The position numbers and the translations under genes are program-made. From Thermoanaerobaculia bacterium (GTDB lineage Bacteria; Acidobacteriota; Thermoanaerobaculia; Multivoradales; SZUA-115), in assembly GCA_044869955.1 (NCBI GenBank), contig JBIOYC010000074.1, positions 9,114-73,113 of the forward strand: a stretch of DNA of 64,000 bases, in the 5' to 3' direction. Under the pieces are notes generated by a model that made no database searches, had not been told where the DNA came from, and saw only the letters and a program-made list of their open reading frames with translations. Of the stretch, positions 1 to 64,000 are shown in pieces; positions within the stretch are counted from its first letter, which is position 1, and every line of letters begins with the position of its first letter.

Positions 1-969
1 CGGCAGGACGGCGGCGATCCGCGGGAGCTCAGCCGTGTGCTCTCCAACCTCGCGGGCGTCAGGATCAGCCAGGGTGCCTACCAGGACGCGGCGGCGCTGG
101 CTCGCGAGAGCCTCGCCCTCGAGCGCCGGCTCTACGGCGAGCAGCACGAGGAGACCGCAACCACGCTGCGCCGCCTGGGCCTGGCGCTCAAGGAGATGGG
201 AGAGCTCACGGAGGCCGAAGGATTCGTGCGGGAGTCGGTCGCGATGCGGCGTCGCCTGTTCCGGGAGCCGGATGCCGCCCTGGTGGAGAGCGTCAATCAA
301 CTCGCGACACTGCTCCACGAGCGCGGGGAGTACGACGCAGCCGAGGCGCTCTTTCGCGAGAACCTGGAGATCGCACGAGCGCTCCCCGGCGATCGCTACC
401 CTGGCCTGCCGTCGGCGATGGCCAGCCTGGCGGCGGTGCTGGGCACGAAAGGCGATCTGACGGCCGCCGAGTCACTGCTCCGCGAGGCGCTCGGTCTGTG
501 GCGGGAGAGGCTGGGCAACGACCATCCGGACCTCGCCCTCTACCTGCGCAGCCTGGCGACGACGGTGCGCCGCAGGGGAAGGCACGAGGAGGCCGCGGCG
601 CTCTACCACGAGGTGTTGCGCATCCAGCGTCTTGCCCACGGCACCGAGCACCACGAAGTGGCGAAGACCACCTACGACCTCGCGGCGCTGCTCCACGAGG
701 AGGGCCATCTGGCCGCGGCCGAACCCCTCTACCGCCAGTGCGTCGCCATGCTGGAGAAGCTGGTGGGGCCGCAGCATCCTCACTACGCGCGGGCGCTCGC
801 CGGCCTGGCGCGGCTCGAGCTCGACTCCGGGCGAAGCGCCGAGGCCGAGCGGCTCTTCCGTCAGGCCCTCACGGTCCTCGAGAGCAAGCTGCCGCCTGCC
901 CACCCCTTCACCGTCACGGCCCGGAAAGGACTGGACCGCGCCATCGCCGCCCGGCAGCAGGAGCTGTGA
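1..969 (+). CDS. TPR-repeat protein (tandem TPR_12-like repeats), 5'-truncated by the window edge
   Basis: The frame is open from base 1. Repeated LxxLxxxGxYxxAExLxRExL motifs are typical of TPR. Its stop overlaps the next start (TGATG at 967-971). Confidence 0.75.
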   Translation, partial: RQDGGDPRELSRVLSNLAGVRISQGAYQDAAALARESLALERRLYGEQHEETATTLRRLGLALKEMGELTEAEGFVRESVAMRRRLFREPDAALVESVNQLATLLHERGEYDAAEALFRENLEIARALPGDRYPGLPSAMASLAAVLGTKGDLTAAESLLREALGLWRERLGNDHPDLALYLRSLATTVRRRGRHEEAAALYHEVLRIQRLAHGTEHHEVAKTTYDLAALLHEEGHLAAAEPLYRQCVAMLEKLVGPQHPHYARALAGLARLELDSGRSAEAERLFRQALTVLESKLPPAHPFTVTARKGLDRAIAARQQEL

Positions 970-1541
970 TGGCCGCGACCGAGGTCAACGAGCTGCTCCG
1001 CGCCCACCGCCGGGGCGACGCCGAGGCTTTCTCAAAGCTCGTCCGCCTGGTCTACCCCGACCTCAAGCGCCTCGCCCACCGCCAGCTCTCCCGTCTCAAG
1101 CCCGGCGACACCTTTGCCACCACCGGCCTGGTGCACGAGGCCTACCTGAAGCTGGTCGACCAGACACGGGCCGACTGGCAGGACCACGGCCACTTCCTGG
1201 CGGTGTCCGCGCGGGCGATGCGACAGGTGCTGATCGACTACGCCCGGGGCCGCTCACGCGACAAGCGGGGCGGCGGCGAGCGGCCGGGAACCCTCGACGG
1301 CCGCGAGGTCGCGGTGGCCGCCGAGGTCGAGCACCTGCTCGCCCTGGAGCAGGCGCTCGAGCGGCTGGCCGCCGTCGAGCCGCGGTTGGCTCAGGTCGTC
1401 GAGTGTCGTTACTTCGGCGGCTACACCGAGGAGGAAACCGCCGCGGCGCTTGGAGTCTCCACCCGCACCGTGGAGCGCGACTGGATCAGGGCCAGGGCAT
1501 TGCTGCGGGAGGCGATCGGCGGAGGCTCAGCGCCGGTCTGA
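969..1541 (+). CDS. ECF-type RNA polymerase sigma factor (Sig-70_X6 / TIGR02999-like)
   Basis: Motifs TTGLVHEAYLKL and ECRYFGGYTEEETAAALGVSTRTVERDW match sigma region 2 and the region 4 HTH. The start overlaps the TPR gene stop. Confidence 0.8.
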   Translation: MAATEVNELLRAHRRGDAEAFSKLVRLVYPDLKRLAHRQLSRLKPGDTFATTGLVHEAYLKLVDQTRADWQDHGHFLAVSARAMRQVLIDYARGRSRDKRGGGERPGTLDGREVAVAAEVEHLLALEQALERLAAVEPRLAQVVECRYFGGYTEEETAAALGVSTRTVERDWIRARALLREAIGGGSAPV

Positions 1542-1696
1542 GGATCTGAGCGTCTCCACTGTGCAAAACGAGCTGCTGGAGGGGCTGTTGCCGTTTGGGA
1601 GAACACACTTCTGCAGACCTCGAGAACCATCCCGTGATGGGCCTGGTACATCCCTGTGACAGAGGGGGTTGGGGGGTTGGCGAGCAGGCAGGCAGC

Positions 1697-1714
1697 GGGG
1701 GGCCTAAGCCCCCC
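1697..1714. terminator. GC-rich hairpin (GGGGGGC-CTAA-GCCCCCC) between the convergent sigma and HU genes; no U-tract
   Basis: A perfect 7-bp stem with a 4-nt loop read directly. It lies 8 nt 3' of the HU stop on the minus strand. Confidence 0.4.
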
Positions 1715-1721
1715 AGCCTTC

Positions 1722-2150
1722 CTAGTCCGAGATTTCCTTCAGGCTCTTCAGGGGGCGGATGCGCACGGCTTTGCGGGCGGGCTTGGCCGGGATGAGCATC
1801 TCCTTGCCGGTGAAGGGGTTGACGCCCTTCTTGGCCTTGGTCGCGGCGCGCTTGACGACGCGGACCTTGAGCAGGCCCGGCAGGGTGAAGGTGCCGGCGC
1901 CGCGGCTCTTGAGATGACGGTGGACGACGTCGGTGAGGCAGTCGAAGACCTTGGTGACGTCCTTCTTGGCGATGCCGGTGTCCTCGGCGATCGCGGCGAA
2001 GAGCTGGGCCTTGGTGTAGGCGTCCTTGATCGCCGCGCCGGCGCGCTTGGCAGCCGGGGCCGCCTTCGGCGCCGCCTTGGGGGCGGCCTTGGCCGTCTTG
2101 GCGGCCTTCGCAGGAGCCTTGGCCGCTGCCTTGGTGGTCTTGCCAGCCAT
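1722..2150 (-). CDS. hup: HU/IHF-family nucleoid protein with an Ala/Lys/Pro-rich histone H1-like N-terminal tail
   Basis: The C-terminal 90 aa match the HU fold (FTLPGLLKVRVVKR, NPFTGKEMLIPAKP). The N-terminus is AKAAPKAAPK repeats. A strong SD GAGGAGAGAGA lies upstream of the ATG. Confidence 0.85.
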   Translation of the reverse strand: MAGKTTKAAAKAPAKAAKTAKAAPKAAPKAAPAAKRAGAAIKDAYTKAQLFAAIAEDTGIAKKDVTKVFDCLTDVVHRHLKSRGAGTFTLPGLLKVRVVKRAATKAKKGVNPFTGKEMLIPAKPARKAVRIRPLKSLKEISD

Positions 2151-2281
2151 TCTCTCTCTCCTCTTTGTGGATGGTGCCCCTGTCGATTGGGGCGGTAAAT
2201 GCCGCCATTCTAGACCAGGGACGAGAGAAACTTCAAGAAAAAGCGCCCTTCGCGCGTCAGTCGACGTGTTTGGCAGGGCTT

Positions 2282-3859
2282 CTACCGAGGAAGCGCAGTG
2301 GCTGGAGCGAAAGAGGCTCGTTCTCCGCCCTTTTCCCACCAGAGGAAGCGAACTCCCAGGAGCTCTCCGGCCGGGTAGTTGCGGAAGCCGGCGAGCCTCG
2401 CGTCCATCACGGCGACGTTGTGCTTGGTGAAGAGGCTGAGGTAGGGCAGGTCGCGGGCGAGGATCTCCTGCACCTCGAGGTAGAGGGGGCGGCGTGCGAC
2501 GCGCTCGGGCAGCGAGGCGCCGAGGTCGAGACGCCGGTCGACCTCGGGGTTCCGGTAGCGCCCGCGGTTCTGTCCCCGGGGCGGGATGCTGTCCGAATGC
2601 AGGACCAGGCGGTAGAGGTTGGGATCGTGGATCGCCGTGCGGACCAGGCTGAAGAGCTGGAAGTTGCCGCGGGAGATGTCGCTGTAGAAGGTCGCGAACT
2701 CGTGGCTGCGCACCTCGAGGGCGATGCCCGCCTCGGCGGCCATCTGCTGGATCACCTGGGCCTGCAGGACGTACATCTCCGCGGTGGAGGTCTTGAAGGT
2801 GAGGGTGAGCCGGGGTCGGGGCCCGGGGCCGTCGGGGTCCGGGTAGCCGGCCTCGTCGAGCAGCCGCGCGGCGGCCGTGGGGTCGTGGGGGATCCGCGGC
2901 AACGCTCCGTGCCGTGCCCAGGAATCGGGCGGCATCATGGTCTCGGTGACCACCCCCAGCCCGCGCCAGAGGGTCGCGACCAGCGCCTCCCGATCGATTG
3001 CCAGGGCGAGGGCCCGCCGAACCCGCACGTCCGAGAGGATCGGATCCTCGAGGTTGAAGCCCAGATAGGCGTAGTTGCCGCCCGGGTCGGCGGCGACTCG
3101 GAAGCGGGGATCGGCCTGGAAGCGGGGCACCAGGTCCGGCGGCAGGTCGTTGATCACCAGATGGACCGAGCCCTTGAGCAGCTCGAGGGCGCGCACGGTG
3201 GAGTCCGGCACCACCTTGAGCTCGACCGAGCGGATCGCCGGTGGCGGGCGGTGGCCCCCGTCGAAGGCCTCGAGCAGCACCCGCTCCGGGCTCGTCGCCA
3301 CCACCCGGTAGGACCCGCAGCCGACCGGGCTCGCGTTCATCTCGGCGGGGGTGGTCCCCTTCGGCAGGATGCCGATCGCCGGGGTGAGCTCGATGGCGAA
3401 GGCGCCGGAGGGACGGGAGAGCACCACGTCCACGACCCCGGGCGCCGGGCTCTCGACCCGCTCGAGCTCGGTGAAGGCACCCCGCTTGGCGGTGACGATG
3501 CGACCGTCGACGATGCTCATGAGGGTGTCGATGACGTCGTCGGGAGAAAGGGCTCGGCCGTCGTGGAAGCGCACGTCGGGACGCAGGTGGAAGCGGTAGC
3601 GCCGGCCGCCTTCGAGGATCTCCCAGGAAGCGGCGGCATCGGGCTCGAGCTCGCCGGTGGGGGTCTTGATCAGGAGGCCGCACATCGAGAGGTCGAAGAG
3701 GCGGTCGGCGGCCTGATCGAGGGCCACCCGGGGGTCGAGGTGGCTGGGGGCGCTCTCGATGGCGATCACCAGCCGCTCGGGCAGGTCCCGGACCTGCGTC
3801 GGCCGATCGCAGCCGGCGAGCACGCAGGCGGCGAGTGACCAGGGGAACCAGCGGGGCAT
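2282..3859 (-). CDS. ABC transporter substrate-binding lipoprotein, family 5 (peptide/nickel, DppA/OppA-like)
   Basis: Signal peptide with an LAGC lipobox. Extended similarity to SBP_bac_5 (GGNYAYLGFN, IDREALV). The upstream part of the 1412-aa track ORF is rejected as a GC artefact. Confidence 0.8.
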   Translation of the reverse strand: MPRWFPWSLAACVLAGCDRPTQVRDLPERLVIAIESAPSHLDPRVALDQAADRLFDLSMCGLLIKTPTGELEPDAAASWEILEGGRRYRFHLRPDVRFHDGRALSPDDVIDTLMSIVDGRIVTAKRGAFTELERVESPAPGVVDVVLSRPSGAFAIELTPAIGILPKGTTPAEMNASPVGCGSYRVVATSPERVLLEAFDGGHRPPPAIRSVELKVVPDSTVRALELLKGSVHLVINDLPPDLVPRFQADPRFRVAADPGGNYAYLGFNLEDPILSDVRVRRALALAIDREALVATLWRGLGVVTETMMPPDSWARHGALPRIPHDPTAAARLLDEAGYPDPDGPGPRPRLTLTFKTSTAEMYVLQAQVIQQMAAEAGIALEVRSHEFATFYSDISRGNFQLFSLVRTAIHDPNLYRLVLHSDSIPPRGQNRGRYRNPEVDRRLDLGASLPERVARRPLYLEVQEILARDLPYLSLFTKHNVAVMDARLAGFRNYPAGELLGVRFLWWEKGGERASFAPATALPR

Positions 3860-3877
3860 CGCACGTAGAATCGTTTC

Positions 3878-5008
3878 ATGTTTCGCTGGCGACGGATCGG
3901 TGCCTTGCTGGCCCTCTCGGCCGCGGGTGCCATGTCCCCTGGAGCCCAGCCCCCGGCTTCGCCGGTAGCGGAGGGGGAGGGTCGGCTGGCGGCGATCCAG
4001 GGTGAGATCCGCGGCCTCGAGGCCCAGCTCTCCAGCCTGGGCCAGACGGCCGAGTCGATCGAGGGAGAGATCGGCCGGTTGAGTCTCGCCACCCGCCTGC
4101 AGGAGCGGCGCGTGGCCGAGGCCGGCGCCGCGGTGTCTCTCGCCCAGGCCCGCGCGCAGGAGGCCGAGCAGCGGCTGGGCGAGCTCGAGGCCCGGCTCGA
4201 GGCCACCCGCGAGACCCTGCGCCGCAATTTGCGCAGCCTCTACCGGCTGGGCCGCTACGGCTACCTGCGCTTGCTGCTCTCGGCTCAGGCGGGCTCGGAC
4301 CCACTGGCCGCCGTGCGGTTGGCCCGCTATCTCGCGCGTCGCGATGGCGCGGAGATCGGGCGCTACGAGAGCCTGCGCTCCGGTGTCGTGGCCGAGCGGG
4401 ACCGCCTGCGCCGCGAGCGCGACGAGCGGGCGGCGTGGCGCAAGCTCGAGGAGGAGCGCCGCACGGCCCTGGCCAAGCTCCAGGGTGAGCAGGCCCGCCT
4501 CCTCGCCCGGGCCGAGCGCGAGCGTCTCACCCTGGCGTCGCGGGCGGTCGAGCTGGCCGCCGAGGCGGCCCGTCTCAGCCAGCTCTTCGCCGATCTCTCC
4601 GGCCAGGCGGCACCCCTCGCCGGCATGCCGATGCAGAGCTTCCGCGGCACCCTGGAGAGGCCGGCGGGCGGCGAGGTGGCCATCCGCTTCGGACCACGGC
4701 CGGATCCGCGCTACGGCACGCGGGTGCCCCACAACGGCATCGAGATCGCCACCCACCCCGGGTCCGCGGTGCGGGTGGTCTATCCCGGCAAGGTGCTCTA
4801 CGCCGCGCCCTTCCGCGGCCTCGGCCCGACGGTGATCGTGCTCCATCCGGGCAAGATGTTCTCGCTCTACGCCGGCCTCGAAGGGGTGCGCGTGAGCAAG
4901 GGTGATATGGTCCCGATCGGCCAGGCGCTCGGGGCGGCCACGGATCGCCTGTACTTCGAGATCCGCCTCGACAACCGTCCCGTCGATCCCCTCGGCTGGC
5001 TCCGTTAG
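3878..5008 (+). CDS. M23 peptidase-family protein with an N-terminal coiled coil (EnvC-like murein hydrolase activator)
   Basis: Signal peptide, long coiled coil, and a C-terminal LytM/M23 domain (GIEIATHPGSAVRVVYPGKV, LYFEIRLDNRPVDP). Confidence 0.8.
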   Translation: MFRWRRIGALLALSAAGAMSPGAQPPASPVAEGEGRLAAIQGEIRGLEAQLSSLGQTAESIEGEIGRLSLATRLQERRVAEAGAAVSLAQARAQEAEQRLGELEARLEATRETLRRNLRSLYRLGRYGYLRLLLSAQAGSDPLAAVRLARYLARRDGAEIGRYESLRSGVVAERDRLRRERDERAAWRKLEEERRTALAKLQGEQARLLARAERERLTLASRAVELAAEAARLSQLFADLSGQAAPLAGMPMQSFRGTLERPAGGEVAIRFGPRPDPRYGTRVPHNGIEIATHPGSAVRVVYPGKVLYAAPFRGLGPTVIVLHPGKMFSLYAGLEGVRVSKGDMVPIGQALGAATDRLYFEIRLDNRPVDPLGWLR

Positions 5009-5017
5009 AGGAAGACC

Positions 5018-6196
5018 ATGAATCGCAGCCGCACGGCGCTCCTCGTCGTCTCTCTGGCTCTGGTGGTGCCCATCCTCGCCGGCACCCTCCTCGCCGCCTC
5101 CTCCCGCGAAGACGACTCGACCGACTCTCTCTACAAGTACCTCGCCGTTTTCACCGAGACGCTCACTCGCGTCCGCGAGAACTACGTCGATCCGCCCGAC
5201 GTCGATCAGCTGCTGGTCGGTGCCCTCGACGGCGCCACCGACGCCCTCGATCCCTTCTCCCTCTACGTCCCTCCCGAAGCGGTCGACCGCTTCGTCGCCA
5301 GTCGCGGGGGGGGTCTGCCCGGCGGGCTCTTGCTGCTCAAGGAGCACGGCGTGATGTACGTCGCCGGGGCGCCGCCCGAGAGCGCCGCCGGCCGCGCCGG
5401 CCTGCGCATCGGCGACGTGGTCGCCGAGATCGGCGGCAAGTCGACGCGGGTGATGCCCCTGTGGCAGGCCCACCAGCTGCTCGCCGATGGCGGCACGCCG
5501 AGTGTCGATCTCAAGGTGATCCGCTACGGAGAGATGCGGTCGGTGTCGCTGGCCCTGGCCCGGTACGAGCCGCCGGCCCCGACCCTGCGCGAGGTCCGTG
5601 GCGTGCCGGTGCTGCGCGTCGCCGGCTTCGCGGGCGGCACGGCGACGGCGGTGGAGCGGGCCCTGGCCGAGCTCGCCCGCCAGGGGCAGGCGCGGCTGCT
5701 GGTCGACCTGCGCGGCACCCTTTCGGGCGACGCCGAGGTCGCCTACCGGGTGGCCGGGCTGTTCACCCGTGGGGAGCTCGGATCCCTGATCCGACGGGGT
5801 GAGAAGGCCGACACCTTCACCGGCAAGTCTGCCCCGGCCTGGCAGGGGAAGATCGGGCTGCTGGTCGACCGCGGCACCCTCGGCGCTGCCGAGGTGCTGG
5901 CGGCGGCGCTCAAGCAGAGGGCCTCGGCGAAGCTGATCGGCGAGCGAACCTTCGGCTACGCCGGCCACCAGGAGATGGTCGAGCTGTCGACCGGCGGCCG
6001 CTTGCTCTACACCGACTCGTTCTACACCGGGCCGGACGGCAAGGTGCTGCGCGGCAGCCAGATCCCCGACGTGAGGGTGGAGGACTTCTCCTTCGGCGAA
6101 CCGGAGGGCGAAGCCCCGTCGGACAAGGATCCGATCCTCGACCGCGGCATCGAGGTGCTGCTCGCCGAGGAGCCGGCCGCCGCCCAGGCCGCCTGA
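5018..6196 (+). CDS. ctpA: C-terminal processing peptidase (S41, Ctp/Prc) with PDZ domain
   Basis: N-terminal TM/signal, PDZ (GLRIGDVVAEIGG) and an S41 catalytic region (GERTFGYAG). The envC-ctp arrangement is conserved. Confidence 0.75.
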   Translation: MNRSRTALLVVSLALVVPILAGTLLAASSREDDSTDSLYKYLAVFTETLTRVRENYVDPPDVDQLLVGALDGATDALDPFSLYVPPEAVDRFVASRGGGLPGGLLLLKEHGVMYVAGAPPESAAGRAGLRIGDVVAEIGGKSTRVMPLWQAHQLLADGGTPSVDLKVIRYGEMRSVSLALARYEPPAPTLREVRGVPVLRVAGFAGGTATAVERALAELARQGQARLLVDLRGTLSGDAEVAYRVAGLFTRGELGSLIRRGEKADTFTGKSAPAWQGKIGLLVDRGTLGAAEVLAAALKQRASAKLIGERTFGYAGHQEMVELSTGGRLLYTDSFYTGPDGKVLRGSQIPDVRVEDFSFGEPEGEAPSDKDPILDRGIEVLLAEEPAAAQAA

Positions 6197-6227
6197 GCCC
6201 GGCCCGGCGCCTTCTCCCCCACGATCC

Positions 6228-7187
6228 TTGGCCAGACGTCCCCTTCCCCCTCGTCCCCGCTCGAAGGCGAGCCGCCCGCCTCGCGGGTTGCCCATCTTCT
6301 TGGTCGTCTGTGCCCTGGCGGCCGTCGGCTTCGCCTTTTGGATGTACCGCGGAGGCCGTCTCGGCGGCCCGCCCCGGCCGGAGCCCACCGAGGTGGAAAC
6401 ACCCAAGCCTGCCCGGCCTGTGCCGCCGGCGAAGAAACCCGACCACAAGCCCCGCGCCGAGAAGCCGGCGCCGCCCGCTCCGGTCCCCGAAGCCGCTGCG
6501 CCGAAGAAGGGGGGGCGCATCGCCCTGGTGATCGACGACCTCGGCCGCAGTGTCGAGGACGTGCGCCGCCTGGGGCGGCTGGCGGTGCCCTTGAGCTATG
6601 CGGTGCTGCCCTTCGAGCGGGCGACCGCGGAGGTGGTGGCGGCGTTGGCCGAGGAGAGGCGAGAGATCCTCTGCCACCTGCCGATGTCGCCGGACGGCGG
6701 CGCCAACCCCGGGCCGGGCGCCCTGACCGAGGATATGGGGCCGGCCGAGCTGGCCCGGGCCACCCGGGCCGCGCTCGACGCCGTACCCGGGGCGGTGGGG
6801 GTGAACAACCACATGGGCTCGAGGCTCTCGGCCGATCGCCGGGCCCTCGAGCCGATCCTGGCGGTGGTCGCCGAGCGAGGGCTGTTCTTCCTCGACTCCC
6901 GGACCAGCCCCGAGAGCGTGGCCTATCGGACGGCCCGTCAGCTGGGGATCCCGGCCGCCGAGCGGCAGGTCTTCCTCGACCCGGACCAGAGCCCCGAGGC
7001 CGTGCGCTTCCAGTTCGAGCGCTTGGTGGACCTCGCCCGCGAGCGCGGAGCGGCGATCGGCATCGGCCATCCGCACCCGGTCACCCTGGAGGTGCTGGCG
7101 GCCGAAATCCCCAAGGCCCGCGCCGCCGGCCTGGAGTTCGTGCCCGTCTCGTACCTGGTCGACGATCCCGGCGGGCCGCCGGAGTAG
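6228..7187 (+). CDS. Divergent polysaccharide deacetylase family protein (YibQ-like)
   Basis: TM segment plus Pro/Lys-rich linker, then a conserved block (IALVIDDLG, VPLSYAVLP, GVNNHMGS). The family typically follows envC-ctp. The start may be later than 6228. Confidence 0.65.
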   Translation: MARRPLPPRPRSKASRPPRGLPIFLVVCALAAVGFAFWMYRGGRLGGPPRPEPTEVETPKPARPVPPAKKPDHKPRAEKPAPPAPVPEAAAPKKGGRIALVIDDLGRSVEDVRRLGRLAVPLSYAVLPFERATAEVVAALAEERREILCHLPMSPDGGANPGPGALTEDMGPAELARATRAALDAVPGAVGVNNHMGSRLSADRRALEPILAVVAERGLFFLDSRTSPESVAYRTARQLGIPAAERQVFLDPDQSPEAVRFQFERLVDLARERGAAIGIGHPHPVTLEVLAAEIPKARAAGLEFVPVSYLVDDPGGPPE

Positions 7188-7188
7188 A

Positions 7189-9722
7189 TCACCCCTCCCC
7201 TCGCAGCACCTCGATCGGGCGCTCCGCGAGGGCGCGTAGCGAGGCCGCCAGGCCCGCCACGGTGGCCAGGGCGATGGTGAGGCCGAGGGCGGCCAGGAAG
7301 GGCCAGGGCGAGCTCTCCCAGGGCACCTCCATGCGGCGAGTGAGCACCACCCAGGCGAGGGCTCCGGCCCCCGCGGCGCCGATACCCCCCGCCACCAGCC
7401 CGGTCAGGGCGTACTCCACGGCGAAGGAGCCGGCGACGCCCCAGCGCGTCATGCCCAGGGTCTTGAGCAGGGCCACCTCCCGGCCCCGGCGGGCTGCCGA
7501 GGCGGAGACCGCCCCGGCCAGGATGGCGATGCCGGCGAGGGTGGTGAAGCTGCCCAGCAAGCGCACGCCCAGGCTGATGCGGCGCAGCACCTCCGCCACC
7601 TTGGTGAGGATCTCGCGCACGTTGATCAGCGTGACGTTGGGGTAGAGGAAGGCCAGCTCGTCCTGGAAGGCCTGCTCGCGGTCGTCGGGCAGGCGCACCG
7701 CGGCCACCCGTTGCTGCGGGGCGTCGGCGAGGGCGGCGGGCTCGGCGATCAGGTAGAAGTTGAGGCCGAAGCCTTCCCAGTTCACCGTACGCAGGCTGGT
7801 GACGGCGAGGTCGAGGGTCACGCCCTGGATGTCGAAGGTCAAGAGGGAGCCGAGCGACAGCCCCAGCTCGCGGGCGTACTCCTGCTCGACGCTGACCTCC
7901 AGCTGGCGGGCGTCGTCGAAGAGCTTGCCCTCCACGACCTCGTTGTCGGCGGGCAGCTGGTCGAGGTAGGTCAGGCGTTGCTCGCGGGTGAGGGCCCAGC
8001 GCTGGCCGCCCCGGCGGGTCCTGGCGAGCTCTTCGGTGGAGGCCCCGTCGATCGCCGCGAGGCGGGCGGTGATCACCGGCACGGAGTCTTGGCGCAACGA
8101 GCCGTGGGCCGCCAGCAGCGCGGCGACGCCCTGCCACTGCTGGGGTTGGATGTCGATCAAGAAGAGGTTGGGGGCGTCCTTCGGCAGCTCGGCTTCGAGC
8201 CGGCCGGCGAGGCGATCCTCGACCAGAAAGGTCGCCAACACCACCAGCACCCCGAGGCCCAGGGCGACGATCGCGCCCAAGGTTCCGGATCCTGGCCGGG
8301 TCAGGGCGGCGAGGCCCTGGGTGAGCTGGATGGACCCGCTCGGGAGCCGGTCTCGCAGGCGGCGGGCGAGGCGGATCAACCCCCAGGCGGCGAGGGTCAG
8401 CAGCCCCCCGGCGACGGCGATGCCGGCGGTGAAGCCCAGGCCGGCCAGGACTGACTGGGCCTGGAAGCTGGCGAGGCCGAAGATGCCCGCCCCGAGCACC
8501 GAGGGGATTGCCCACCGCGTGACCCGATTCGACGGCAGGCGCTCGGCGTTGCGGCGCAGCACACGGGCGGGCGGCACCTGGAGCAGGGCGGTGAGGGGGC
8601 CGAGGCAGAAGATCGCCGCCACCAGGGTGCCCAGGCCGAGGCCGCGGAGGATCGCGGCCGGCTGCCAGGGCTGGACGACCCCGGCGGGCACCAGCGGACC
8701 GAGGGCCGCGGGCAGGGCGAGCTGCACGAGGACCCCCAACAGGGCCCCCACCAGGCTGCCGAAGAGGCCCAGGGCGACCGTTTGGCCGACGTAGAGCCAC
8801 AGCACCTCGCGGGGTCGGACCCCCAGACACTTGAGCACGGCGATGGCGTCCAGCCTTCCTTCGAGCCAGGCGCGTACGGTCTGGGCGACGCCGATGCCGC
8901 CGGCCAGCAAGGAGAGTAGGGCCACCAGACCGAGGAAGCTCTCGGCTCGGCGGATCCCCCGGCGCAGCTCCGGCTGGGCCTCGGTGTAGGTCTCGACGCG
9001 GTAGCTCGCCCCGGCCTGGTCCTTGAGCCGCTTGGCCAGGGGCGACAGCTCGTCCGCCCGCCAGGTCGCGGGGGCCTTCCACAGCAGCTTGTTCTCGACC
9101 CGGCTGCCGCGGGCCACCAGACCGGTGCGGGCCAGACCCTCGCGCGAGAGGAAGAGCCGCGGCCCCAGGGAGAAGGCGCCGCCGATGCGATCGGGCTCCG
9201 AGATCACCTCGGCGCGCACGACGAAACGGGCGCCACCCACGGCCAGCGGGTCGCCCACGCCGACGCCGAGGGCCCGCAGCAGGTCCGGCTGGGCCACGGC
9301 GCCTTCGGCATCGAGGACCTCCGTGAGGCGACCCGGGGGCTCCAGGGCTACCTCGCCGTAGAACGGATAGCCCGGCTCGACCGCCTTGAGCTCGACCAGC
9401 CGGGAGGGGCCCGGGCGGCCATCCTCACGGGGTGGACCGGCCACCAGGGTGACGGTCTCCTCGATGCGGGAGAGGGCGCTACCCGGAATCGCCGCCAGCG
9501 TGGTCTCCACCTCCGGCGGGATCGGCCGCCAGCTCTCGATGGCCAGGTCGGCGCCCAGCAGCTGGCGGGCCTCGCCGCGCAACGAGCGGTCGAAGCCCGT
9601 GGCCAGGCTCGCCACCGCCACCACCGCTGCCACTCCCACCGCCAGGCAGGCGACGAAGAAGACCACGCGCCAGCGCTGGCCGCGCGCCTCCCTCGCGAGG
9701 TGGGAGAAGAAGAAGGAGGCCC

Positions 9723-9726
<4 letters not shown>
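7189..9726 (-). CDS. ybbP: ABC transporter permease with two FtsX domains (YbbP-like)
   Basis: 845 aa with roughly ten TM helices in two FtsX-type clusters. Its start overlaps the upstream ATPase stop by 4 bp. Confidence 0.8.
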
Positions 9727-10466
<740 letters not shown>

Positions 10467-10468
10467 CC

Positions 10469-11269
10469 GTGCGGACCGGAGCTCGGCCGCTTAGAATCGA
10501 GTACGTGAGCACTCTGCGTTTGTTACCCGCGATCTTGACCTCCCTCGCTCTCCTCGGCGCCTGCGGCCAGGGGGGCTCCTCCTCGAGCTCCGCGGCTTCG
10601 AGCTCCCGGCACGCTCCAGGCGGCGTCTCGGGAGCCCTCGCCGCGGGGGAGGAAGCTGCCGCAGCGGCCAGCGCCGCGGCGCCGGCCCGCACCGGCGCGC
10701 CCGTGGTGCTCTTCCTCGGGGATAGCCTCACGGCCGGCTATGGGCTCTCCGGCGATGACGCCTACCCGGCGGTCGTCGCCCGCCGCCTCGACGAGGAGGG
10801 CATCGCCGCCAAGGTGGTGAACGCCGGCATCTCCGGCGACACCACGGCCGGCGGCCTCGCCCGGCTCGACTGGCTGCTGCGCCAGCAGCCGGCGGTCGTG
10901 GTGGTGGCCCTCGGGGCCAACGACGGGCTGCGCGCCGTCCCCCTCGAAGAAACCGAGCGCAACCTGCGCGAGATCGTCCGCAGGAGCCGCGAGACCGGCG
11001 CCCGTGTGGTGATCGCCGGCATGATGCTGCCGCCCAACTACGGCCCGGCCTACACTCTGGGCTTCCAGGCGATCTTCCCCAAGCTCGCCCGAGAGCTCGA
11101 GGTGGCCCTGATCCCCTTCCTGCTCGAGAAGGTAGCCGCCGAGCCCCAGCTCAACCTCGCCGACGGCATCCACCCCAACGTCGAGGGGCAGAAGCTCGTC
11201 GGCGAGACGGTGCTGCCGTTCGTGGTGCGCGAGCTAGGGAAGGGGTCCGATGTAGGTGGTGCGCCGTGA
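10469..11269 (+). CDS. tesA: SGNH/GDSL arylesterase-thioesterase (TesA-like) lipoprotein
   Basis: [14 protein letters not shown] and DGIHPN blocks of SGNH hydrolases. LLGAC lipobox. It is divergent from ybbA-ybbP as in E. coli. An alternative GTG start lies near 10505. Confidence 0.8.
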
Positions 11270-14215
11270 CACGAAGGCGTCGAAGACCAGGGCGCCGAAG
11301 GTCCCGGGATCGAGACCGTTGACCATTCCCATCAGGGCGGCCTCCACGCTCTGGGCGTCGTTGTCGATCGCCGAAAGGTGGGCGACCAGGCCGCCATCGA
11401 TCCACATCTTGGCGTAGCCGTCCGCAGCACCAGGGGCCGTGGCGGCCCGCCACTCGATCTCGACCGACGTGTCGTCTTCGAAGTTGTTCCAGCCGGAGCT
11501 GAGCCAGGTTCCGGCGTCGTCCATGGCGCGCAGCTGCAACCGGAACGATCCAGGGGTCGAGGCGGGCTCGATCGCCACCCGCGAGATCGCGGCGGCGGCG
11601 GAACGGACGATGAAGAGGTAGAACTGATCGCCGGCCGTCATCGACAGGTAGCCGGGGTCGAGGTAGAAGCGGGCACGATAGCGGGGCTCGGCGACCGGTG
11701 TGTTGTCGCGCACGAAGACGGTGTCGCCGCTTCCTCCGGCTCCTGTGTAGAGAGCCCAAGGTCCTGAAAGGTCGTTTTGGTCTTTCACCGACAGTTGGCC
11801 GGTGCCGGTGACCACGGTCATCGACCAAGCCGAGGTGTCGCCGGAGTCGAGCTCGTCCGAGAAGATGTGGTCGTTGCCACACGTGCCGTCGAGGGGATCG
11901 GTCCTCGGGTAGGCGAGGATCTCAGCGCCGTCTTGAGTGCCGTCGCAGTCGCTGTCGGCGGCCTGGGGATCGGTGCCGATCAGGGTCTCAAAGCCGTCAA
12001 CCACGGTGTCAGCGTCGGCATCGGAGTTGGCATAAACCCAGCCCAGGCAGGCGCGACTGCTGACGACTTCGGTGTAGCCGGCGTACTGGCTCGAGCCCAG
12101 CTCGGAGGCGGGGAAGACCGCCTGGTCGTCCACCGCGGGGTTGCGTCGGCGCAGCAGCGGCACTGTGCCTGCCGGCTGGCAGCTGGTCACCGAGCAGGAG
12201 GTGTCGGCGCCGCAGGTCGGGAAGACGTAGCCCTCGACGCCATCCAGGTAGTAGCCGGCGTTGAAGGCCGCGAGCACCTCCGCGTCGTCGATCGCATAGC
12301 GGTGGTCCCGATGGTTGGGGTTGCCGCCGAAGGGGGCGAACTTGCTCAGCCGGTAGAGCGGGAACAACGCCCCGCCCTCGGGGATCGGGTTCACCTCGGT
12401 CGAGAGCACCCAAGCCGAAGCCTTGGGCGTGCCGTTGGGGCAGGAGCCGGTGGTGCAGCCTGGGAAGCTGCCGTAGCCCGGCACGGCGGGGCCAGCCGAG
12501 GAGTAGGTCACACCGGTGGTGTCCTGGATGGCCGCCACGGCCATCTGGGGAACGGTGGTGTAGAAGAAGTCACCGGCCGTGGAGCTGTAGAGGCTGAAGA
12601 GGGGGGTGGCCCGGTTGGCGAGCACCTGACCGTCCACGGTTCCGAGCAGGGACTCGACAGAGGCATCGGCGTCCGGGATGCCGTAGCCCAGGAACTGGTC
12701 CCAGCTGGCGGCCTGGCTTGCGTGGGTGCGCAGGTCCAGCCGGACCTCTTCGGAGCTGAGCATCGGGTCGATCGAGCGCAGTATAGACGCCAGTCCGGTC
12801 ACGTGCGGCGCCGCCATCGAGGTGCCGGTGCAGCCACCGTAGCCGGTGGGGTTGCTCGGGTAGCCGGCGTCCTGACAGGCGGAGGCTGGGTTCCAGCGTT
12901 GCCCCGTGTAGAAGGTGGAGACCACGTCCTTGGCGGGAGCCGCCAGCTCCTGCTGGGCGCCGAAGTTCGACCCGACGCCGACGCCGTCGTCCCAGAACAC
13001 CCCGGGAAACTCGAGCCCGCCGACCGCGATCACCCGCGAGTCACGTGCCGGGAAGGCGACGCTCGAAGCGTTGTTGCCGGAGGCCGCAGCCATCAGCACC
13101 TGACGGTTGGCGCCGTGGGCTAGAGCGGCGCACACCGGCGCCCACGAGGCGGGCGGGCTGGCGCAGCTCGGATGGTTGCCTAAGCTACCGAAGCTCATGT
13201 TGATCACCTGAGTGCCGTGGTCGATCAGCCAGGTGATGCCCTCGGCGACATCGCTCAGATCCTGGCTCTGGCTGACGTCCGCGCCATACTGCTGGCAGAC
13301 AACGTTGGTGCAGGGAATCAGGTGGGAGATCCGGGCGAACATCAGGCTGGTCCGCCAGGCGGTGCCGGCGACTCCGATCCCGTTGTCGGTGGTAGCCGCC
13401 ACGATTCCCGAGACGTGGGAGCCATGGCCGGCGAAGTCGGTGACACCGAACTGCCCCCCTCCTCCCACGATCTCCTCGAGCTGGAGCTCGTCGACGCAGC
13501 GATCGGGCTGGTTGGGGTTGCCGACGTCGACCGAGAGCCGCCGGCGGAAGTTGCCGTGCTCGAAGAGGTTGGTGCTGCCGGAGCGGTGAAAGGCACGCAG
13601 GTCGGGATGGCCGGTCTCGAAAGTGACCCCGGGGCAGTCCGGAGACTTGGCCTCGATGCCGCTGTCGGGGATTCCGGCGTATCCGTGCCCCCGCGTGTGC
13701 TCCCAGGCCGCCGGGAGGTTCATTAGGTGGAGCCCCCACTGCGGCCCCTGGCTTCCCGGAGACTGGGGGAACAGGGGGTCGTTGGGATCGAGGAAGGGCT
13801 CCACAGAGCCGTCCTCGTCAGCGACGAGCACGTTCGAGTCGGCGGCCAGGGCGTTCTTGGCCGTTTCGAGGTCCGTCGTCGAGGCGTACTCGATGACCAC
13901 GTAGCGCTCGAGCAGGGCGCGCGGGTCCTCGGGATTGGCCAGGAGCCAGGCCAGAAAGTCGCCCTGCGCCCGCTCGGCGAGCAGGGGCTCGGCAGCGACC
14001 GGCGATCCGCTGCCAAGCGCGCCAGGCAGGGGAGTGCGGTTGTTGACGCCGTCGACGACTTGCTGTGGGCTCGGGGCTGCCGGCTCTGGAGCCAGCAGGA
14101 CGACCAGTTCGGGGACTCCGTCGGCCTCGGAGCCGAAGGTGGGTTGAACGAAGCTGCCGAAGGTCAGCAGCGAGGCCAGGGCGAAGCCGAGGCCTTGGGA
14201 TGGCTGGGCTGTCAC
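11234..14215 (-). CDS. Secreted subtilisin-like serine protease (S8) with C-terminal accessory domains
   Basis: Catalytic triad motifs IPDSGIE (Asp), GHGSHVSG (His) and GTSMAAPHVTG (Ser). A GTG start at 14215 is preferred: AAGGAGG sits 5 nt upstream and the encoded N-terminus is a signal peptide. Confidence 0.8.
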   Translation of the reverse strand: MTAQPSQGLGFALASLLTFGSFVQPTFGSEADGVPELVVLLAPEPAAPSPQQVVDGVNNRTPLPGALGSGSPVAAEPLLAERAQGDFLAWLLANPEDPRALLERYVVIEYASTTDLETAKNALAADSNVLVADEDGSVEPFLDPNDPLFPQSPGSQGPQWGLHLMNLPAAWEHTRGHGYAGIPDSGIEAKSPDCPGVTFETGHPDLRAFHRSGSTNLFEHGNFRRRLSVDVGNPNQPDRCVDELQLEEIVGGGGQFGVTDFAGHGSHVSGIVAATTDNGIGVAGTAWRTSLMFARISHLIPCTNVVCQQYGADVSQSQDLSDVAEGITWLIDHGTQVINMSFGSLGNHPSCASPPASWAPVCAALAHGANRQVLMAAASGNNASSVAFPARDSRVIAVGGLEFPGVFWDDGVGVGSNFGAQQELAAPAKDVVSTFYTGQRWNPASACQDAGYPSNPTGYGGCTGTSMAAPHVTGLASILRSIDPMLSSEEVRLDLRTHASQAASWDQFLGYGIPDADASVESLLGTVDGQVLANRATPLFSLYSSTAGDFFYTTVPQMAVAAIQDTTGVTYSSAGPAVPGYGSFPGCTTGSCPNGTPKASAWVLSTEVNPIPEGGALFPLYRLSKFAPFGGNPNHRDHRYAIDDAEVLAAFNAGYYLDGVEGYVFPTCGADTSCSVTSCQPAGTVPLLRRRNPAVDDQAVFPASELGSSQYAGYTEVVSSRACLGWVYANSDADADTVVDGFETLIGTDPQAADSDCDGTQDGAEILAYPRTDPLDGTCGNDHIFSDELDSGDTSAWSMTVVTGTGQLSVKDQNDLSGPWALYTGAGGSGDTVFVRDNTPVAEPRYRARFYLDPGYLSMTAGDQFYLFIVRSAAAAISRVAIEPASTPGSFRLQLRAMDDAGTWLSSGWNNFEDDTSVEIEWRAATAPGAADGYAKMWIDGGLVAHLSAIDNDAQSVEAALMGMVNGLDPGTFGALVFDAFVSRRTTYIGPLP

Positions 14216-14471
14216 GATTCCTCCTTCGCGGGCTACCGGGCCCGCTCTCATCCGGTATGGCGGGAGGTCTTCGCCAGAGCTCTCAACCGAAGCGTTCCCG
14301 TTGGGCAGCGACGGCACGATTGAGTTGGGGCGGATCGATAATCAGGAACTACATTCTGACGAGATAAGACATCCCCGGGTGTCACGGTTCACTCTTCGGC
14401 CTCACTCTCTTGTGCAGAGCAACCGCTCGAACAGCATTCGCGTCCCCCAGTGGAACGGAAAGGAGCCAGGC

Positions 14472-15032
14472 ATGAAGAAGTTCCTCGCTGGCGGCTTTGC
14501 GCTCGCGGCCCTCCTGGCCGCTCCGGCGCTGGCCTCGACCTTCGCCGCCATGGACCAGAAGGCTCTGGTCCGCGCGGCCGACGTCGTGATCGAAGGCGAA
14601 GTCCTCCAGGTGAGCTCGTTCTGGACCCCGGGCGGAGAGGTCATCATCTCCGAGGCCTTGATCCTGGTCCGCGAGAACGTGGTGGGTGGCGCCGACGGCG
14701 TGATCGTCGTGCGCACCTTCGGCGGCACCGTCAACGGCTACACCGTGGAGGCGCACGGCTTTCCCACCTTCGAGAAGGGTGAGCGCCAGCTGCTTTTCCT
14801 CGAGGCGGAGGAGGACGGGGTCCGGCGGGTTGCCGGCTACCAGCAGGGCCAGTTCCGGATCGTTCCCGACCTGGAAGGCAGGCCGGTCGCGGTATCGGCC
14901 CTCGAGGCCGATACTCACCTGGTCAAACCGAATGGTCGCGTCGTCACCCTGCCGCGGGAGCTGCCTCTCGAGCAGCTGAAGGGGCTCGTCCGGAACGAGG
15001 CACGGCGCCAGGGCCGCGCGCTCGAGAACTAG
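14472..15032 (+). CDS. Small secreted hypothetical protein (P1), partner of the downstream metzincin
   Basis: SD AAGGAG, signal peptide MKKFLAGGFALAALLAAPALA. High GC3 is consistent with coding. It lies 22 nt upstream of the metzincin gene. Confidence 0.6.
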   Translation: MKKFLAGGFALAALLAAPALASTFAAMDQKALVRAADVVIEGEVLQVSSFWTPGGEVIISEALILVRENVVGGADGVIVVRTFGGTVNGYTVEAHGFPTFEKGERQLLFLEAEEDGVRRVAGYQQGQFRIVPDLEGRPVAVSALEADTHLVKPNGRVVTLPRELPLEQLKGLVRNEARRQGRALEN

Positions 15033-15054
15033 GCCAAGGAAAAGGAACCGAACC

Positions 15055-15681
15055 ATGAAGAAGACTCGCCTCTTCACCCTCGCCGCCTTCGCCCTGGTCT
15101 GCCTCCTGGTGGCCGGCAGCCTCTTCGCCTACGTCCTTCTCTCGCCGCGCCGCACCTGGGACGCGGACCCCAACGTCATCGTCGACAGCCGCGGCAACAC
15201 CTCGGTCACCGACGGGGCCGGCGGTCGCAACTACGTGCGCAGCGCGATCGTCTCGACGGCGGCCTGGAACGGTGCGGGCTCGGGCACCGTGGTCAACGCC
15301 ACGATCGGCTCGGTCTCGGCCTTCTCGTTGGGCGACGGCACGCCGATGCTCAACCTGCGTGACCCCACCGGGGCCTGCAACGGCTCTTGCCTGGCGGCCA
15401 CCTTCACCGGCTATTACAGCCGGCGTTCGAACGGCACCTACCGCATCTACGACGCCGACATCGTCACCAACCCGTCGCTCAACTTCGCCTCCGCGGGCGA
15501 GGCCTGCTCCGGCAGCGAGTACCGCATCGAGGGAGTGATGGTGCACGAGGTGGGGCACCTGCTGGGCCTGGGTCACACCAGCGTCTCCGGCGCCACCATG
15601 TTCCCTTCCGTCTCCGCCTGCAACAACAACCCGGCCTCGACCGAGGCCGACGACGAAGCAGGTATCAACGACCTGTATTGA
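15055..15681 (+). CDS. Small secreted zinc metalloprotease, metzincin (HEVGHLLGLGH plus ATMFP Met-turn; M10/M7-like)
   Basis: The HExxHxxGxxH zinc motif and Met-turn are read directly. Signal/TM N-terminus. SD AAGGAA. Confidence 0.75.
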   Translation: MKKTRLFTLAAFALVCLLVAGSLFAYVLLSPRRTWDADPNVIVDSRGNTSVTDGAGGRNYVRSAIVSTAAWNGAGSGTVVNATIGSVSAFSLGDGTPMLNLRDPTGACNGSCLAATFTGYYSRRSNGTYRIYDADIVTNPSLNFASAGEACSGSEYRIEGVMVHEVGHLLGLGHTSVSGATMFPSVSACNNNPASTEADDEAGINDLY

Positions 15682-15786
15682 TCGATCCTGCAGACTGATC
15701 GAACCCCGCGCCGTGGAGCGATCCACGGCGCGGTTTCCTTCAGCTTGGTGTGGGCTGGTCTCGCGGCATGGCCAGAACGATCGCGC

Positions 15787-16083
15787 TCAAGGCAAGTGCC
15801 GTTCAAGGTCCAGCTTGCCGTGGTAGATGCCGAGGACCTCGATGGACTGCTCGGGGCCGATGAGGTAAGCGATGCGGTAGTGGCCGTAGAGGAGGGTGCG
15901 GATCGGCCCTCCGGGGGTGTCGCGGTAGCGATGGCCCAGCTCGGGGAATCGCCTCAGGCTCTGGATTTTGTCGTAGATCCCGCGAACGGTGCGGCGAGCG
16001 GCGGTGGGGTTGTCCAGGGCGATGAAGTCGTGGATCTCCCGCAGCCAGCTCTCAGCCTCGGGTGTCCACCTTATTCTCCCCAT
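15787..16083 (-). CDS. parE: Type II toxin, ParE/RelE family
   Basis: 98 aa. The C-terminal RIAYLIGPEQSIEVLGIYHG region is typical of ParE/RelE. It overlaps the upstream antitoxin by 13 bp. Confidence 0.7.
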   Translation of the reverse strand: MGRIRWTPEAESWLREIHDFIALDNPTAARRTVRGIYDKIQSLRRFPELGHRYRDTPGGPIRTLLYGHYRIAYLIGPEQSIEVLGIYHGKLDLERHLP

Positions 16084-16268
16084 GCCGCGATCCGCCGCTC
16101 CATCTCTTCGTCGCTGATCAGGCGCCCGGCTCTCACGTCCTCGAGCCCGCGTTCGACCATCCGGGCGAAGGCCAGCTCGTGGAGGAGCTCGTCGAAGCTG
16201 CTGTCCTCGGGTTGATCGTCGAGGATCTCGCGGATTCGCTCCTTGGCGGTCAGCGTGGCAGTGCTCAT
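16071..16268 (-). CDS. Putative addiction-module antitoxin (65 aa, TIGR02574-like)
   Basis: A small acidic protein immediately upstream of, and overlapping, the ParE-like toxin. It is the C-terminal part of a 149-aa track ORF; the N-terminal part is rejected as low-complexity. Confidence 0.55.
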   Translation of the reverse strand: MSTATLTAKERIREILDDQPEDSSFDELLHELAFARMVERGLEDVRAGRLISDEEMERRIAAWGE

Positions 16269-16290
16269 GGTCTCGAACCTCCGCGTGATT

Positions 16291-17076
16291 CTACCGCCCC
16301 TTCGCCTCCTCCCACAGCCGGTCCATCTCTTCGAGGGTGGCGTCGTTGACGCTCCGGCCGTCGGCGGCGAGGGCAGTTTCGATGTAGGCGAAGCGCTGGC
16401 GGAACTTGCGGTTGGTGGCGGCGAGCGCGGCTTCGGGGTCGACCTCGAGCTTCCTCGCCAGGTTGACGGCGGTGAACAGGAGGTCGCCGATCTCCTCGGC
16501 CACGGCCTCGCGCCCCCCATCCTCGGTGACCGCCTGGCGCAGCTCGGCGACTTCCTCGTCGACCTTGACCAGCACGTCCCCCGGCTCGGGCCAGTCGAAG
16601 CCGACGCCGGCGGCCTTCTGGGTCATGCGATAGGCGGCGGTGAGCGCGGGCAGGGAGCGGGGCACCCCGGCGAGGAGCGAACGCGCGCCGCCCTCCTGGG
16701 CCACCTTGCGCCGCTCCCAGGCCTCGCGCACGGCCGCGGCGTCGGCCAGCTTCTCCTCCCCGAAGACGTGGGGGTGGCGCTCGATCATCTTGCGCAGGAC
16801 GTGAGCGATCGAGTCGCCCAGGTGGAGGGTGCCGGCCTCCTCACCCAGCCGTCCGACGAAGGCGATCTGGAAGAGCAGGTCTCCCAGCTCCTCGGTGAGG
16901 CCGGCCCAATCGCCGTCGTCGATCGCCGCTGCGGCCTCGTGCGCCTCCTCGAGCAGATAGGCGCGGAGGTCGGACAGGCCCTGGCGGCGGTCCCAGGGGC
17001 AGCCGTCCGGTGCGCGCAGCCGGGCGACCAGCTCGAGCAAGGGGGCGAGGTCGGTCGGCGGCCCCGGCCGGCTCAT
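16291..17076 (-). CDS. mazG: Nucleoside triphosphate pyrophosphohydrolase MazG
   Basis: Two tandem MazG domains (EEAHEAAAAID, EEVAELRQAV, EEIGDLLF). Confidence 0.85.
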   Translation of the reverse strand: MSRPGPPTDLAPLLELVARLRAPDGCPWDRRQGLSDLRAYLLEEAHEAAAAIDDGDWAGLTEELGDLLFQIAFVGRLGEEAGTLHLGDSIAHVLRKMIERHPHVFGEEKLADAAAVREAWERRKVAQEGGARSLLAGVPRSLPALTAAYRMTQKAAGVGFDWPEPGDVLVKVDEEVAELRQAVTEDGGREAVAEEIGDLLFTAVNLARKLEVDPEAALAATNRKFRQRFAYIETALAADGRSVNDATLEEMDRLWEEAKGR

Positions 17077-17172
17077 GGTGGCGCCGCATCTCCTTGCCTC
17101 GCAGTTTCTCGCCTTGCTACGATCGCCGAAAGTTCCACCACCTCGGCCTTGGGCCGGTGCGGGCGCTGAGCC

Positions 17173-17637
17173 ATGAGCGAGCCAGAGATCAAGGTCGTCG
17201 ACAAGCGAATCTTCCTAGCGGACGGGAGTCTACGGGAAGAGTACCGGTTCCTCGAAGAGGAGGCGTCCGCGCGAGCCGCGTCGGCGCCCGCGGAGCCGCC
17301 GTCCACCCCGGCGGCGCCTGCGGCGACCTCGCTCCCGCCGCCGGCCGCGCCTCTAGCCGAGCCTTCGCCGGAGCTCGATCCTTTCGGGCCGGACCCGGGA
17401 GGCCCCGGCTTCTTCCACCTGCTCGAGATGATCGCCGGCCCGATCTCGATCTACCTGGGGGACGCCCCCCTCCCCGGTGGGCAGGACGGAGAGGACCTGG
17501 AGATGGCCCGGCTCCACATCGACCTGCTGTCGGTGCTGAAGCAGAAGACCGCGGGCAACCTCTCCGCCCGCGAGGCGGCCGTGCTCGAGGACCTGATCTA
17601 CCGCTTCCGCATGCGATACGTCCAGAAGCAGGGGTAG
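17173..17637 (+). CDS. DUF1844 domain protein
   Basis: N-terminal VVDKRIF, an acidic/Pro linker, and a C-terminal LHIDLLSVLKQKTAGNL...LIYRFRMRYV pattern characteristic of DUF1844. Confidence 0.6.
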   Translation: MSEPEIKVVDKRIFLADGSLREEYRFLEEEASARAASAPAEPPSTPAAPAATSLPPPAAPLAEPSPELDPFGPDPGGPGFFHLLEMIAGPISIYLGDAPLPGGQDGEDLEMARLHIDLLSVLKQKTAGNLSAREAAVLEDLIYRFRMRYVQKQG

Positions 17638-17656
17638 GCGCGCTCGCCTTTCCACG

Positions 17657-19441
17657 TTGCCGATGCTGCCAGCCAGGCCACGCCGGTTCCGAGCCGGGCT
17701 CTTGCGGCTCGCGCTGTTGGCCGTGGTGGTCCAGACGCCCGCCGCCGGAGCCGCGGGCGGAGTGGTCGGCTTCGAGCTGACCCCCGAGGCGAAGCGGGCC
17801 CTGGTCCGCCTCGAGGAGCAGTGGGACCAGTGGACGGCGGCGCTCGAGGGGCAGGAGTACAAGCGGGCGAGCACGGTTTTCGAAGGGCTTTCGGGCAGCA
17901 TCCGGGACCTCGGCATGTCGGCCGTGCCAGACCTGGCCGTCGCCGCGGAGGCCCTGGCCATCCGTGCCGCCCGCCAGGGTCAGCTCGACAAGGCGACGGC
18001 CGCCCTCGCCGCCGCCGAGCGGCTCGATCCCGGGCGCCCCGAGCACCTCTTCGCCTCGGCCCGGATCGCGCGTCTCGAGGGTCGCCCGTTCGGGGCGGCC
18101 CTGCTCCACGTCCGCGGCTGGCTGCGCCTGCTCAGCTGGCGAGCCGAACGGCGGATCGCCCTGACCAACGTCTCGCTCTGGTTGATGGCCTCGGCGCTGA
18201 CCGCCTGTGCCCTCTTCGTGGTGCTCCAGCTGGCGGTCAAAGGGGGAGGGCTGCTGCAGGACGCGCGGCGCCTGTTCGCCCGCCTTGGAGCACCGGGCTT
18301 GGGCCTCGCCGCCGGCCTCCTGGTGCTGGTGCTGCCGGCGCTGCTGCCGCCGCAGCCGATCTGGGCGATCCTGGTCGGCTCCGTGCTGATCTGGGGCTAC
18401 TGCACTCCGAGCGAACGCCTCGTCCTGGCCTCCCTCTGGCTGCTCTGGGGCGCCGCCCCCTTCGTCCTCGACCACGGCCGGCAGGTGGTCCAAGAAGAGC
18501 TCTCGCCGCCCCTGCGTGCGGTCGAGGACCTGCGACGAGGGCGCCTCCATGGCGAGTTCTTCTCCGACATCGGCACCTTGACCGGCCTGCTCCCGGATCG
18601 CGTCGAGGTGATCCACCTGCTCGCCGATCTCCACCGCACCCTCGGCCAGTGGGACGCGGCGAGAGCCCACTACGGCCAGGTGCTGACCTCCGAGCCGAGC
18701 AACACCGCCGCCCTGCTCAACATCGGCAGCTACTACTTCCTGCGTGGCGACTACGGCTCCGCGGTGTCGTATTTCAAGCGTGCCACCCAGGCGGCTCCCG
18801 ACTCGCCGGCGGCCTGGTTCGACCTGAGCCAGGCCTACTATCAGCAATACCTCTTCCCGGAGGCCCAGCAGGCCCTCGACCGGGCGAGCGCTCTCGACCT
18901 CGCCCGGGTGACCGTGTGGTCGAACGCCTCGGCCGGGGAGAGGCTGCGGACGGACAGCAGCGGTCTCGCTCGTGGCGACGCCATCCGGGACGATCTCGCG
19001 AGCCTGCTGCGCGGCGAGGATCACGGCCCGGGAGACTGGCGGCGCCGCGGCCGGTGGATCTCCCTGGCGGCCACCTTGGTGCTGCTCGCGCTGGCCCTGA
19101 CCCTCCACGTGGCTCGCCGGCCTCACGGTTACTCCGAGCCCGGCCTTGAGGAGCTGTTGTCGCGCTCGACCGGCGAGCGGGCGCTGCGGCAGCTGCTGCC
19201 CGGCCTGGCCGCCGCCGAGGCGGGGGAGGGAGTGCTCGCCTGGCTGGACCTGTGGGTGCCGACCGCCCTGCTGATGGTCCCCCTGGGCCCGGCCCTGGCG
19301 TTCGACCTGCCCCTCGGTTTCGACCCCGGCGGCGGCTTGCTGTGGACGGTGGGTCTCGGTGGTCTGGCGATCTTCCTGCTGCCGCGGCTGATCCGGCTGC
19401 TCCTGCGCCTGCGCGGGGGCCGGCTGCTGGAGGCGAGCTGA
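17657..19441 (+). CDS. Membrane-embedded TPR-repeat protein
   Basis: Signal/TM segments plus TPR repeats (AALLNIGSYYFLRGDYGSAVSYFKRA). Its stop overlaps the next start (TGATG). Confidence 0.7.
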   Translation: MPMLPARPRRFRAGLLRLALLAVVVQTPAAGAAGGVVGFELTPEAKRALVRLEEQWDQWTAALEGQEYKRASTVFEGLSGSIRDLGMSAVPDLAVAAEALAIRAARQGQLDKATAALAAAERLDPGRPEHLFASARIARLEGRPFGAALLHVRGWLRLLSWRAERRIALTNVSLWLMASALTACALFVVLQLAVKGGGLLQDARRLFARLGAPGLGLAAGLLVLVLPALLPPQPIWAILVGSVLIWGYCTPSERLVLASLWLLWGAAPFVLDHGRQVVQEELSPPLRAVEDLRRGRLHGEFFSDIGTLTGLLPDRVEVIHLLADLHRTLGQWDAARAHYGQVLTSEPSNTAALLNIGSYYFLRGDYGSAVSYFKRATQAAPDSPAAWFDLSQAYYQQYLFPEAQQALDRASALDLARVTVWSNASAGERLRTDSSGLARGDAIRDDLASLLRGEDHGPGDWRRRGRWISLAATLVLLALALTLHVARRPHGYSEPGLEELLSRSTGERALRQLLPGLAAAEAGEGVLAWLDLWVPTALLMVPLGPALAFDLPLGFDPGGGLLWTVGLGGLAIFLLPRLIRLLLRLRGGRLLEAS

Positions 19442-20775
19442 TGTCGATCGAAGGCTCGCTCGAGTACTTTCAGCTGCCGGACATCCTGCAGGTGGTCGCC
19501 CAACAGGGCAAAACCGGCATCCTCACCGTCCAGGGCGAAGCGGACATCATCGCCATCTCCTTCGAGCACGGCAAGATCGTCGGTGCCGATGCCCTGAACC
19601 AGACCCTCGAGGAGGCGCTGGGAGAGGTGCTCGCCAGCCAGGGCCTGGTGGCGCCCTCCGCCTTCGCCGCCGTGGCTGCCGAGCAACGGACCCGCGAGGG
19701 CCGCCTGATCGACCTGCTGGTCCAGCGGGGCGTGATCCAGCGGGACCAGCTCCTCGGTGCCCTGCGCCGCCACACCATGCGCCTGCTCTCCGAGCTGCTC
19801 CACTGGCGCAAGGGCGAGTTCAAGTTCTACAGCGGGGAGGAGGTCTCCTACGAGGAGGGCTTCCAGCCGATCTCGGTGGACGAGCTGCTGTTGAGATCCG
19901 TCGAGGAGGCGGCGGGGGAGGGCCATCCCACCATTCCAGACTCCCGCTCGATCTACGAGAGCGTGCCCCCGGACCGGCCGATTCGCCTGCGCCGGGAGGA
20001 GGAGGGACCGGCCCTGCCGGACAGCCGGGCGTTCTGGCTGACCGAGGGGGAGAAGTCCGTCTACGACCACCTGGCGGTGGGCCACAACGTCGCGGCTCTG
20101 GTGCGCAAGAGCGGGCTCGACGAGTACAAGGTGCGCTACAACTTGCACCGGCTGCTCGAGCTGGGCCTGGCGCGTCGGCGGATGGGGTTGCCCGGAGCCT
20201 CCGCCACGAGTCGCACCGCGCCGGCCGCCGAACAGGCTCCTGCCCCGGCCCGGCTGGCACCGCCCGCCGCCCAGCCGGCGCCCGTCCTGACCCTGCCGCG
20301 ACTGCCGGAGACGCCGGCGGCGGTGCGGCCCCGCTACGGGCTGCTCGCCGCCGCGCTGGGAGTGGCGGCGGGCTTGGCCCTCCTGGTTTTGCTGGCCCGC
20401 AACCCGCTCCGGATGGGGCTGCCGTTTCCCTGGCAGGCGACTGAGCGGGAAGCCCTCTTCGACCAGGTCGCCGCCGCGTCCTCGGCGAAGATCGACGATG
20501 CGGTCAAGGCTTACCACCTGCTGGAGGGTCGCTTCCCGGACCGCCTCGAGAACCTGATCAGCCTCGGGCTCCTGCACCGTCAGGACCTCGAGGATCCCCT
20601 GGGCCGTCCCTTCGTCTGGGAGGTCGAGGGCGACGCCTACCAGCTCTCGACCGCCGAGGGCTCTCCCTACTCCTTCACCGTCCGCGAGGCGGTGACCGGC
20701 CATTTCCTGCTCGACCCCGAGCTGGCGAGCGGCCCCGGAGCCAGCGAAGCCCAGCCCCTGATCCTGCTCGATTGA
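19441..20775 (+). CDS. DUF4388 (PATAN-like) domain protein with a C-terminal TM segment
   Basis: The N-terminal LEYFQLPDILQVVAQQGKTGILTV is the DUF4388 signature. The ATG at 19441 is preferred over the track's upstream in-frame start because of the translational coupling. Confidence 0.7.
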   Translation: MSIEGSLEYFQLPDILQVVAQQGKTGILTVQGEADIIAISFEHGKIVGADALNQTLEEALGEVLASQGLVAPSAFAAVAAEQRTREGRLIDLLVQRGVIQRDQLLGALRRHTMRLLSELLHWRKGEFKFYSGEEVSYEEGFQPISVDELLLRSVEEAAGEGHPTIPDSRSIYESVPPDRPIRLRREEEGPALPDSRAFWLTEGEKSVYDHLAVGHNVAALVRKSGLDEYKVRYNLHRLLELGLARRRMGLPGASATSRTAPAAEQAPAPARLAPPAAQPAPVLTLPRLPETPAAVRPRYGLLAAALGVAAGLALLVLLARNPLRMGLPFPWQATEREALFDQVAAASSAKIDDAVKAYHLLEGRFPDRLENLISLGLLHRQDLEDPLGRPFVWEVEGDAYQLSTAEGSPYSFTVREAVTGHFLLDPELASGPGASEAQPLILLD

Positions 20776-20827
20776 AGCCGCTGGAATAAATCTTAGCGTC
20801 TCGTTGTCATATCTCCTGAGGGCGAAC

Positions 20828-20858
20828 CTTGACAGGGATCGACTAAGGTTCGTACACT
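20828..20858 (+). promoter_or_regulatory. Candidate dnaK promoter (TTGACA-N18-TACACT) overlapping a weak HAIR-like dyad (CTTGACA-N7-ACTAAGG)
   Basis: Hexamers read directly about 35 nt upstream of the dnaK GTG. The HAIR resemblance is imperfect. Confidence 0.3.
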
Positions 20859-20891
20859 TCGGGACCTAACGGGAAGAAATGGAGAACAGCG

Positions 20892-22793
<1,902 letters not shown>

Positions 22794-22805
22794 GGGCGAT
22801 CCGCC

Positions 22806-23198
22806 ATGAGCCAGTCCGGGAAGACCGGCCGCAAGCCCGGCAAGAAGTACGTGATGATCAGCGTGGTGGCGGAGCAGCTCGCCATCCACCCGCAGACCAT
22901 CCGTCTCTATGAGCGGGAAGGGCTGATCTCCCCGACCCGCAGCGCGGGCAATACGCGGCTCTACGACGAGGAAGCGATCCGTCGTCTCGAGACCATCCTC
23001 ACCTTGACCCGCGACATGGGGATCAACCTCGCGGGGGTCGAGGTGATCCTCGGCCTCAAGGACCGTATCGAGGAGCTGCGCGCCGAGGTCGAGCGCCTGC
23101 GCGAGGATCTGCGCCAGTTCACCAACGACGAGCGTGCAGGCGTCGACCGTCGTTTCGCCCTGGTCCAGATCAAGAGCGGCCTGCCGGTGAAAAGGTAG
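22806..23198 (+). CDS. hspR: MerR-family heat-shock repressor HspR
   Basis: MerR HTH (MISVVAEQLAIHPQTIRLYEREGL) followed by a coiled coil. It sits directly downstream of dnaK. Confidence 0.8.
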   Translation: MSQSGKTGRKPGKKYVMISVVAEQLAIHPQTIRLYEREGLISPTRSAGNTRLYDEEAIRRLETILTLTRDMGINLAGVEVILGLKDRIEELRAEVERLREDLRQFTNDERAGVDRRFALVQIKSGLPVKR

Positions 23199-23256
23199 CC
23201 AAGAGGGCCGGCCAACGTGTCGGCCCTCCCCGTCGCCATTTGCTACCATCGCCCGG

Positions 23257-24042
23257 ATGGTGGAACCCCTCCCAGAAGAGTGCCCGCGTTGCCACGGCCG
23301 GGGTTGGGTGATCGTGGCCGACGGCGGCGCCGGCACCGCCCGGCCCTGTGAGTGCCGCCTCCAGGCGATGGGGCCGCGTCTGCTCGACGCATCCGGCATC
23401 CCGGCCCAGTACCGAGCCTGCTCCCTCGACGGCTTCCGGGCCAGCCATCCCGACGCTGCCGCCCGCGACCAGCTGGCCCGCGCCCTCGCCGAGAGTCGGG
23501 CCTACGTCGATGGCTTCTTGCGCGCGAACGGGCGCTTCGCGGAGGCCGGTTTGATCTACGTGGGGCCCACCGGTACCGGCAAGACCCACCTGGCAGCGGC
23601 CGTGGCCACGGCCCTGATCGAGCGCTATCGGGTGGGCTGCCGCTTCGTCGAGTTCACGGCCCTGGTGCACGAGATCCAGTCGACCTTCTCGCCCAACGCC
23701 GGAGGATCGAAGGGGGAGATCCTCGAGCCGGTCATGGAGGCCGAGCTGCTGGTGCTCGACGAGCTGGGGGCCCAGCGGCCCACGCCCTGGGTGCAGGATC
23801 TGCTCTACCTGATCATCAACACCCGCTACACCGAGCGCCGGCCGACGATCTTCACCACCAACTATCGCCTGGCCGAAGCGACGGCCCGCTCCGGTGCCGC
23901 CGAGGCCGTGGACACCCTGACCCATCGCCTGCCGGCCACCCTGGTCAGCCGCCTCTTCGAGATGGCCAAGCCGGTGCAGCTCGACGCCGTCTCCGACTAC
24001 CGGCGCGAAGTGCGCAACGTCTCCTTCCGCAGCGATCGATGA
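23257..24042 (+). CDS. DnaC/DnaI/IstB-like AAA+ ATPase with an N-terminal Cys-rich zinc-binding segment
   Basis: CPRCHGRG...CEC, Walker A GPTGTGKTHLA, Walker B LLVLDELG, sensor TTNY. There is no transposase partner or terminal IRs nearby. Confidence 0.7.
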   Translation: MVEPLPEECPRCHGRGWVIVADGGAGTARPCECRLQAMGPRLLDASGIPAQYRACSLDGFRASHPDAAARDQLARALAESRAYVDGFLRANGRFAEAGLIYVGPTGTGKTHLAAAVATALIERYRVGCRFVEFTALVHEIQSTFSPNAGGSKGEILEPVMEAELLVLDELGAQRPTPWVQDLLYLIINTRYTERRPTIFTTNYRLAEATARSGAAEAVDTLTHRLPATLVSRLFEMAKPVQLDAVSDYRREVRNVSFRSDR

Positions 24043-25946
24043 AGGGCGCCTGCCGCGGCTGCTGGGGCCGAGCCGGGACCAGCCTGCCCCTCATCCTGGC
24101 CCTCGCCGGCTGCACCACGGAGAGGTCTCCGCCGGAGCCGGCGGTGGTGGTGGTCGAGCCGGTCCTGCCTTCGGTCGTCGAGCCCCGGCTCACCAGCCCG
24201 GCGCTCGACGAGATCGTCCTCCCCAGGCTGCCGAAGCCGGAGGCGGCCTCGATCCCGGGTCAGCCTCCCGAGCCGATCGCCGTGCGCATCGGCCTCGCCG
24301 GGGACCTCCCGGTCGTCGCCTGGCCCTGCTGCACTCCGGGGCTGGTGGTCGAGCTGCCGGCCGAGCGGCTGGTGATGGACGGGGCTTTCGAGGTCCTGCC
24401 GGAGAGCCCGGGCCGGGGCGGCTTCTTCCACCGGCTGCAGGTCGCGGCCCTGCGCGACGAGCCAGCGGCCACCGAGCTGGCGCGGCGGCTCGCCGCGGCG
24501 ACCGGCCAGCCCGCGGATGCCCACTACGACCCGAGCGTGGACCTCTATCGCGTGCGCGTCGGGCGCTTCGCCAGCCGTGCCGAGGCCGAGGCGCTCAAGA
24601 AGAGGTCGATCCCCGGCCTCGCTGCCGGCTTCCCGGTCGCCGAGCCGGCCCCCGGACAGGAGGCGGTCGGTCTGATCCTGCGCAACGGCTCCGAGTCCCG
24701 CCGAGTGGCGGGCCGGAGATTGGTGCTGGTGCCCCCCGAGGGCCAATCGATCGGCTGGCAAGGAGGGCGCTACCGGGGTCGCCTCGCCGTCCACCTCAAC
24801 CCTCGTGGCAGCCTCAACGTGGTCAACGAGCTGCCCCTCGAGGGCTATCTGCGCGGGGTGGTGCCCAAGGAGCTGGGGCCGGAGGCCTATCCCCGGCTCG
24901 AGGCCCTGAAAGCCCAGGCGGTGGCGGCCCGCACCTACACGCTGCGCAATTTGGGCCTGTTCGAGCTCGAGGGCTATGACCTCTGCGCCACCCCCCGCTG
25001 CCAGGTCTACGGCGGCCTCGAGACCGAGCACCCTCTGTCCGACCGCGCCGTGGCCGAGACCGCCGACCAGGTGCTGATCTTCGACGGGCAGCCGATCGAG
25101 TCTTTCTACACGGCCAGCTGCGGGGGGCACACCGAGGACGTGCGGGTGGTCTTTCCGAACAAGCAGGCGGCCTACCTGCGGGCGGTGCCCTGCGTCGAGG
25201 CGGGCGAGGTGCGCCTCGGCGGCTCCCAGCGCCGGGGCGCTCCCTTCCCCGGAGGGCTGGCGAAGGCCCTCGAGACGGCGGAGAGCCGAGGCCAGCTGGA
25301 ACGCCGGGAGCTGGTCTATCTCGCCCGCCGGACCGGTGGAGTGATGGTGCTCGATCAAGGGATCGAGACCCGCCTGGCCTTGCCGGCCAAGCTCGCGACC
25401 TTCCGCCAGGACAGCGGCCGCCTGGTCGCCGGCGAGCTCCGTGTCGCCGCCGGCGACCGCCTCACCGCCTTGCGCTCCGGCGGCCAGCTGCTGGCCCTGC
25501 TGCAGGAACAGGAAGCGGCGACCTTCCCCCGCGACCGTGCCGCGTCGCTGCGCTTGTGGACCCGGACCAAGACCGAGGGGGAGCTGGCGGCGCGAGTTTC
25601 CGATCGCTTCCCTGGCTTCCCCTTCCGTGGCTTCGAGGTCCTGGAGCGTGGTGTCTCGGGCCGGGTGGGGAAGCTGCGCCTGCTCGGCTTCGGCGGCAAG
25701 TCGGAGGTCGTGGCCGGGCTCGAGGTGCGCTTCCTCCTCGACTTGCCGGAGACCCTCTTCACCGTCGAGCGCGGCAAAGGGAGCCGCGGCCGGCACAGCT
25801 GGGTGTTCAAGGGGCAGGGCTGGGGGCACGGGGTCGGCCTGTGCCAGACCGGGGCCTTCTCCATGGCTGGTCGAGGGGCGAGCTACCGCGAGATCCTCGC
25901 GCACTACTACCGCGGGACGCAGCTCGCGCGGGTACGACGGCCCTAG
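24039..25946 (+). CDS. SpoIID/LytB-domain lipoprotein with a SPOR-like segment
   Basis: Lipobox LALAGC. The SpoIID signature is YTASCGGHTED plus HGVGLCQTGA. The start overlaps the upstream stop (ATGA). Confidence 0.75.
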   Translation: MKGACRGCWGRAGTSLPLILALAGCTTERSPPEPAVVVVEPVLPSVVEPRLTSPALDEIVLPRLPKPEAASIPGQPPEPIAVRIGLAGDLPVVAWPCCTPGLVVELPAERLVMDGAFEVLPESPGRGGFFHRLQVAALRDEPAATELARRLAAATGQPADAHYDPSVDLYRVRVGRFASRAEAEALKKRSIPGLAAGFPVAEPAPGQEAVGLILRNGSESRRVAGRRLVLVPPEGQSIGWQGGRYRGRLAVHLNPRGSLNVVNELPLEGYLRGVVPKELGPEAYPRLEALKAQAVAARTYTLRNLGLFELEGYDLCATPRCQVYGGLETEHPLSDRAVAETADQVLIFDGQPIESFYTASCGGHTEDVRVVFPNKQAAYLRAVPCVEAGEVRLGGSQRRGAPFPGGLAKALETAESRGQLERRELVYLARRTGGVMVLDQGIETRLALPAKLATFRQDSGRLVAGELRVAAGDRLTALRSGGQLLALLQEQEAATFPRDRAASLRLWTRTKTEGELAARVSDRFPGFPFRGFEVLERGVSGRVGKLRLLGFGGKSEVVAGLEVRFLLDLPETLFTVERGKGSRGRHSWVFKGQGWGHGVGLCQTGAFSMAGRGASYREILAHYYRGTQLARVRRP

Positions 25947-26054
25947 CCGGGAACGGCACGGCGCCGAGAAGCACTTATACTGTAGGAGCTTGAGACAACC
26001 ACGAATCGGCGATCGGGGCCCGCGCCCGGGCACCCGCTGAAGGAGACTCCTACT

Positions 26055-27851
26055 ATGAGAGCCACCATCCTGGTCCGTGCCTCGCTGGCCCTGACGACCT
26101 TCTTGATCCCGACCCTGGCTCTTGCCCAGGAGGCGCCCTTGCGGGTGGGACCCCCTGCCGCCGAGAGCGTCGCGATTCCCCCACCCCTGCGCCTCGCGGA
26201 ACGTGCCGACGCCGTCCCCCTCGCCTCCCTGGCGCCGGCGATCGAGCGCGAGTCGGCCCGTCTCGGCGCCCTCGCCCTCCACAACCGCCAGCGTCAGCTG
26301 CCGGTGCAGAACGGCTTCGCACGTGACGTGCCGCGCCTCGAGCGCCTGCGCATCCAGCCCGGAAGCGCCCAGCTCTCGCAGCGGGCCGCGGGCGGCCTGC
26401 TGGAGCGCACCGCCGAGGGCCGGTTGGTGTGGGGGACCGAGGTGCGGGTCGCGGACGCCTGGCGCCTACGGCTCCATCTCTCCGGGGTGGCGTTGCCACC
26501 CGGCTCGCGACTGTGGGTCTACGGTGAGAGGGAGACGGTGGGCCCCTTCGGGCTCGAGCTCAAGGGACCCGACGGCGACCTTTGGACGCCCTCGGTGGGC
26601 GGGAACGCGATCCGCCTGGAGGTCGAGATGCCGGCCTCGGGTGGAGAAGCCGGCTTCCTGGTCGATCGGGTGCTCGAGCTCTTCGAGCTGGACACCCAGG
26701 GCGCCGCGGTGACCGCCCAGTCCACCGCGGGCGATCCGCCCTGTCTGGTCGACGTCCAGTGCGTCAACAGCTCGGTCTTCGACGTCGTCGACCTCGCCCA
26801 GGCGGCCATCGCCCACATCCAGTTCATCGACGGCGGCCTGGGCTTCATCTGCTCGGGCGGGCTGCTGAATGACCAGGGCTCCACGGGGACGCCGTGGTTC
26901 CTCACCGCCAACCACTGCTTCGACAACCAGTCCGCGGCCTCGACCCTCGAGGCCTACTTCGACTACTTCTCTGCCACTTGTGGCGGGGCGGCGCCGAGCC
27001 TCGGCTCCCTGCCGCGGGCCACCGGCTCGACCCTGGTGGCCACCGGCTCGCTGGATCTCGGGATGTCGGACTTCACCTTCCTGCAGCTCTCCAGTGCGCC
27101 CGGCAACCGGGTGTTCCTGGGTTGGAACGCCAATACCTCGGCTACCGCCAACGGCACCACTCTGCACCGCATCTCCCATCCCCTGGGCCTCAAGCAGCAC
27201 TATTCGCAGAACCACGTCGACACCGCCGCCATCACCTGCGCGGGAGCGCCCCGACCGACCTTCCTCTACTCGACCTACAACGCCGGCGTGGGCAACCAGG
27301 GCGGCACCTTCGGCGGCAGCTCGGGCTCGCCGACCATCCGTTCCGGCGGCCAGGTGGTCGGGCAGCTGACCGGCGGCTGCGGCCCCAACCCCAGCGATGG
27401 CTGCGACTACGACAACGCGGACGTGGATGGCGCCTTCGCGTCGACCTTTCCCTTCATCGCGGATTCACTGAACCCTCCGGACGGGGCCTGTGTCGCCGGG
27501 CCGACCACCATGTGCCTGGTCGGCGGCCGGTTCAAGGTGGAGGTCGACTACGACACTGGGTCACCGCAGAACCTCTCCGGTCCTGGCTCGGTGGTGCCCC
27601 TCGGCTCGGACAACTCCGGCATGTTCTACTTCTTCAACGCGGACAACTGGGAGATGCTGATCAAGGTCCTCGACGCCTGCGCTCTGCCCTCCAATCCGCG
27701 TTACTGGGTGTTCTTCGCGGCCACGACGAACGTCGGTTTCACGGTCACGGTCACGGACACGGACAACGGCAGCTTCAAGACCTACACCAACCCGATCGGC
27801 ACGGCCGCAGCGCCGGTGCAGGACACCAACTCCTTCGCCACCTGCCCGTAG
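26055..27851 (+). CDS. Secreted trypsin-fold serine protease (S1; lysyl/glutamyl-endopeptidase-like) with a C-terminal beta-rich domain
   Basis: Signal peptide. TANHC (His), GGSSGSP (Ser). SD AAGGAGA. Confidence 0.75.
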   Translation: MRATILVRASLALTTFLIPTLALAQEAPLRVGPPAAESVAIPPPLRLAERADAVPLASLAPAIERESARLGALALHNRQRQLPVQNGFARDVPRLERLRIQPGSAQLSQRAAGGLLERTAEGRLVWGTEVRVADAWRLRLHLSGVALPPGSRLWVYGERETVGPFGLELKGPDGDLWTPSVGGNAIRLEVEMPASGGEAGFLVDRVLELFELDTQGAAVTAQSTAGDPPCLVDVQCVNSSVFDVVDLAQAAIAHIQFIDGGLGFICSGGLLNDQGSTGTPWFLTANHCFDNQSAASTLEAYFDYFSATCGGAAPSLGSLPRATGSTLVATGSLDLGMSDFTFLQLSSAPGNRVFLGWNANTSATANGTTLHRISHPLGLKQHYSQNHVDTAAITCAGAPRPTFLYSTYNAGVGNQGGTFGGSSGSPTIRSGGQVVGQLTGGCGPNPSDGCDYDNADVDGAFASTFPFIADSLNPPDGACVAGPTTMCLVGGRFKVEVDYDTGSPQNLSGPGSVVPLGSDNSGMFYFFNADNWEMLIKVLDACALPSNPRYWVFFAATTNVGFTVTVTDTDNGSFKTYTNPIGTAAAPVQDTNSFATCP

Positions 27852-27867
27852 CGGCCTGGCCCAGCAC

Positions 27868-27895
27868 CCCGGTGCGAGGACTCCCTCGCGCCGGG
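27868..27895. terminator. 12-bp stem hairpin (CCCGGTGCGAGG-ACTC-CCTCGCGCCGGG) between the convergent S1 protease and nitrilase genes
   Basis: Read directly. It includes one G-U pair and has no U-tract. Confidence 0.45.
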
Positions 27896-27900
27896 CCGCC

Positions 27901-28659
27901 CTACCGCCGATCCTTCAGGAAGGGCAGTCTCGCCCGGGTCTCGGCCACCAAGGTCGGGTCGATCTCGGCGAGCAGCAGGGTCTCGCCCCGGGAGGCCGAG
28001 GCCAGCGTCTCGCCCATCGGGTCGACGATCCGGCTGTCCCCGACGTAGACCAGCCGCCCTCCCTCGCCGACCCTGTTGACCGCCACCACGTAGGCCTGAT
28101 TCTCGATCGCCCGCGCGGTGGCGAGGCCCACCCAGTGGTGGCGCCGGGTCTCCGGCCAGTTGGCCACCACCAGGTAGGCGTCGGTCCCCGGGGCCACGGC
28201 CCAGAATTCATCGGCGAAGCGCAGGTCGTAGCAGACGAAGAGGGAGAAGCGCACGCCTTCGATCGTCACCGTCACCCGCTCGCGGCCGGCCTCGAAGTGC
28301 TCCTGCTCGCCGGCGTAGGTGAAGGGATGGATCTTGGCGTAGCGGTGGAGCTCCCCGCCTGGCCCCGCAACCAGCAGGGTGTTGGCCGGCCGCTCGGCGC
28401 CGGGTGAGCGCTCGGGGAGGGAGCCGGCGAGCCAGCAGCCCAGGCGCCTGGCCTCGCGGACCAGGAACTCGGTGGAGGGTCCCCCGGGAGGCTCGGCGGT
28501 GCGCTCGGTCGCCATCGAGAAGCCGCAGGCGAACATCTCGGGCAGGGCGATCAGGCGGGCCCCGGTCGCGGCGGCGCGCTCGAGCCAGGGAACGAGCCGT
28601 GCGAAGTTGCCCGGCGGGTCTTCCCAAAGGATATCGGTCTGGAGGGCGGCGACGCGCAT
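27901..28659 (-). CDS. Carbon-nitrogen hydrolase (nitrilase superfamily, omega-amidase-like)
   Basis: The E-K-C triad context is ALPEMF, YAKIHPF and FVCYDLRF. Confidence 0.8.
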   Translation of the reverse strand: MRVAALQTDILWEDPPGNFARLVPWLERAAATGARLIALPEMFACGFSMATERTAEPPGGPSTEFLVREARRLGCWLAGSLPERSPGAERPANTLLVAGPGGELHRYAKIHPFTYAGEQEHFEAGRERVTVTIEGVRFSLFVCYDLRFADEFWAVAPGTDAYLVVANWPETRRHHWVGLATARAIENQAYVVAVNRVGEGGRLVYVGDSRIVDPMGETLASASRGETLLLAEIDPTLVAETRARLPFLKDRR

Positions 28660-28791
28660 GGCGGGAGGATGGCCGATCGGTGGGCCGGAAGCAAGACTGC
28701 GGGACCTCGTCTCGCAAATTGGCGACTTCGCCGTCTTGACTACAAGGTTCGAGAGAACTTAAAATCGCGCATCACTAGAGATGGTATACCC

Positions 28792-29559
28792 ATGAACGAG
28801 AGACACTGCTTGCGGCCCATGAGTTGGATCCTGGTCGGATTTCTGACGGGCAGCGCTGTGCTCGCCGAGGTTCCCGACCGAATCGATTCCCCTCTCAAAT
28901 CACCCTCCAACGTCCTTTGGCTTTCAGAGGAGCTTGCCTTCAGTCCTTCCGGTGAGCTTCGCAGCGAGCTGTTCTCGAGTTCCGAGCTTTCCATGCTCCG
29001 CAACGAGGTTGAGGGCCTTCGTCGCGCCAGAGCACGCGCAGTGGACGGCAGTGCCGAGACCGCGTGTCCTCTGATCCAAGTGGGCGATCGCGACTTTGCG
29101 GCCGATCGGCCCACCCTGGCGCAAGTGTTCGAGGAAGCTAAGCTCGTGGTCCTGGGGGAGCTAGCCGCGGTCGAGCAAGGTGTGTTCTACGGCCAGTTCG
29201 TGACCCTCTACGAGCTCCGGATCGAGACCGTCGCCAAGGCCCCGGCCAGTTGGAGCGCGCCCGAAACTCTCCTGTTCGTGGGTGTCCGCTTCGACCGAGT
29301 GGTCGATGGTACGCGCGTCTGTCTGGCCGGATCGCGCTTCCCTCATGAGCCGACACTAGGTCGTCGGGTCCTGATTCTCGCTCGAGCGATCCCGGTCGAG
29401 AGCCCGGTCGTTTTGAACCCGCTCGAGGACGAGCTCTACTTCGAGATCGAGGGCGGAGTCGCCTCCTTGCCATGGGCCAAGGCGACGGGCCTGCCGGCTG
29501 GGGTGTCCTGGGCCGAAGTAGAGAGGCAGCTGTTCGCTGTACAGGACAAGCGGCCATGA
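28792..29559 (+). CDS. Secreted hypothetical protein (P2), partner of the downstream snapalysin-like metzincin
   Basis: Signal peptide. Its stop overlaps the next start (ATGA at 29556-29559). It shows faint similarity to P1 (AKLVVLGELAAV against ADVVIEGEVLQV). Confidence 0.55.
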   Translation: MNERHCLRPMSWILVGFLTGSAVLAEVPDRIDSPLKSPSNVLWLSEELAFSPSGELRSELFSSSELSMLRNEVEGLRRARARAVDGSAETACPLIQVGDRDFAADRPTLAQVFEEAKLVVLGELAAVEQGVFYGQFVTLYELRIETVAKAPASWSAPETLLFVGVRFDRVVDGTRVCLAGSRFPHEPTLGRRVLILARAIPVESPVVLNPLEDELYFEIEGGVASLPWAKATGLPAGVSWAEVERQLFAVQDKRP

Positions 29560-30203
29560 AGACTACCCGTCCCGGCGGGCTGGGCCGGTCGAGGTGGGCT
29601 GCTCTGTTGCTTTGCTTCTTGGCAGCAGCGACCGGGACGGATGCCAGAGGAGACAGCTGTGCCAACAGCTATTCGGAAATCTCGGCCAGTTCTGCCATCG
29701 ATACCATCCGACTCAACGGAATCTACGGCGACCGAGCCCCCTGCATCAGCTGTCTGTCGACCGCGGCGAGCGCGTGGTCCAGTGCCTGTGGGAGCAGCAG
29801 TCTCCCCAACCTGACCACCAGCGGGGCTGCCGACATGGTCGTCCCGGTCTATTTCCTGCTTGGTCAGAATCCAGGAACGGTCCCGGGCTGCAGCGGCACC
29901 AAGTGCGCGTGTACGCGGCTGACTTTCTCCGGGGGTCAGATTGCCACCGCACAGATCTACATCTGGGAAGCCACCGGTGGTGGGCAGAACTGCACCGCGC
30001 AACAGACGGCAGTTCTCACTCACGAGATCGGGCATCTTCTCGGTCTGGAGGACCCCTCGCCGGGGACCTGCACGACGAGGATCATGGGCAACGTCACTGG
30101 TGCCATCGCTGCCGCCGACTGCAACGAAGTGGATGGCAACTTCTACATGAGCTGGGAGGGAGGAGTGCCGAATGACCACGACTGCGTCTGGCGCGAATAC
30201 TGA
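29556..30203 (+). CDS. Small secreted Cys-rich zinc metalloprotease, snapalysin-like metzincin (HEIGHLLGLED plus RIMGN Met-turn)
   Basis: HExxHxxGxxD with Asp as the third ligand, as in the M7 snapalysin family. Signal peptide. Eleven Cys. Confidence 0.65.
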   Translation: MKTTRPGGLGRSRWAALLLCFLAAATGTDARGDSCANSYSEISASSAIDTIRLNGIYGDRAPCISCLSTAASAWSSACGSSSLPNLTTSGAADMVVPVYFLLGQNPGTVPGCSGTKCACTRLTFSGGQIATAQIYIWEATGGGQNCTAQQTAVLTHEIGHLLGLEDPSPGTCTTRIMGNVTGAIAAADCNEVDGNFYMSWEGGVPNDHDCVWREY

Positions 30204-30873
30204 GCAACTCCTGCGCCGAGCCCGCACCCGCGTCAGCTGGTGCTTGCTCCTGGTGGTCCCCGGCTTCGTCGTCCCCGCGATGGCCGATCACGCCTGCACC
30301 AGCCCTTTGATTCTCAATCTGGACGATAACGGGCGGATCGACACGACGGGCGAAGAGCACTGGGTCGACTTCGACATCGATGGCGATGGCGAGCTCGATC
30401 GCATCGCTTGGACCAGCTTCGAAGCCGAAGATGCTCTCCTTTGGCTGGACCTCAACGACAACCGCCTGGCGGATCACGGCGGCGAGCTCTTCGGCGACTC
30501 CACCCGCCTTCCATCGGGTGAGTTGGCCCGCAATGGCTTTGAGGCGTTGGCGGTTTACGATCGGCCGGAGCAGGGCGGCGATGGGGATGGGCGGATCACC
30601 GCCCTCGACCGGATCTGGCCCCGCCTGCGCCTGTGGGCCGACTTCAACCACGATGCCGTCTCGCAGCCGGAAGAGATCCACCGTCTCACGCCTTCGGCAG
30701 TTCTAGCCATCGACCTAGCCTACGAGAAGGCGCAGGTGCTCGACGGTCACGGCAACCTCCACGCCCTGCGGGGGACCTTCGTGAGACGCGTAAGAGAGGC
30801 AGGCTTCGAGAGGATCCAGCAGGAGCTGGTCGAGGACGTTTCCTTCCTCTCGGAGGAGTTGCACCAACCTTGA
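30172..30873 (+). CDS. Secreted hypothetical protein with EF-hand/dockerin-like DxDxDG calcium-binding motifs
   Basis: DFDIDGDGELD, DLNDNRLAD, GGDGDGRITALD. Signal peptide. The start is uncertain; the ATG at 30172 overlaps the upstream gene by 32 bp. Confidence 0.5.
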   Translation: MTTTASGANTEQLLRRARTRVSWCLLLVVPGFVVPAMADHACTSPLILNLDDNGRIDTTGEEHWVDFDIDGDGELDRIAWTSFEAEDALLWLDLNDNRLADHGGELFGDSTRLPSGELARNGFEALAVYDRPEQGGDGDGRITALDRIWPRLRLWADFNHDAVSQPEEIHRLTPSAVLAIDLAYEKAQVLDGHGNLHALRGTFVRRVREAGFERIQQELVEDVSFLSEELHQP

Positions 30874-30894
30874 CCGTTGGCGAGCCCGTGCTCC

Positions 30895-32412
30895 TCAGTC
30901 GTCGGCCGCCGAGGCGTCCTTGATCACGAAGCGGGCCGAGAGGCGCGCCACCTCGGTGGCGAGCCCGGCGAGCTCCACCGAGCGCAGCACTTCGGCGAAG
31001 TCCTTGTAGGCGGCGGGGGCCTCGTCCCGGGGATAGTTGCGGCCGTTGAAGAGGATGTCGCGCTCCTCGAAGGAACGGTCGATCTCCCCTTGGTCGAGCT
31101 CACGGATCGCCCGCTTGCGGCCCAAGGCCCTCCCGGCGCCGTGGTTGACGCTAAAGCAGGAGAGCGCGGCCCCGGGCTCGGCCACCATCACCGAGGAGCC
31201 GGCCTGGGGGTTGCCCGGCAGCAGGATCGGGTGGCCGGTCTGCGCGAACGGAGTGCCGGCGAGCTCGTGGTGCCCGGCTGGGAAGGCGCGGGTGGCGCCC
31301 TTGCGGTGGACCCACATCCGTCGCCCCTCGACCACCTCGAGCCGGGCGATGTTGTGGCTGATGAAGTAGACCAAGGAGGCCTGGACGCCCGGCACGACCT
31401 CCTGGAAGGCCTCGAGCACCAGCGCATTGATCAAGAGGTGGTTGAGCGTGGCGAAGTTGGCGCCGAGAGCCATGTCGTCGAGGTAGTCATCGGCCTCGGC
31501 CGTGCCCAGCGGCGCATAGACCAGCTCGCGATCCCCGCCCGGCAGGGGGATGCTCCAGGTGGCGAACTTCTGCTGCAGAGTCTTGAACTGGCGCGAGGCG
31601 AGCAGGTGCCCGAAGCCCCGCGAGCCGCAGTGGGAGAGGAAGGCCGCCCGACCGTCGGCGAGCCCGAAGGACTCCGCCACCCAGCGGGCGCGGTCGCTGC
31701 CGGCCACCTCGACTACCTCACACTCGCCGAAGTGGTTGCCACCGCCGTAGGAGCCGAGCTGCTGGACCTTCTCGCCGAACTTGCCGAAGGCTGGGTCAGT
31801 ACCCAGCAGGCGCTCGAGACGCACCGCCAGGGCCTCCTGGGTGCCATCGTGGCCGCGGTGGAAGGCGTCCTCGCAGCGCTCGGCCCATTCGGGTGGGATG
31901 CCGAGAGCCTCGCAGACCGCGTCCGAGGCTCCCTCCACCACCAGCCGGCGGCCGAGATCCTCCGCCACCCGCCGTGCCTTCCTCACCGAGCGCTGGCCCT
32001 TGCCGGCGCCGGTGGGCACCCGCTCGCCGATGGCCTCGATCAAGGCCCGACGTACCTTGCGGTCCACCACCGCCTCGGCGGGCAGGTCGAGCTGAAGCAG
32101 GCTCATCGAGCACTTGATGTCGACGCCGACCGGACCGGGGTAGATGTGGCTGGGCGAGGCGACCACGCAGCCGACCGGCGCCCCGTAGCCGACGTGAGCG
32201 TCCGGGTTGAGCACGACCCGGGCGACGCCCGGGGACATCCGGGTGTTCATAGCCTGCTGAAGGCAGCCGGCGTCGAAAGTTCGGCGGATGGCCTCGGTGC
32301 CGATCACGGTGATCGGCGGCAGCGAGCCGCCGGCGACCGGCAAGAGGGCGGTAGCCTCGCCGGTCGGCACCAGCTCAAAGCCGGTGGCTTCAGAAGGGTT
32401 GGCAGAGGTCAT
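30895..32412 (-). CDS. rtcB: RNA-splicing ligase RtcB
   Basis: Collinear with the RtcB family (GVDIKCSM, GGGNHF, HNIA, VNHGAGR metal/GMP-His blocks). The upstream part of the 964-aa track ORF is rejected. Confidence 0.85.
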   Translation of the reverse strand: MTSANPSEATGFELVPTGEATALLPVAGGSLPPITVIGTEAIRRTFDAGCLQQAMNTRMSPGVARVVLNPDAHVGYGAPVGCVVASPSHIYPGPVGVDIKCSMSLLQLDLPAEAVVDRKVRRALIEAIGERVPTGAGKGQRSVRKARRVAEDLGRRLVVEGASDAVCEALGIPPEWAERCEDAFHRGHDGTQEALAVRLERLLGTDPAFGKFGEKVQQLGSYGGGNHFGECEVVEVAGSDRARWVAESFGLADGRAAFLSHCGSRGFGHLLASRQFKTLQQKFATWSIPLPGGDRELVYAPLGTAEADDYLDDMALGANFATLNHLLINALVLEAFQEVVPGVQASLVYFISHNIARLEVVEGRRMWVHRKGATRAFPAGHHELAGTPFAQTGHPILLPGNPQAGSSVMVAEPGAALSCFSVNHGAGRALGRKRAIRELDQGEIDRSFEERDILFNGRNYPRDEAPAAYKDFAEVLRSVELAGLATEVARLSARFVIKDASAADD

Positions 32413-32426
32413 GGGCGGGCGGGAGG

Positions 32427-33596
32427 TTACCCGAAAGCTCGCCTCGCCCGCCAGGCGAGCAGCCGTTCCACCGCCTGGTCGATCGTGTCCTCGTCCTTGC
32501 AAAAGGCGAAGCGCAGCCAGGGGCGGCCGTGCTCTTTGTTGAGGTAGAAGGGGCTCGCCGGGATCGCCGCCACGCCGGCTTCCTCGGGCAGGAGGCGCGA
32601 CAGCTCGAGGTCGTCGTCGAAGCCCAGGGGGCGGATGTCGGCGAGCACGAAGTAGGTGCCTTCCGGTGCCTGGACCCCGAAGCCGGACTCGGCGAGGCCG
32701 CGGCAGAGACGGTCGCGCCGGCTCCGGTAGCGGGCCAGGTAGTCCTCGAAGTAGTCGTCGCCGGCCGCGAGGGCCCTGGCCATGGCCACCTGGAACGGCG
32801 TGGCCTGGCAGAAGGTCACGAACTGGTGGGCTGCTCGCAGGGCCTGCGTCAGCTCTGGGGGGGCGCAGCTCCAGCCGATCTTCCAGCCGGTCAGGCTGAA
32901 GGTCTTGCCCGCCGAGGAGATGGTCACCGTGCGCTCGCGCATCCCGGGCAGGGAGGCGAGGGGCAGGTGCTCCCCCTCGAAGACCAGATGCTCGTAGACC
33001 TCGTCCGAGACGGCGATCAGGTCGTGCCGGCGGCATAGGTCTGCTACCGCTTCCAGCTCGGCGCGGGTGTGCACCCGACCGGTGGGGTTCTGCGGTGTGT
33101 TGAGCAGGATCAGCCGGGTGCGGGGCGTGATCGTCGCCGCCAGCTCGGCGGGGTCGAAGCGGAAGCCCGGCTCGCGGAGGGTGACGGCGCGCACGGTGGC
33201 GCCGGCCATCTCGGCGCCGGCAAGGTAGGAGTCGTAGAAGGGCTCGAAGAGCACCACCTCGTCCCCGGGATCGCAGAAGGCCTGGAAGACGCAGAAGAGG
33301 GCCTCGGTGGCGCCGGCGTAGACGGTGATCTCCCCCTCGGGGTCGAGGTCCTGGCCATAGAAGCGCCTGCGCTGCGCGGAGACCGCCTCGACCAGCTCGG
33401 GCAGCCCGAAGCTGCGGCTGTACTGGTTCCGCCCCGCCCGGATGGCTTCGACGGCGGCTTCCTTGACGAAGTCCGGGCCATCGAAGTTGGGGGCCCCCTG
33501 GCCGAGGTTGATGGCGCCGAAGCGTGTGGCCAGCTGGTTGACGGCGGAGAAGATCGAGGTGCCGAAGCCGGAGACGCGTCGGGCGGCTCGCCTCAC
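32427..33596 (-). CDS. PLP-dependent aminotransferase, class I/II (YbdL/methionine aminotransferase-like)
   Basis: FGTSIFS, INLGQGAPNFDGP, and the PLP-Lys context SSAGKTFSLTGWKIGW. A GTG start at 33596 gives 389 aa. Confidence 0.8.
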   Translation of the reverse strand: MRRAARRVSGFGTSIFSAVNQLATRFGAINLGQGAPNFDGPDFVKEAAVEAIRAGRNQYSRSFGLPELVEAVSAQRRRFYGQDLDPEGEITVYAGATEALFCVFQAFCDPGDEVVLFEPFYDSYLAGAEMAGATVRAVTLREPGFRFDPAELAATITPRTRLILLNTPQNPTGRVHTRAELEAVADLCRRHDLIAVSDEVYEHLVFEGEHLPLASLPGMRERTVTISSAGKTFSLTGWKIGWSCAPPELTQALRAAHQFVTFCQATPFQVAMARALAAGDDYFEDYLARYRSRRDRLCRGLAESGFGVQAPEGTYFVLADIRPLGFDDDLELSRLLPEEAGVAAIPASPFYLNKEHGRPWLRFAFCKDEDTIDQAVERLLAWRARRAFG

Positions 33597-34054
33597 GGGT
33601 AGTCGTCCAGGTCCTGGAAGGGCAGGCCGCAAGGATAGAACAGGTTGAAAACCGGCTGTTCGATCGCCTCGGCGAATCCCAGGAAGAGGGGGCCGTACTT
33701 CTCGATCGGGGAACCGCCGGCCTCGACGGTCTGGTACTCCTCGACGCTGATGCCCATGGCTTCGGCGATCTGTTGGGGGGTCTTGCCACGGCGCTCGCGG
33801 TGCTGGGCGATCAACCGGCCAGCCTGACCGGCCTGGCAGTCGGCGAAGCGCCCACTGTCGGCCAGCAGGCGGGAGGTCGGCGTCTCGAGCGAGATGGCGA
33901 TCTGTGCCAGGCGATAGCCCCAATCCTCGGCCGGCGTGCTGCCGGCTTCGATGTCCTGGTATTCGGCGGCCGGGATGCCCAGCCGGGAAGCGGTCTGGTC
34001 GACTGTCAGACCCTTCTTCTCACGCTCTTTTCTGAGGACTTCGCCCTGTTTCAT
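33593..34054 (-). CDS. Transcriptional regulator with two tandem XRE-type HTH domains
   Basis: Two copies of G(L/K)T..Q.A..(L/M)GI...Y...E.G. GGGAGA SD. Its end overlaps the aminotransferase start by 4 bp. Confidence 0.65.
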   Translation of the reverse strand: MKQGEVLRKEREKKGLTVDQTASRLGIPAAEYQDIEAGSTPAEDWGYRLAQIAISLETPTSRLLADSGRFADCQAGQAGRLIAQHRERRGKTPQQIAEAMGISVEEYQTVEAGGSPIEKYGPLFLGFAEAIEQPVFNLFYPCGLPFQDLDDYP

Positions 34055-34469
34055 TCGTCTAGTCTCCCATGAGAGTGGTCTGGCCAACTGCGGTCGGCGC
34101 CGGGCTCGACCCGGTCGCCGGGCGGACACTTCCTAAGGATGCGTTGCCACGCTCTGCCGTGACAGGGCACTATAGGAGAGACCGCTTTGCATGCGCCTTG
34201 CTAGTCAGGGTCGTCACTCTGACTCTCGCTGCGTTCCCTGGGCTGCCAGGAAGGCTCCGCCCGGTCGGTGCATGCACAAGGAACTATGTATTATGGGGTG
34301 TTGCTGAGCACCAGAGTGTGGGCCGACTGGATCAGTCGGTGATCAAAGTGACCAGGAGTCTGGAGCAAACCGGGCCGGAGGGGCCGACCCGGTTCGGGGT
34401 GAACCGTGCTCTAGACCTCGAAGAACCAAACCGACGTCTCGCGAACGTCAAACCCAGGAGGTTCCTCTC

Positions 34470-36179
34470 ATGTCCGAGTCCGAAGTCCAGCACCGCATCC
34501 AAGATACGACTGAGGAGACCCAGGCGGATTCATCGGGTCTCTCTCGACGGCATCTGCTGGGGGGCATCGGCGCCCTGGCTGCCGCCGCCACCGCCGGCTC
34601 GCTGCCGGTGGTGCTCACGCCGACGACGGCCGAGGCCGAGCTCGGCCCGGAACTGGGCAGCAACCGCACCGCCGCCGCCGTGGCCAAGCGGCAACAGCTG
34701 ACGGCCCTGATGCAGGCCGCTGGCTCGCCTGCGCATCCCGACAACGGCGACGAGGCGCTCTACGCCAACCTCATCGGCAACTACTCCAAGGGCCTGCCCC
34801 ACAACGCCATCGGTGAGGTGCGCCCGGCGGCTTACTCGAAGTGGCTGACGGCCCTCAACTCGGGGCTCAACGCGGATTTCGAGGCGATCCCCCTGGGCGG
34901 CGTCACGAAGCTGACCAGCCCACAGTCCGGCCTGGCCTACGACCCCGAGGGCAACGACGGACACCAATACGTCATCCCGCCGGCGCCGGCCTTCGCCAGC
35001 GCCGAAGAGGCGGGCGAGATCGTCGAGAACTACTGGATGGCCCTGCTGCGCGACACCCGCTTCACGGACTACGCGAACAGCGACCTCGCCCAGGCGGCGG
35101 CGGACGAGCTCTCCGGGCTCACTGACTTCCGGGGTCCGACGGAAGGCGGCGTGGTCACCCCGCAGAGCCTCTTCCGCGACGTCCTCCCCGGTTGCACCAC
35201 CGGCCCCTACGTCTCGCAGTTCATGCTCCTGGGCACTCCGTTCGGCGTCGAGTACGTCGAGCGCCGGATGCGCACCCTGGCCCAGGGGAGCGACCACATG
35301 ACCAGCTTCGCCGACTGGCTGGCGGTGCAGAACGGCAACGTCCCGGGCGCTGCGAGGTTCGACTCCACCCGGCGCTACGTCCGTAACGGCCGCGACCTCT
35401 CCGAGTGGGTGCACATCGACGTGCTCTTCCAGGCCTACTTCAACGCCTGCCTGATCCTCGGCACTCCGCCCGACCCGAACAACAAGCCCACCGGCGGCGG
35501 CATCGGCTGCCCGCTCAACTCGGGCAACCCCTACAACGGGTACCAGAAGCAGGCTGCCTTCGCTACTTGGGGGCCCCCGTTCATCAAGGCCACTCTTTGC
35601 GAGGTCGCGTCCCGAGCCCTGAAGGCCCAGTGGTACCAGAAGTGGTTCGTGCACCGCCGCCTGCGTCCCGAGGCGTTCGCCGGATGCGTCCACGTGCACG
35701 TGAGCGGCCTGGCCGACTACCCGATCCACTCGGACGCGCTGGACTCCGAGGCCGCCAGCCGGGTGGCCAGCAAGTATGGCACTTACCTCCTGCCCATGGC
35801 CTTCCCAGAGGGCAGTCCCACCCATCCCGCCTACGGCGCCGGACACGCCACCGTCGCGGGCGCTTGCGTAACCGTCCTCAAGGCCTTTTTCGACGAGAGC
35901 TACGTCATCCCCAACCCGGTGGTCCCCAACGGCAACGGCACCCAACTGCGCCGCTGGGAGGGTGAGCCGCTGACCGTCGGTGGCGAGCTCAACAAGATCG
36001 CCTCCAACGTCGGCACCGGCCGTAACATCGCCGGCGTGCACTGGCGCTCGGACGCCCTCGAATCCTTCCGTCTCGGTGAGGCGGTGGCGATCGCCCTCCT
36101 GCGCGACCACAAGGCCTGCCTCCACGAGGAGGGCAGCTTCACCTTCACCAAGTTCGACGGCACCAGCATCACCATCTAG
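34470..36179 (+). CDS. Tat-exported vanadium-dependent haloperoxidase / PAP2-superfamily enzyme
   Basis: Twin-arginine motif [19 protein letters not shown]. The vanadate-site motifs are [10 protein letters not shown] and GVHWRSD. Confidence 0.7.
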
Positions 36180-36188
36180 CTCTCAGCG

Positions 36189-36221
36189 CCGGAGCCCTCT
36201 CCTCCATGGAGGGCTCCGGCG
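36189..36221 (+). terminator. Perfect 12-bp inverted repeat (GCCGGAGCCCTC-N9-GAGGGCTCCGGC) 10 nt after the haloperoxidase stop
   Basis: Read directly. There is no U-tract. Confidence 0.45.
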
Positions 36222-36301
36222 GCTTCCCCGCCTCGCGATCGGCGCGATACGATCTCCCTCCGTGCCGGCGTTCCGCCCCGCGTCCCCGAGAGGGCTTCCT
36301 C

Positions 36302-37492
36302 ATGCCAGCGACCGTCTCAGCGAGCCTTGAAGCAGGAGTGGACTTCTCTCTCTCCGAGGAGCAACGGGCCATCCAGGAGCTGGCCCGCGACTTCGCGGCG
36401 CGGGAGATCGACCCCATCGTCGACGAGATCGACGAGGCCCAGCGCTTCCCCCGCGAGGTGATGGCCAAGGCCGGCGAGCTGGGTTTCCTCGGCGTGCTCT
36501 TTCCCGAAGAGCTGGGCGGCGCCGGGCTCGGCTACGTCGAGTACGTGCTGGTGGTCACCGAGCTATCGAAGGTCGACCCTTCGGTGGGGATCAGCGTCGC
36601 CGCCCACAACTCCCTGTGCACCAATCACATCTACAAATTCGGCAACGCCGAACAGCGCCGCCGCTGGGTGACTCCGCTCGCCAGCGGCCAGAAGATCGGC
36701 GCCTGGGGCTTGACCGAGGCCGGCTCCGGCTCGGACGCCGCCGCCGCCCGCACCAGCGCCCGCAAGGCGGAGGGCGGCTGGGTGCTGAACGGCGCCAAGG
36801 CCTTCTGCACCCACGGCTCGGTGGGGGACGTCTGCGTGGTGATGGCGGTCACCGAGCCCGGGGCGCCGAAGGGCAAGAACCTCTCGGCCTTCGTGGTCGA
36901 GAAGGGAATGGCCGGCTTGCGGGCGGGCAAGAAGGAGAACAAGCTCGGCATCCGCGCCTCGGACACCGCCGAGGTGGTCCTCGAGGACTGCTTCGTGCCC
37001 GACGGCCACCTCCTGGGCGAGCGGGGGGCCGGCTTCCCCCAGGCCCTGGCAGTACTCGACGGCGGCCGCATCTCGATCGCCGCCCTCGGTCTGGGCACCG
37101 CCATCGGCGCCTTCGATGCCGCCCGCCGCTACGCCAAGGAGCGCGAGCAGTTCGACCAGCCGATCGCGAGTTTCCAGGCGATCCAGTTCGCCCTCGCCGA
37201 CATGGCCACCCGCATCGCCGCCGCCGAGGCCCTGACCCTGGCCGCCGCGGCCGAGATGGACCGCACCGGCGAGGTGACCTTGAAGGCCTCCGAGGCCAAG
37301 CTGATGGCCGGCGAGACCGCGGTGTTCTGCGCCGAGCGCGGGGTGCAGATCCACGGCGGCTACGGCTTCATCAAGGACTACCGCGCCGAGAAGTACTACC
37401 GCGACGCCAAGATTTGCACCATCGGCGAGGGCACCAGCGAGATCCAGCGCATGGTGATCGCTCGCCAGATGCTGAAGGGCGCCTCGGCATGA
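36302..37492 (+). CDS. Acyl-CoA dehydrogenase (short/branched-chain type)
   Basis: A full ACAD fold with C-terminal motifs QIHGGYGF and [17 protein letters not shown]. Confidence 0.85.
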
Positions 37493-38469
37493 GCGCAGCC
37501 GCCGGGCGCGGGGTCTCCTTCGAGGCCCTGCTGGAAGGCGTGCGGGCTCGTCGCTCGCGCGCCCTCGGTCGAGCCATCTCGCTGGTCGAGGACGGCCAGG
37601 AGGACGCGGCCCGGCTGATCGCCGCCGTCTACGGCGAGGTCGGCCGAGCCCGGGTGGTGGGCATCACCGGCCCACCCGGGGCGGGCAAGAGCACCCTGGT
37701 CGACCGCCTCGCCCGCTTCGTCCGGGGGCGGGGGGAGACGGTAGGCATCCTCGCTGTAGATCCCACCAGCCCGTTCTCGGGCGGCGCCATCCTGGGCGAC
37801 CGCATCCGCATGCAGGGCCTGGCCACCGACCCCGGGGTGTTCATCCGCTCGATGGCGACCCGGGGGGCCATGGGCGGCCTGTCGCGGGCCACGCCGGACG
37901 CCGTCGACCTGCTGGACGCGGCCGGCTTCGACTGGGTCCTGGTCGAGACGGTGGGCGTCGGCCAGGACGAGGTGGACGTGGTGCGCAGCGTCGAGACCGT
38001 GGTGCTGGTCACCGTGCCGGGCCTGGGCGACGACATCCAGGCGATCAAGGCCGGGGTGATGGAGATCGCCGACCTCTTCGTGGTCAACAAGGCCGACCGC
38101 GAGGGGGTGGAGCGCACCTGTCGCGACCTGGAGATGTTGCTCTCCCTGGCGCCGGGATCGGGTTGGCAGCCGCCGATCCTGCGCACCGTCGCCAGCCGGG
38201 GCGAGGGCATCGAGGAGCTGGTACAGGGCATCGAGAGCCATCGCACCCACCTGATCGCGAGCGGCGAGCTCGCGGCGCGGCGCCGCGCTCAGCTGCGGCT
38301 GCGGGTGGAGACCATCCTGAAGCAGCGGGTCCTGACCGCCGCGGACCGTGGCGACCGCTTGGTGCGCGAGATCGAGCAGGCCTTCGCGGCCGGCCAGGAT
38401 CCGTACCGGACCGCCGATCACCTCTTCGCCGAGGTGGTCGAGGAAGAGGTCGCCGGGAGGCAAGCATGA
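37489..38469 (+). CDS. meaB: Methylmalonyl-CoA mutase-associated GTPase MeaB/ArgK
   Basis: P-loop [24 protein letters not shown]. The ATGA overlap couples it to the upstream gene. Confidence 0.85.
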
Positions 38470-38879
38470 TCCAGGGCCTGGACCACATCGGCATCGCCGT
38501 GGCCTCGATCGCCGAGGCGAGGAAGTTCTACGAGAGTCTGGGCCTGAGCGTGGCCCACGTCGAGGAGGTGGCCGCGGAAGGAGTGCGAGTGGCGGTGATC
38601 CCCTGCGGTGCCACCCGCATCGAGCTGCTCGAGCCGCTTACTCCAGACTCGACGGTCGGCCGCTTCCTCGCCCGCCGCGGCGCCGGCGTCCACCACCTCT
38701 GCTTCGCCACCGGCGACGTCGACGGGGATTCGGCGCGCCTGCGCGCTGAGGGCCTCGAGGTGCTGCGTGAGCAGCCCGGCGAGGGCGCCGAAGGCTGCCG
38801 GGTACAGTTCGTTCACCCGCGCAGCACGGGCGGCGTGCTGGTCGAGCTCTCCGAGCGCCCGCCTCAGAACTGTACGTAG
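38466..38879 (+). CDS. mce: Methylmalonyl-CoA epimerase (VOC/glyoxalase family)
   Basis: GLDHIGIAV and the GVHHLCF metal-ligand blocks. Translationally coupled to meaB. Confidence 0.75.
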   Translation: MIQGLDHIGIAVASIAEARKFYESLGLSVAHVEEVAAEGVRVAVIPCGATRIELLEPLTPDSTVGRFLARRGAGVHHLCFATGDVDGDSARLRAEGLEVLREQPGEGAEGCRVQFVHPRSTGGVLVELSERPPQNCT

Positions 38880-39685
38880 GCCAGAAAGTACTCGGCGGGA
38901 TCGATTTTCTTGTAGGCCAGGTCCTCGGCCTTGTCGATGGTCAGCTCGAACTGGCCAGCGCGGTCGCGCCCATTCGAGAGCATCAGCACGTCGAGGCTGT
39001 TGAGCTTGCCGGCGTGGCGGCTCTTGACGTCGACCAGGGCCGCAGCGACCGAGCGCAGCCCGTCGAGGACCGCAGCTTCGGAGTCGGTCTTCAGCTCGAC
39101 CAGGGCGCGATTCGTCTTGGTGCCCTGGAAGACCCGGGTACCGGGGAATCCGTCGCGCAGCAGCATGCGCTCGAGCTCACGGGCGACGTCCTCGGCGGGG
39201 AAGGGGCGGCGAGTCATGGTCAGCAGGTCGGGGTAGCCGGCGCGCGTGCGGCCCACGGTCGGCGGACCGGTTTCGGAGAGGGGGCGCTCGCCGCGTCGTG
39301 CCTCCGGCAGGTTCTCGGGGGAGGGTTGCCGGTCGCGCATCAAGGCGCCCATCTCCCGGCGCTCCTGCTCCTCCTTCTCGCGCTGGCGCTGGCGAGCACT
39401 CTCGGCCTGCGGTCGGATCTGCTCCGACTTCCCCTGCTCGATCAGCACCGCCTTGCCGAGGTTGTCCTGGTTCGCCTGCTCGGTCTTCTCGACGTCGATC
39501 TCGGAGAGCTTGAGGAAGGTCTGGGTACCGTTGGCCAGGGTGATGATGGCCCGATCTCCCTCCACCCGGTACTTGGTCTTGGCAGCGAGCTTACTGCCGT
39601 CTTTGAGGTAGATCGTGTAGGCGAGGGCCGGGCCGGCGAGGGCCAGGAGGGCGAGGCAGAAGGCGGCGAGGACGTTGCGGCGCAT
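38864..39685 (-). CDS. Secreted hypothetical protein
   Basis: Start chosen at MRRNVLAAFCLALLALAGPALA (signal peptide). The middle of the protein is charged and coiled-coil-like. Confidence 0.5.
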   Translation of the reverse strand: MRRNVLAAFCLALLALAGPALAYTIYLKDGSKLAAKTKYRVEGDRAIITLANGTQTFLKLSEIDVEKTEQANQDNLGKAVLIEQGKSEQIRPQAESARQRQREKEEQERREMGALMRDRQPSPENLPEARRGERPLSETGPPTVGRTRAGYPDLLTMTRRPFPAEDVARELERMLLRDGFPGTRVFQGTKTNRALVELKTDSEAAVLDGLRSVAAALVDVKSRHAGKLNSLDVLMLSNGRDRAGQFELTIDKAEDLAYKKIDPAEYFLAYVQF

Positions 39686-39720
39686 CGGGGGGCCTCCAGG
39701 GTCGTGCGCTATCATACGCG

Positions 39721-40829
<1,109 letters not shown>

Positions 40830-40833
<4 letters not shown>

Positions 40834-42047
40834 AGCCGCGCCTGCCGCTCGAGATCGAGCTGGCATGGCGCTTCGCCCGCGGCCGGCGCAGCGGCCTGCT
40901 CGCCGGGACGGCGCGGGCTGCCCTGGTGGGAGCGGGGCTGGGAGTGGCGTCCCTGGTGATCGCCATGGCCCTGATGACCGGCTACAGCGAGGACCTGCGC
41001 ACCAAGCTGCTGGGGGGCAACGCGACGGTGGGCATCTTCCCCCTGGACGACCCCCAGGCGGGCCTCTCCCCGGCCGAGCTCGAGCAGTTGGCGGCCTTGC
41101 CGGGGGTGACCGGCCTGGGTCACGTCCTCTACCGCCAGGGGCTGCTGGGCCGCGGGCTCTCCGCAGCGGGAGCGGTGGACGTGACGCTGCGCGGGGTCGA
41201 TCCGGGCGCCGACCGCCGGGCGACTCCCGACCAGCTCGCGAGCGGACCGGACGGCGTTCCCGGCGCCGTGCTGGGTGCGGACCTGGCTCGCCGGCTCGGT
41301 GTGACAGCGGGGGAGAGGGTGGTGCTGACGGCTTTCGAGGCTCCGGCCGGCGGGCGGCCCCGCTTCCGTTTCCAGAGCCTGCGCGTGGCGGGGACCTTCG
41401 AGAGCGGCTTCGCGGAGTTCGACCAGTCCTGGGCCTTGATCGACCGCCAGGCCCTCTGGCGCATCGCCAGCGCCGGGCCCCGGGCGTTCTACGAGCTGGC
41501 CCTGCGCGATCCGGCCTCGGCGCCGGGGATCACCGACACGGTGCGCGGCCTGCTCGGCGAGCGTTTCGGGGTCTCGGACTGGCGGGACCTCAACCGAGAG
41601 CTCTTCGCGGCCCTGGCCCTGCAGAAGCGGCTGCTCTTCCTGGTGCTCGGGCTGATCGTCCTGGTGTCGACCTTCAACGTCGCCTCGACCCTGGTGGTCC
41701 TGGTGCGCGAGCGGATGCGGGACCTCGGGGCCCTGGCCGCCCTGGGCCTCGGGCCGCGGTCCTTCGCCGCGGTATTCCTGCTCTGCGGCGGCTTCCTGGG
41801 GCTCGTGGGCACGGCTGCCGGCATCCTGGGCGGCAGCCTGGTGTGCTGGGTGCTGACCCGCTGGGAGCTGATCCGTTTCGATTCGGACGTCGCGGCGGTC
41901 TATTTCTTGAGCTCGGTGCCTTTCCGCGTCGACCTCGGGGACCTGGCGGCGATCAGTGGCCTGGCTCTTGCTCTGACGCTCGCGGTCTGCCTACTACCGG
42001 CCATTCGGGCTGCCCGGATCGAACCGGGAGATGCCCTTCGGGCGTAA
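40830..42047 (+). CDS. lolE: FtsX-family ABC permease (LolC/LolE-like)
   Basis: Four TM helices with a large periplasmic loop in MacB/LolCE topology. The start overlaps the carA stop. Confidence 0.75.
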
Positions 42048-42077
42048 CGGAACGAGCCCCTCGAGCGTATTGTTTTC

Positions 42078-42299
42078 GTGAACGGAACCTGGGTGATGTC
42101 AGCACCGCTCCCCGACCTCACCGTCGCGCTCTCGAGCTCCAACCCTTGGGCTTGGGTGGCGGCGATCCGGCTGGCCTTGCGCCGGGCCGGCCGTCCCCAG
42201 ACCGAGATCGAAGAGTTCAGCGACGAGGCGCTGGAGGACCCTCGCCCCGACGCCGTGCGCAAGGTCTGCGAGCGCTGGGCCAGGGTCGAGCACGCGTAG
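42078..42299 (+). CDS. Possible small hypothetical protein (73 aa)
   Basis: The only support is high GC3 and that it fills a gap. It is followed by hairpin CCCCGATC-N12-GATCGGG. Confidence 0.25.
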   Translation: MNGTWVMSAPLPDLTVALSSSNPWAWVAAIRLALRRAGRPQTEIEEFSDEALEDPRPDAVRKVCERWARVEHA

Positions 42300-42347
42300 G
42301 CTCCCCGATCGCTGAGCACGGAGATCGGGTTCTCCCCCCCTCGCCGT

Positions 42348-43994
42348 TCACCGGCCCAATCTCCTCACCTTCTCCTGCGCCGCCTCGTAGTTGGCCGACC
42401 CGGCCGGCACCTTGGCGTAGGCCTGCTTGGCGCGGGTCTCGTCCTTGACCCGCCGCTCGTAGAGGCTGCCGGCGCGGTACCAGGCATCGAAACGGGTGTT
42501 CGGGAAGCGGCTGCCGAGGTCGGTGAGGGTCCTGGCCGCCAGCTCCCAGCGCTTGGCTTCTTCATAGAAGCCGGCGATCTTCCACAGCGCCTGCTCGGCG
42601 GCCGGGTCCTCGGGGTAGCGCTGCACCAGGGTGCGGAGGGTGACCAAGGTGGCGGGAGAGGAGCCGCCCAGCTCTGGATCTCGCTGCCAGATCTTCTTGC
42701 GCTCCTCGATGTCGGCCTTGAGCAGCAGGGCGGGCAGCTCGCTCGGGCTGCCCGGATAGCGCTCCAGCAGCTCGACCAGGCGGCGCCGGGCGCCTTCGGG
42801 GTCGGCCGGTCGACCTTCGAGGAGGGCACGGGCTTGCTGGAGGAGAGCCTCGGCCTCCCCCGCTGGGGTCGAGGCGCCGGTGCCCTGAGCTTCCCGCCTC
42901 GCCGGCAGGCTCGGAGCCGGTGCGGTCGTCTCTGCGGCGGGCTCCGGGCTCGGCGGTGGGGCTGCCGGAGCCTCCTCGGTGACCCGTGGCGCGGTGGCCA
43001 CGGCCGGTGGAGCGGGGGCCGGTCGCTGGACCGCCCGTACCAGGAAGTAGCCGCCGAAGAGCAGGGCCAGCGCGGCGACCAGCGAGCCCACCACCAGCAC
43101 CACGCCCGGCCCCCGCCCGTTGGGCGAGAAGCCAAACAGGCGCCGGGTGGTGCGCGAGATGCCCTGGATCTCACCCAGCAGGCGCAGGTTCAGGTCCGAC
43201 TCCAGCTGCTCGAGGTCGGCGCGGAGCTCGCGCACCGTGCCGTAGCGGTGGCGGGGGTCGGCGGCGATGGTGCGCAGGATCACCGGGTCGAGGTCCGACG
43301 GCAGGTCGGCCACCAGCTGGCTGGGCAGGCTGATTCGGCCGCTCGGCAGCCGCCCGGTGAGCAGCTCGTAGAAGATCGAGCCCAAGGCGTAGAGGTCCGA
43401 GCGGGCGTCCGGCCTGGCGCCGTTGGCGAGCTCCGGGGCGAGATAGCGGATCGCACCGACGTTGACCTGGCCGGTGGTGAGGGTGACGCCCTCCGGGCGC
43501 GTGGGCAGCATGCGGGCGGTGCCGAAGTCCGCCACCTTGACCTCGGTGAGGTCTCGGCTGAGCAGAACGTTGCGGGGCTTGAGGTGGCCGTGGACGAGGC
43601 CCAGTCCGTGAGCGTGCTCGAGGGCCGCAGCCACCGCCCGGACGATGTGGAAGACCCGGTGGAGAGGCTGGCGGCCCTGCCTCATCAGGGCCTCGAGCGA
43701 AGGTCCGTCGACCAGCTCGGTCGCCACCCAGACCTCGTCGCCGGCGGCCTTGTAGTCGAGGATGCGAACCACGTTGGGGTGCTGGAGACGTGCGACGGCG
43801 GCGAGGTCCTTGGCCAGCTCGGCCACGGCGGCGGCGTCCTGGCGGAAGCGCGTGCCGGGCAACTTGACGGCGACCAGGCGCTGGTCGCGACGATCGATCG
43901 CTTTGAGGACGGCGGCGGAACCAGTCTTCGAGAGGGTCGCCGAGACCTCGTAAGGTCCGATCTCGAGCGGCGCGTTAGTTGGCATCGTGCTCAA
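42348..43994 (-). CDS. Membrane-anchored Ser/Thr protein kinase homolog, predicted pseudokinase (HGH replaces HRD), with an extracytoplasmic TPR-like domain
   Basis: A kinase fold with VAVK Lys, DFG and APE present, but the catalytic loop reads VHGHLKPRN with no catalytic Asp. One TM (GVVLVVGSLVAALALLFGGYFLV) and a C-terminal TPR-like region. Confidence 0.7.
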   Translation of the reverse strand: MSTMPTNAPLEIGPYEVSATLSKTGSAAVLKAIDRRDQRLVAVKLPGTRFRQDAAAVAELAKDLAAVARLQHPNVVRILDYKAAGDEVWVATELVDGPSLEALMRQGRQPLHRVFHIVRAVAAALEHAHGLGLVHGHLKPRNVLLSRDLTEVKVADFGTARMLPTRPEGVTLTTGQVNVGAIRYLAPELANGARPDARSDLYALGSIFYELLTGRLPSGRISLPSQLVADLPSDLDPVILRTIAADPRHRYGTVRELRADLEQLESDLNLRLLGEIQGISRTTRRLFGFSPNGRGPGVVLVVGSLVAALALLFGGYFLVRAVQRPAPAPPAVATAPRVTEEAPAAPPPSPEPAAETTAPAPSLPARREAQGTGASTPAGEAEALLQQARALLEGRPADPEGARRRLVELLERYPGSPSELPALLLKADIEERKKIWQRDPELGGSSPATLVTLRTLVQRYPEDPAAEQALWKIAGFYEEAKRWELAARTLTDLGSRFPNTRFDAWYRAGSLYERRVKDETRAKQAYAKVPAGSANYEAAQEKVRRLGR

Positions 43995-45264
43995 AAACTA
44001 TCACGCTGTCTCCGACCTGGATCCGGTCGAGATCCCTCAGCCGAGTCTCGGTCGCCGGCTCGCCGTTCACCCTCGTGCCGAAGCTCGAGCCGAGGTCGCG
44101 CAGCAGGAAAGAGCCGTCCGCGTGGGCCTCGACGGCCAGGTGCTCCTTGCTCGCCTGGCTGTCCGAGAGAGTCAAGGTGCAGGAGCGGGAGCGGCCAACG
44201 ACCGTCGTGCCCTCGCCCAGCAGGACGCTGGCGCCGCGCTCCGGCCCCTCGAGCACGTAGAGCCGCGCCGGGCCCGCGCCTCGCGCGGCTGGCTGGCGGC
44301 CGGTGCGGTCGGTGAGCTCGACAGTGCGCATGGGAAAGGGGATGGTGATGCCGGCGCGCTGGAACGTCTCCCAGATCCGTCCGCGGATCTCACTCCCGAC
44401 CCGTGGCGCGCTCGAGTAGTCCTCGATCCAGACCCGCAGCTCGTATTCGATGGCGCTCTCGGCGAAAGAGAGGTTGAAGACCTCGGGCGTGGGGGTCTCG
44501 AGCACGCCGTCCACCCCCTTGACCGCGTCCAGCAAGGCCCGCCGCACGCGGTAGGGAGGCGTGCGGTAGTGGGCCCCGACCACGATGCGCTCCATGTGCA
44601 GCCGGTGGGGCAAGGCGAAGTTGAGCACCCGCTCGTCGGCGATCTTGGCGTTCGGGATGATGACGTGGTCGTTGTCGCGGGTGCGCAGGTGGGTGGTGCG
44701 CCAGGTGATGGCCACCACCCGCCCCTCCTGGTCGCCGACGCGGATCCAGTCGTTGATGCCGAAGCTGCGTTCCAGGCTGACCACCAGGCCGGCGAAGAAG
44801 TTGGTCAGGATCGGCTGGAGGGCCAGGCCGAGCACCAGAGAGGTCACGGCGCTGGTGGCGAGGATGCCCTTGAAGTCCGCCTTCTCGAAGGCCAGGGGCA
44901 GGGTGACCAGCGCGGCCAGCAGATAGCCCGCCCCGATCGCCACGGCGGGTAACAGAGTGGGAATCGCCACCCCGCGCCGGACCCTGAGGTGAACCTCGAA
45001 GAGGTAAAGGGTGGCCAGGCGGAGGGCCAGCGCGATCGGCACGAAGAGCAGGCACCAGAAGAGCAGCTCGGCGAGGACCGGCTTCTTGGGTGCGCCCTCG
45101 AAGAGCTGGTAGACCTCGAGGGCCACGGCCAGGAAGGCCACGTTCAAGGGCAGGGCGAATTGCCGAACCAGGAGGAAGCGGCGCGAGAGGAGGGCGACCA
45201 GGAGGAAGCCGACGAACAGGGCGCCGAGGCTCGCGGCGAGTGCGGGCAGCAGGGAGGCGAGCAT
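43975..45264 (-). CDS. MscS-family mechanosensitive channel with a C-terminal FHA domain
   Basis: Five TM helices plus the MscS beta-domain, then an FHA domain (VVGRS..C...L.D...S..H, GS.NGT.VNG). Its 3' end overlaps the pseudokinase start by 20 bp. Confidence 0.75.
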   Translation of the reverse strand: MLASLLPALAASLGALFVGFLLVALLSRRFLLVRQFALPLNVAFLAVALEVYQLFEGAPKKPVLAELLFWCLLFVPIALALRLATLYLFEVHLRVRRGVAIPTLLPAVAIGAGYLLAALVTLPLAFEKADFKGILATSAVTSLVLGLALQPILTNFFAGLVVSLERSFGINDWIRVGDQEGRVVAITWRTTHLRTRDNDHVIIPNAKIADERVLNFALPHRLHMERIVVGAHYRTPPYRVRRALLDAVKGVDGVLETPTPEVFNLSFAESAIEYELRVWIEDYSSAPRVGSEIRGRIWETFQRAGITIPFPMRTVELTDRTGRQPAARGAGPARLYVLEGPERGASVLLGEGTTVVGRSRSCTLTLSDSQASKEHLAVEAHADGSFLLRDLGSSFGTRVNGEPATETRLRDLDRIQVGDSVIVFEHDAN

Positions 45265-45347
45265 GGGAGGAGACTGGCTCAGAGGGCGGCCGAGAGCAGG
45301 GCTCGTGGCCGAGCGTCCATGGCCGTGCCCGGCAGTCTAGCAGCAAG

Positions 45348-48038
45348 CTACTCCCGCACCACCCGGAAACCCCGGTAGGCCGGCGCGGCGTCGCCCGAGC
45401 CCTTGGGAGCGCGCGGCTGGTCGGCGCTGGGGCCCAGGAGCTTGGCGCTGCCATCCTCGGCGAGGACCCACTCGGCGGCGTTGCCACCGAGGTCGAAGAG
45501 GGGCTCGGTGGTGCCCAGGGCGTCGAAGCGGCCGACCTCGGCGAGCAGGGGACCCTCGCCACCGAGGGCCGCGGCGGCGTTGCGGAGAGCCTCGGCCTCC
45601 TCGGGGTTGGGAGCGAACCCAGCCCAGTGGTCGAGGGTGTTCCCCAAGGTGCCAGCCGACTTGCGCAAGGCGGCCACCTCGGCCTCGCGGGGCAGCCGGT
45701 AGCGCTCGCCCGTCCTCATCGAGAGCCACTCGCAGTAGGCCCGGGCCTGCTCGAAGAGGATGCCTGTGGCCGGGTAGTTCGCCCTCGCGGCTGGCACCGG
45801 GTAGGTTGGATCGAACGTGGCGTACTGCGCGCGGGTGACCTCGAAGCGGCCGAGGGTCAACCCCTCGTGGGCCACCACCTCGGGGACCAGGACTCCCGCC
45901 ACCAGTCGCCCCAGCCGGCCATCGCTGGCGACGGAGCGGGCCCGCTCGAGGGCCCGGCCGAGGGGGGAAGTCGGCGCGAGCGCCGCTGGTTCCGGCGGGA
46001 CCTTGGTGAAGAGGTAGCGGTCGAGCCAGGCGAGCTCTTCCTCGACCTTGCGCCGCTGGTGGACGTAGCGGCCGAGACCGTGAGGCTCGCCGGGAAAGAG
46101 CACCAGCCGCACGGTGCGTCCGGCTTGCTGCAGGGCCCGGTAGAGGGACCAGCTCTGGCTGGGGGGGACGTTGCGGTCCTCGGTGCCGGTAAAGACGATC
46201 GTCGGCGTGGTCACCTCGGGCAAGCGGAAGAAGGGGCTCTTGTCGACATAGCGCTGGGGGTCCTCGAGCGGCGAGGCTCCGAAGTAGAGCTGGTCGAAGG
46301 CGGCGCCGAAGTCGACGTTGCCCCAGTCGCTGATCCACTCCACGTCCGCGGCGCCGATCGAGGCTGCCTTGTAGCGGTGGGTGCGGGTGATCAACTCGGC
46401 CGAGAGAATGCCGCCGTTCGACCAGCCGGTGGTGGCCAGGCGCTCGGGGTCGACCAGGCCACGGGCGATCAGAGCGTTCACCCCGGCTTCGAGGTCGGGG
46501 ATCTCGAGCTCGTAGTACTTGCCGCCTGTGATCGACTCCACCCACTCGAGACCGTAGTTGCTGCTGCCGTGGTAGTTGACCTCGAGCACGAAGGCGCCCC
46601 GGGAGAGCCACAGGGGCAGGGGCTTACTGACCCGGAAGGTCCACTGGTCGAGGTCGGCCCCGGCCGGGCCGCCATGGATGGCGAGGATGAGCGGCCGGCG
46701 CTCGCCCTCGCGCCAGTCGAAGGGGTAGCGCAGGATCCCCTCTACCTCGTCGCCTCGGGCGCCGCGGAAGCGCATCACCGCGCTCTTGGGCCGCGGCTTG
46801 CCGGCCCAGCCGGGGTTGGGGTGGATCGTCGGCTCCGAGGCCACGAGACGCGTCCCCTCGAGCCGAGCGCGCATCCAGACCGGAGGGTCCGAGGGCGTTG
46901 AGTGCTCGTAGAGGATGCGCTGGCCGTCGCGGCTCGCGACCCAATGGAAGACGTGGCCGGCGTGCTCGCCTTCGAGAGCGGAGCGCCGGTGGCTCGACCC
47001 GTTTCGCACGAAGCGGGCAGGGCGGTGGCGGACGCCGTCGGCGAGGAGGGCCAGGAAGCCGTCCGGAGTGGCGGTGAGGGAGCCGACCTCGCCCAGCCCA
47101 CGCGCCCAGCCAAGATCGACCTTCTGCTGGCGCCCGCTCACCACGTCGTAGTGGTAGACCTCGCTGATCGTGGCCTGGAGGTAGACGGGGTGGCTCGCAC
47201 GCTCGGCGGCGAAGTAGAAGCCCTGGCTGGCCGGTTGCCAGGCGACGTGGGAGGGGAACAGTCGGCTGCCCTCGAGGAGCCGTCGGGACTCGCCGGTCCC
47301 GAGGTCGGTCAACCAGGTGGAAGGTGCCAGCCGATTGTCGTAGCCGAAGGCGAGGCTCTGCTGGCGGCGGGTCACGGCCCAACGGCCGTTGGGCGAGACG
47401 GCGAGCAGGTCGATCCAGTCCCGGTTGTCGGTCAGCCGGGTGATCTCTCCCGACTCCAGGGCCAGGCGGAAGAGGCGGGTGGGAGGGGTGAGCGGATCCT
47501 CGACGACGATCGAGGTGTCCTTGGCCTTCTCGGTCTCGAGCTCCAGGCGCGTTGGCTCCTCCGGAGCCACGAGGACGACGTGCCCATCGTCCTGCCAGGC
47601 GAAGGTGGCCAGGGGCCGGGCCAGCGAGGTCACCGGCCAGGGCTCGCCGCCACCGAGGTCGAGCAGGAAGAGCTGGCTCGGCGCGAGCTTCTCGTCAGCT
47701 GCCTTCTCGCCGCGCCGGGGCCGATCCGAGAGGAAAGCTAGGCGGCGGCCGTCGGGAGAGAAGCGGGGGGAGCCGTGGTGGTCGGCGCCGCGGGTCAGGG
47801 CGAGCTCGCGGCCGTCGTCGAGCGAGGTCAGGAAGAGGTTGGAGGCGACGGTTCCCTTCTCCTTGTCCATCACCCGCTTGACCCACACTGCGCTACGTCC
47901 GTCCGGGGCGATCTCGACCTCCTGCACCGTCTCCTGGAGCAGCAGGTCGTCGACCGTCCACTCGCTGCTGCCGGCGACGGCGGGCTGGTTGACGCAGAGG
48001 GCGAGGAGAAGAGTCAAGGCCGAGACTGGCGAGCGCAT
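45348..48038 (-). CDS. Secreted tri-domain protein: TolB-like beta-propeller, S9 prolyl-oligopeptidase-family alpha/beta hydrolase, and a C-terminal FGE-sulfatase (SUMF1-like) domain
   Basis: Signal peptide. PD40-like repeats (SPRFSPDGRRLAFLSDR). S9 nucleophile GWSNGG. C-terminal GNAAEWV and YRGFRVVRE are typical of formylglycine-generating-enzyme domains. Confidence 0.7.
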   Translation of the reverse strand: MRSPVSALTLLLALCVNQPAVAGSSEWTVDDLLLQETVQEVEIAPDGRSAVWVKRVMDKEKGTVASNLFLTSLDDGRELALTRGADHHGSPRFSPDGRRLAFLSDRPRRGEKAADEKLAPSQLFLLDLGGGEPWPVTSLARPLATFAWQDDGHVVLVAPEEPTRLELETEKAKDTSIVVEDPLTPPTRLFRLALESGEITRLTDNRDWIDLLAVSPNGRWAVTRRQQSLAFGYDNRLAPSTWLTDLGTGESRRLLEGSRLFPSHVAWQPASQGFYFAAERASHPVYLQATISEVYHYDVVSGRQQKVDLGWARGLGEVGSLTATPDGFLALLADGVRHRPARFVRNGSSHRRSALEGEHAGHVFHWVASRDGQRILYEHSTPSDPPVWMRARLEGTRLVASEPTIHPNPGWAGKPRPKSAVMRFRGARGDEVEGILRYPFDWREGERRPLILAIHGGPAGADLDQWTFRVSKPLPLWLSRGAFVLEVNYHGSSNYGLEWVESITGGKYYELEIPDLEAGVNALIARGLVDPERLATTGWSNGGILSAELITRTHRYKAASIGAADVEWISDWGNVDFGAAFDQLYFGASPLEDPQRYVDKSPFFRLPEVTTPTIVFTGTEDRNVPPSQSWSLYRALQQAGRTVRLVLFPGEPHGLGRYVHQRRKVEEELAWLDRYLFTKVPPEPAALAPTSPLGRALERARSVASDGRLGRLVAGVLVPEVVAHEGLTLGRFEVTRAQYATFDPTYPVPAARANYPATGILFEQARAYCEWLSMRTGERYRLPREAEVAALRKSAGTLGNTLDHWAGFAPNPEEAEALRNAAAALGGEGPLLAEVGRFDALGTTEPLFDLGGNAAEWVLAEDGSAKLLGPSADQPRAPKGSGDAAPAYRGFRVVRE

Positions 48039-48109
48039 GGGATCCTCCGTTGGGGAGCTGATTGTACTGGTCTGTCCCGAGTCGCCTCGCAGGTGCCACT
48101 TGAGGACAT

Positions 48110-49477
48110 GTGCCCAACAGAAGGGGGAGAATGAGCGAGATCACGAGCAGTGAGGGTGCCCGCCCCGAGAGCGAGCGGGCCGGCTGGTCCAGCTTCGGCC
48201 TGATGTGGATCGGCCAGTTCGTGTCCCTGGTCGGCTCGCGCATTACCGCCTTCGCCTTCGGCGTCTTCGTCTTCGAGCAGACCAACTCGGCCTCGGCCTA
48301 CACGGTGATCCTGCTGCTCGCCGGCCTGCCGGGCCTGCTGCTGGCGCCCTTCGCCGGCGCCCTGGTGGACCGCTTCGACCGCCGGCTGGTGATGCTCGTC
48401 TCGGATGTCGCCTCGGCGGTGGCCAGCCTGCTGATGGTCCTGGTGCTGGCGTGGTCCGGGGGGCAGCTGTCGACCGGCTACGTGTACGCCTACGTGGCCT
48501 TCGGCGCCCTGCTCCAGGCGTTCCTCTGGCCGGCCTACATGTCTTCGACCACCCTGCTGATGCCCAAGCGCCACCTCGCCCGGGCGAGCGGCCTGATGCA
48601 GCTCGGCATGGCTTCGGCCGCGGTGCTCGCGCCTCTTCCTGCCCCCTGGCTCCTTTCCTCGGTGGGGGTGATGGGCATCATCTGGATCGACTTCGTGTCC
48701 TTCCTGCTCGCGGCCCTTTCGCTGCTGCGGGTGCGCATCCCGCGGCCCACGGCCAAGACGCCGCCGGCCGGGGGAGGCGGGCGAGCCAGCCTGACGCAGG
48801 ACATCGCCCTCGGTTGGCGCTTCATCCGGGAGCGACCGGGGCTGATGATCCTGCTCTGGTACTTCGCCATGATCAACCTGGTCTTCACCATGGGCTCGGC
48901 CCTGGTGACGCCGATGGTGCTCTCCTTCGCTTCCCGCGAGACCCTCAGCATGGTTTCCGCCACGGGCTCGGCCGGTTTTCTGGTGGGCAGCCTGGTGGCC
49001 GCCGCGACCGGCGGCCCCAGGCGGCGTGTGATGACCGTGCTCTCGTTCGGGTTGCTGCTCGGCGTCGCCTTCCTGCTGGCGGGCATCAAACCCTGGCCGG
49101 GGCTGATCGCGGCGGCTCTTTTCCTCGGGCTCTTCGGCGTGCCCCTGGTCAATACCTCGAGCCAGGCGGTGTGGCAGGTAAAGGTGCCAGCCGAGTTGCA
49201 GGGGCGGATCTTCGCCGTGCGGCGGATGATCGCCCAGTTCACCATCCCGATCGGCCAGCTCTCGGCGGGACCTCTCGCGGACTACGTGTTCCGGCCCCTC
49301 TTGGTCGAGGGAGGGCCCCTCGCCGGCACGGTCGGCAAGGTGGTCGGGGTCGGGCCGGGGCGAGGCATCGCCCTGATCTACCTGGCGCTTGCGGTCTTCC
49401 CCGTCGCGATCTCGGTCTGGGGCTTCTTCCATCCCCGCCTGCGCACTTTGGAGGAGGAGCTGCCAGACGCGGTCTGA
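48110..49477 (+). CDS. MFS transporter (EntS/macrolide-efflux-like)
   Basis: 12 TM helices, a DRFDRR-type loop after TM2, and a C-terminal QGRIFAVRRM motif. Confidence 0.8.
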   Translation: MPNRRGRMSEITSSEGARPESERAGWSSFGLMWIGQFVSLVGSRITAFAFGVFVFEQTNSASAYTVILLLAGLPGLLLAPFAGALVDRFDRRLVMLVSDVASAVASLLMVLVLAWSGGQLSTGYVYAYVAFGALLQAFLWPAYMSSTTLLMPKRHLARASGLMQLGMASAAVLAPLPAPWLLSSVGVMGIIWIDFVSFLLAALSLLRVRIPRPTAKTPPAGGGGRASLTQDIALGWRFIRERPGLMILLWYFAMINLVFTMGSALVTPMVLSFASRETLSMVSATGSAGFLVGSLVAAATGGPRRRVMTVLSFGLLLGVAFLLAGIKPWPGLIAAALFLGLFGVPLVNTSSQAVWQVKVPAELQGRIFAVRRMIAQFTIPIGQLSAGPLADYVFRPLLVEGGPLAGTVGKVVGVGPGRGIALIYLALAVFPVAISVWGFFHPRLRTLEEELPDAV

Positions 49478-49580
49478 GATCTCGCCGTCCGTTCTGTCTC
49501 GATTTAGAGGTCTTTGCGCACTTTCTGAGCACGACCTTGGCGCGGAAGGTGAAGCTCTCCGCGCGGGATTCGAAGTGCCC

Positions 49581-50837
49581 ATGGGCGCAGCTGCCAAGCC
49601 TCCGCTACCGTTCTCGGCCGACCGTCCGATCGCACCCGCCCGCACCATGGAGGGTCTGGTTCGACCGGGGCTGCGCGACCTGCTCGCCCTCGCCACGCGG
49701 CCCGAGGTCCTGTCCTTCTCGATCGGGCTGCCTGCGGGGGACCTGCTGCCCTGCGAGGTGATCGCCGAGGCCGCCGCCGAGCTGCTGGGCGAAGGCCCAA
49801 GGCCGGTGCAGTACGGCCTTCCCAGCAGTGAGCTCAAGGCACGCATCGTCGAGCTCATGGCCCTCCGCGGGGTGGTGTGCACGCCCGAGGAAGTGCTGCT
49901 GACCACCGGCGCCCAGCAGGGCACGGACCTGCTGGCTCGCGTGCTCATCGAGCCTGGCTCGACGGCCCTGGTCGAGGAGGTGGTCTACGACGGCGTCCAG
50001 ATGGTGCTCTGGCCGCTCAAACCCAAGGTGGTGGCCCTGCCTACCGACCCCGGCACGGGCCTCGACCTCGACGCCCTCGAACGGAGCCTCACCCGCGCCG
50101 AGCGGCCCAGCTTCCTCTACGTGGTGCCGGAGGGGCACAACCCCCTCGGCGTGTCGCTCTCCCTACCGGCGCGGATTCGGCTGGTCGAGATCGCTGCCCG
50201 GTTCGGGGTGCCGGTGATCGAGGACGATGCCTATGGCCACTTGACCTACGACGCCCCGCCGGCGCCGGCGCTCGCCAGCCTGGACCGCCGGCGGGTGATC
50301 TACCTCGGCTCCTTCTCGAAGGTGCTCGCCCCCGGGCTCCGAGTGGGCTGGATCGTCGCCCCCCGCGAGCTGATGCCCACCCTGGCTGCCCTGAAGCACG
50401 CGAGCGACATCGACACCACCTCCCTCGGCCAGCGGATCGTCGAGCGGGTGCTCGAGCGCGGTGACTTCCAGGACCACTTGGCGCGTCTTCGCAAGGAGTA
50501 CGCCCGCCGCCGCGACGCCATGGTCTCCAGCTTGATCCGGTCGATGCCTGCGGGGGTGCGCTGGTGGCGGCCCACCGCGGGCTTTTTCGTCTGGGCCGAG
50601 CTGCCGCCCGGATTGGACAGCGCTGAGCTGCTCCAGCGTGCCGTGGCGACCGAGCAGGTGGCGTTCAGCCCTGGCCGCGTCTTCGCCGTGGGAGATTGCC
50701 GTCGGGGCCGTTCGGGGATGCGGCTGTGCTTCGCCCCGCAGAGCCCGGAGCGGATCCACGAGGGCATCGCCCGTCTATCCCGGGTGATCGCCCGCGAGCT
50801 CGAGCCGATGGCCGAGCCGGCTCTCTCAGCGGGCTAG
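49581..50837 (+). CDS. PLP-dependent aminotransferase (MocR/2-aminoadipate transaminase-like catalytic domain, no HTH)
   Basis: GLPAGDLLP, VPEGHNPLG, and the Lys in SFSKVLAPGLRVGW. The start may instead be the ATG at 49650. Confidence 0.7.
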   Translation: MGAAAKPPLPFSADRPIAPARTMEGLVRPGLRDLLALATRPEVLSFSIGLPAGDLLPCEVIAEAAAELLGEGPRPVQYGLPSSELKARIVELMALRGVVCTPEEVLLTTGAQQGTDLLARVLIEPGSTALVEEVVYDGVQMVLWPLKPKVVALPTDPGTGLDLDALERSLTRAERPSFLYVVPEGHNPLGVSLSLPARIRLVEIAARFGVPVIEDDAYGHLTYDAPPAPALASLDRRRVIYLGSFSKVLAPGLRVGWIVAPRELMPTLAALKHASDIDTTSLGQRIVERVLERGDFQDHLARLRKEYARRRDAMVSSLIRSMPAGVRWWRPTAGFFVWAELPPGLDSAELLQRAVATEQVAFSPGRVFAVGDCRRGRSGMRLCFAPQSPERIHEGIARLSRVIARELEPMAEPALSAG

Positions 50838-50891
50838 GAGGCTCCCGACCTTCGGGTATCATCCGCCGTCCCATCGACGAAAGGACGGCCC

Positions 50892-51794
50892 ATGGGTCTG
50901 CTCTCCGGTTCGCTCAGCGTCGCCCGCTTCACCGTCGCCCATCGCGAGGCCCCGGACTTCGACGTCGCGGCCTTTCGGGAGATCGCCCCCGGCTCGGAGG
51001 TGCGGGAGTCGATCGGCTTCGTGCCGTTCGAGATCGGGGCGCCCTGGGAGGTCGGGGCGCAGCGCTGGGCCTTCCGGGTGCGGGTCGACCGCATCCGCCC
51101 GGACGCCACCGCCGTGCGCGAGCGCTGGAAGCAGCTGCTGACGACCGAGCTGGAGATCTCGGGGGCGCGCTTTCTCGGTGCCAGGAAGCGACGGGAGCTC
51201 AAGATCCTCGCCCAGGAGGAGCTCGCCTTCGCCACCTCCCCCCGCAGCAAGATCCTCGAGGCCGTGATCGACCAGGACGTGCTCTTCATCGGCTCGTCGG
51301 CCCGCTCGCAGCTGGGGCTGGTGACCACGCTGCTGCGGCGGATCGGCGTCGAATCCGCCTTCAAGGCGCCCTGGGTGGATCGCGGGTTTCCGGACCGGGC
51401 GGGCGAGCTCCTCGCTTCCCGGGAGCCTTCGGACTCCCCGTGGGGAACCGAGTTTCTGAAGGCCCTGGTGGGCGATGCGGAGGTGGCCGTCGAGCCGGAG
51501 GCCGGGCGGGCGAAGCTGGCCTTCGCCGGCACGCGCATCGCCCTCGCCGGGGAGATCCTGCCCGACCTCGTGGCCTACCTCGAGCGTGGTGCGGAGCCGG
51601 TCGCACTGCGGCTGGCGACGGGCGACAGCTCCTTCACCCTGGACGGCCCCTCCTTCCGCCTCAGCGGGGCGAAGCTGCTGCCGGTTCAGGGCGGGCATTG
51701 GACCGAGTTGCTCGACGCTCGCCTGGAGCAAGTCATGGAGCTCTACGACCTGCTGGAGCGGAAGTTCGGCGAGCTGGTGAAGGGTGCCGATTGA
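50892..51794 (+). CDS. rdgC: RdgC-like recombination-associated protein
   Basis: About 300 aa, with an N-terminal pattern resembling RdgC (GFVPFEIG against GWVPPMG). The assignment rests on recalled similarity. Confidence 0.45.
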   Translation: MGLLSGSLSVARFTVAHREAPDFDVAAFREIAPGSEVRESIGFVPFEIGAPWEVGAQRWAFRVRVDRIRPDATAVRERWKQLLTTELEISGARFLGARKRRELKILAQEELAFATSPRSKILEAVIDQDVLFIGSSARSQLGLVTTLLRRIGVESAFKAPWVDRGFPDRAGELLASREPSDSPWGTEFLKALVGDAEVAVEPEAGRAKLAFAGTRIALAGEILPDLVAYLERGAEPVALRLATGDSSFTLDGPSFRLSGAKLLPVQGGHWTELLDARLEQVMELYDLLERKFGELVKGAD

Positions 51795-51856
51795 CAGACT
51801 CGGCCAGCTCTGTAAGCTCTGAGCGATCCCAGGGTCGACCCGGAAGGGAGGCCGCG

Positions 51857-52561
51857 GTGGCCGAGCAGCCCGAGCTGGACAGGTCCTTCGAGCAGGTTCC
51901 TCTCACCCGCAACGAGTACATCACGGCGATCGTCCACTACTACCGTGGCGAACGCAGCCGTGCCGACGCCTGGCGAGCCCGGCTCGATCCCACCACCAAC
52001 TGGGCGGTGGCCACCACCGGAGCGATGCTCTCCTTCGCCTTCTCGAGCCCCGAGCACTCGCACGTGGCGCTGCTGCTCGCCTTCTTCTTGGTGTCGATCT
52101 TCCTCGGTTTCGAGGCCCGGCGGTTCCGCTACTTCGACGTCTGGCGGGCGCGGGTGCGGATGATCGAGGAGAATTTCTTCATCCCGATCATCCGGCGCAA
52201 GCTTGAGAGCCCGCGGCATGACTGGCGCGAGTCGATGGCCCGGGACCTCGATCACCCGACCTTCAAGATCAGCACCCTCGAGGCGGTGGCGATCCGGCTG
52301 CGCTTCAACTACATCTGGATCTTCCTGGCAATCCTGGTCTCATGGCTCGCCAAGCTGTCCGTGCATCCGACCAAGGCCACCGCGACCGGCGAGATGGTCG
52401 AGCGCATGGCGGTCGGGCCTCTGCCTGGCTGGCTGGTGCTGGTGATCGTCAGCGCCTTCTGGCTCGGACTCAGCGGGCTCGCGCTGTGGGGGCGGGGCCG
52501 GGGGCGCGGCGGTGACGAGGTGCACGGTCTCGAGAAGGAGATGGATCACTGGAAGACGTGA
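51857..52561 (+). CDS. DUF2270 family membrane protein
   Basis: GTG start with GGGAGG 6 nt upstream. Three TM helices. The upstream 380 aa of the track ORF are rejected. Confidence 0.55.
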   Translation: MAEQPELDRSFEQVPLTRNEYITAIVHYYRGERSRADAWRARLDPTTNWAVATTGAMLSFAFSSPEHSHVALLLAFFLVSIFLGFEARRFRYFDVWRARVRMIEENFFIPIIRRKLESPRHDWRESMARDLDHPTFKISTLEAVAIRLRFNYIWIFLAILVSWLAKLSVHPTKATATGEMVERMAVGPLPGWLVLVIVSAFWLGLSGLALWGRGRGRGGDEVHGLEKEMDHWKT

Positions 52562-52574
52562 ACGCGAGCTCTGC

Positions 52575-52596
52575 CAAGGTGCCAGCCGAATTGCGG
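52575..52596 (+). repeat. Exact 22-nt repeat CAAGGTGCCAGCCGAATTGCGG, copy 1
   Basis: Identical to 57273-57294 in the same orientation. A 2-mismatch copy lies inside the MFS CDS at 49181-49202. Confidence 0.6.
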
Positions 52597-52658
52597 TTCA
52601 CGGCCGACGAGTGGCGAGGTCCAGGGCATCGGCGGCGGTTTTACGTCTACATCTAGTG

Positions 52659-53576
52659 ATGGGTCGTCCACTTCGCTTCATTCCACCGGGCTCGCTGGTC
52701 GCGGTCACGACGCGGACTCTCCAGGGAAGGCGTCTGCTTCGACCGTCCGAGCAGCTCAACGACATCATCAGAGGGTGTCTCGGGCGAGCTCAGCGGCGGT
52801 ACAGCATGCGTGTGCACGGCTGCACGTTCTTGTCCAACCACTTCCACCTCCTGCTCAGCCCGGACGACCCTTACCAGCTCGCCGCCTTCATGAACTATTT
52901 CAATTCCAAGCTGGCGAGGGAGGTCTCCCGGCTCCATGGGTGGACCGAGCGTATCTGGGGGCACCGATATCACGCCATTCCGGTCAGCGACGAAGAGTCT
53001 GCGCAGCTGGAGCAACTGGAGTACCTGCTGGCCCAGGGTTGCAAGGAGGATCTGGTCGAACGGCCCGAGGAGTGGCCGGGAGTGCACAGCGCTGAGGCTC
53101 TATGTGAGGGCACCGCAATGCGCGGCCACTGGCACGACCGCACCGCCGAGGCCCTTGCGCGCCATCGCGGCAAGCGGTGTGAGGGCTTGAGCCTTGTTCA
53201 CCCTGAGCAGGTCGTGTTCTCCCCTCTACCTTGCTGGGCGCACCTGCCACCGGACCAATACCGCCAGCGCATTCGAGGGATCCTGCAGGAGATCACTTCG
53301 CGGTATGCGGCTGAGAGGGCTCGGCGAGGGGTCAAGTGTCTGGGTGCCGAGCGAGTCCGGAGCCAGGACCCTCATACCCGCCCGGTTTCCATGGCAAGGC
53401 GGCCGCCGCCGTGGATCCACGCCGCAAGCGTTGCGATCAGGATCGCTTTCCGCCAGGCGTATCGCGCCTTCGTCATAGCCTTCCGGGAAGCCGCCGAGCG
53501 CCTGAGAACTGGGCGGCTGCCCGTCTGCTTTCCGCCCTGGAGCTTTCCTCCTCCCTGGCCCCGGCCCACGGGGTAG
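52659..53576 (+). mobile_element. IS200/IS605-like HUH (Y1) transposase-family protein with an extended C-terminus (RAYT-like)
   Basis: The HUH motif SNHFHLLL and a Tyr region (HRYHAIPV). No terminal inverted repeats were seen, and it appears single-copy in the window. Confidence 0.6.
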
Positions 53577-53868
53577 CACACTCGCCGAACCACCGTTCGT
53601 GATGTCTAGGACGACCTTGAGCCCGGGCGAGGTGGGTCTTTCGACGCGTCTGGACGACCTCCGGGCGTTCCCCGCTTGCACTCGCCGCTTGCTCCTGACG
53701 GGTTGACGGTCTGCATCGAGGTGTTGGAAGGAGCCTCGAGAGGCAATTCTCTGTGCAGAGACCAACTGCTCTCCGCCGAGTGCTCCCTCGTCGGAAAGAC
53801 GGCTGGCACCTTTTTCTCCGCCCTGGAGGAGCCGGGGGCTGGCGAGACCCCCGGGCCGAGGGTGTCTT

Positions 53869-56800
53869 CTACTTCAAGCGCAGGCGCTGCCAGCCCCCAT
53901 CCCCGCGCTGGCCGTTGGGGTTTTCGACGCGCACGTAATGCCAGTTCCAGTTGGCGGCGTCGAAGGCGAGGGCCGGGTCGAGAGGGACTTCCTGGAAGAG
54001 GAAGCCGTTGTCGGTGAAGGCGGCTGACACTGAAGGAGCGAAGGGACCCCCCAGGATCAGCCGCAGGTACTCGCGGGGGTCGAGCTCGGCGGCGGTCTCC
54101 CAGATCGGCCGGCCGGTGACAGGGTCGACGTCCCCGGTGGGATGGATCGGCAACGACATCGAGCGCAGTAGCACCTGCCCCGGCTGATTGGGCCGCTTGG
54201 TCAGGTCCGGTGGCGTGACGGCGGCGGGGTCGTCGTGGCTGAAGAGCACCAGCCTCGCCCCCGGTAAGATGCCGTTCGCGGCCACCCGTAAACGTCGCGG
54301 CGCCTCCCAACGAACCGCCGTGCCGAAAGCGCTCTCACCCGCCGGGGCGCTCGCTACCACGCCGGCCTGGAACAGGCGGACGGTGTGGGAGAAGAAGCCG
54401 CCGTGCTGGTTGTCGGCCGGATCCTGCCAGTTGAGGGTCATCTTCGGCACGGTGGCGTAGGCCGTGTTCGTGGCGATGGGCTGGAGCACCACGCCACTCG
54501 GGGCGCCCGGAGCGCTGGGTGAGGGTTGCCCGCTTGGCGCTGCCACTCGGCGCTCGCTGCCAAGCGGCGTCACCACCAACACCAGCCGATCGTTGGTCGA
54601 GCCCAGCAAGCTGGTCAGCTGGACGCGGGTCAGGCTCGCTCCCGGGGGCTCTTCGACAAAGAGGCTGGCACCTGGGTCGAACCAGAAGCCGCGGTCGGTG
54701 GCGCCCAGGTGGGCCTGCACGGCCAGCCCGTTGTTGGCCTTGCGCGTCTGGTCCTCGGCGAGGCCGAAGGCCGTGGTCGTCAGGGGATCGGCCAGGTTCG
54801 CCAGGTCCACGGTGTAGGCGATCCCCACCAGCGGGCCGACACCCCAGTCGAGCTCGTGGATGAACTGGTTGAGCTGTTGGAGGGTCGGGCAGAAGGGCAG
54901 GCCGGGCGGACAGAGAACGCCGCCGAAGAAATGACGGTCGAAGGCGTTGATCGTCGAGGTGCGGTTGAAGTCGGTGTTGGTCTGGAGGGGGTCCTTCAGG
55001 ATGAAGCCGGTGTGGAAGAGGCCCTCGAGCCCGGTGATCGGCGCGCCGTCCGGATCGACGGTGCCGGCGCGGGTCAGGCGAGCCTCCTTCTGGAACAGGC
55101 CGCGCAGGGCGGCCGTCTCGATCGGCTGGGTGGCGAGCTCCTCGGCATGATCGGCGGGATTGGTGCCGCCCACACGCTCGGTGATCTTGTTGTTGCTTCC
55201 CTCCGGCAAGGCATGACAGTGCGCGCAGGACATCAGCAGGTCGGACTGGATCAGGTGGTAGATGGTGAGGCCGGCCTGGGCGCCGGTGGGCAGGGGCGGC
55301 GGGAAGGTCTCGTCGACGAAGGGCTCGCCCGAGAACACCCGGCCCAGGGGCTGGCGGGGGTTGGGCGGATAGTTGACCGAGTTGATGAACTCCCGGAAGC
55401 CCTCCATCTCGTCGTCGGTGATCCCGGTTCCGGCGAGCAGGCTGACGAAGGCAGGCTTGAACTGGGTGAAGTCCTCGCGGTCGCCCCGCCAGTGGTAGGG
55501 GGCGTTGGTGAACAGGTCTTGGATCTCCGGCCCCACGTCGAAGTTGAGCAGTCCCTGGAGGGACTGCGTAACCATGTGCTCCTTGTCGGCCGGCCAGAAG
55601 CTCGGCATCAGCAGGCTGTCCTTGAGCTGGGGATCGATCGGCACCTGCACGCCGTCGCCCAGGTCCCAGGCGAGGCCGTCGGTGCGGCCGTCGATGTGGC
55701 AGCTCGAGCAGGAGTTGAAGCCGTTGCCGTGCTCGGCCGAGTAGAGGAAGGTGCGGCCAGCCTTGATGTGATCGGGAGTGGGGTCGTGCCGGAGGGCGAA
55801 CTGGCCGACCGAGGTCTCGGTCACCGGGTTGAGGATGGTCACCGAATTGTCGAGGCGATTGAGCACGTAGAGCCGCGGCCCGGGGTCGTTGGGGTTGCCG
55901 GCATCGGGCCCCTTGATCACCAGGCCGCGGGGCCCGGCGACCGGGCTCACGGAACCAGGGACCGGGGCCATGGCGATCCGCCGGAGGAGCCAGGAGTCGG
56001 CGGAGGAGGACCAGTCGGGCTCGATCACTCCGACCCGGTCGCTGCTCAGGGCGGTGAAGAACACCTTGAGCGGCCCGCTGGAGCCCCGGTAGGTGGCCAC
56101 TCCGGTGAGCTGGGCGAGGGCCTTGGTCTTGGGTACCGGCTGCATCGCCGGCAGCAGCGCCGCCTTGTGGGCCACGAAGCTGCCGAAGACCTCGGTGCCC
56201 GGCGCCACCAGAGGCTGGAGGGCGGGCTCGAGGTTGACGTCCCGGACCTTGAACGTGGGCGTGCCGGAGCACAGCCCACGCACCATCGTGAAGGTGCTCT
56301 TGACGAAGCCGGTCGGCGCGGCGGCCACCACCGCCTCGTCGCGCAAGGTGGTGTTCAAAGCCTCACCGCCGACGATGAAGAGGTCGTCTCCGGGCCCCCA
56401 GGTCATGTGGAAGTTGGCCGAATTGGGCAGGGCGAGGTCGGCGGCTGCACCGCCGGCCGTGGGCAGACTGTAGAGATCGAAGTCGAAGTGCTGCGTGTTG
56501 CCGCCCTTCTCGCCGAGCAGGAAGAGCTTGCCGCAGTGAACGTCGACGTCGCGGGGAGACTTGAGGGCGATGAGGTCGTTCTGCCCGTCCTGGTCGATGT
56601 CTCCCTTGGGCACGGTGGCATCGAAGAGGAACGCGCCCGGGATGATCGGCTGCAAGGTCAAGGCATCCCGCCAGCCGAGGGCGTCCTGGTCGCGATGCGC
56701 CAGGAAGAGGGAGTGACGCAGCACCGTGCCGCCAGCGCCGTCGTCCTCCTCGAAGGGATGGTAGGCGAGGGAGACCGGCTCGTCGCCCACCCAGTCGGTG

Positions 56801-57171
56801 CGCTCGACCGTCGCCACAACACCGGCCGTGTCGCCCGGGTCCAGGCGGATGATGGTCACCGAGTCTGACAGCGCGTTGGTGACGTAGAGCCGCGACAGCT
56901 GGGGCACCCAAAGCAGGGAGTTGGGCTCCAGGCCGGTGCGTACGCGAGCGATGAAGCGGGAGCCGATCGGTAGGGTCTCCTCGGTGTGGTAGAGCTCGAC
57001 CGAGTTGTCCGGGGTGTTGACCACCGCCAGGAACTGCCTGCCTCCGACCGAGACGATCGCCAGGGGATCGACCTGTACGGTCTCGGTGTTGAAGTAGTCG
57101 GTCCGGCCCTGGGCCAGCAAGGCCGGGGCCCAGAGCAGGGCGAAGAACCACAGCCAGCGCTTTGCTCTCAT
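53869..57171 (-). CDS. Large secreted protein: YVTN-type beta-propeller repeats fused to a di-heme cytochrome c peroxidase (CCP/MauG-like) domain
   Basis: Signal peptide. LYVTNALSDSVTI and LYVLNRLDNSVTIL are YVTN repeats. Two CxxCH heme sites (CSSCH, CAHCH). GGAGG SD. Confidence 0.7.
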   Translation of the reverse strand: MRAKRWLWFFALLWAPALLAQGRTDYFNTETVQVDPLAIVSVGGRQFLAVVNTPDNSVELYHTEETLPIGSRFIARVRTGLEPNSLLWVPQLSRLYVTNALSDSVTIIRLDPGDTAGVVATVERTDWVGDEPVSLAYHPFEEDDGAGGTVLRHSLFLAHRDQDALGWRDALTLQPIIPGAFLFDATVPKGDIDQDGQNDLIALKSPRDVDVHCGKLFLLGEKGGNTQHFDFDLYSLPTAGGAAADLALPNSANFHMTWGPGDDLFIVGGEALNTTLRDEAVVAAAPTGFVKSTFTMVRGLCSGTPTFKVRDVNLEPALQPLVAPGTEVFGSFVAHKAALLPAMQPVPKTKALAQLTGVATYRGSSGPLKVFFTALSSDRVGVIEPDWSSSADSWLLRRIAMAPVPGSVSPVAGPRGLVIKGPDAGNPNDPGPRLYVLNRLDNSVTILNPVTETSVGQFALRHDPTPDHIKAGRTFLYSAEHGNGFNSCSSCHIDGRTDGLAWDLGDGVQVPIDPQLKDSLLMPSFWPADKEHMVTQSLQGLLNFDVGPEIQDLFTNAPYHWRGDREDFTQFKPAFVSLLAGTGITDDEMEGFREFINSVNYPPNPRQPLGRVFSGEPFVDETFPPPLPTGAQAGLTIYHLIQSDLLMSCAHCHALPEGSNNKITERVGGTNPADHAEELATQPIETAALRGLFQKEARLTRAGTVDPDGAPITGLEGLFHTGFILKDPLQTNTDFNRTSTINAFDRHFFGGVLCPPGLPFCPTLQQLNQFIHELDWGVGPLVGIAYTVDLANLADPLTTTAFGLAEDQTRKANNGLAVQAHLGATDRGFWFDPGASLFVEEPPGASLTRVQLTSLLGSTNDRLVLVVTPLGSERRVAAPSGQPSPSAPGAPSGVVLQPIATNTAYATVPKMTLNWQDPADNQHGGFFSHTVRLFQAGVVASAPAGESAFGTAVRWEAPRRLRVAANGILPGARLVLFSHDDPAAVTPPDLTKRPNQPGQVLLRSMSLPIHPTGDVDPVTGRPIWETAAELDPREYLRLILGGPFAPSVSAAFTDNGFLFQEVPLDPALAFDAANWNWHYVRVENPNGQRGDGGWQRLRLK

Positions 57172-57272
57172 ACCTCCTCCTCACGGAGACCTCGGCTCGA
57201 AGGGGCGCCGGTCTCTCGTATCGAAGAAAGCGGATCTCTTGGAGTCGGGAGATAACGCCCTTCCCGGGCGCG

Positions 57273-57294
57273 CAAGGTGCCAGCCGAATTGCGG
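57273..57294 (+). repeat. Exact 22-nt repeat CAAGGTGCCAGCCGAATTGCGG, copy 2
   Basis: Identical to 52575-52596. It lies about 100 nt upstream of the cytochrome c peroxidase fusion gene start. Confidence 0.6.
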
Positions 57295-57304
57295 GACGAG
57301 GAGG

Positions 57305-57763
57305 TCAGCTGGGTGGAGAGGCCGCCTTCGTGGCGCCGGGCGGGCCGCCGTAGGTGGCGCGGACCCGCTCGGACGTGGCCAGGTAGGCGAGCCACACTCC
57401 ACAGAGGGCCATCGAGCCGAGGGCCAGGGGTCGCGGCTGCCCCGCCACCTGCCAGGCGTAGAGGGAGTTGGCGACCAAGACCGCCAGGCTGAGCGCCCAC
57501 CAGGTCCAGGCATGGGTCGGGGCATTCCGGTTCCTCGCCACCAGCAGAAGGCAGGCGACGGCGCCGTAGAGGCCCAGAGCGCCGCCGCCGAGGGCGAAGG
57601 CCCTCACCGCCGCGGGTTGACCGCCGTCGAAAGCGACCGGCGTGCCCATGACCGAGATGAACGACGTGATGGCCATCATCACGGTCATCAGGGCGAGCAG
57701 GCCCCGCACTCCGACGTAGGCGTTGTGGGGGCGGGAAGCCTCGGTCATGGGTGGGATCTCCAA
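57305..57763 (-). CDS. Small integral membrane protein (four predicted TM helices), hypothetical
   Basis: Hydrophobic segments and high GC3. It lies immediately downstream of the PrdB/GrdB-family gene on the same strand. Confidence 0.45.
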   Translation of the reverse strand: MEIPPMTEASRPHNAYVGVRGLLALMTVMMAITSFISVMGTPVAFDGGQPAAVRAFALGGGALGLYGAVACLLLVARNRNAPTHAWTWWALSLAVLVANSLYAWQVAGQPRPLALGSMALCGVWLAYLATSERVRATYGGPPGATKAASPPS

Positions 57764-57773
57764 GCGATCGGGA

Positions 57774-58517
57774 TCAGTCGAGGGTGTAGTCGGCGAGCAC
57801 CGGACCAGGGCCGGCGGCCGTCTCGAGCAGGGTGAGGGCGGCCTCGAGCACCCGGTGCTGGACGGCGGCGTCGCCGGGTGCGCCGAGGGCGTAGCCGTGT
57901 GGGAAGGGTACGGCCAGCGCCCGGGGCGGACGGGTCTTCTCGGCGATCATGCGCAGCAAGATGAGGGTCACGGTGGCGATGCCCCGGCGTTCCAGCTCGG
58001 CTGCGACCAGACTCACGGTCTGGTTGCACGTCGGTCACACGGGCACCAGCAGGGCGACGTCCACGCCGTCGGCGACGAAGCCCGCTGCGGCCTCCGGCGC
58101 CGACTCACCGATCAGGCGGCCGGGGGCGGTGATCGAGCCCATGAAGGAGAGGTGGCGGCTGTTGAGCTCGCCCAGCCGCCCGCTCGCCACCAGCTCGCGG
58201 GCGCGGTCGAGGGGCAGGGCGAGGTTGCGGTCGGCCGCCAGCCCGCTGTGATCGAAGGCGTCGCTCCTGTGGTTCTCGACCAGGCTTTGGAGAACGGCGT
58301 CGTGGGGGATCCAGCGATAGCTCCAGTCGCCGCCTTTGATCGTTTCGTCGAATCGAGGTTGGTCGGGCAGGGACAGCCCTCCCGAGGTCACCAGCCCGAG
58401 GCGGCCTTCGGCCAGGGGTCGGGGCAGGGGAGCCCAGGCTGGGGGGTCGATCCGTCGCCACGGGTAGGTCGTCAGGAAAACTCGGTACTTCCAGGGCATC
58501 TCGTCGAGGCGCGCCAT
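57774..58517 (-). CDS. PrdB/GrdB-family (glycine/sarcosine/betaine/D-proline reductase protein B) protein; candidate selenoprotein with an in-frame TGA (Sec) near 58036
   Basis: The track gives two same-frame ORFs (58035..58517 and 57774..58016) separated only by one TGA and six sense codons (PTCNQT). The readthrough product ...GVDVALLVPV-U-PTCNQTVSLVAAELERRGIATV... resembles the Sec motif region of PrdB/GrdB as I recall it. A hairpin lies 11 nt 3' of the TGA. Confidence 0.55.
58011..58028 (-). promoter_or_regulatory. SECIS-like stem-loop (CCAG(G)AC-CGUGA-GUCUGG) 11 nt downstream of the in-frame UGA
   Basis: A 6-bp stem with a 5-nt loop, possibly with one bulged G, read directly. Its position matches the bacterial SECIS spacing rule. 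Exact coordinates are ±1. Confidence 0.4.
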
Positions 58518-58843
58518 GGCGCGATACTACCGTCGCGCCCCCGCCTTCACGTCGCCCCTCGAGGCTGGCCCAGCCGTGTTCGACGCCCCCCGACCTCGCC
58601 TCGCCTCCCTGCCTGCTCTCTCGGCTCGGGCGGTCAGCAGCCTCCCGTGGCGACCGGATCATCGGAAAAACAGAATGCAATTTATGCTAGACATAGGCAA
58701 GATTGACATTTGATGCTCTCATGGCTATCATCACGCCAAGCTCAAGGTACTTTCCGGATCTTGCGGGGAGCACACCGCCCCAGACGCACCATCGCTCGCT
58801 CCGGGAGACTGGTCTCCCGAGACATCGCCAGGAGGTTGAAGCC

Positions 58844-59626
58844 ATGCTTCGTCGCTCGCTGCTCCTACTCCTCGGTCTCGTCTTGCTCGCCCCTTCACTT
58901 CTCGCCGCGGACCCGGTCGTCTTCAGTGGGGTCGACGCCTTCCGCACCGTGGCCAGCCGGACCTTCACGGACTTGGCCAACGACCCCATCCCGGCCGGCT
59001 TCTTCTGCCCGGGCTCGGCCCCGTTCGCAGGCAAGATCCAGCTCAAGGGCGTGCCGCTCGCGGTCGAGCCCGCCAACGCGCTCCGAGGGGCGGACACCCT
59101 CTTCCTCCGCCTGGATGATGCCGCCTTCAACGAAGAGGGCATCGCCCAGACCCGCCTCCAGATGCAGGCTCTCTCGCTCGCCAGCGTCAAGCCCATCCGC
59201 ACCAGCTGCGGTGCTTACCGGGTGCGCGTCACTCTGGCGGAAGGTGACCAGCCCATCTCGCCCAAGCACCACATGACGATCGTGCGGGAGAGCGAGCGCG
59301 GTGGCTACTTCCTCTCCGAGTTCCAGATTCGCTACAAGCTGACCTTCGTGCCAGTGGCTGGTGGCCCGAACCTGGAGCTGGAGCGGACCTCCCGCTTCTC
59401 CGGCGGCGCCGACCACAAGTGGGCGTTCCTCAACGAGGATCAAGGCGCCTTCGCCGGCACCGTGAAGGTGGACACCAACGGCGATGGCAAGCCCGACACC
59501 AGCCTTGCCGGAGTCTCCAACTTTGCAGCGGGGCGCCAGGCCAGGCAGCTGCTTGGCGGTACCGGCACCAGCAGCTCCTTCCAAGAGCTCTCGACCGGCG
59601 ACTGTGCCACTCACGGCATCGAGTAG
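58844..59626 (+). CDS. Secreted hypothetical protein
   Basis: GGAGG SD 8 nt upstream. Signal peptide MLRRSLLLLLGLVLLAPSLLAA. The upstream 47 codons of the track ORF are rejected. Confidence 0.55.
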   Translation: MLRRSLLLLLGLVLLAPSLLAADPVVFSGVDAFRTVASRTFTDLANDPIPAGFFCPGSAPFAGKIQLKGVPLAVEPANALRGADTLFLRLDDAAFNEEGIAQTRLQMQALSLASVKPIRTSCGAYRVRVTLAEGDQPISPKHHMTIVRESERGGYFLSEFQIRYKLTFVPVAGGPNLELERTSRFSGGADHKWAFLNEDQGAFAGTVKVDTNGDGKPDTSLAGVSNFAAGRQARQLLGGTGTSSSFQELSTGDCATHGIE

Positions 59627-59683
59627 ATAGCTAGCTGCTGAAGGCCGCCTCCCCCGGAGCTGGCCTCCGGCGAGGCGGCCTCG

Positions 59684-62068
59684 CTAGCGGGCGAGGCGGC
59701 GCAGGGCCTCGTCCGCGTTGCGCCGGTAGGTCAGAGCGATCTCCTCCGCGCCGAGCCGTTGGGCTCGCTCGGAAGCTGCCAATGCGTAGTCGGCGGCTTG
59801 TCGGTGCTGCCCGGCGAGGCGGAAGTGATGGGCGAGCAGCTCGACGGGGCCCTCGACACCGCCGCCGCACCGGCTCTCGAGCGAATCGGCGACCTTCTTG
59901 TGCAGGAAGCGGACCCGCTCTTTCGGTAAGGACCGGTAGACCAGCGCGCGCAGGCTCGGGTGGGTGAATTCGAAGAGGGCGGTACGGGCTCCCTCGCCCG
60001 CCAGCGCCTTGAAGCGCTCCCGGCGGCTGTCCGCCCAGTAGCGAGGGAAAGGACGCACGAACCAGCGATCGGTCAGGATCTCGAGGGCGATCTCGACGAC
60101 CTCGCCGTGCTCTCCCTCGACCTCCTGGAGCACCTCCGGGGCGAAGACCTGCCCGACCACCGCCGCGAGCGAGAGCAGGCGACGAGAGGTGGGTGGGAGG
60201 CTCCGGAGGCGTTCACGGACGACCTCGTCGAGCGACAGCCCGGCGTAACGGTCGAGGTCCTTGGGATCGCCGGCGACCGACCATCTTCGATCAGCCAGCG
60301 GAGTCAGGAGCTGCTCGTCGGCGAGCAGGTTGACCAGCTCCGCGGCCTTGTGCGGGTGCCCTCCCGAGCCTTGGTGGAGCGCCGTCGCGAAGGCCGGGTG
60401 CCGTTCCCCCAGGAGGGTCTCGGCCACGTGCTCGAGGGACTCTCGGTCGAGGGCCCCGAGCTCGATCGACGAGACGCGCTGGCGCCCGACCTGGGCGCTG
60501 AGGCGGCGCAGGGGATGGCCCCGCGGTAGGGGCTCGGCCCGGTAGGTGCCGACGATCCAACAGGGCAGCTCGGCCACGGTCCGCGGCAGCAGCTCGAGCA
60601 GCTGGAGGGTGGCGGAGTCTGCGGCTTGGAGGTCGTCCAGGAAGAGGATCACGGGGCGCACCGGCCGGTCCTTGCCACCCCGCTGGCCCAGGGAGCCGAG
60701 CACCCGGGAGAGCGCCAGGGCCAACGTTTCGGGAAGGGCTTCGGGCCGTTCGCGCTCGAGGCGGGTCTGGAGCCGAGGGTCGACCGCCGCCAGCTCGGTG
60801 ACCAGCGGCGCCAGGATCTGCAAGGCCTTCTGTCCCGAGGCGACGAGGATCTGGTCGGCGGTGTCGGGATCCGTGGCGACGGCGTTTCCGAGGGCCTCGG
60901 CCAGGGGGCGATAGGGCACTGGCGGATCTCCCTCGAAGCCGGCGCCGAGCAGCACCGTGGCCGGAGTGCCGGAGGTGGCGCCATCGAGGAAGGTGCGCAC
61001 CAGACGAGTCTTGCCGATACCCGACGGGCCCTCGACCAAGGTCAGACGCCCGGCTCCCCGTTGCACGGCGCTCCAGGCTGCAGCGAGCTGCGCCATCGCC
61101 GCCTCGCGGCCGACGAAAGGCACCACGGGCCCCCTCGATTGCCCATCCCGGGCGGCGACCTGGGCGGGCAGCTCCTCGCTCTCGATCTGGCGGGCGAGGG
61201 CCTGGGTCTCCTCGGCAGGGTCCACGCCGAGGTCTCGTCGCAGGTGGCGCTGCAGCTCCTGGTAGTGGCCGAGAGCCCGGCTACGCCGGCCCGACAGGGC
61301 GTAGAGCTGCATCAGGTTCCGATGGGCTTCCTCCGCGAAGGAGTCGATCCTCAACAGCTGCCTCGCGCACTGCATGCCGACGGCATAGCTGCCGGTCTCC
61401 AGGTGATGGCCGACGAGTCGCCTCAGGGCGGCGAGAGCGTCCTCTTTGAGCCTCTCCTGCTCGGCCATCAGCCATTCCTCGAAGTCGGGGCTCTCGCGCA
61501 GATAGAAGCCGGCCAAGAGGTCGCCGCGATAGAGCTGCGCCGCGCGGGAGAGCTGGGCCGGCTCGATCGAGCCGTCTTCCCGCTGCCCTCGCGAGACCGC
61601 CTCGCCGAAGGCCCTGACGTCCACCCAGATGGTGCTGCCAGAAGCGAGGCCGAGGGTGCTGCGGGTCGCCTCGATGGGGATATCTCCGGCGTCCGCCAGG
61701 GCGAAGGCCCGACGCAGGCCGTAGAGGGCCTGCCGGAGATTGTGGCGGGCGGTGGTCTCCGTCACTTCGGGCCAGAGCAGGCTCGCCACCATCTCACGAT
61801 CGAGGACTCGATCCGGGTGGCAGGCGAGGTAGGCGATCAGCGCCCGAGCGATGGTCGAGTCGAGCGCCTCCATCACCGCCCCGCGGCAACGCAGCTCGAA
61901 GCCGCCGAGCAGGCGGATCTCGATCGACGCCGACCCGCCGGCCAGGAGAGGGGCGGAGCTCTGAGTGGAGGGCCGGTTCTTCAAGCGTTGTTTATATGGA
62001 CATGGATGGTGGCCTGGATGACGGACGATTGACGCTCGATGTCGAGAATACTCCCATCGAGCTGACAA
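59684..62068 (-). CDS. SARP/AfsR-family regulator (OmpR-type wHTH, BTAD, NB-ARC-like P-loop ATPase, C-terminal TPR)
   Basis: IEIRLLGGFELR wHTH, a BTAD block (LYRGDLLAGFYL), the P-loop GPSGIGKTRLV, and C-terminal helical repeats. The exact start is uncertain. Confidence 0.75.
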   Translation of the reverse strand: MSARWEYSRHRASIVRHPGHHPCPYKQRLKNRPSTQSSAPLLAGGSASIEIRLLGGFELRCRGAVMEALDSTIARALIAYLACHPDRVLDREMVASLLWPEVTETTARHNLRQALYGLRRAFALADAGDIPIEATRSTLGLASGSTIWVDVRAFGEAVSRGQREDGSIEPAQLSRAAQLYRGDLLAGFYLRESPDFEEWLMAEQERLKEDALAALRRLVGHHLETGSYAVGMQCARQLLRIDSFAEEAHRNLMQLYALSGRRSRALGHYQELQRHLRRDLGVDPAEETQALARQIESEELPAQVAARDGQSRGPVVPFVGREAAMAQLAAAWSAVQRGAGRLTLVEGPSGIGKTRLVRTFLDGATSGTPATVLLGAGFEGDPPVPYRPLAEALGNAVATDPDTADQILVASGQKALQILAPLVTELAAVDPRLQTRLERERPEALPETLALALSRVLGSLGQRGGKDRPVRPVILFLDDLQAADSATLQLLELLPRTVAELPCWIVGTYRAEPLPRGHPLRRLSAQVGRQRVSSIELGALDRESLEHVAETLLGERHPAFATALHQGSGGHPHKAAELVNLLADEQLLTPLADRRWSVAGDPKDLDRYAGLSLDEVVRERLRSLPPTSRRLLSLAAVVGQVFAPEVLQEVEGEHGEVVEIALEILTDRWFVRPFPRYWADSRRERFKALAGEGARTALFEFTHPSLRALVYRSLPKERVRFLHKKVADSLESRCGGGVEGPVELLAHHFRLAGQHRQAADYALAASERAQRLGAEEIALTYRRNADEALRRLAR

Positions 62069-62124
62069 TCCGGAGCGGGGGGAGGGGGTTTGGATCGGAT
62101 GAAACCGATGGAAGGATCGAACTC

Positions 62125-63129
62125 ATGATGCGAAAGACCATCCTGGCGCTGGCTCTGTCCTCTGCTCTCGGAGTCGCGACGACCCAGTTGCTCGCCGTGG
62201 ACAAGGCGGTGGAGCCCGGCCTGTCCTACCACACCTTCATCGAGACCAACGGCACCCTCAGCGGACGCATCTGGTTCGCCATCTGCTGCGATTGCTCCGG
62301 CACGGGTGACGAAACGTCTCCGTTTTCGATCGGCGACGACGATGACGATGGCGGCTGCGGTGGGAGCTGCTGCAACTGCCCGCCGGTGGAAGACGAGACG
62401 TCCCCGATCCGGATGGACGAGCGTACCGGTGGCCAGCACGGCGATGATGATGACGACGACGATGATGATGACGATGGCGGTGCTTGCGACGGCAGCGGCT
62501 CGCTGGACGTCGGCGGCGTGACCGTGGACCTGTTCGACGGGGATGGCAACCTCGTCGACTCCCAGGTGAGCGCTCAGGACGGCAGCTACTCCTTCTCGGA
62601 CCTGGCCGAGGGCAGCTATCGAGTGCAGGTGGCCGATCTGACCTTGCCGTCCGGCGTGCGCCCGGTCTTCGACGTCGACGGCACGACGACGCAGCACCGG
62701 GCGGTGGTCCAGCTCGACAGCGGCGAGAATCGCTCGGGAGTGGATTTCGGCTACGGCGGGTGCGCGCCGGGCACCGGCACTCTCGGCTACTGGAAGAACC
62801 ACCCGGACGCCTGGCCGGAGGAGCAGATCACCGTCGGCGGGGTGACCTACGGCAAGGACGAGGCGATCGCCATCCTGCGCACCCCGAGCCGGGGCGACAA
62901 GACCTACGACCTGTTCAAGCAGCTGGTGGCGGCGCAGCTCAACGTGCAGATCGGCAACCCGAGCAGCTGCGTCACGGTCACGATCGCCGAGGCGGACGCC
63001 TGGCTCGTCACCTACCCGCTGGGCAGCCGGGTCCGGAGCTCGAGCTCGGCCTGGGCCACCGGTGCCCCCCTGCACGCGACCCTGGACGACTACAACAACG
63101 GCGAGCTCTGCGCGCCGCATCGCGGCTGA
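62125..63129 (+). CDS. Secreted Cys- and Asp-rich protein with a poly-Asp tract and a C-terminal SdrD-B/Cna-B-like beta-sandwich domain
   Basis: GAAGGA SD. Signal peptide. The sequences CCDCSGTGDE, GGCGGSCCNC and an 11-residue poly-Asp run. The C-terminal domain contains VTVDLFDGDGNLVDSQVSAQDGSYSFSDLAEGSYRVQV. Confidence 0.65.
   Translation: MMRKTILALALSSALGVATTQLLAVDKAVEPGLSYHTFIETNGTLSGRIWFAICCDCSGTGDETSPFSIGDDDDDGGCGGSCCNCPPVEDETSPIRMDERTGGQHGDDDDDDDDDDDGGACDGSGSLDVGGVTVDLFDGDGNLVDSQVSAQDGSYSFSDLAEGSYRVQVADLTLPSGVRPVFDVDGTTTQHRAVVQLDSGENRSGVDFGYGGCAPGTGTLGYWKNHPDAWPEEQITVGGVTYGKDEAIAILRTPSRGDKTYDLFKQLVAAQLNVQIGNPSSCVTVTIAEADAWLVTYPLGSRVRSSSSAWATGAPLHATLDDYNNGELCAPHRG
62310..62480 (+). repeat. 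Low-complexity GAC/GAT (poly-Asp/Gly) coding tract
   Basis: Runs of gacgacgatgatgatgacgat read directly. It is part of the CDS above. Confidence 0.6.
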
Positions 63130-63199
63130 GGTTTGCGCTAACCTGTGGAGGAGTCGGCCCCGGCGCCGGCTCCTCCCTCGCTCTTGGGGGAGGCGCGAA

Positions 63200-63481
63200 A
63201 GGCGGGTCCTCCTGAACGAGATCGAGATTGCCCCCGGCGTCCTGTACCGCGACCTCGGGGGCGAGGCGGTCCTGCTCGAGCCCAGGAGCGGTCGCTACTT
63301 CGGCCTCGACGAGGTGGGAACGCGGATCTGGTCCCTGATCGTCGAGCACCTTCGGATCGAGCCGGTGGTCGACGCCCTGATCGCCGAGTACGAGGCTCCA
63401 CCGGATCGACTGCGACAGGACGTCCTCGCGTTCGTCGAGACTCTCCGTGAGCACGGCCTGCTCGAGAACCCGCGTGCCTGA
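63200..63481 (+). CDS. PqqD-like RiPP recognition element protein (lasso-peptide B1-like); start codon not resolved
   Basis: The 91 aa from VLLNEIEIAPGVLYRDLGGEAVLLEPRSGRYFGLDEVGTRIW...LAFVETLREHGLL have the PqqD/RRE pattern. No canonical start was found; the N-terminal 45 aa of the track ORF overlap the upstream gene and are rejected. Confidence 0.55.
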   Translation, partial: RRVLLNEIEIAPGVLYRDLGGEAVLLEPRSGRYFGLDEVGTRIWSLIVEHLRIEPVVDALIAEYEAPPDRLRQDVLAFVETLREHGLLENPRA

Positions 63482-63926
63482 GCTACCCCGGCTGGTCCGG
63501 TGGTCCGGTCTGCTGCTGCGCCGAGGACTGACGCTAGCCCGCCTCTGGCGGCTCCTGGGAGCCGCTTCCGAGCGCCTCGCCCGTCTGCCTCTCGACCAGG
63601 CCGAAGCCGAGCTGGCGGCCGGCTCTGCCGTCCGCCTCGGCGAGGTCTCACCCGACGAGCTGGCGCGGCTGCTGCGGGTCGCGGGGAGGCTCCGGCGCCA
63701 AGCCGGAACCTGTCTGCCACGAGCCCTCTGCTTGAAGCTGCTGCTCGAGCGGCAGGGGAGGCGGCCCGAGCTGCGGCTCGGGGTGCGCCGGGCCTCCGAC
63801 CGGCTCGAGGCGCACGCCTGGGTAGAGCTCGGGGGGCGGCCGGTCGGCGAGGCTGCCGACCTGCTCGAGCGGTTCAGCCCCCTGGAGAGCCCCGCTGCCT
63901 GGGCGGCAGCCCTGAGCGCGAAGTAG
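63447..63926 (+). CDS. Transglutaminase-like cysteine protease (lasso-peptide leader peptidase B2-like)
   Basis: Cys in CLPRALCLKLLL, and the region ELRLGVR...LEAHAWVE is typical of the Transglut_core3/McjB C-terminal domain. GTG start overlaps B1 by 35 nt. Confidence 0.6.
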   Translation: MSTACSRTRVPELPRLVRWSGLLLRRGLTLARLWRLLGAASERLARLPLDQAEAELAAGSAVRLGEVSPDELARLLRVAGRLRRQAGTCLPRALCLKLLLERQGRRPELRLGVRRASDRLEAHAWVELGGRPVGEAADLLERFSPLESPAAWAAALSAK

Positions 63927-63942
63927 CGAGGCCCTTTCAGGC

Positions 63943-63971
63943 TTGACAGGCCTGGCGAGCCCGGCTATCTT
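63943..63971 (+). promoter_or_regulatory. Sigma70-like promoter TTGACA-N17-TATCTT
   Basis: Hexamers read directly. They lie immediately upstream of the CIRCE element. Confidence 0.5.
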
Positions 63972-63972
63972 G

Positions 63973-63999
63973 TTAGCACTCGTCGGTCATGAGTGCTAA
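63973..63999 (+). promoter_or_regulatory. CIRCE operator (HrcA binding site), a perfect TTAGCACTC-N9-GAGTGCTAA
   Basis: An exact match to the CIRCE consensus. The regulated heat-shock gene (groES/groEL or hrcA-grpE type) lies beyond the window end. Confidence 0.85.
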
Positions 64000-64000
64000 C

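Follow-up and report, generated by a model that had tools for sequence, protein, structure and literature searches.

What is the role of a small secreted protein whose gene lies directly before that of a secreted metzincin? The question is raised by a 64,000-nucleotide stretch of DNA from a Thermoanaerobaculia bacterium, referred to here as the window, in which two such arrangements are found. Cassette 1 contains the genes for P1 and the metzincin M1, and cassette 2 those for P2 and the metzincin M2. According to the initial annotation, each of P1 and P2 would be a conserved partner of the protease encoded next to it, serving as an inhibitor, a chaperone or a pro-domain in trans. As described below, a common predicted fold and conserved adjacency support the partnership, and for P1 they point to the first of these roles.

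P1, a secreted protein of 186 residues with a predicted NTR/TIMP fold, is encoded on the forward strand at positions 14472-15032. Its first 21 residues (14472-14534) form a signal peptide that opens with MKK, continues into a hydrophobic core and finishes at an A-L-A/S signal-peptidase site (the slash marks the cleavage point), and the mature chain is predicted to begin at position 14535 with Ser 22, Thr 23 and Phe 24 (14535-14543). The gene for M1, which follows on the same strand at 15055-15681, specifies a secreted protein of 208 residues with a matrixin-like (M10) catalytic domain and no pro-domain. The zinc motif HEVGHLLGLGH (residues 164-174) is encoded at 15544-15576, and Met 182 of the Met-turn, ATMFP, at 15598-15600. 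Between the two genes is a spacer of 22 nucleotides (15033-15054) that carries a Shine-Dalgarno-like AAGGA motif. The cassette had been described as translationally linked, but the two genes are not coupled by an overlap, and the gap has a ribosome-binding site of its own. No terminator-like site was found on the forward strand of the P1-M1 gap, and an intrinsic-terminator-like hairpin, with a 12-bp stem containing 10 G-C pairs and a T-rich tail, lies 3' of M1 at 15706-15733. This distribution of signals supports co-transcription of P1 and M1 in a unit that the hairpin would close. The coordinates, lengths, zinc motifs and Met-turn given in the initial annotation for P1, M1, P2 and M2 were all reproduced, and each of these genes, together with X3 of cassette 2, is a called gene with an identical sequence in a public collection.

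On the Pfam Peptidase_M10 model (PF00413), for which the cut-off is 24 bits, M1 scores 47 (E = 3.4e-12), the alignment covering profile positions 103-158 only. Its closest sequence matches in the PDB are MMP-12, MMP-8 and karilysin. The matrixin features present include the HExxHxxGxxH motif, the Met-turn and a C-terminal DDxxGIxxLY helix, all of which are invariant across the M1 family, as are His 164, Glu 165, His 168, His 174 and Met 182 individually. A pro-peptide with a cysteine switch (PRCGxPD), of the type found in animal MMP zymogens, is absent in more than 70 homologs. Directly after the signal peptide in these proteins lies a highly conserved YVLLSPRRTWD stretch, the Tyr 26 of which is invariant. 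Since this stretch, the start of the catalytic domain, abuts the signal peptide, M1 is considered to lack a pro-domain.

Grouped at 90% identity, the P1 family forms 227 clusters, most of them belonging to Thermoanaerobaculia (Acidobacteriota) sampled in metagenomes of soil and sediment; it has neither a Pfam nor an NCBIfam model. The mature N-terminus is strongly conserved. Thr 23 and Phe 24 are invariant, position 22 is serine in ~97% of the homologs and glycine in the rest, and the [S/G]-T-F start always comes directly after an AxA-type signal-peptidase site. There is no cysteine in the mature region of any of the 182 sequences counted and hence no disulfide. Seven of the 19 invariant columns fall within residues 82-100. 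Judged by the predicted strand order, these residues probably correspond to the C-D connector, which in TIMPs, as in the TIMP-1/MMP-3 complex, is the second contact ridge.

Both P1 and P2 are predicted with high confidence to adopt the same NTR/TIMP OB-fold. In P1, the spacing from residue 1 of the mature protein to the first long strand, Ala 15-Asp 16-Val 17-Val 18-Ile 19, is the same as that in TIMP-2 (Cys 1 to Ala 15-Asp 16-Val 17-Val 18-Ile 19), the sequence of which was checked against PDB entry 1br9. The A-D-V-V-I string common to the two proteins was set aside as evidence of homology; an hhalign comparison of the P1 profile with N-TIMP-2 gave an E-value of 0.79. A Pfam search returned no match for P1 or P2 at E ≤ 0.1, and the P1 profile retrieved no TIMP from the PDB sequences at E ≤ 10.

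An M1 homolog lies downstream on the same strand for 76 of 77 P1 homologs, drawn from 67 genome loci, with gaps in these 76 pairs of -4 to 37 nucleotides (median 22) and GGAG-like motifs visible in most of the spacers. The remaining homolog, in locus L067, is distant (34% identity; N-terminal site AFA/T-T-M), and a metzincin with the motif HEAGHYIGMCH begins 16 nucleotides downstream of it. An indexed search placed only four clusters in this branch, which does not widen the known distribution of the family. In the reverse direction, a search with M1 patterns yielded 90 M1 homologs, of which 79 have P1 upstream; the other 11 all lie within 400 nucleotides of the edge of their contig, and wherever the contig extends far enough P1 is present. 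The check on genomic context thus bears out the adjacency to metzincins in 77 of 77 P1-selected cases and in all 79 testable M1-selected cases. Additionally, the P1-M1 pair duplicates as one unit, and the distances within the two families co-diverge (Mantel r = 0.68, reached in 0 of 999 permutations). This last correlation is discounted as evidence of interaction because linked genes share a phylogeny.

The window holds several secreted proteases, and cassette 1 had been placed immediately after one of them, an S8 subtilase of 1027 residues. The subtilase gene (11234-14317), however, is on the reverse strand and divergent from P1, and the 67 P1-related loci yielded no S8 homolog. For both reasons it was rejected as part of the module and is regarded as context only. 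A trypsin-like (S1) secreted protease of 598 residues is encoded on the forward strand at 26055-27851, ~1 kb 5' of cassette 2; its homologs are occasional neighbors of P1-M1, present in 5 of the 67 P1 loci and giving four matches among 80 M1-selected loci.

Cassette 2 was said to repeat the same two-gene architecture at 28792-30203. The P2-M2 pair is indeed there, with the start of M2 overlapping the stop of P2 (ATGA), but the cassette is in fact a three-gene module, all on the forward strand. A sigma-70-like promoter match (TTGACT, 18 nucleotides, TAAAAT; a match to consensus only) is located at 28736-28765, just 5' of the P2 start. P2 (28792-29559; 255 residues, secreted, predicted NTR/TIMP fold) has an N-terminal extension of ~65 residues following its A-V-L-A/E signal-peptidase site, an invariant Cys 92 and a near-invariant Cys 177. 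M2 (29556-30203) is a mini-metzincin of 215 residues with the zinc motif HEIGHLLGLED and an RIMG Met-turn. Its matches to snapalysin are sub-threshold, at 21.5 bits for NCBIfam NF033628 (cut-off 300) and 17.1 bits for Pfam M7 (cut-off 25), and those to M43 and M10 likewise fall below threshold. The top PDB sequence matches are the snapalysin entries 1c7k and 4hx3, both with an E-value of 0.05. Among M2 homologs the third zinc-ligand position varies between Asp, His and Asn. Given that the likeness between M1 and M2 is confined to the segment around the zinc motif (11 of 25 residues), the two enzymes are treated as members of different metzincin families.

The third gene, X3 (30172-30873), overlaps the end of M2 by 32 nucleotides and encodes a secreted protein of 233 residues. 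Residues 45-205 are homologous to the self-processing module (SPM) of FrpC (PDB 6sjw, E = 1.4e-23). X3 homologs are conserved downstream of M2 homologs and in locus L159 are fused to one. The scissile bond in the FrpC module is an Asp-Pro at its N-terminal edge; at the presumed equivalent position, X3 and its homologs have Ser-Pro. An exhaustive HMMER search revealed 137 P2 relatives, and a k-mer-indexed search returned P2 alone. Across 12 retrievals of P2-family genomic context, six of the 10 loci sampled (L073, L074, L076, L158, L159 and L160) have an M2 homolog following the P2 homolog.

The initial annotation had noted faint collinear patterns shared by P1 and P2. Direct sequence comparison reveals no relationship, with a BLASTP E-value of 5 and a score of -5 bits for P2 against the P1-family HMM; profile-profile and fold comparisons alone connect the two proteins. 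When the family alignments were compared with hhalign, residues 26-115 of P1 aligned with residues 106-202 of P2 (score 37.5, E = 6.8e-5). Reversed controls scored 15.4-15.5, and 40 column shuffles gave at most 17.8. The faint similarity is therefore real, although visible to profiles only, and the alignment matches up the very blocks that had been named. The comparison of folds, a check set beforehand, gave the same answer: as noted above, both proteins are predicted to share the NTR/TIMP OB-fold. Neither of the two findings named in advance as refuting the partnership, unrelated folds or homologs never adjacent to metzincins, was thus obtained.

Taken together, these results lead us to consider it probable, if by no wide measure, that P1 and M1 constitute a two-gene operon in which P1 is a TIMP/NTR-fold cognate inhibitor of the matrixin-like M1, acting via its free N-terminus. 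That P1 is M1's own inhibitor is the most likely assignment because the linkage was seen without exception in the related loci examined, and inhibition is favored over the other proposed roles because a known family of metalloprotease inhibitors has the predicted fold and the free N-terminus is conserved. In TIMPs, the zinc is chelated through the α-amino and carbonyl groups of the first residue, whereas the second is directed at the S1' pocket. By the mechanism that we envision, P1 would be translated first from the common mRNA and exported by Sec, after which signal peptidase would expose its [S/G]-T-F N-terminus. M1 would be produced as a signal peptide and a bare catalytic domain and, having neither pro-peptide nor cysteine switch, would therefore be active once folded outside of the cytoplasm. 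The free N-terminus of P1 and its conserved connector (residues 81-100) may bind M1 by wedging into the active site cleft in a TIMP-like manner, and thereby inhibit it. Because position 1 is serine rather than cysteine and there are no disulfides, some other feature would have to keep the wedge rigid. The outcome would be that M1 is held latent, or the envelope of the producer protected, until the complex is released or P1 removed. P2-M2 may represent a second, distantly related version of this arrangement, in which P2 is lengthened by an additional segment at its N-terminus and the third gene supplies a homolog of a Ca-dependent self-processing module.

NTR domains are not always inhibitors. 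PCOLCE, which bears one, enhances a metzincin, and the NtA domain of agrin binds laminin. P1 might accordingly be an adaptor or enhancer that would bind a polymer or surface and present this to M1, much as PCOLCE enhances BMP-1, or a substrate from which cleavage by M1 would release an active fragment. For the latter there is a precedent, the sole bacterial one to have been studied, that counts against inhibition by P1, inasmuch as the TIMP-like Tim of Listeria is a substrate of its metzincin: it is a lipoprotein that Mtz cleaves ~50 residues from the N-terminus, and inhibition has not been demonstrated (PMC8235301). P1, however, has no removable N-terminal extension, its NTR core beginning at the signal-peptidase site, and its conservation peaks at the N-terminus and the adjacent connector, as would be expected of a TIMP-type wedge. 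We thus regard a substrate or adaptor role as unlikely.

Slightly less probable again is that P1 is a folding or secretion helper of M1, a pro-domain in trans or intermolecular chaperone that would inhibit M1, if at all, only briefly and as a side effect. Folding depends on the pro-peptide in many secreted proteases and M1 has none, the P1 gene comes first, and the linkage is strict whichever gene is taken as the starting point. On the other hand, no chaperone role is known for the NTR/TIMP fold, and matrixin catalytic domains fold in vitro without their pro-domains. Moreover, an invariant free N-terminus positioned exactly at the signal-peptidase site befits a ligand to the active site zinc rather than a folding scaffold. 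That P1 guards the cell against foreign metzincins, such as those of competitors, and is tied to M1 only through an island of secreted proteases is very improbable: PotA does inhibit host MMP-12 as well (PMC9890683) and other secreted proteases do lie in the window, but the S8 and S1 genes are not conserved neighbors, and the exceptionless reciprocal linkage, operon-like spacing, duplication as a unit and co-divergence of P1 and M1 argue for a cognate relationship.

TIMPs are treated as an animal protein family. Two studies of TIMP evolution, in the portions accessible, consider only eukaryotes or metazoans (PMC4860685, PMC10755359), and a 2025 paper on how matrixin genes have passed horizontally between microbes and animals never mentions TIMP (PMC12587646). 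The locus described here reveals a large, unannotated bacterial family with a predicted TIMP/NTR fold, paired in every locus examined with a matrixin-like enzyme devoid of a pro-domain. Should P1 inhibit M1, two families without a Pfam or NCBIfam model would become annotatable. Should it do so via its free N-terminus, it would provide a disulfide-free, minimal TIMP scaffold of use in MMP-inhibitor engineering, a second independent bacterial case beside Listeria Tim, and a tangible way to ask if MMP-TIMP antagonism arose before animals did or by convergence. A broader proposition, that NTR/TIMP-fold partners are a general, ancient and unrecognized bacterial means of controlling small, secreted, pro-domain-less metzincins, that the TIMP-MMP pair is not an animal invention, and that the P2-M2-SPM module adds a Ca-triggered self-processing ("clip-and-link") step to protease deployment, is at present doubtful. 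If true, there would be at least three very divergent families, namely the P1 type with its Ser-Thr-Phe N-terminus, the P2 type with a cysteine pair and an extension, and the Firmicutes Tim proteins, and the TIMP-MMP pair could be older than animals or have been passed between early animals and bacteria along with matrixin genes.

How, then, does the module compare with known systems? Animal TIMPs (MEROPS I35), which are tight 1:1 inhibitors of matrixins (M10A) or adamalysins, have an NTR-type OB-fold N-terminal domain, as is also predicted for P1, and the N-terminus of P1 is free, conserved and in the matching register. Unlike TIMPs, P1 is a bacterial protein whose gene shares an operon with that of its predicted target, shows no detectable similarity in sequence to the TIMP family (PF00965), and has no disulfides compared with six. 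Whereas Cys 1 of TIMPs belongs to a disulfide-tied Cys-X-Cys, the corresponding residue in P1 is Ser or Gly. P2 does possess a conserved Cys 92/Cys 177 pair, but Cys 92 is located ~65 residues beyond the signal peptide.

The statement in the initial annotation that such a paired module is not a described family holds only in part, for Mtz-Tim of Listeria (PMC8235301) and potempin A-karilysin (PMC9890683) have been published. In Listeria monocytogenes, a secreted metzincin is accompanied by an adjacent, co-transcribed protein that is TIMP-like by structure prediction (PMC8235301). As with P1-M1, the pairs are consistently linked across many genomes; Firmicutes relatives of Tim (LMRG_00714) outside Listeria have SPI signal peptides, as does P1 (PMC8235301). 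The gene order differs, however, with mtz preceding tim, and Listeria-type pairs reside on phage or other mobile elements (PMC8235301), which is not evident for P1-M1. P1 and M1 had no match when a set of 50,697 phage genomes was searched by tblastn, PHROG yielded no significant family for P1, M1, P2 or M2 (only a match at 0.052 for M2), and the BFVD viral fold search produced nothing convincing (TM ≤ 0.35, none at E ≤ 0.001). A phage origin is thus unsupported.

With respect to gene order, the KLIKK system of Tannerella forsythia is closer, the inhibitor gene for potempin A (PotA) lying directly upstream of, and being co-transcribed with, that for the MMP-like metzincin karilysin (PMC9890683). 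PotA is a five-stranded OB-fold β-barrel that protects the envelope of the producer (PMC9890683). Potempins have a lipobox cysteine and are anchored in the outer membrane, whereas P1 has an AxA/S type I site without cysteine and P2 an A-V-L-A/E site. M2 shares its HExxHxxGxxD motif and small size with snapalysin (M7). The known snapalysin inhibitors of Streptomyces, SMPI and sermetstatin, have unrelated folds and are not NTR proteins.

Finally, the serralysin inhibitors AprI/Inh (MEROPS I38) are periplasmic proteins of Gram-negative bacteria whose genes belong to the operon of the protease, and the donor in their bond to the zinc is the amine of the N-terminal Ser 1. Their target, unlike M1, belongs to the serralysins (M10B), carries an RTX domain and is secreted by a T1SS. 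The crystal structure is reported to display inhibition by a zinc-NH2 coordinative bond, and AprI/Inh is stated to engage its metzincin much as TIMPs do (PMC8235301). By analogy, AprI/Inh is the closest mechanistic counterpart of the Ser 1 wedge proposed here for P1.

Cassette 1 consists of P1 (14472-15032, + strand), which encodes a secreted protein of 186 aa, and M1 (15055-15681, +), which encodes a secreted, matrixin-like mini-metzincin of 208 aa. The spacer between them (22 nt) contains an AAGGA ribosome-binding motif. No terminator-like site is present between P1 and M1 on the + strand, and a strong terminator-like hairpin with a 12-bp stem, 10 G-C pairs, and a T-rich tail lies at 15706-15733. 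The evidence supports co-transcription of the two genes, which do not overlap, in place of the translational link proposed in the initial annotation; M1 has its own ribosome-binding motif. The large S8 subtilase described there as preceding P1 is encoded on the opposite strand (11234-14317, -) as a divergent neighbor outside of the module. The reading frames, coordinates, and zinc motifs of P1/M1 and of P2/M2, the corresponding pair in cassette 2, were confirmed. All four are called genes, with identical sequences but no name, on an 84-kb contig in a public collection. Directly downstream of the hairpin, on the - strand, are a ParE-family toxin gene (15787-16083; Pfam PF05016, E 6e-16), a candidate antitoxin reading frame of 65 aa (16071-16268) that overlaps the start of the toxin gene by 13 nt and has no Pfam match, and a MazG pyrophosphohydrolase gene (16291-17076).

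P1 has no match in Pfam, NCBIfam, or PHROG. Its homologs form 227 clusters, nearly all from metagenomes or from Thermoanaerobaculia or other Acidobacteriota MAGs, and none of these clusters has a Pfam domain on record. The conserved partnership suggested initially is borne out by genomic context. When one genome per species was scanned (67 loci, 77 P1 homologs), 76 of the P1 homologs had a same-strand M1 homolog behind them at a distance of -4 to 37 nt (median 22). The 77th (L067, from an unclassified MAG) has 34% identity, and the gene beginning 16 nt behind it encodes a metzincin of 420 aa with the motif HEAGHYIGMCH. In the reverse test, metagenome contigs were searched with M1 patterns, which yielded 90 M1 homologs in 80 loci. 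A P1 homolog lies immediately upstream of 79 of these, and the remaining 11 are all less than 400 nt from a contig end; no M1 homolog among the 90 lacks P1 where there is sufficient room upstream. At least 10 loci carry duplications of the whole pair.

P1 has diverged ∼1.5 times as much as M1 (mean pairwise distance 0.50 versus 0.33). The distances of the two are correlated (Mantel r 0.68), but little weight is placed on this value because it is expected for linked genes. In three tandem P1-M1-P1-M1 arrangements (L035, L045, L048) the pattern is reversed, with the P1 copies 3-14% and the M1 copies 16-19% divergent. Gene conversion acting on P1, or diversifying selection acting on M1, could explain this. 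Pairs also occur on two contigs binned as Woeseiaceae (Gammaproteobacteria; L038 and L051), with identities to the window of 42-43% for P1 and 57-58% for M1. Either horizontal transfer out of the Acidobacteriota or misbinning would account for them.

Structural modeling predicts a TIMP/NTR fold for P1, under which the meteorin NTR and hookworm ES-2 are also named. The residues following the predicted signal peptidase site are Ser-Thr-Phe, with Gly-Thr-Phe in three of the 191 unique sequences; the Thr and Phe are invariant. In the distant L067 relative the site reads AFA followed by T-T-M. Mature P1 (S1-T2-F3 ... A15-D16-V17-V18-I19) and TIMP-2 (C1-S2-C3 ... A15-D16-V17-V18-I19, checked against PDB entry 1br9) have the same spacing between residue 1 and the first long strand. 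Of the 19 invariant columns in the P1 alignment, seven fall within residues 82-100, and by the predicted strand order this segment would form the connector after strand C, topologically the C-D loop. The C-D loop and the N-terminal segment provide most of the TIMP-MMP contacts, as in the TIMP-1/MMP-3 structure. The N-terminus of P1 probably lies close in space to this connector. Membership of P1 in the TIMP/NTR group fails at the sequence level, and the Cys-X-Cys/disulfide hallmark of TIMPs is absent, there being no cysteine in the mature region of any of the 182 sequences counted. Only the predicted fold is shared, and P1 is therefore referred to as "TIMP-like" or "NTR-fold" rather than as a TIMP.

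M1 scores 47 bits against the Pfam matrixin model (PF00413), for which the cut-off is 24, and by sequence its closest relatives of solved structure are MMP-12, MMP-8, and karilysin. His 164, Glu 165, His 168, His 174, and Met 182 of the Met-turn are invariant among its homologs. In 70+ homologs the highly conserved YVLLSPRRTWD comes straight after the AxA-type site that closes the signal peptide, and thus M1 is a bare catalytic domain; neither a pro-peptide nor a cysteine switch is present in these sequences. Three length classes of about 205, 250, and 320 aa were observed (loci with such variation include L027, L036, L039, L046, L050, L053, L055, L057, L060, and L065). The longer classes have C-terminal extensions, and a P1 homolog still precedes every one.

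In cassette 2 (28792-30203), P2 (28792-29559, +; 255 aa) has a sigma-70-like match just upstream, and the start of M2 (+, 215 aa) overlaps its end as ATGA. This two-gene architecture had been noted initially; a third gene, X3 (30172-30873, +), follows M2 and encodes a secreted, stand-alone homolog (233 aa) of the Neisseria FrpC calcium-dependent self-processing module (PDB entry 6sjw, E 1.4e-23). Ten P2-family loci had enough downstream sequence to judge. The proposed recurrence of P2-M2 holds in six of them (L073, L074, L076, L158, L159, and L160), where M2 and X3 homologs directly follow P2; one (L077) retains a truncated M2 remnant, and three have neither homolog. In L159 a single 391-aa protein (1104-2279) fuses the M2 homolog to the self-processing module, which ties X3 functionally to M2 and makes cassette 2 a three-gene module. 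Separate X3 homologs lie at 4384-5046 (L073), 4500-5150 (L076), 4484-5137 (L158), and 4411-5190 (L160). At what we take to be the position of the FrpC scissile Asp-Pro bond, X3 and its homologs have Ser-Pro after a conserved Cys. The occurrence of such a module outside of RTX toxins, linked to a mini-metzincin, seems unusual. A 598-aa S1 trypsin-like protease is encoded ∼1 kb upstream of P2-M2-X3 (26055-27851, +). S1 homologs lie within 1-2 kb of P1-M1 in five of the 67 genome loci (L002, L009, L016, L026, and L066), and the 80 metagenome loci selected with M1 contain four S1 matches. Secreted proteases thus seem to be associated loosely but repeatedly.

M2 contains HEIGHLLGLED and an RIMG Met-turn and resembles M1 only in the zinc-site segment. 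It passes no family threshold, its scores for snapalysin, M43, and M10 all being too low. The third zinc ligand position varies across the family, with the Met-turn (I/V-M) retained: HExxHxxGxxD in M2, L158 (3801-4448), and the L159 fusion, HExxHxxGxxH in L074 (1459-2112), and HExxHxxGxxN in L076 (3821-4477) and L160 (about 3900-4410). Note that the M2 homologs encoded in L073 and L160 are absent from public gene calls.

An indexed search for relatives of P2 returned nothing beyond P2 itself; an exhaustive HMMER search gave 137 full-length sequences of about 250 aa. Models predict the same fold for P2 as for P1. The faint collinear blocks noted initially were recovered by profile-profile alignment of the families (score 37.5, E 6.8e-5, probability 63%), which spans residues 26-115 of P1 and 106-202 of P2 and pairs ALVRAADVVIEGEVLQV with LAQVFEEAKLVVLGELAAV and GERQLLFL with GRRVLIL. 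Since this score is far above the controls (∼15 for the reversed profile and at most 17.8 for 40 column shuffles), P1 and P2 are most plausibly very distantly related proteins that share a fold. In the P2-family alignment the mature N-terminal E-[VI]-P-D is conserved, Cys 92 is invariant, and Cys 177 is nearly so. The N-terminal motif, E-[VI]-P-D-x-I, is followed by a near-invariant Trp and lies ∼65 residues before the NTR core (alignment A3). Cys 92 is 26 residues ahead of the first core strand, as compared to 16 for Cys 1 in TIMPs. The extension could act as a plug within the molecule, could be a pro-segment that M2 cleaves off, or could contribute a second element for binding.

The reading with the most support makes P1, and P2 by extension, either a cognate protein inhibitor of the metzincin encoded downstream or a partner that keeps it latent, in line with the inhibitor role first suggested. 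It is supported by the predicted inhibitor fold of P1, the invariant N-terminus that signal peptidase would set free, the absence of a pro-domain in the protease, and the gene order. P1 would be made first from the operon and its free N-terminus would insert into M1, which would otherwise be active on export. We infer all three of binding, inhibition, and N-terminal insertion. Alternatively, the protease may process P1 as its substrate or as an effector, for which Listeria Tim provides a precedent (PMC8235301); given the P2 extension, processing is likelier in cassette 2 than in cassette 1. P1 may also act as an adaptor or enhancer of the NTR type, in the manner of PCOLCE, a protein that bears an NTR domain. 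Finally, it may be a folding helper, namely a pro-domain supplied in trans.

With P1 regarded as an inhibitor of M1, the mechanism would most closely resemble those of TIMP-MMP and AprI/Inh-serralysin, in which an N-terminal amine is placed on the zinc. Genetically, the nearest parallel is potempin A-karilysin: the gene for an OB-fold inhibitor that guards the outer membrane of the producer lies immediately upstream of that for an MMP-like enzyme (PMC9890683). A bacterial metzincin paired with a TIMP-like protein has been described in one publication, for Listeria and other Firmicutes, whose authors state that they could trace no previous report of TIMP-like proteins in bacteria (PMC8235301). 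Given these two publications, the initial view that no such paired module had been described holds only in part. The Listeria pair differs from P1-M1 in that the gene order is opposite, the partner is a lipoprotein, and the genes are on mobile elements; inhibition was not shown there. Bacterial TIMPs are never discussed in one account of TIMP evolution (PMC4860685; PMC10755359 is another paper on the subject), and TIMP is never mentioned in a 2025 study of matrixin horizontal transfer (PMC12587646). P1 represents a large, unannotated, and testable family with an inferred function, and it is relevant to how TIMP-MMP regulation arose. The P1 and P2 families would join a known class, in which a secreted bacterial metzincin is co-transcribed with its cognate protein inhibitor. 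They are distinguished by a disulfide-free TIMP/NTR scaffold, a Ser-Thr-Phe N-terminus, a matrixin-like partner enzyme, and a linkage that, for P1-M1, held at every locus examined.

What the first reader, a model, noticed from the sequence alone, without database searches (positions are those of the whole stretch)
28700..30900. Cassette 2 sits in a ~60% GC island with a third, calcium-binding secreted protein; likely horizontally acquired
From about 28.7 to 30.9 kb the codon usage is visibly AT-richer than the ~70% GC flanks. The three genes in this stretch (P2, the Cys-rich snapalysin-like metzincin, and a DxDxDG-motif protein) all encode signal peptides, are tightly packed or overlapping, and end abruptly at the native-looking rtcB gene. 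The metzincin uses Asp as its third zinc ligand (HExxHxxGxxD) and has 11 Cys. The neighbouring protein has three EF-hand/dockerin-like calcium loops (DFDIDGDGELD, DLNDNRLAD, GGDGDGRITALD).
Basis: seen in the sequence. Interest (0 to 1): 0.6.

Follow-up and report, generated by a model that had tools for sequence, protein, structure and literature searches.

The report
Inserted operon: metzincin plus FrpC-like module
The low-GC stretch is a real, lineage-specific insertion carrying a three-gene secreted protease operon, and its "calcium-binding" third gene is a relative of the calcium-triggered self-cutting module so far described only in large RTX toxins, here lacking the aspartate that module needs to cut.

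Summary
Window 28.7-30.9 kb is the lowest-GC 2.2-kb stretch of the 64 kb (0.631 against 0.698, z = -3.1). The drop is almost all at codon position 3.

Horizontal acquisition is supported, with three corrections.
- A sister Thermoanaerobaculia genome (85-87% nt identity) lacks window 28681-32422. At least 17 other genomes keep the aminotransferase and CN-hydrolase genes directly adjacent. The insertion is therefore 3.74 kb and also contains the "native-looking" rtcB.
- The cassette is GC-poorer than its flanks in all 13 hosts examined. Low GC is a property of the cassette, not only a mark of recent arrival.
- The third protein is not a dockerin or EF-hand protein. [quoted passage not shown]

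In many relatives the metzincin and the SPM are one fused protein. P2-metzincin-SPM is a fixed triad in 15 of 15 loci. The Ca sites, Trp pair and Pro415 are conserved, but the catalytic Asp414 is Ser. It is Ser or Thr in about 94% of about 189 soil homologues.

Mechanism (inferred): a Sec-exported metzincin is disulfide-tethered to a Ca-switched SPM-like domain, with P2 as a likely inhibitor or chaperone. Whether the junction self-cleaves is open.

The parts
28681..32422 (.). Lineage-specific inserted segment (3,742 nt) carrying P2, M2, SPM and rtcB. It splits the conserved aminotransferase -> CN-hydrolase gene pair.
   Evidence: blastn of sister locus L007 against the window: L007 59-9944 matches window 42306-32423, and L007 9980-15364 matches window 28680-23236. 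Junction alignments. Adjacency of the pair in at least 17 outgroup loci.
28736..28765 (+). Sigma-70-like promoter TTGACT-18 nt-TAAAAT upstream of P2, inside the inserted DNA.
   Evidence: 10 of 12 matches. It is the only site found in 28400-31100, against 0.2 expected from shuffles.
28792..29559 (+). P2: a 255-aa exported protein of a family with no known relative. It is the obligatory upstream partner of the M2-type metzincin. Invariant residues are W43, C92, G130, C177 and P187. The predicted mature N-terminus is conserved (E-[VI]-P-x-[RI]-I).
   Evidence: No Pfam, NCBIfam or PDB sequence match. Single-sequence AF2 model unusable, pLDDT 32.
29556..30203 (+). M2: a 215-aa Cys-rich mini-metzincin with no propeptide. 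It has HEIGHLLGLED (156-166), Met-turn RIM177G, 11 Cys in the mature protein, and a C-terminal 'DH.C' motif (C210).
30172..30873 (+). Stand-alone SPM-like protein, 233 aa, with its own Shine-Dalgarno (GGGAGGAG) and signal peptide. The mature protein has a single Cys (C42) in ...DHAC-T-S44|P45-LILNLDDNG. It has four EF-hand-like Ca sites and the Trp pair W80/W155.
   Evidence: Precomputed Pfam PF26745 SPM. phmmer against PDB 6SJW, E 1.4e-23, with P45 aligned to P415. Family profile E 1e-44. RBS. Residue numbering.
30895..32412 (-). rtcB (505 aa). Its composition is native-like, but it lies inside the inserted segment and starts 14 nt after the aminotransferase stop.
   Evidence: Pfam RtcB 1.6e-99. 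GC3 0.918. Tetranucleotide distance 0.22 against a median of 0.197. Absent from all 75 aminotransferase loci.
28660..28676 (.). Left copy of an imperfect 17-nt direct repeat (GGCGGGAGGATGGCCGA) at the insertion boundary. The right copy is at 32418-32434 (GGCGGGAGGTTACCCGA). Both overlap the Shine-Dalgarno regions of the CN-hydrolase gene and rtcB.
   Evidence: family D2 (14 of 17 identical). Weak: part of it is native sequence also present in L007.
27901..28659 (-). CN-hydrolase gene: native left flank of the insertion.
   Evidence: Pfam CN_hydrolase 4.5e-42. About 93% aa identical to the sister genome's copy.
32427..33596 (-). Class I/II aminotransferase gene: native right flank of the insertion.
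   Evidence: Pfam Aminotran_1_2 2.4e-66. 92% aa identical in the sister genome.

Best explanation
Window 28681-32422 is a 3.74-kb insertion specific to this lineage. It split an ancestral aminotransferase -> CN-hydrolase gene pair.

Its GC-poor part (28.7-30.9 kb) is one self-promoted, translationally coupled operon, P2 -> M2 -> SPM. This operon recurs as a fixed three-gene unit in unrelated genomic contexts in soil Acidobacteriota-type genomes.

M2 is a small Cys-rich metzincin of a family that fits no curated peptidase model. [quoted passage not shown] In many relatives this module is the C-terminal domain of the metzincin itself.

Proposed working, step by step.
1. Inferred: all three proteins are exported by Sec.
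2. Inferred: M2 and SPM rebuild the fused architecture through a disulfide between M2 C210 (C-terminal 'HPC' motif) and SPM C42. C42 lies three residues before the junction Pro.
3. By homology: extracytoplasmic Ca2+ folds the SPM-like domain on its four conserved sites.
4. Shown: the catalytic Asp of FrpC is replaced by Ser, so the Asp-anhydride 'clip-and-link' reaction is excluded.
5. Open (about 0.5): the C-x-[ST]-P junction, held in the conserved 'port', may still be processed by a hydroxyl or hydrolytic route to release M2. Otherwise the domain is a permanent Ca2+-dependent partner.
6. Inferred (about 0.4): P2 always accompanies M2-type metzincins and not other SPM cargo. It most likely keeps the propeptide-less protease latent or helps it fold, as an inhibitor or chaperone.
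For: Insertion.
- Sister-genome collinearity with a clean 3,742-nt gap.
- Aminotransferase -> CN-hydrolase adjacency in at least 17 outgroup loci, with no rtcB or cassette between.
- Lowest-GC and top tetranucleotide outlier of the window. GC3 0.73-0.80 against 0.90-0.93.

Operon.
- Promoter-like site at 28736-28765.
- ATGA overlap between P2 and M2, and a Shine-Dalgarno before the SPM ATG.

Fixed triad.
- P2-M2-SPM order in L004, L005, L008, L038, L085-L088, L090, L091, L095 and L096.
- The same order in L164-L167, which were found starting from M2 homologues.
- No conserved flanking genes across these loci.

SPM homology.
- Precomputed PF26745.
- PDB 6SJW and 6SJX: E 1.4e-23 with the single sequence and 1e-44 with the profile, starting exactly at P415.
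- AF2 model of the fused relative P0024: SPM domain pLDDT above 90. Foldseek 6sjw E 7e-16, TM 0.79.
- Residue mapping to the Ca sites, W451/W519, L475, G477 and G491.

Fusion of M2 and SPM.
- About 390-aa proteins with both domains.

Ser or Thr at position -1.
- S 65, T 15, D 2, G 2, A 1 in 85 metagenome domains.
- S 85, T 13, C 3, E 2, D 1 in 104 database proteins.
- D414A abolishes FrpC SPM cleavage (PMC7846742).

Disulfide.
- Mature SPM has a single Cys, and mature M2 has 11 (odd).
- The C-terminal [HG]PC motif is present in 27 of 30 M2 homologues.
- A Cys lies within 8 residues upstream of the Pro in 92 of 104 proteins.
- In 28 fused proteins the Cys count between the Met-turn and the junction is odd in 25. 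So Cys beyond the conserved C189 come in pairs.

M2 as a metzincin.
- Motif and Met-turn.
- The profile hits adamalysins, MMPs and snapalysin at E 1e-5 to 1e-4.
- Foldseek hits to karilysin, MMPs and snapalysin.

P2 specificity.
- P2 HMM hits occur only next to M2-type metzincins.
- Conserved mature N-terminus and two invariant Cys.
Against: - No experiment supports any step, and no signal-peptide predictor was run.
- The disulfide rests on counting and motif conservation only. Five of the 28 fused proteins are near-identical cluster members. The fused protein that was modelled has no linker Cys, so geometry could not be checked.
- Self-processing at a Ser/Thr-Pro junction has no precedent that I know of. 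Three of about 189 domains have Gly or Ala at -1. D478, a ligand of the transient fifth Ca site in FrpC, is variable (D/T/N) in this family. The equivalence of invariant D222 with FrpC D579 is my reading and was not aligned by a tool.
- P2 has no detectable relative of known function. Its AF2 model failed, so 'inhibitor or chaperone' rests on operon logic and analogy.
- It is unresolved whether rtcB and the cassette arrived together. Their compositions differ.
- No mobility genes, tRNA or clean target duplication were found, so the insertion mechanism is unknown.
- The M2 domain in the AF2 model has only moderate confidence (pLDDT 40-85).
Confidence: 0.6

Rival explanations
1. The SPM-like domain no longer self-processes. 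It is a permanent Ca2+-dependent folding, stabilising or attachment domain of the metzincin. The conserved [ST]-Pro is structural (for example a strand cap), and the disulfide merely holds the two chains together.
For: Asp414 is essential in FrpC (D414A is dead) and is absent here. Gly or Ala occur at -1 in 3 domains. The D478 equivalent is variable. The domain sits at the extreme C-terminus, a median of 3 residues from the end, like many non-catalytic C-terminal domains.
Against: Pro is invariant. About 98% of -1 residues carry a side-chain nucleophile (S/T/C/D/E). The 'port' residues that enclose the scissile bond in FrpC (W451, L475, G477, G491) are invariant. Stand-alone SPMs keep a short conserved leader, HPC-x-S, before the Pro, although a folded domain would not need it. 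Canonical Asp-Pro versions exist in the same Sec-type architecture (L089, L158, L171, P0065).
Confidence: 0.4
2. Canonical clip-and-link. As in FrpC, Ca2+ triggers cleavage before Pro45 through an aspartic anhydride. The released chain is then cross-linked to lysines of a target.
For: Full-length homology to FrpC SPM, with conserved Ca sites, Trp pair and Pro.
Against: The residue before Pro is Ser44, not Asp. D414A abolishes both cleavage and coupling in FrpC. In the window protein only about 6 residues precede the Pro after signal-peptide removal.
Confidence: 0.03
3. The cassette is ancestral at this locus and the sister genome lost it. On this view the low GC reflects codon usage of the genes, not foreign origin.
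For: The cassette is GC-poor in every host, even where it is vertically inherited. So composition alone does not prove transfer.
Against: At least 17 outgroup loci across two phyla have the aminotransferase and CN-hydrolase genes directly adjacent (3-90 nt apart), as in the sister genome. Loss would need a precise 3.7-kb deletion that restores that state. Cassette loci share no flanking genes across hosts.
Confidence: 0.07
4. One reading: three independent secreted proteins (an unknown protein, a snapalysin-like protease and a dockerin/EF-hand-like Ca-binding protein) that happen to sit together in an island ending at native rtcB.
For: Signal peptides, the Asp third ligand and the DxDxDG loops are all present.
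Against: Fusion of the protease and the Ca-binding domain in many relatives. A fixed triad in 15 of 15 loci. No EF-hand or dockerin Pfam match for the window protein, but a strong SPM match. M7 models are far below threshold. rtcB is inside the insertion.
Confidence: 0.05
5. P2 is not an inhibitor or chaperone. It is a receptor or anchor for the protease, analogous to FrpD. FrpD is encoded upstream of frpC and binds the FrpC N-terminal fragment with sub-nanomolar affinity.
For: The operon position is the same: upstream gene, then cargo, then SPM. The frpD-frpC precedent is described in PMC7078468 and PMC5233953. The sizes are similar (255 aa here).
Against: P2 has no lipobox (the signal peptide ends ...GSAVLA|EVPD with no Cys). 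There is no sequence similarity to any PDB chain, FrpD included. P2 co-occurs with M2-type metzincins rather than with SPM domains in general.
Confidence: 0.15

Closest known systems
[quoted passage not shown]
   Same: Homologous over the whole ~160-180-residue module (E 1.4e-23 single sequence, 1e-44 profile; predicted fold TM 0.79 for a fused relative). The domain starts at the same Pro. Four EF-hand-like Ca2+ sites, the T-shaped Trp pair (W80/W155) and the port residues L106, G108 and G122 are conserved. An upstream gene encodes a partner protein, as frpD does for frpC.
   Different: The residue before Pro is Ser (Ser or Thr in about 94% of the clade), not the catalytic Asp. The protein has a Sec signal peptide instead of type I secretion. 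There are no RTX repeats. The module is at the extreme C-terminus or is a separate 233-aa protein, not an internal domain of a protein over 1,000 aa. The cargo is a small metzincin. A conserved Cys lies 3 residues upstream of the junction. There is a 5-residue insertion in Ca site 3. The hosts are soil Acidobacteriota-type bacteria, not proteobacterial pathogens.
Snapalysin (MEROPS M7) and bacterial MMP-like metzincins such as karilysin (M10)
   Same: Small single-domain secreted metzincin with HExxHxxGxxD (Asp third ligand, as in snapalysin) and a Met-turn. The predicted fold of a relative matches karilysin, MMP and snapalysin catalytic domains (TM about 0.5, probability at least 0.97). A partner gene is encoded next to the protease, as with sermetstatin-snapalysin or potempin-karilysin.
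   Different: Scores far below the M7 and M10 family thresholds (PF02031 17 bits against 25; NF033628 21.5 against 300). It has seven conserved Cys, no propeptide and a C-terminal HPC motif. The third-ligand position varies (D, N, rarely H) within the family. P2 resembles no known inhibitor.
C-terminal autoprocessing domains that act through Ser/Thr/Cys nucleophiles (Hedgehog/Hint, SEA, GPS, Nup98) and Asn/Asp-Pro autocleavage (FlhB NPTH, vWD GDPH). Named from general knowledge, not tested here.
   Same: A C-terminal domain follows a cargo. A strained junction carries a nucleophilic side chain next to the scissile region, and cargo could be released or transferred.
   Different: No fold or sequence relationship was tested or is expected. 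No cleavage has been shown for the Ser/Thr-Pro SPM clade.
Small genomic islet (indel of accessory genes without mobility genes)
   Same: Compositional outlier that is absent from a sister genome with conserved flanks. It carries accessory secreted-protein genes and appears in different contexts in different hosts.
   Different: No integrase, transposase, tRNA or clean direct repeats. The islet is composite (GC-poor cassette plus native-like rtcB). The cassette keeps its low GC even where it is vertically inherited.

Membership tests
SPM, self-processing module (PF26745; FrpC/ApxIVA) | Sequence and fold homology over the whole module | tested here: met
   phmmer against PDB 6SJW: E 1.4e-23, residues 45-205 aligned to chain residues 1-155. 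Profile E 1e-44. Precomputed PF26745. Foldseek of the fused relative's model: 6sjw E 7e-16, TM 0.79.
SPM, self-processing module (PF26745; FrpC/ApxIVA) | Four EF-hand-like Ca2+ sites and the W451/W519 pair | tested here: met
   Alignment mapped. Site 1: N49/D51/N53/G54 plus D87. Site 2: D93/N95/N97/E105. Site 3: D130...D137/D139/D146, with a 5-aa insertion. Site 4: D157/N159/D161/E168. W80 and W155 are invariant in 41 sequences.
SPM, self-processing module (PF26745; FrpC/ApxIVA) | Pro415 as first residue of the module (leaving group) | tested here: met
   P45 is invariant and aligns with chain residue 1 of 6SJW.
SPM, self-processing module (PF26745; FrpC/ApxIVA) | Asp414 immediately before the Pro (nucleophile that forms the anhydride) | tested here: not met
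   Ser44 in the window protein. S/T in 80 of 85 and 98 of 104 homologues. D414A abolishes the reaction in FrpC (PMC7846742).
SPM, self-processing module (PF26745; FrpC/ApxIVA) | Internal domain of a large RTX protein exported by type I secretion | tested here: not met
   A 233-aa protein with an N-terminal signal peptide and no GGxGxD repeats. In relatives the module ends a median of 3 residues from the C-terminus. The literature describes SPM as exclusive to RTX proteins (PMC7078468).
SPM, self-processing module (PF26745; FrpC/ApxIVA) | Ca2+-induced autocleavage and Asp-Lys isopeptide cross-linking | not testable with these tools
   Needs protein biochemistry and mass spectrometry.
Metzincin clan | HExxHxxGxx[H/D] zinc motif plus Met-turn | tested here: met
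   HEIGHLLGLED at 156-166 and RIM177G. H156, E157 and H160 are invariant, and G163 and M177 are conserved in at least 90% of 30 homologues.
Metzincin clan | Metzincin catalytic fold | tested here: inconclusive
   The N-domain of the fused relative's AF2 model has only pLDDT 40-85. Foldseek still gives karilysin, MMPs and snapalysin with probability at least 0.97 and TM about 0.5. The profile hits adamalysins, MMPs and snapalysin at E 1e-5 to 1e-4.
Snapalysin (M7) | Reaches the curated family thresholds (Pfam PF02031; NCBIfam NF033628) | tested here: not met
   PF02031: 17.1 bits against a cut-off of 25. NF033628: 21.5 bits against 300. The matches cover only the ~40 residues around the zinc motif.
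Snapalysin (M7) | Asp as third zinc ligand | tested here: met
   D166. The position is D in most homologues, N in 9 and H in 1 of 30.
Horizontally acquired genomic island | Compositional deviation from the genome | tested here: met
   Lowest GC of 1,236 windows (z -3.1) and top tetranucleotide outlier. GC3 0.73-0.80 against 0.90-0.93. Caveat: the same contrast is seen in all 13 hosts.
Horizontally acquired genomic island | Absent from close relatives with conserved flanks | tested here: met
   Sister genome collinear with a 36-nt spacer in place of 3,742 nt. At least 17 outgroups have the flanking genes adjacent.
Horizontally acquired genomic island | Mobility signatures (integrase or transposase, tRNA target, direct repeats) | tested here: not met
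   No tRNA in the window. Only P2, M2, SPM and rtcB lie in the segment. There is only an imperfect 17-nt repeat (14 of 17) overlapping Shine-Dalgarno regions.
Protease-inhibitor gene pair (sermetstatin-snapalysin, potempin-karilysin, Inh-serralysin) | Partner gene co-transcribed with the protease | tested here: met
   ATGA overlap of P2 and M2. P2 precedes M2 in 15 of 15 loci.
Protease-inhibitor gene pair (sermetstatin-snapalysin, potempin-karilysin, Inh-serralysin) | Partner homologous to a known inhibitor family | tested here: not met
   No Pfam or NCBIfam hit. No PDB sequence hit at E up to 10. The fold could not be obtained.
   No such Pfam family at E up to 0.1 for the window protein. The loops are those of the SPM fold.

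The most novel reading that the evidence does not exclude
The Ser/Thr-Pro SPM-like domains are active. Ca2+-induced folding strains the C-x-[ST]-P junction, as in FrpC. The hydroxyl (or the nearby thiol) then acts as the nucleophile. This would be a second, so far undescribed chemistry of Ca2+-triggered protein self-processing, proceeding through an ester, thioester or lactone instead of an aspartic anhydride. It would release, or covalently attach to a target, Sec-exported enzymes of soil bacteria. In the window's split version the metzincin would be handed to this reaction through an interchain disulfide (M2 C210 - SPM C42).
Probability: 0.3. Interest if true: 0.85.

Novelty: new variant of a known kind. 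Interest (0 to 1): 0.66.

Why it matters
The SPM of FrpC is a rare case of Ca2+-triggered protein self-cleavage with covalent ligation. It has been engineered as a self-excising tag and as 'NeissLock'. The papers I could search describe it only in RTX proteins, and one states that it is exclusive to them.

This locus points to a large, undescribed clade. There are at least 512 hits in soil metagenomes and more than 100 protein clusters. In this clade the module is Sec-exported, C-terminal or stand-alone, and attached mostly to small metzincins. It keeps every structural hallmark except the catalytic Asp, which is replaced by Ser or Thr.

If these domains cleave, that would be new protein chemistry and a new toolbox for protein engineering. 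If they do not, they show how a self-processing module was turned into a Ca2+-dependent accessory domain.

For genome annotation, the case shows two things. A low-GC islet can be a standing property of a gene cassette. A 'native-looking' neighbour (rtcB) can belong to the same insertion.

Tried and rejected
- Word-indexed protein searches with M2 and P2 found only the proteins themselves. M2 relatives appeared only with the exhaustive HMMER search. P2 relatives appeared only by reading DNA next to SPM homologues.
- P2 structure. The single-sequence AF2 model was unusable (pLDDT 32), so no fold search was run on it.
- P2 and P1 (the gene upstream of the window's other metzincin) look alike by eye as a TIMP-like OB pattern. 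hhalign gives E 0.022 and probability 2%. This was rejected as evidence.
- P2 against FrpD or known inhibitors by sequence: nothing.
- The afdb50 fold library was unavailable.
- Flanking repeats: only a 14-of-17 repeat overlapping ribosome-binding sites. It was not accepted as a target-site duplication.
- tRNA scan: none.
- Viral contigs: four SPM-bearing proteins but no P2-M2-SPM triad. A phage vector is not supported.
- Plasmid search: only RTX-type 'calcium-binding proteins' at 30-40% identity.
- Conserved fourth gene or mobility gene next to the cassette: none across 13 loci.
- Literature search for PF26745 or for non-RTX / acidobacterial SPMs: nothing.

Full report
1. THE OBSERVATION

The window has 69.8% GC.

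Composition of the flagged stretch:
- In 300-nt windows, GC falls from 0.72-0.75 at 28.2-28.6 kb to 0.57-0.65 between 28.65 and 30.9 kb. It returns to 0.68-0.73 beyond 30.9 kb.
- The 2,200-nt window starting at 28701 (GC 0.631) is the lowest of 1,236 sliding windows (z = -3.1). The next distinct minimum is 0.655, at 51.7 kb. The same stretch is also the strongest tetranucleotide outlier (0.32 against a median of 0.197).
- The shift is at codon position 3. GC3 is 0.73, 0.745 and 0.795 for the three genes. It is 0.90, 0.93 and 0.92 for the trypsin-like, CN-hydrolase and RtcB genes beside them. GC1 and GC2 are ordinary.

The genes:
- P2 is 28792-29559, M2 is 29556-30203, and the third gene is 30172-30873.
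- P2 and M2 overlap by ATGA. The third gene starts 32 nt before the M2 stop, behind a GGGAGGAG Shine-Dalgarno. It ends 21 nt from the stop of the convergent rtcB.
- M2 has HEIGHLLGLED (156-166), RIMG (175-178) and 11 Cys after the signal peptide.
- All three N-termini look like Sec signal peptides. This was read by eye and not run through a predictor.

2. IS IT FOREIGN TO THIS LOCUS?

The CN-hydrolase protein belongs to a 90%-identity cluster whose representative comes from a Thermoanaerobaculia MAG, GCA_036274895.1.

Comparison with that sister contig:
- It is collinear with the window at 85-87% nt identity over more than 20 kb.
- L007 59-9944 matches window 42306-32423, and L007 9980-15364 matches window 28680-23236.
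- The sister genome therefore has a 36-nt spacer where the window has 28681-32422. That segment holds P2, M2, the third gene and also rtcB (30895-32412).

Comparison with species-representative genomes:
- A scan with the aminotransferase protein returned 75 loci.
- In at least 17 of them the CN-hydrolase gene follows the aminotransferase gene directly. These are five Thermoanaerobaculia, other Acidobacteriota, Nannocystis species and Polyangia.
- None has rtcB or any cassette gene between the two.

The adjacency is therefore ancestral, and the window's lineage gained 3,742 nt.

Details of the insertion:
- The junctions are at about 28680 and 32423.
- The only repeat at both ends is an imperfect 17-mer (14 of 17) that overlaps the ribosome-binding regions of the CN-hydrolase gene and rtcB. 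I do not accept it as a target duplication.
- There is no tRNA in the window and no mobility gene in the segment.
- rtcB has native-like composition (GC3 0.918, tetranucleotide distance 0.22). The segment is therefore either composite or the result of two events, and this cannot be resolved here.
- The same arrangement is present in three other assemblies of the same organism.

3. LOW GC BELONGS TO THE CASSETTE

Homologous cassettes were found in other contigs (section 4).
- In all 13 with usable flanks, the cassette is GC-poorer than its surroundings. Examples are 0.623/0.716, 0.555/0.696, 0.587/0.700, 0.587/0.691 and 0.58/0.698. The window itself is 0.637/0.697.
- Two of these contigs (L088 and L091) are collinear across flanks and cassette at about 90% nt identity. 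Both therefore inherited the cassette vertically, yet both keep a 10-11 point contrast.

Composition alone would not have proved recent transfer. The synteny evidence does.

4. A FIXED THREE-GENE UNIT

The first searches:
- The third protein has 76 relatives in the word-indexed protein search, all carrying the precomputed Pfam family PF26745 'SPM'.
- M2 and P2 found only themselves there.
- An exhaustive HMMER search found 114 cluster representatives for M2. About half are ~200 aa and about half ~390 aa.

Evidence for the triad:
- Reading the DNA next to SPM homologues showed P2-like and M2-like genes immediately upstream in the same order.
- HMMs of the three families were run on 84 loci. The order P2-M2-SPM appears in L004, L005, L008, L038, L085-L088, L090, L091, L095 and L096.
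- Three further loci were found starting from M2 homologues, and these also carry all three genes.
- That makes 15 of 15 loci with enough sequence.
- The loci share no other genes.
- In the window, a near-consensus promoter (TTGACT-18-TAAAAT, 28736-28765) lies inside the inserted DNA just upstream of P2.

5. THE THIRD GENE IS A HOMOLOGUE OF THE FrpC SELF-PROCESSING MODULE

What SPM is:
- 'SPM' is the self-processing module of the RTX proteins FrpC and ApxIVA.
- Ca2+ binding folds the module. The Asp414-Pro415 bond breaks through an aspartic anhydride. That anhydride can acylate a lysine ('clip-and-link').
- The 2020 structure paper calls the module exclusive to a subset of RTX proteins (PMC7078468).

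Evidence for homology:
- The window protein alone matches PDB 6SJW with E 1.4e-23. Its P45 aligns with P415, the first residue of the module.
- The family profile gives E 1e-44.
- An AF2 model of a fused relative (P0024) has pLDDT above 90 throughout the SPM part. It superposes on 6SJW with TM 0.79.

Mapping of the alignment onto the published sites:
- Ca site 1 is N49/D51/N53/G54 with D87.
- Ca site 2 is D93/N95/N97/E105.
- Ca site 3 is D130...D137/D139/D146, with a 5-residue insertion.
- Ca site 4 is D157/N159/D161/E168.
- The Trp pair is W80/W155.
- The port residues L475, G477 and G491 correspond to L106, G108 and G122. All are invariant in 41 sequences.
- An invariant D222 followed by hydrophobic residues probably corresponds to D579-L582. 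This is my reading and was not aligned by a tool.

6. WHAT IS DIFFERENT

- The residue before the Pro is Ser44.
- In 85 domains from soil metagenomes it is S 65, T 15, D 2, G 2, A 1.
- In 104 database proteins it is S 85, T 13, C 3, E 2, D 1.
- D414A abolishes both cleavage and coupling in FrpC (PMC7846742). The canonical chemistry is therefore excluded for the window protein.
- The proteins have Sec signal peptides and no RTX repeats. The module ends a median of 3 residues from the C-terminus.
- A few members of the same Sec-type architecture keep Asp-Pro. One of them (L089) has a metzincin as cargo.
- Cargo in the wider clade includes other metzincin-like domains, NHL repeats, Gly-rich collagen-like repeats and Cys-rich regions.
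- I found no paper describing SPMs outside RTX proteins.

7. THE METZINCIN AND THE MODULE ARE ONE UNIT

- The ~390-aa relatives are fusions of metzincin, linker, [ST]-P and SPM.
- In the split form, each chain has one 'extra' Cys at the split ends.
- M2 homologues end in [HG]-P-C-x(2-5) in 27 of 30 sequences. Mature M2 has 11 Cys.
- Mature SPM has a single Cys, C42, in HPC-x-S|P.
- A Cys lies within 8 residues upstream of the Pro in 92 of 104 proteins, most often at -3.
- In 28 fused proteins, the number of Cys between the Met-turn and the junction is odd in 25. After the conserved C189, the linker Cys therefore come in pairs (0, 2, 4 or 6).

I infer that the two linker Cys pair with each other. 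In split pairs such as the window's, this becomes an interchain disulfide. It would restore the topology cargo-(S-S)-C-x-S|P-SPM. This is an inference and has not been shown.

8. THE METZINCIN

- Invariant in 30 homologues: six Cys, W74, H156, E157 and H160.
- Nearly invariant: G163, M177 and C210.
- The third-ligand position is D in most, N in nine and H in one.
- No curated family threshold is reached. Peptidase_M43, M7, M10 and the Reprolysin models score 15-17 bits, and the snapalysin NCBIfam model scores 21.5 against a cut-off of 300.
- The family profile touches adamalysins, MMPs and snapalysin at E 1e-5 to 1e-4.
- The moderate-confidence model resembles karilysin, MMPs and snapalysin.

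It is a metzincin that fits none of the curated family models available here. 'Snapalysin-like' applies only to the Asp ligand. There is no propeptide.

9. P2

- It forms a family with no relative in Pfam, NCBIfam or the PDB.
- Eleven homologues share W43, C92, G130, C177 and P187. They also share a conserved stretch right at the predicted mature N-terminus (x-[VI]-P-x-x-[IL]).
- P2 accompanies M2-type metzincins, fused or split. It does not accompany the other SPM-bearing proteins.
- Structure prediction failed.
- By operon logic, and by analogy with protease-inhibitor pairs, I favour an inhibitor or chaperone for a protease that has no propeptide (about 0.4).
- An FrpD-like receptor role is possible (about 0.15). 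However, P2 has no lipobox and no similarity to FrpD.

10. HOW IT MOST LIKELY WORKS

Shown:
- The segment is an insertion.
- The triad is conserved.
- M2 and SPM are fused in relatives.
- The third protein is homologous to SPM, with conserved Ca sites and the Asp replaced by Ser.

Inferred:
- Co-transcription and translational coupling.
- Sec export.
- A disulfide-linked M2-SPM pair.
- Ca2+-dependent folding outside the cytoplasm.
- P2 as a latency or folding factor.

Open: whether the junction is processed.

Arguments for processing:
- The Pro is invariant.
- About 98% of -1 residues are side-chain nucleophiles.
- The port residues are invariant.
- Stand-alone SPMs keep a short conserved leader before the Pro.
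- Asp-Pro members exist in the same architecture.

Arguments against processing:
- There is no precedent for Ser/Thr-Pro self-cleavage.
- There are three Gly or Ala exceptions at -1.
- The D478 equivalent is variable.

I put processing at about 0.5. I put the specific 'new chemistry with possible ligation' reading at about 0.3.

11. VERDICT

- The horizontal-acquisition interpretation is right in substance. Its boundary is wrong, because rtcB is included. It also rests on weaker evidence than it seemed, because low GC is intrinsic to the cassette.
- The 'calcium-binding protein' is an SPM homologue that forms one unit with the metzincin.
- This is a new variant of a known kind: a non-RTX, Sec-type, Ser/Thr-Pro SPM clade coupled to a new mini-metzincin family and an orphan partner protein.

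Noticed in passing
window 14472-15681 (and 11234-14317): 'Cassette 1'. An exported protein P1 (14472-15032) is followed by a second small metzincin M1 (15055-15681, HEVGHLLGLGH). M1 is weakly similar to the myxosortase-dependent metalloprotease family NF041905 (E 1.4e-10, below cut-off). The pair lies next to a 1,027-aa ORF on the minus strand that reads like a subtilase (GTSMAAPHVTG). No SPM gene accompanies it. P1 against the P2 profile is not significant (hhalign E 0.022).
   Followed up: partly
L007 15365-19202, corresponding to window 23197-23236: The sister genome has its own ~3.8-kb extra segment where the window has 39 nt. It encodes a bAvd protein and a TIR/NACHT/FGE-sulfatase protein, which looks like a diversity-generating-retroelement target module.
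   Followed up: no
13 cassette loci (L004, L005, L008, L038, L085, L088, L091, L095, L096, L164-L166) and the window: The P2-M2-SPM cassette is 2.5-14 GC points below its flanks in every host. This holds even where it is vertically inherited (L088 and L091, collinear at ~90% nt). The cause is unknown.
   Followed up: partly
L038 3926-6764: Another Thermoanaerobaculia MAG carries a P2/M2/SPM cassette only 2.2 kb upstream of its own aminotransferase-CN-hydrolase pair, on the other side and the other strand compared with the window. It is preceded by a HigB/HigA-like toxin-antitoxin pair. Its M2 and SPM reading frames look like a frameshifted fusion. This may be a regional hotspot or chance.
   Followed up: partly
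L089 2749-3912; also L158, L171, P0065: Sec-type proteins with a canonical Asp-Pro junction before a C-terminal SPM. L089 is signal peptide + metzincin (HEVGHAIGFQD) + Pro-rich linker + D|P + SPM. Clip-and-link-competent modules therefore seem to exist outside RTX proteins.
   Followed up: partly
window 27901-28659 (-): The insertion cuts the CN-hydrolase gene off from the aminotransferase gene that it directly follows in at least 17 other genomes. No minus-strand promoter-like site was found in 28400-31100. How the gene is now transcribed is unclear.
   Followed up: no
window 51701-53900 and 20751-22950: These are the next lowest-GC 2.2-kb stretches (0.655 and 0.657). The ORF at 52446-53576 has GC3 of only 0.74. 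They were not examined.
   Followed up: no
plasmid hit H1 (NZ_CP135972.1, 2365-2943): A Pseudomonas plasmid 'hypothetical protein' aligns with residues 2-203 of the window SPM protein (33% identity), so it includes the N-terminal region. It may be another stand-alone SPM outside Acidobacteriota. The other plasmid hits are RTX-type 'calcium-binding proteins'.
   Followed up: no

Follow-up and report, generated by a model that had tools for sequence, protein, structure and literature searches.

The question raised by this locus is whether the long gene in the middle of the window (the whole stretch of 64,000 nucleotides of Thermoanaerobaculia DNA that was analysed) encodes a secreted vanadium-dependent haloperoxidase (VHPO) or, as an earlier note had held equally possible, a PAP2-type acid phosphatase, and whether the non-coding DNA around it carries anything special. 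The features of the gene and its product are as follows.

34470–36179, + strand: vanadium-haloperoxidase-family gene (algal/cyanobacterial bromoperoxidase type), 569 aa, with an ATG start
34456–34461, + strand: Shine-Dalgarno sequence AGGAGG, 8 nt 5′ of the ATG, read from the sequence
34470–34637, + strand: probable twin-arginine signal peptide, residues 1–56, with a long acidic n-region, SRRHLLGG, a hydrophobic core and an A-E-A then E cleavage-type site
35631–35669, + strand: motif 1, W388-Y-Q-K391-W-F-V-H-R-R-L-R399-P400, with the vanadate-binding Lys and Arg and a Trp at i-3 from the Lys
35823–35846, + strand: motif 2, H452-P-A-Y-G-A457-G458-H459, with the bromoperoxidase-type extra His, the backbone Gly and the acid-base His
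36021–36053, + strand: motif 3, R518-N-I-A-G-V-H524-W-R-S-D528, with a vanadate-binding Arg and the His covalent to vanadium

The open reading frame is real, and its product is a full-length homologue of the algal and cyanobacterial vanadium bromoperoxidases. An identical protein (P0001) exists at NCBI, an 85%-identical relative carries the PGAP name "vanadium-dependent haloperoxidase", and the sister genome has the same ATG and the same residues next to it. The assembly GCA_044868285.1 is 99.8% identical to this metagenome-assembled genome. A phmmer search of the PDB gave 1QHB as the best match (E = 6e-81), with further matches to 5LPC (4e-76), 1QI9 (2e-74) and 5AA6 (2e-68); the alignment with 1QI9 was single and ran end to end over residues 80–567. 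The AF2 model (pLDDT 87.2, pTM 0.86) was compared with known structures by Foldseek and matched 1QI9 with TM 0.83/0.85 and an rmsd of 2.1–2.7 Å. It showed the two-helical-bundle fold of the vanadium bromoperoxidase monomer, with TM 0.78–0.85 versus 1QI9, 5AA6, 1QHB, 1UP8 and 5LPC. A PF22778 match is precomputed for the protein and was not reproduced with the local Pfam copy.

Next, we analyzed the active site. Both vanadate-binding signatures named in the earlier note were found, P.YGAGHAT within 35823–35852 and GVHWRSD at 36033–36053, and all residues of the vanadate site (K391, R399, H452, G458, H459, R518 and H524) were there. By alignment, K391, R399, G458, R518 and H524 correspond to K398, R406, G484, R545 and H551 of the Corallina enzyme. 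Among 89 aligned relatives, W388, K391, R399 and P400 of motif 1 were invariant. In motif 2, H452 was conserved in 88, A457 in 82 (Ser in 6), G458 in 86 and H459 in 88, and in motif 3 the counts were 88 for R518, 88 for H524 and 85 for D528, so that the vanadate ligands (H524, K391, R399, R518 and G458) were each kept in 86–89 of the 89. The Ser of the Ser-Gly-His motif, which hydrogen-bonds vanadate and is present in Corallina, is absent, its position being taken by Ala457. We considered Ala457 as a mark of an inactive or different enzyme and rejected this, as the active Acaryochloris marina enzyme (5LPC) carries the same Ala within an identical motif 2 string; the Ser is therefore not needed for family membership or activity. 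A literature search on S402A and on 8VGX found nothing.

These data bear on the phosphatase alternative, in which the protein would act in vivo as a Tat-exported phosphatase with the shared PAP2-type site and H524 as nucleophile, scavenging phosphate as the Tat-dependent PhoD/PhoX do and not halogenating. PAP2 phosphatases have the same KxxxxxxxRP, GH and RxxxxxHxxxD residues. PF01569 (PAP2) gave a weak match of 22.5 bits, just below the gathering threshold of 27.2, and matched 49/59 relatives at E <= 0.01. The Tat pathway is a common export route of bacterial phosphatases. The active sites of VHPOs and PAP2 phosphatases can be superimposed almost completely, apo-VHPOs hydrolyse phosphate esters, a phospho-intermediate has been trapped by apo-chloroperoxidase (3BB0) and the evolutionary link has been reviewed (PMC9144378); on sequence, therefore, a phosphatase role in vivo is conceivable. 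However, the similarity to the ~550–670-aa algal and cyanobacterial bromoperoxidases extends beyond the 130-aa PAP2 core to all 510 aa of the mature protein (E = 6e-81, TM 0.8), whereas the class A acid phosphatases (PhoN, PhoC and EB-NSAP 1D2T) were far off (Foldseek E > 0.02, TM ~0.15). The latter share the catalytic core motifs and the nucleophilic His, but are single domains of ~220 aa that lack the N-terminal helical domain and keep the Ser in PSGH, which is Ala here. They also lack the conserved pocket Trp and the extra His; W388 (89/89) and the bromoperoxidase-specific H452 (88/89) are not needed by PAP2 phosphatases. Loss of the His/Lys pair, which would be phosphatase-like, was not observed, K391 and H459 being invariant or nearly so. 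The two assignments are thus not equal, and we regard a phosphatase role as unlikely.

The twin-arginine motif SRRHLLGG proposed earlier was confirmed. S25-R-R-H-L-L-G-G32 lies at 34542–34565 and is followed by a hydrophobic stretch and then by A54-E-A56; residues 1–54 had pLDDT < 50 in the AF2 model. TIGR01409 scored 15.2 bits on the protein, just below its cut-off of 16.7, and matched 38/59 homologues at E <= 0.05. The RR pair was kept in 80–81 of the 89 aligned relatives, with the consensus SRRxFLGG. Secreted bacterial VHPOs, some with TAT/SPI signals and without linkage to a biosynthetic gene cluster (BGC), have been documented (PMC11312541). The sequence thus supports a vanadium haloperoxidase homologue whose active site is intact and which carries a probable Tat signal.

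We then compared the protein with known enzymes. The A. marina enzyme AmVHPO (5LPC, 8Q20-22) is likewise bacterial, with the two-domain fold (TM 0.78–0.81), the Ala-Gly-His motif 2 and all vanadate ligands. However, it is cytoplasmic without a signal peptide, ~100 aa longer and dodecameric, with ~32% identity, and carries Arg425 at i-3 from the Lys where the present protein has Trp388 (PMC11871015). The Ascophyllum nodosum bromoperoxidase I (1QI9) is the best structural match, has Trp at i-3 and is of similar length, but is eukaryotic, lacks a Tat signal and shows ~31% identity. Its motif 2, which we take to be Ser-Gly-His, differs from the Ala-Gly-His found here. The Corallina officinalis and C. 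pilulifera bromoperoxidases (1QHB, 1UP8) gave the best sequence score and align over the three motifs, but have Arg at i-3 and Ser in motif 2, are ~30 aa longer by insertions, and are dodecameric and eukaryotic; the Corallina R396W mutant (7QVW) mimics the Trp of the present protein. At this i-3 position, AnVBPO and CiVCPO have Trp, whereas the A. marina and Corallina enzymes have Arg (PMC11871015).

Another kind of bacterial VHPO had to be weighed, namely a site-selective tailoring halogenase for one metabolite, either a natural-product enzyme like NapH1/Mcl24 or an alkyl-quinolone-brominating AQ-VHPO. Such enzymes exist in bacteria, the AQ-VHPOs being secreted without a link to a BGC; esVHPO and lpVHPO resemble the present protein in being bacterial, in having signal peptides (some TAT/SPI) and in showing no BGC or synteny, and their group includes one acidobacterium enzyme (PMC11312541). 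They belong, however, to the site-selective branch that has been studied together with the NapH-type streptomycete enzymes, and were set apart via the solved NapH structures. NapH1, NapH3 and the Zobellia iodoperoxidase were matched by Foldseek with only E = 1e-4 to 1e-3 and TM ~0.2, and were absent from the PDB phmmer matches at E <= 1; these remote matches place the present protein in a different branch of the family. Neither here nor in 78 related loci were natural-product biosynthesis genes found as neighbours, and the suggestion that the gene stands outside any biosynthetic cluster was thus borne out. We consider a tailoring role very unlikely.

The reading that we favor, and hold to be likely, is a vanadium-dependent haloperoxidase of the algal/cyanobacterial bromoperoxidase type that is secreted to the periplasm or out of the cell and belongs to a large family expanded in soil Acidobacteriota. 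Its need for vanadate, the halide it prefers, its oligomeric state and its biological role are predictions. Folding of the precursor would take place in the cytoplasm and would probably yield a dimer, as is typical of the algal/cyanobacterial type; the Tat pathway would export the protein via SRRHLLGG, and the signal would be cut near A54-E-A56. In the mature enzyme, vanadate would be held covalently on H524 and its oxygens by K391, R399, R518 and the G458 backbone. H459 would help H2O2 to bind vanadium, and the peroxo-vanadate would oxidise a halide to hypohalous acid. W388 and H452 are predicted to line the halide/substrate pocket. The product may halogenate nearby organic matter or signalling molecules, or the reaction may simply consume H2O2.

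The earlier note had called bacterial VHPOs rare. This did not hold, since at least 7,998 protein clusters match the protein at E < 1e-10. The family is large and is covered by existing annotation: PGAP gives its name to close relatives, and standard annotation is enough to recognise this gene. Acidobacteriota accounted for 66 of 78 related genome loci, often with the gene in tandem copies. The genes flanking it here are housekeeping genes, and it is isolated in that sense. Across the 78 loci, no recurrent neighbour family was found besides paralogues, the best being a putative oxidoreductase at 8 loci. The closest bacterial relatives of the brown-algal V-HPOs are reported to be Thermoanaerobaculia V-HPOs (PMC11765636), and a search of open-access literature turned up no characterised enzyme from the Acidobacteriota clade. 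Haloperoxidase activity of the present protein is inferred from enzymes ~31–33% identical to it, and some VHPO homologues, e.g., NapH3 (8CXL), do not halogenate.

The DNA upstream of the gene was analyzed for regulatory elements, with the following features.

33593–34054, − strand: divergent neighbour, a 153-aa protein with two XRE-type helix-turn-helix domains (Pfam HTH_31 4e-16, HTH_3 1e-11)
34055–34469, no strand: divergent intergenic region of 415 bp between the XRE-type regulator and the haloperoxidase genes, GC 0.61–0.63
34128–34205, no strand: conserved block A, a candidate shared promoter/operator, ~90% identical to the sister genome versus ~50% in the adjoining spacer
34144–34165, no strand: imperfect palindrome TTGCCACG-N6-CGTGACAG in block A, occurring once in the window
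34323–34339, no strand: dyad CCGACTG-GAT-CAGTCGG, at chance level
34368–34394, + strand: GC-rich hairpin in conserved block B (34320–34395), ~75 nt 5′ of the start codon

The leader is indeed AT-richer than its surroundings (GC 0.61–0.63 vs 0.69–0.72 in the flanks), and the GC-rich structured segment noted within it corresponds to the hairpin at 34368–34394. The non-coding stretch, put at ~340 nt before, is really the whole 415-bp region. Among 83 loci, this region was homologous only to the sister genome (L001/L006), and only here and in that syntenic genome does the XRE-type regulator gene adjoin the haloperoxidase gene. A sigma-70 promoter scan of the region gave 0 sites. A sigma-54-like TTGCAT-N5-TTGCT (34178–34193) is conserved but lacks the essential GG, and we make no claim for it. 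A small leader ORF (34069–34701), open through the whole leader, was rejected: sister-genome indels break its frame and there is no 3-nt periodicity. Block A substitutions likewise showed no 3-nt periodicity. A metagenome scan with block A (TTGCCACG-N6-CGTGACAG-N-GCACTATAGG) gave 0 matches; no JGI protein is >72% identical to the haloperoxidase, so that an alignable leader is not expected in the JGI data.

The dyad, which had been singled out as special, is present, but at 34323–34339 and not at 34330–34346, i.e., 7 nt to the left. When the leader was shuffled with its dinucleotides preserved, 25% of the shuffles had a perfect inverted repeat of 7 bp with a spacer of <=10 nt, as did 47% of 415-nt tiles across the window; the same 2.3 kb contains eight further perfect inverted repeats of 7 bp. 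The counterpart in L001 is CTAGCTG-GAG-CAGTCGA, which has not kept the left arm and is not a dyad. The dyad is, therefore, at chance level.

It was also considered that the long leader holds a specific cis-regulatory RNA (riboswitch or attenuator), or that the dyad is the operator of the gene. Identity to the sister genome is 78–90% in the blocks at 34128–34205 and 34320–34395 but ~50% in the spacer that separates them, the GC hairpin is kept with an A-to-G change in L001 that makes its stem perfect, and the dyad hairpin is more stable than most of its shuffled versions (z = −2.8). Nevertheless, a search of Rfam 15 over 33900–36400 at E <= 10 gave nothing within 34055–34469. The fold of the whole leader was not unusual (z = −1.3), and that of the GC hairpin was ordinary for its composition (z = −0.55). 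In addition to the dyad results above, no similarity to the leader was seen upstream of 76 other family members, whose upstream regions, compared all against all, gave only close-relative or coding matches, and the block A scan added nothing for comparison. Since the divergent regulator gene shares the region, the conserved blocks call for no more than promoters and operators. We consequently give very little credence to a dedicated RNA element or a dyad operator; the DNA upstream of the gene is a divergent promoter region of the usual kind, in which the two blocks, judged from their conservation with one sister genome, are probably promoter/operator and 5′-UTR.

On the other side of the gene, one feature was found.

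36187–36221, + strand: perfect hairpin with 13-bp arms (36187–36199 / 36209–36221), 8 nt past the stop codon, no T-run

The hairpin had been described as perfect with 12-bp arms; it is perfect, but its arms are 13 nt. Its folding energy was −31.7 kcal/mol (z = −4.4), and its stem is identical in the sister genome, where the loop differs. The stem is followed by GGCTTCCCC without a T-run, and a terminator consensus scan made no call. U-poor terminators are common in high-GC bacteria. A repeated (REP-like) element was considered and rejected, the hairpin being unique in the window. It is probably a transcript-end or stabilising hairpin.

A broader proposal concerns the Tat-exported clade with Trp at i-3 and Ala-Gly-His, which has expanded, with tandem duplication, in Thermoanaerobaculia and in further soil Acidobacteriota. 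Its members could be functionally distinct extracytoplasmic chloroperoxidases, perhaps a major bacterial source of hypohalous acid and natural organohalogens (e.g., chloroform precursors) in soil and sediment, and perhaps the donor lineage of the brown-algal V-HPOs; we put this forward as speculation that is rather doubtful at present. For the locus itself, the gene was already annotatable, and the non-coding DNA around it has no more than the usual promoter, UTR and transcript-end elements. The broader result is modest but real: Tat-signal-bearing vanadium haloperoxidases of the algal type are abundant in uncultured soil Acidobacteriota, often in tandem, and an enzyme from this clade could bear on soil halogen cycling and on the use of chloride versus bromide by the Trp/Ala variant.

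The window belongs to a Thermoanaerobaculia (Acidobacteriota) genome, and the surroundings of the haloperoxidase gene were aligned with two other assemblies. MAG contig JBIOWG010000456.1 (GCA_044868285.1) matched window positions 34011–38311 at 99.77% identity, and a second MAG, DASUEU010000004.1 (L001/L006; hereafter the sister genome), was syntenic at ~88–92% nucleotide identity. This synteny stopped just upstream of the aminotransferase gene (window 30895–32400 vs L001:3072–3830), where the window carries RtcB and the sister genome a CN-hydrolase (nitrilase-family) gene. The features were as follows.

33593–34054 (−): divergent upstream gene for a 153-aa XRE-type protein with two XRE-type helix-turn-helix domains
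34055–34469: divergent intergenic region, 415 bp, GC 0.61–0.63 vs ~0.70 around it
34144–34165: imperfect palindrome TTGCCACG-N6-CGTGACAG, in block A, single occurrence in the window
34368–34394: GC hairpin in block B, with a stem that turns perfect in the sister genome
34456–34461 (+): AGGAGG ahead of the haloperoxidase ATG
34470–36179 (+): haloperoxidase gene, 569 codons, ATG start
36187–36199 / 36209–36221: 3′ hairpin, perfect 13-nt arms

Next, the family and fold of the product were analyzed. In a phmmer search against all PDB sequences, the protein matched over its full length each vanadium bromoperoxidase (VBPO) of algal or cyanobacterial origin with a solved structure, namely Corallina officinalis 1QHB (E = 6e-81), C. 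pilulifera (~1e-78), Acaryochloris marina 5LPC (4e-76), and Ascophyllum nodosum 1QI9 (2e-74, in a single stretch over residues 80–567), and no other PDB entry matched at E < 0.1. An AlphaFold2 model built with 59 homologues showed a mean pLDDT of 87.2 and a pTM of 0.86, with disorder limited to residues 1–54. As shown by Foldseek against the PDB, this model resembled the same VBPOs at TM 0.78–0.85, best 1QI9 (TM 0.83/0.85, rmsd 2.1–2.7 Å). In contrast, TM was only ~0.2 (E = 1e-4 to 1e-3) for the NapH enzymes of streptomycetes and the iodoperoxidase of Zobellia, and ~0.15 (E > 0.02) for class A acid phosphatases. Pfam PAP2 covered the catalytic core only, at 22.5 bits against a threshold of 27.2. 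Thus, the earlier note's identification of the enzyme was sound, and membership of the vanadium haloperoxidase (VHPO) family is nearly certain; the note's suggestion that the protein could equally be a PAP2-type acid phosphatase found no support in family or fold. A phosphatase function in vivo is unlikely. The precomputed annotation assigned PF22778 (VCPO_2nd) to every homologue, whereas local Pfam hmmscan gave PAP2 in 49/59 relatives and only the sub-threshold PAP2 hit in the protein itself; the two Pfam sources apparently differ in version.

The active site was consistent with this assignment. Motifs 1 (W388-Y-Q-K391-x7-R399-P), 2 (H452-P-A-Y-G-A457-G458-H459), and 3 (R518-x5-H524-x3-D528) matched Corallina residue for residue in the phmmer alignment, with Ala457 as the sole deviation from the textbook site, where Corallina has Ser. 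Conservation was read from an alignment of the protein and 88 relatives from one-genome-per-species contigs (n = 89).

Conservation of active-site residues
K391, R399, W388: 89/89
H452, H459, R518, H524: 88/89
G458: 86/89
D528: 85/89

Position 457 was Ala in 82 sequences and Ser in 6, so that Ala is usual for the clade. An identical motif 2 string occurs in the A. marina enzyme, which is biochemically active, and Ala457 is therefore a known natural variant that indicates no defect. The residue at i-3 from the catalytic Lys was Trp throughout the clade, as in A. nodosum VBPO and fungal chloroperoxidase, whereas A. marina and Corallina have Arg; mutation here alters chlorination activity, but the residue alone does not predict specificity (PMC11871015). 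Therefore, Trp388 gives no call on halide preference.

The N-terminal 56 residues, with an E directly after them, form a predicted twin-arginine-type signal, which scored 15.2 bits with TIGR01409, just below the 16.7 cut-off. The same model was matched at E ≤ 0.05 by 38/59 close homologues, and the consensus SRRxFLGG was found in ~80 of the 89 aligned sequences; the signal was missing from cyanobacterial and Bacillota relatives. Tat export is thus well supported as a prediction from sequence. For a different family branch, PMC11312541 describes secreted VHPOs of bacteria, some of which bear TAT/SPI signals and have no BGC linkage.

The gene belongs to a known, already annotated kind. The homology search gave at least 7,998 matches with E < 1e-10, counted among 8,000 scored candidates, and close relatives already carry the NCBI name 'vanadium-dependent haloperoxidase', so that the earlier description of such enzymes as rare was wrong. 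Among 78 related loci from species-representative genomes, 66 were Acidobacteriota, mainly Thermoanaerobaculia; the remainder included Planctomycetota, Cyanobacteria, Methylocaldum, and Methylomirabilis. According to a 2025 paper, the V-HPOs of brown algae have their closest bacterial relatives in Thermoanaerobaculia (PMC11765636). Two or three tandem copies were present at 9/78 loci. Tandem paralogues were ~65–70% mutually identical (L002:2112–6124, L003:3635–7716, L005:4171–7719, L024:5001–10714), and a 648-nt non-coding spacer separated the copies in L002, L003, and L004. Besides paralogues, no neighbour family recurred across the 78 loci apart from an ORF for a putative zinc-type alcohol dehydrogenase/quinone oxidoreductase at eight (e.g., L020:10389–11399), the sole family seen more than five times and absent from the flanks in the window. 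The gene had been called isolated, which was right and is typical of the clade. In the window, a class I/II aminotransferase and RtcB lie beyond the XRE-type gene, and acyl-CoA dehydrogenase, MeaB GTPase, a glyoxalase-fold (epimerase-like) protein, carbamoyl-phosphate synthase small chain, and an FtsX-type permease lie downstream. None suggested halogenated natural-product biosynthesis, and a site-selective tailoring enzyme is, with the low NapH similarity, very unlikely.

The upstream region was analyzed for the leader and dyad that had been proposed as special features, a proposal that failed. The lower GC of 34055–34469 is what intergenic DNA normally shows when the genome is GC-rich. Rfam gave no match in this region even at E ≤ 10, and its whole-region fold was no better than shuffles (z = −1.3); a special regulatory RNA, a matter independent of the enzyme alternatives, is therefore most improbable. 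The dyad CCGACTG-GAT-CAGTCGG, which lies at 34323–34339 rather than 34330–34346, was put down to chance: a comparable dyad arises in 25% of leader shuffles and 47% of equal-sized window tiles, and its left arm is replaced in the sister genome (CTAGCTG-GAG-CAGTCGA). Block A (34128–34205) and block B (34320–34395) retained ~90% and ~78% sister identity, at or near genomic background, whereas the DNA between and after them showed ~50–60%. As a candidate operator, the palindrome in block A is preferable to the dyad, but the window has just one copy of it. Beyond the sister genome, the leader and XRE-type gene adjoined no other family member among the loci compared, and a metagenome scan for block A gave no match. 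The simplest reading of these alignments is that the blocks would be lineage-specific promoters/operators of the two divergent genes plus a 5′-UTR element.

Other elements were also observed here. The sequence TTGCAT-GCGCC-TTGCT (34178–34193), kept in the sister genome as TTGCAC-ACGCC-TTGCT, resembles the sigma-54 −24/−12 consensus, TGGCAC-N5-TTGCW, in which GG is essential; it has TG instead, and no enhancer-binding protein gene lies nearby. A GC-rich hairpin at 34092–34124 (ΔG −25.5 kcal/mol, z = −2.1), 40–70 nt upstream of the XRE-type start, keeps its arms largely in the sister genome, with the loop there changed to a TTCG-type sequence. A 210-codon frame (34069–34701, +) is open through the whole leader and runs on, out of frame, within the haloperoxidase gene; since it is disrupted by indels in the sister genome, it is probably a GC-rich-genome artefact.

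The fold of the 3′ hairpin reaches beyond its arms (ΔG −31.7 kcal/mol, z = −4.4). Its stem was identical in the sister genome while the loop had changed in sequence and length, as expected of a functional stem. No T-run follows it, and the window holds no further copies. It would act as a terminator poor in U, or else as a stabilising hairpin, between the haloperoxidase gene and the acyl-CoA dehydrogenase operon. The next 80 nt (36222–36301), up to the acyl-CoA dehydrogenase start, showed ~95% sister identity vs ~90% for the coding background and are probably the promoter/5′-UTR of the ACAD-MeaB-epimerase operon.

Taken as a whole, the product is probably a Tat-exported, vanadate-dependent haloperoxidase. 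Outside the cytoplasm, it would convert H2O2 and halide to hypohalous acid, and the enzyme may serve antagonism or quorum-signal modification, organic-matter oxidation, or peroxide removal.
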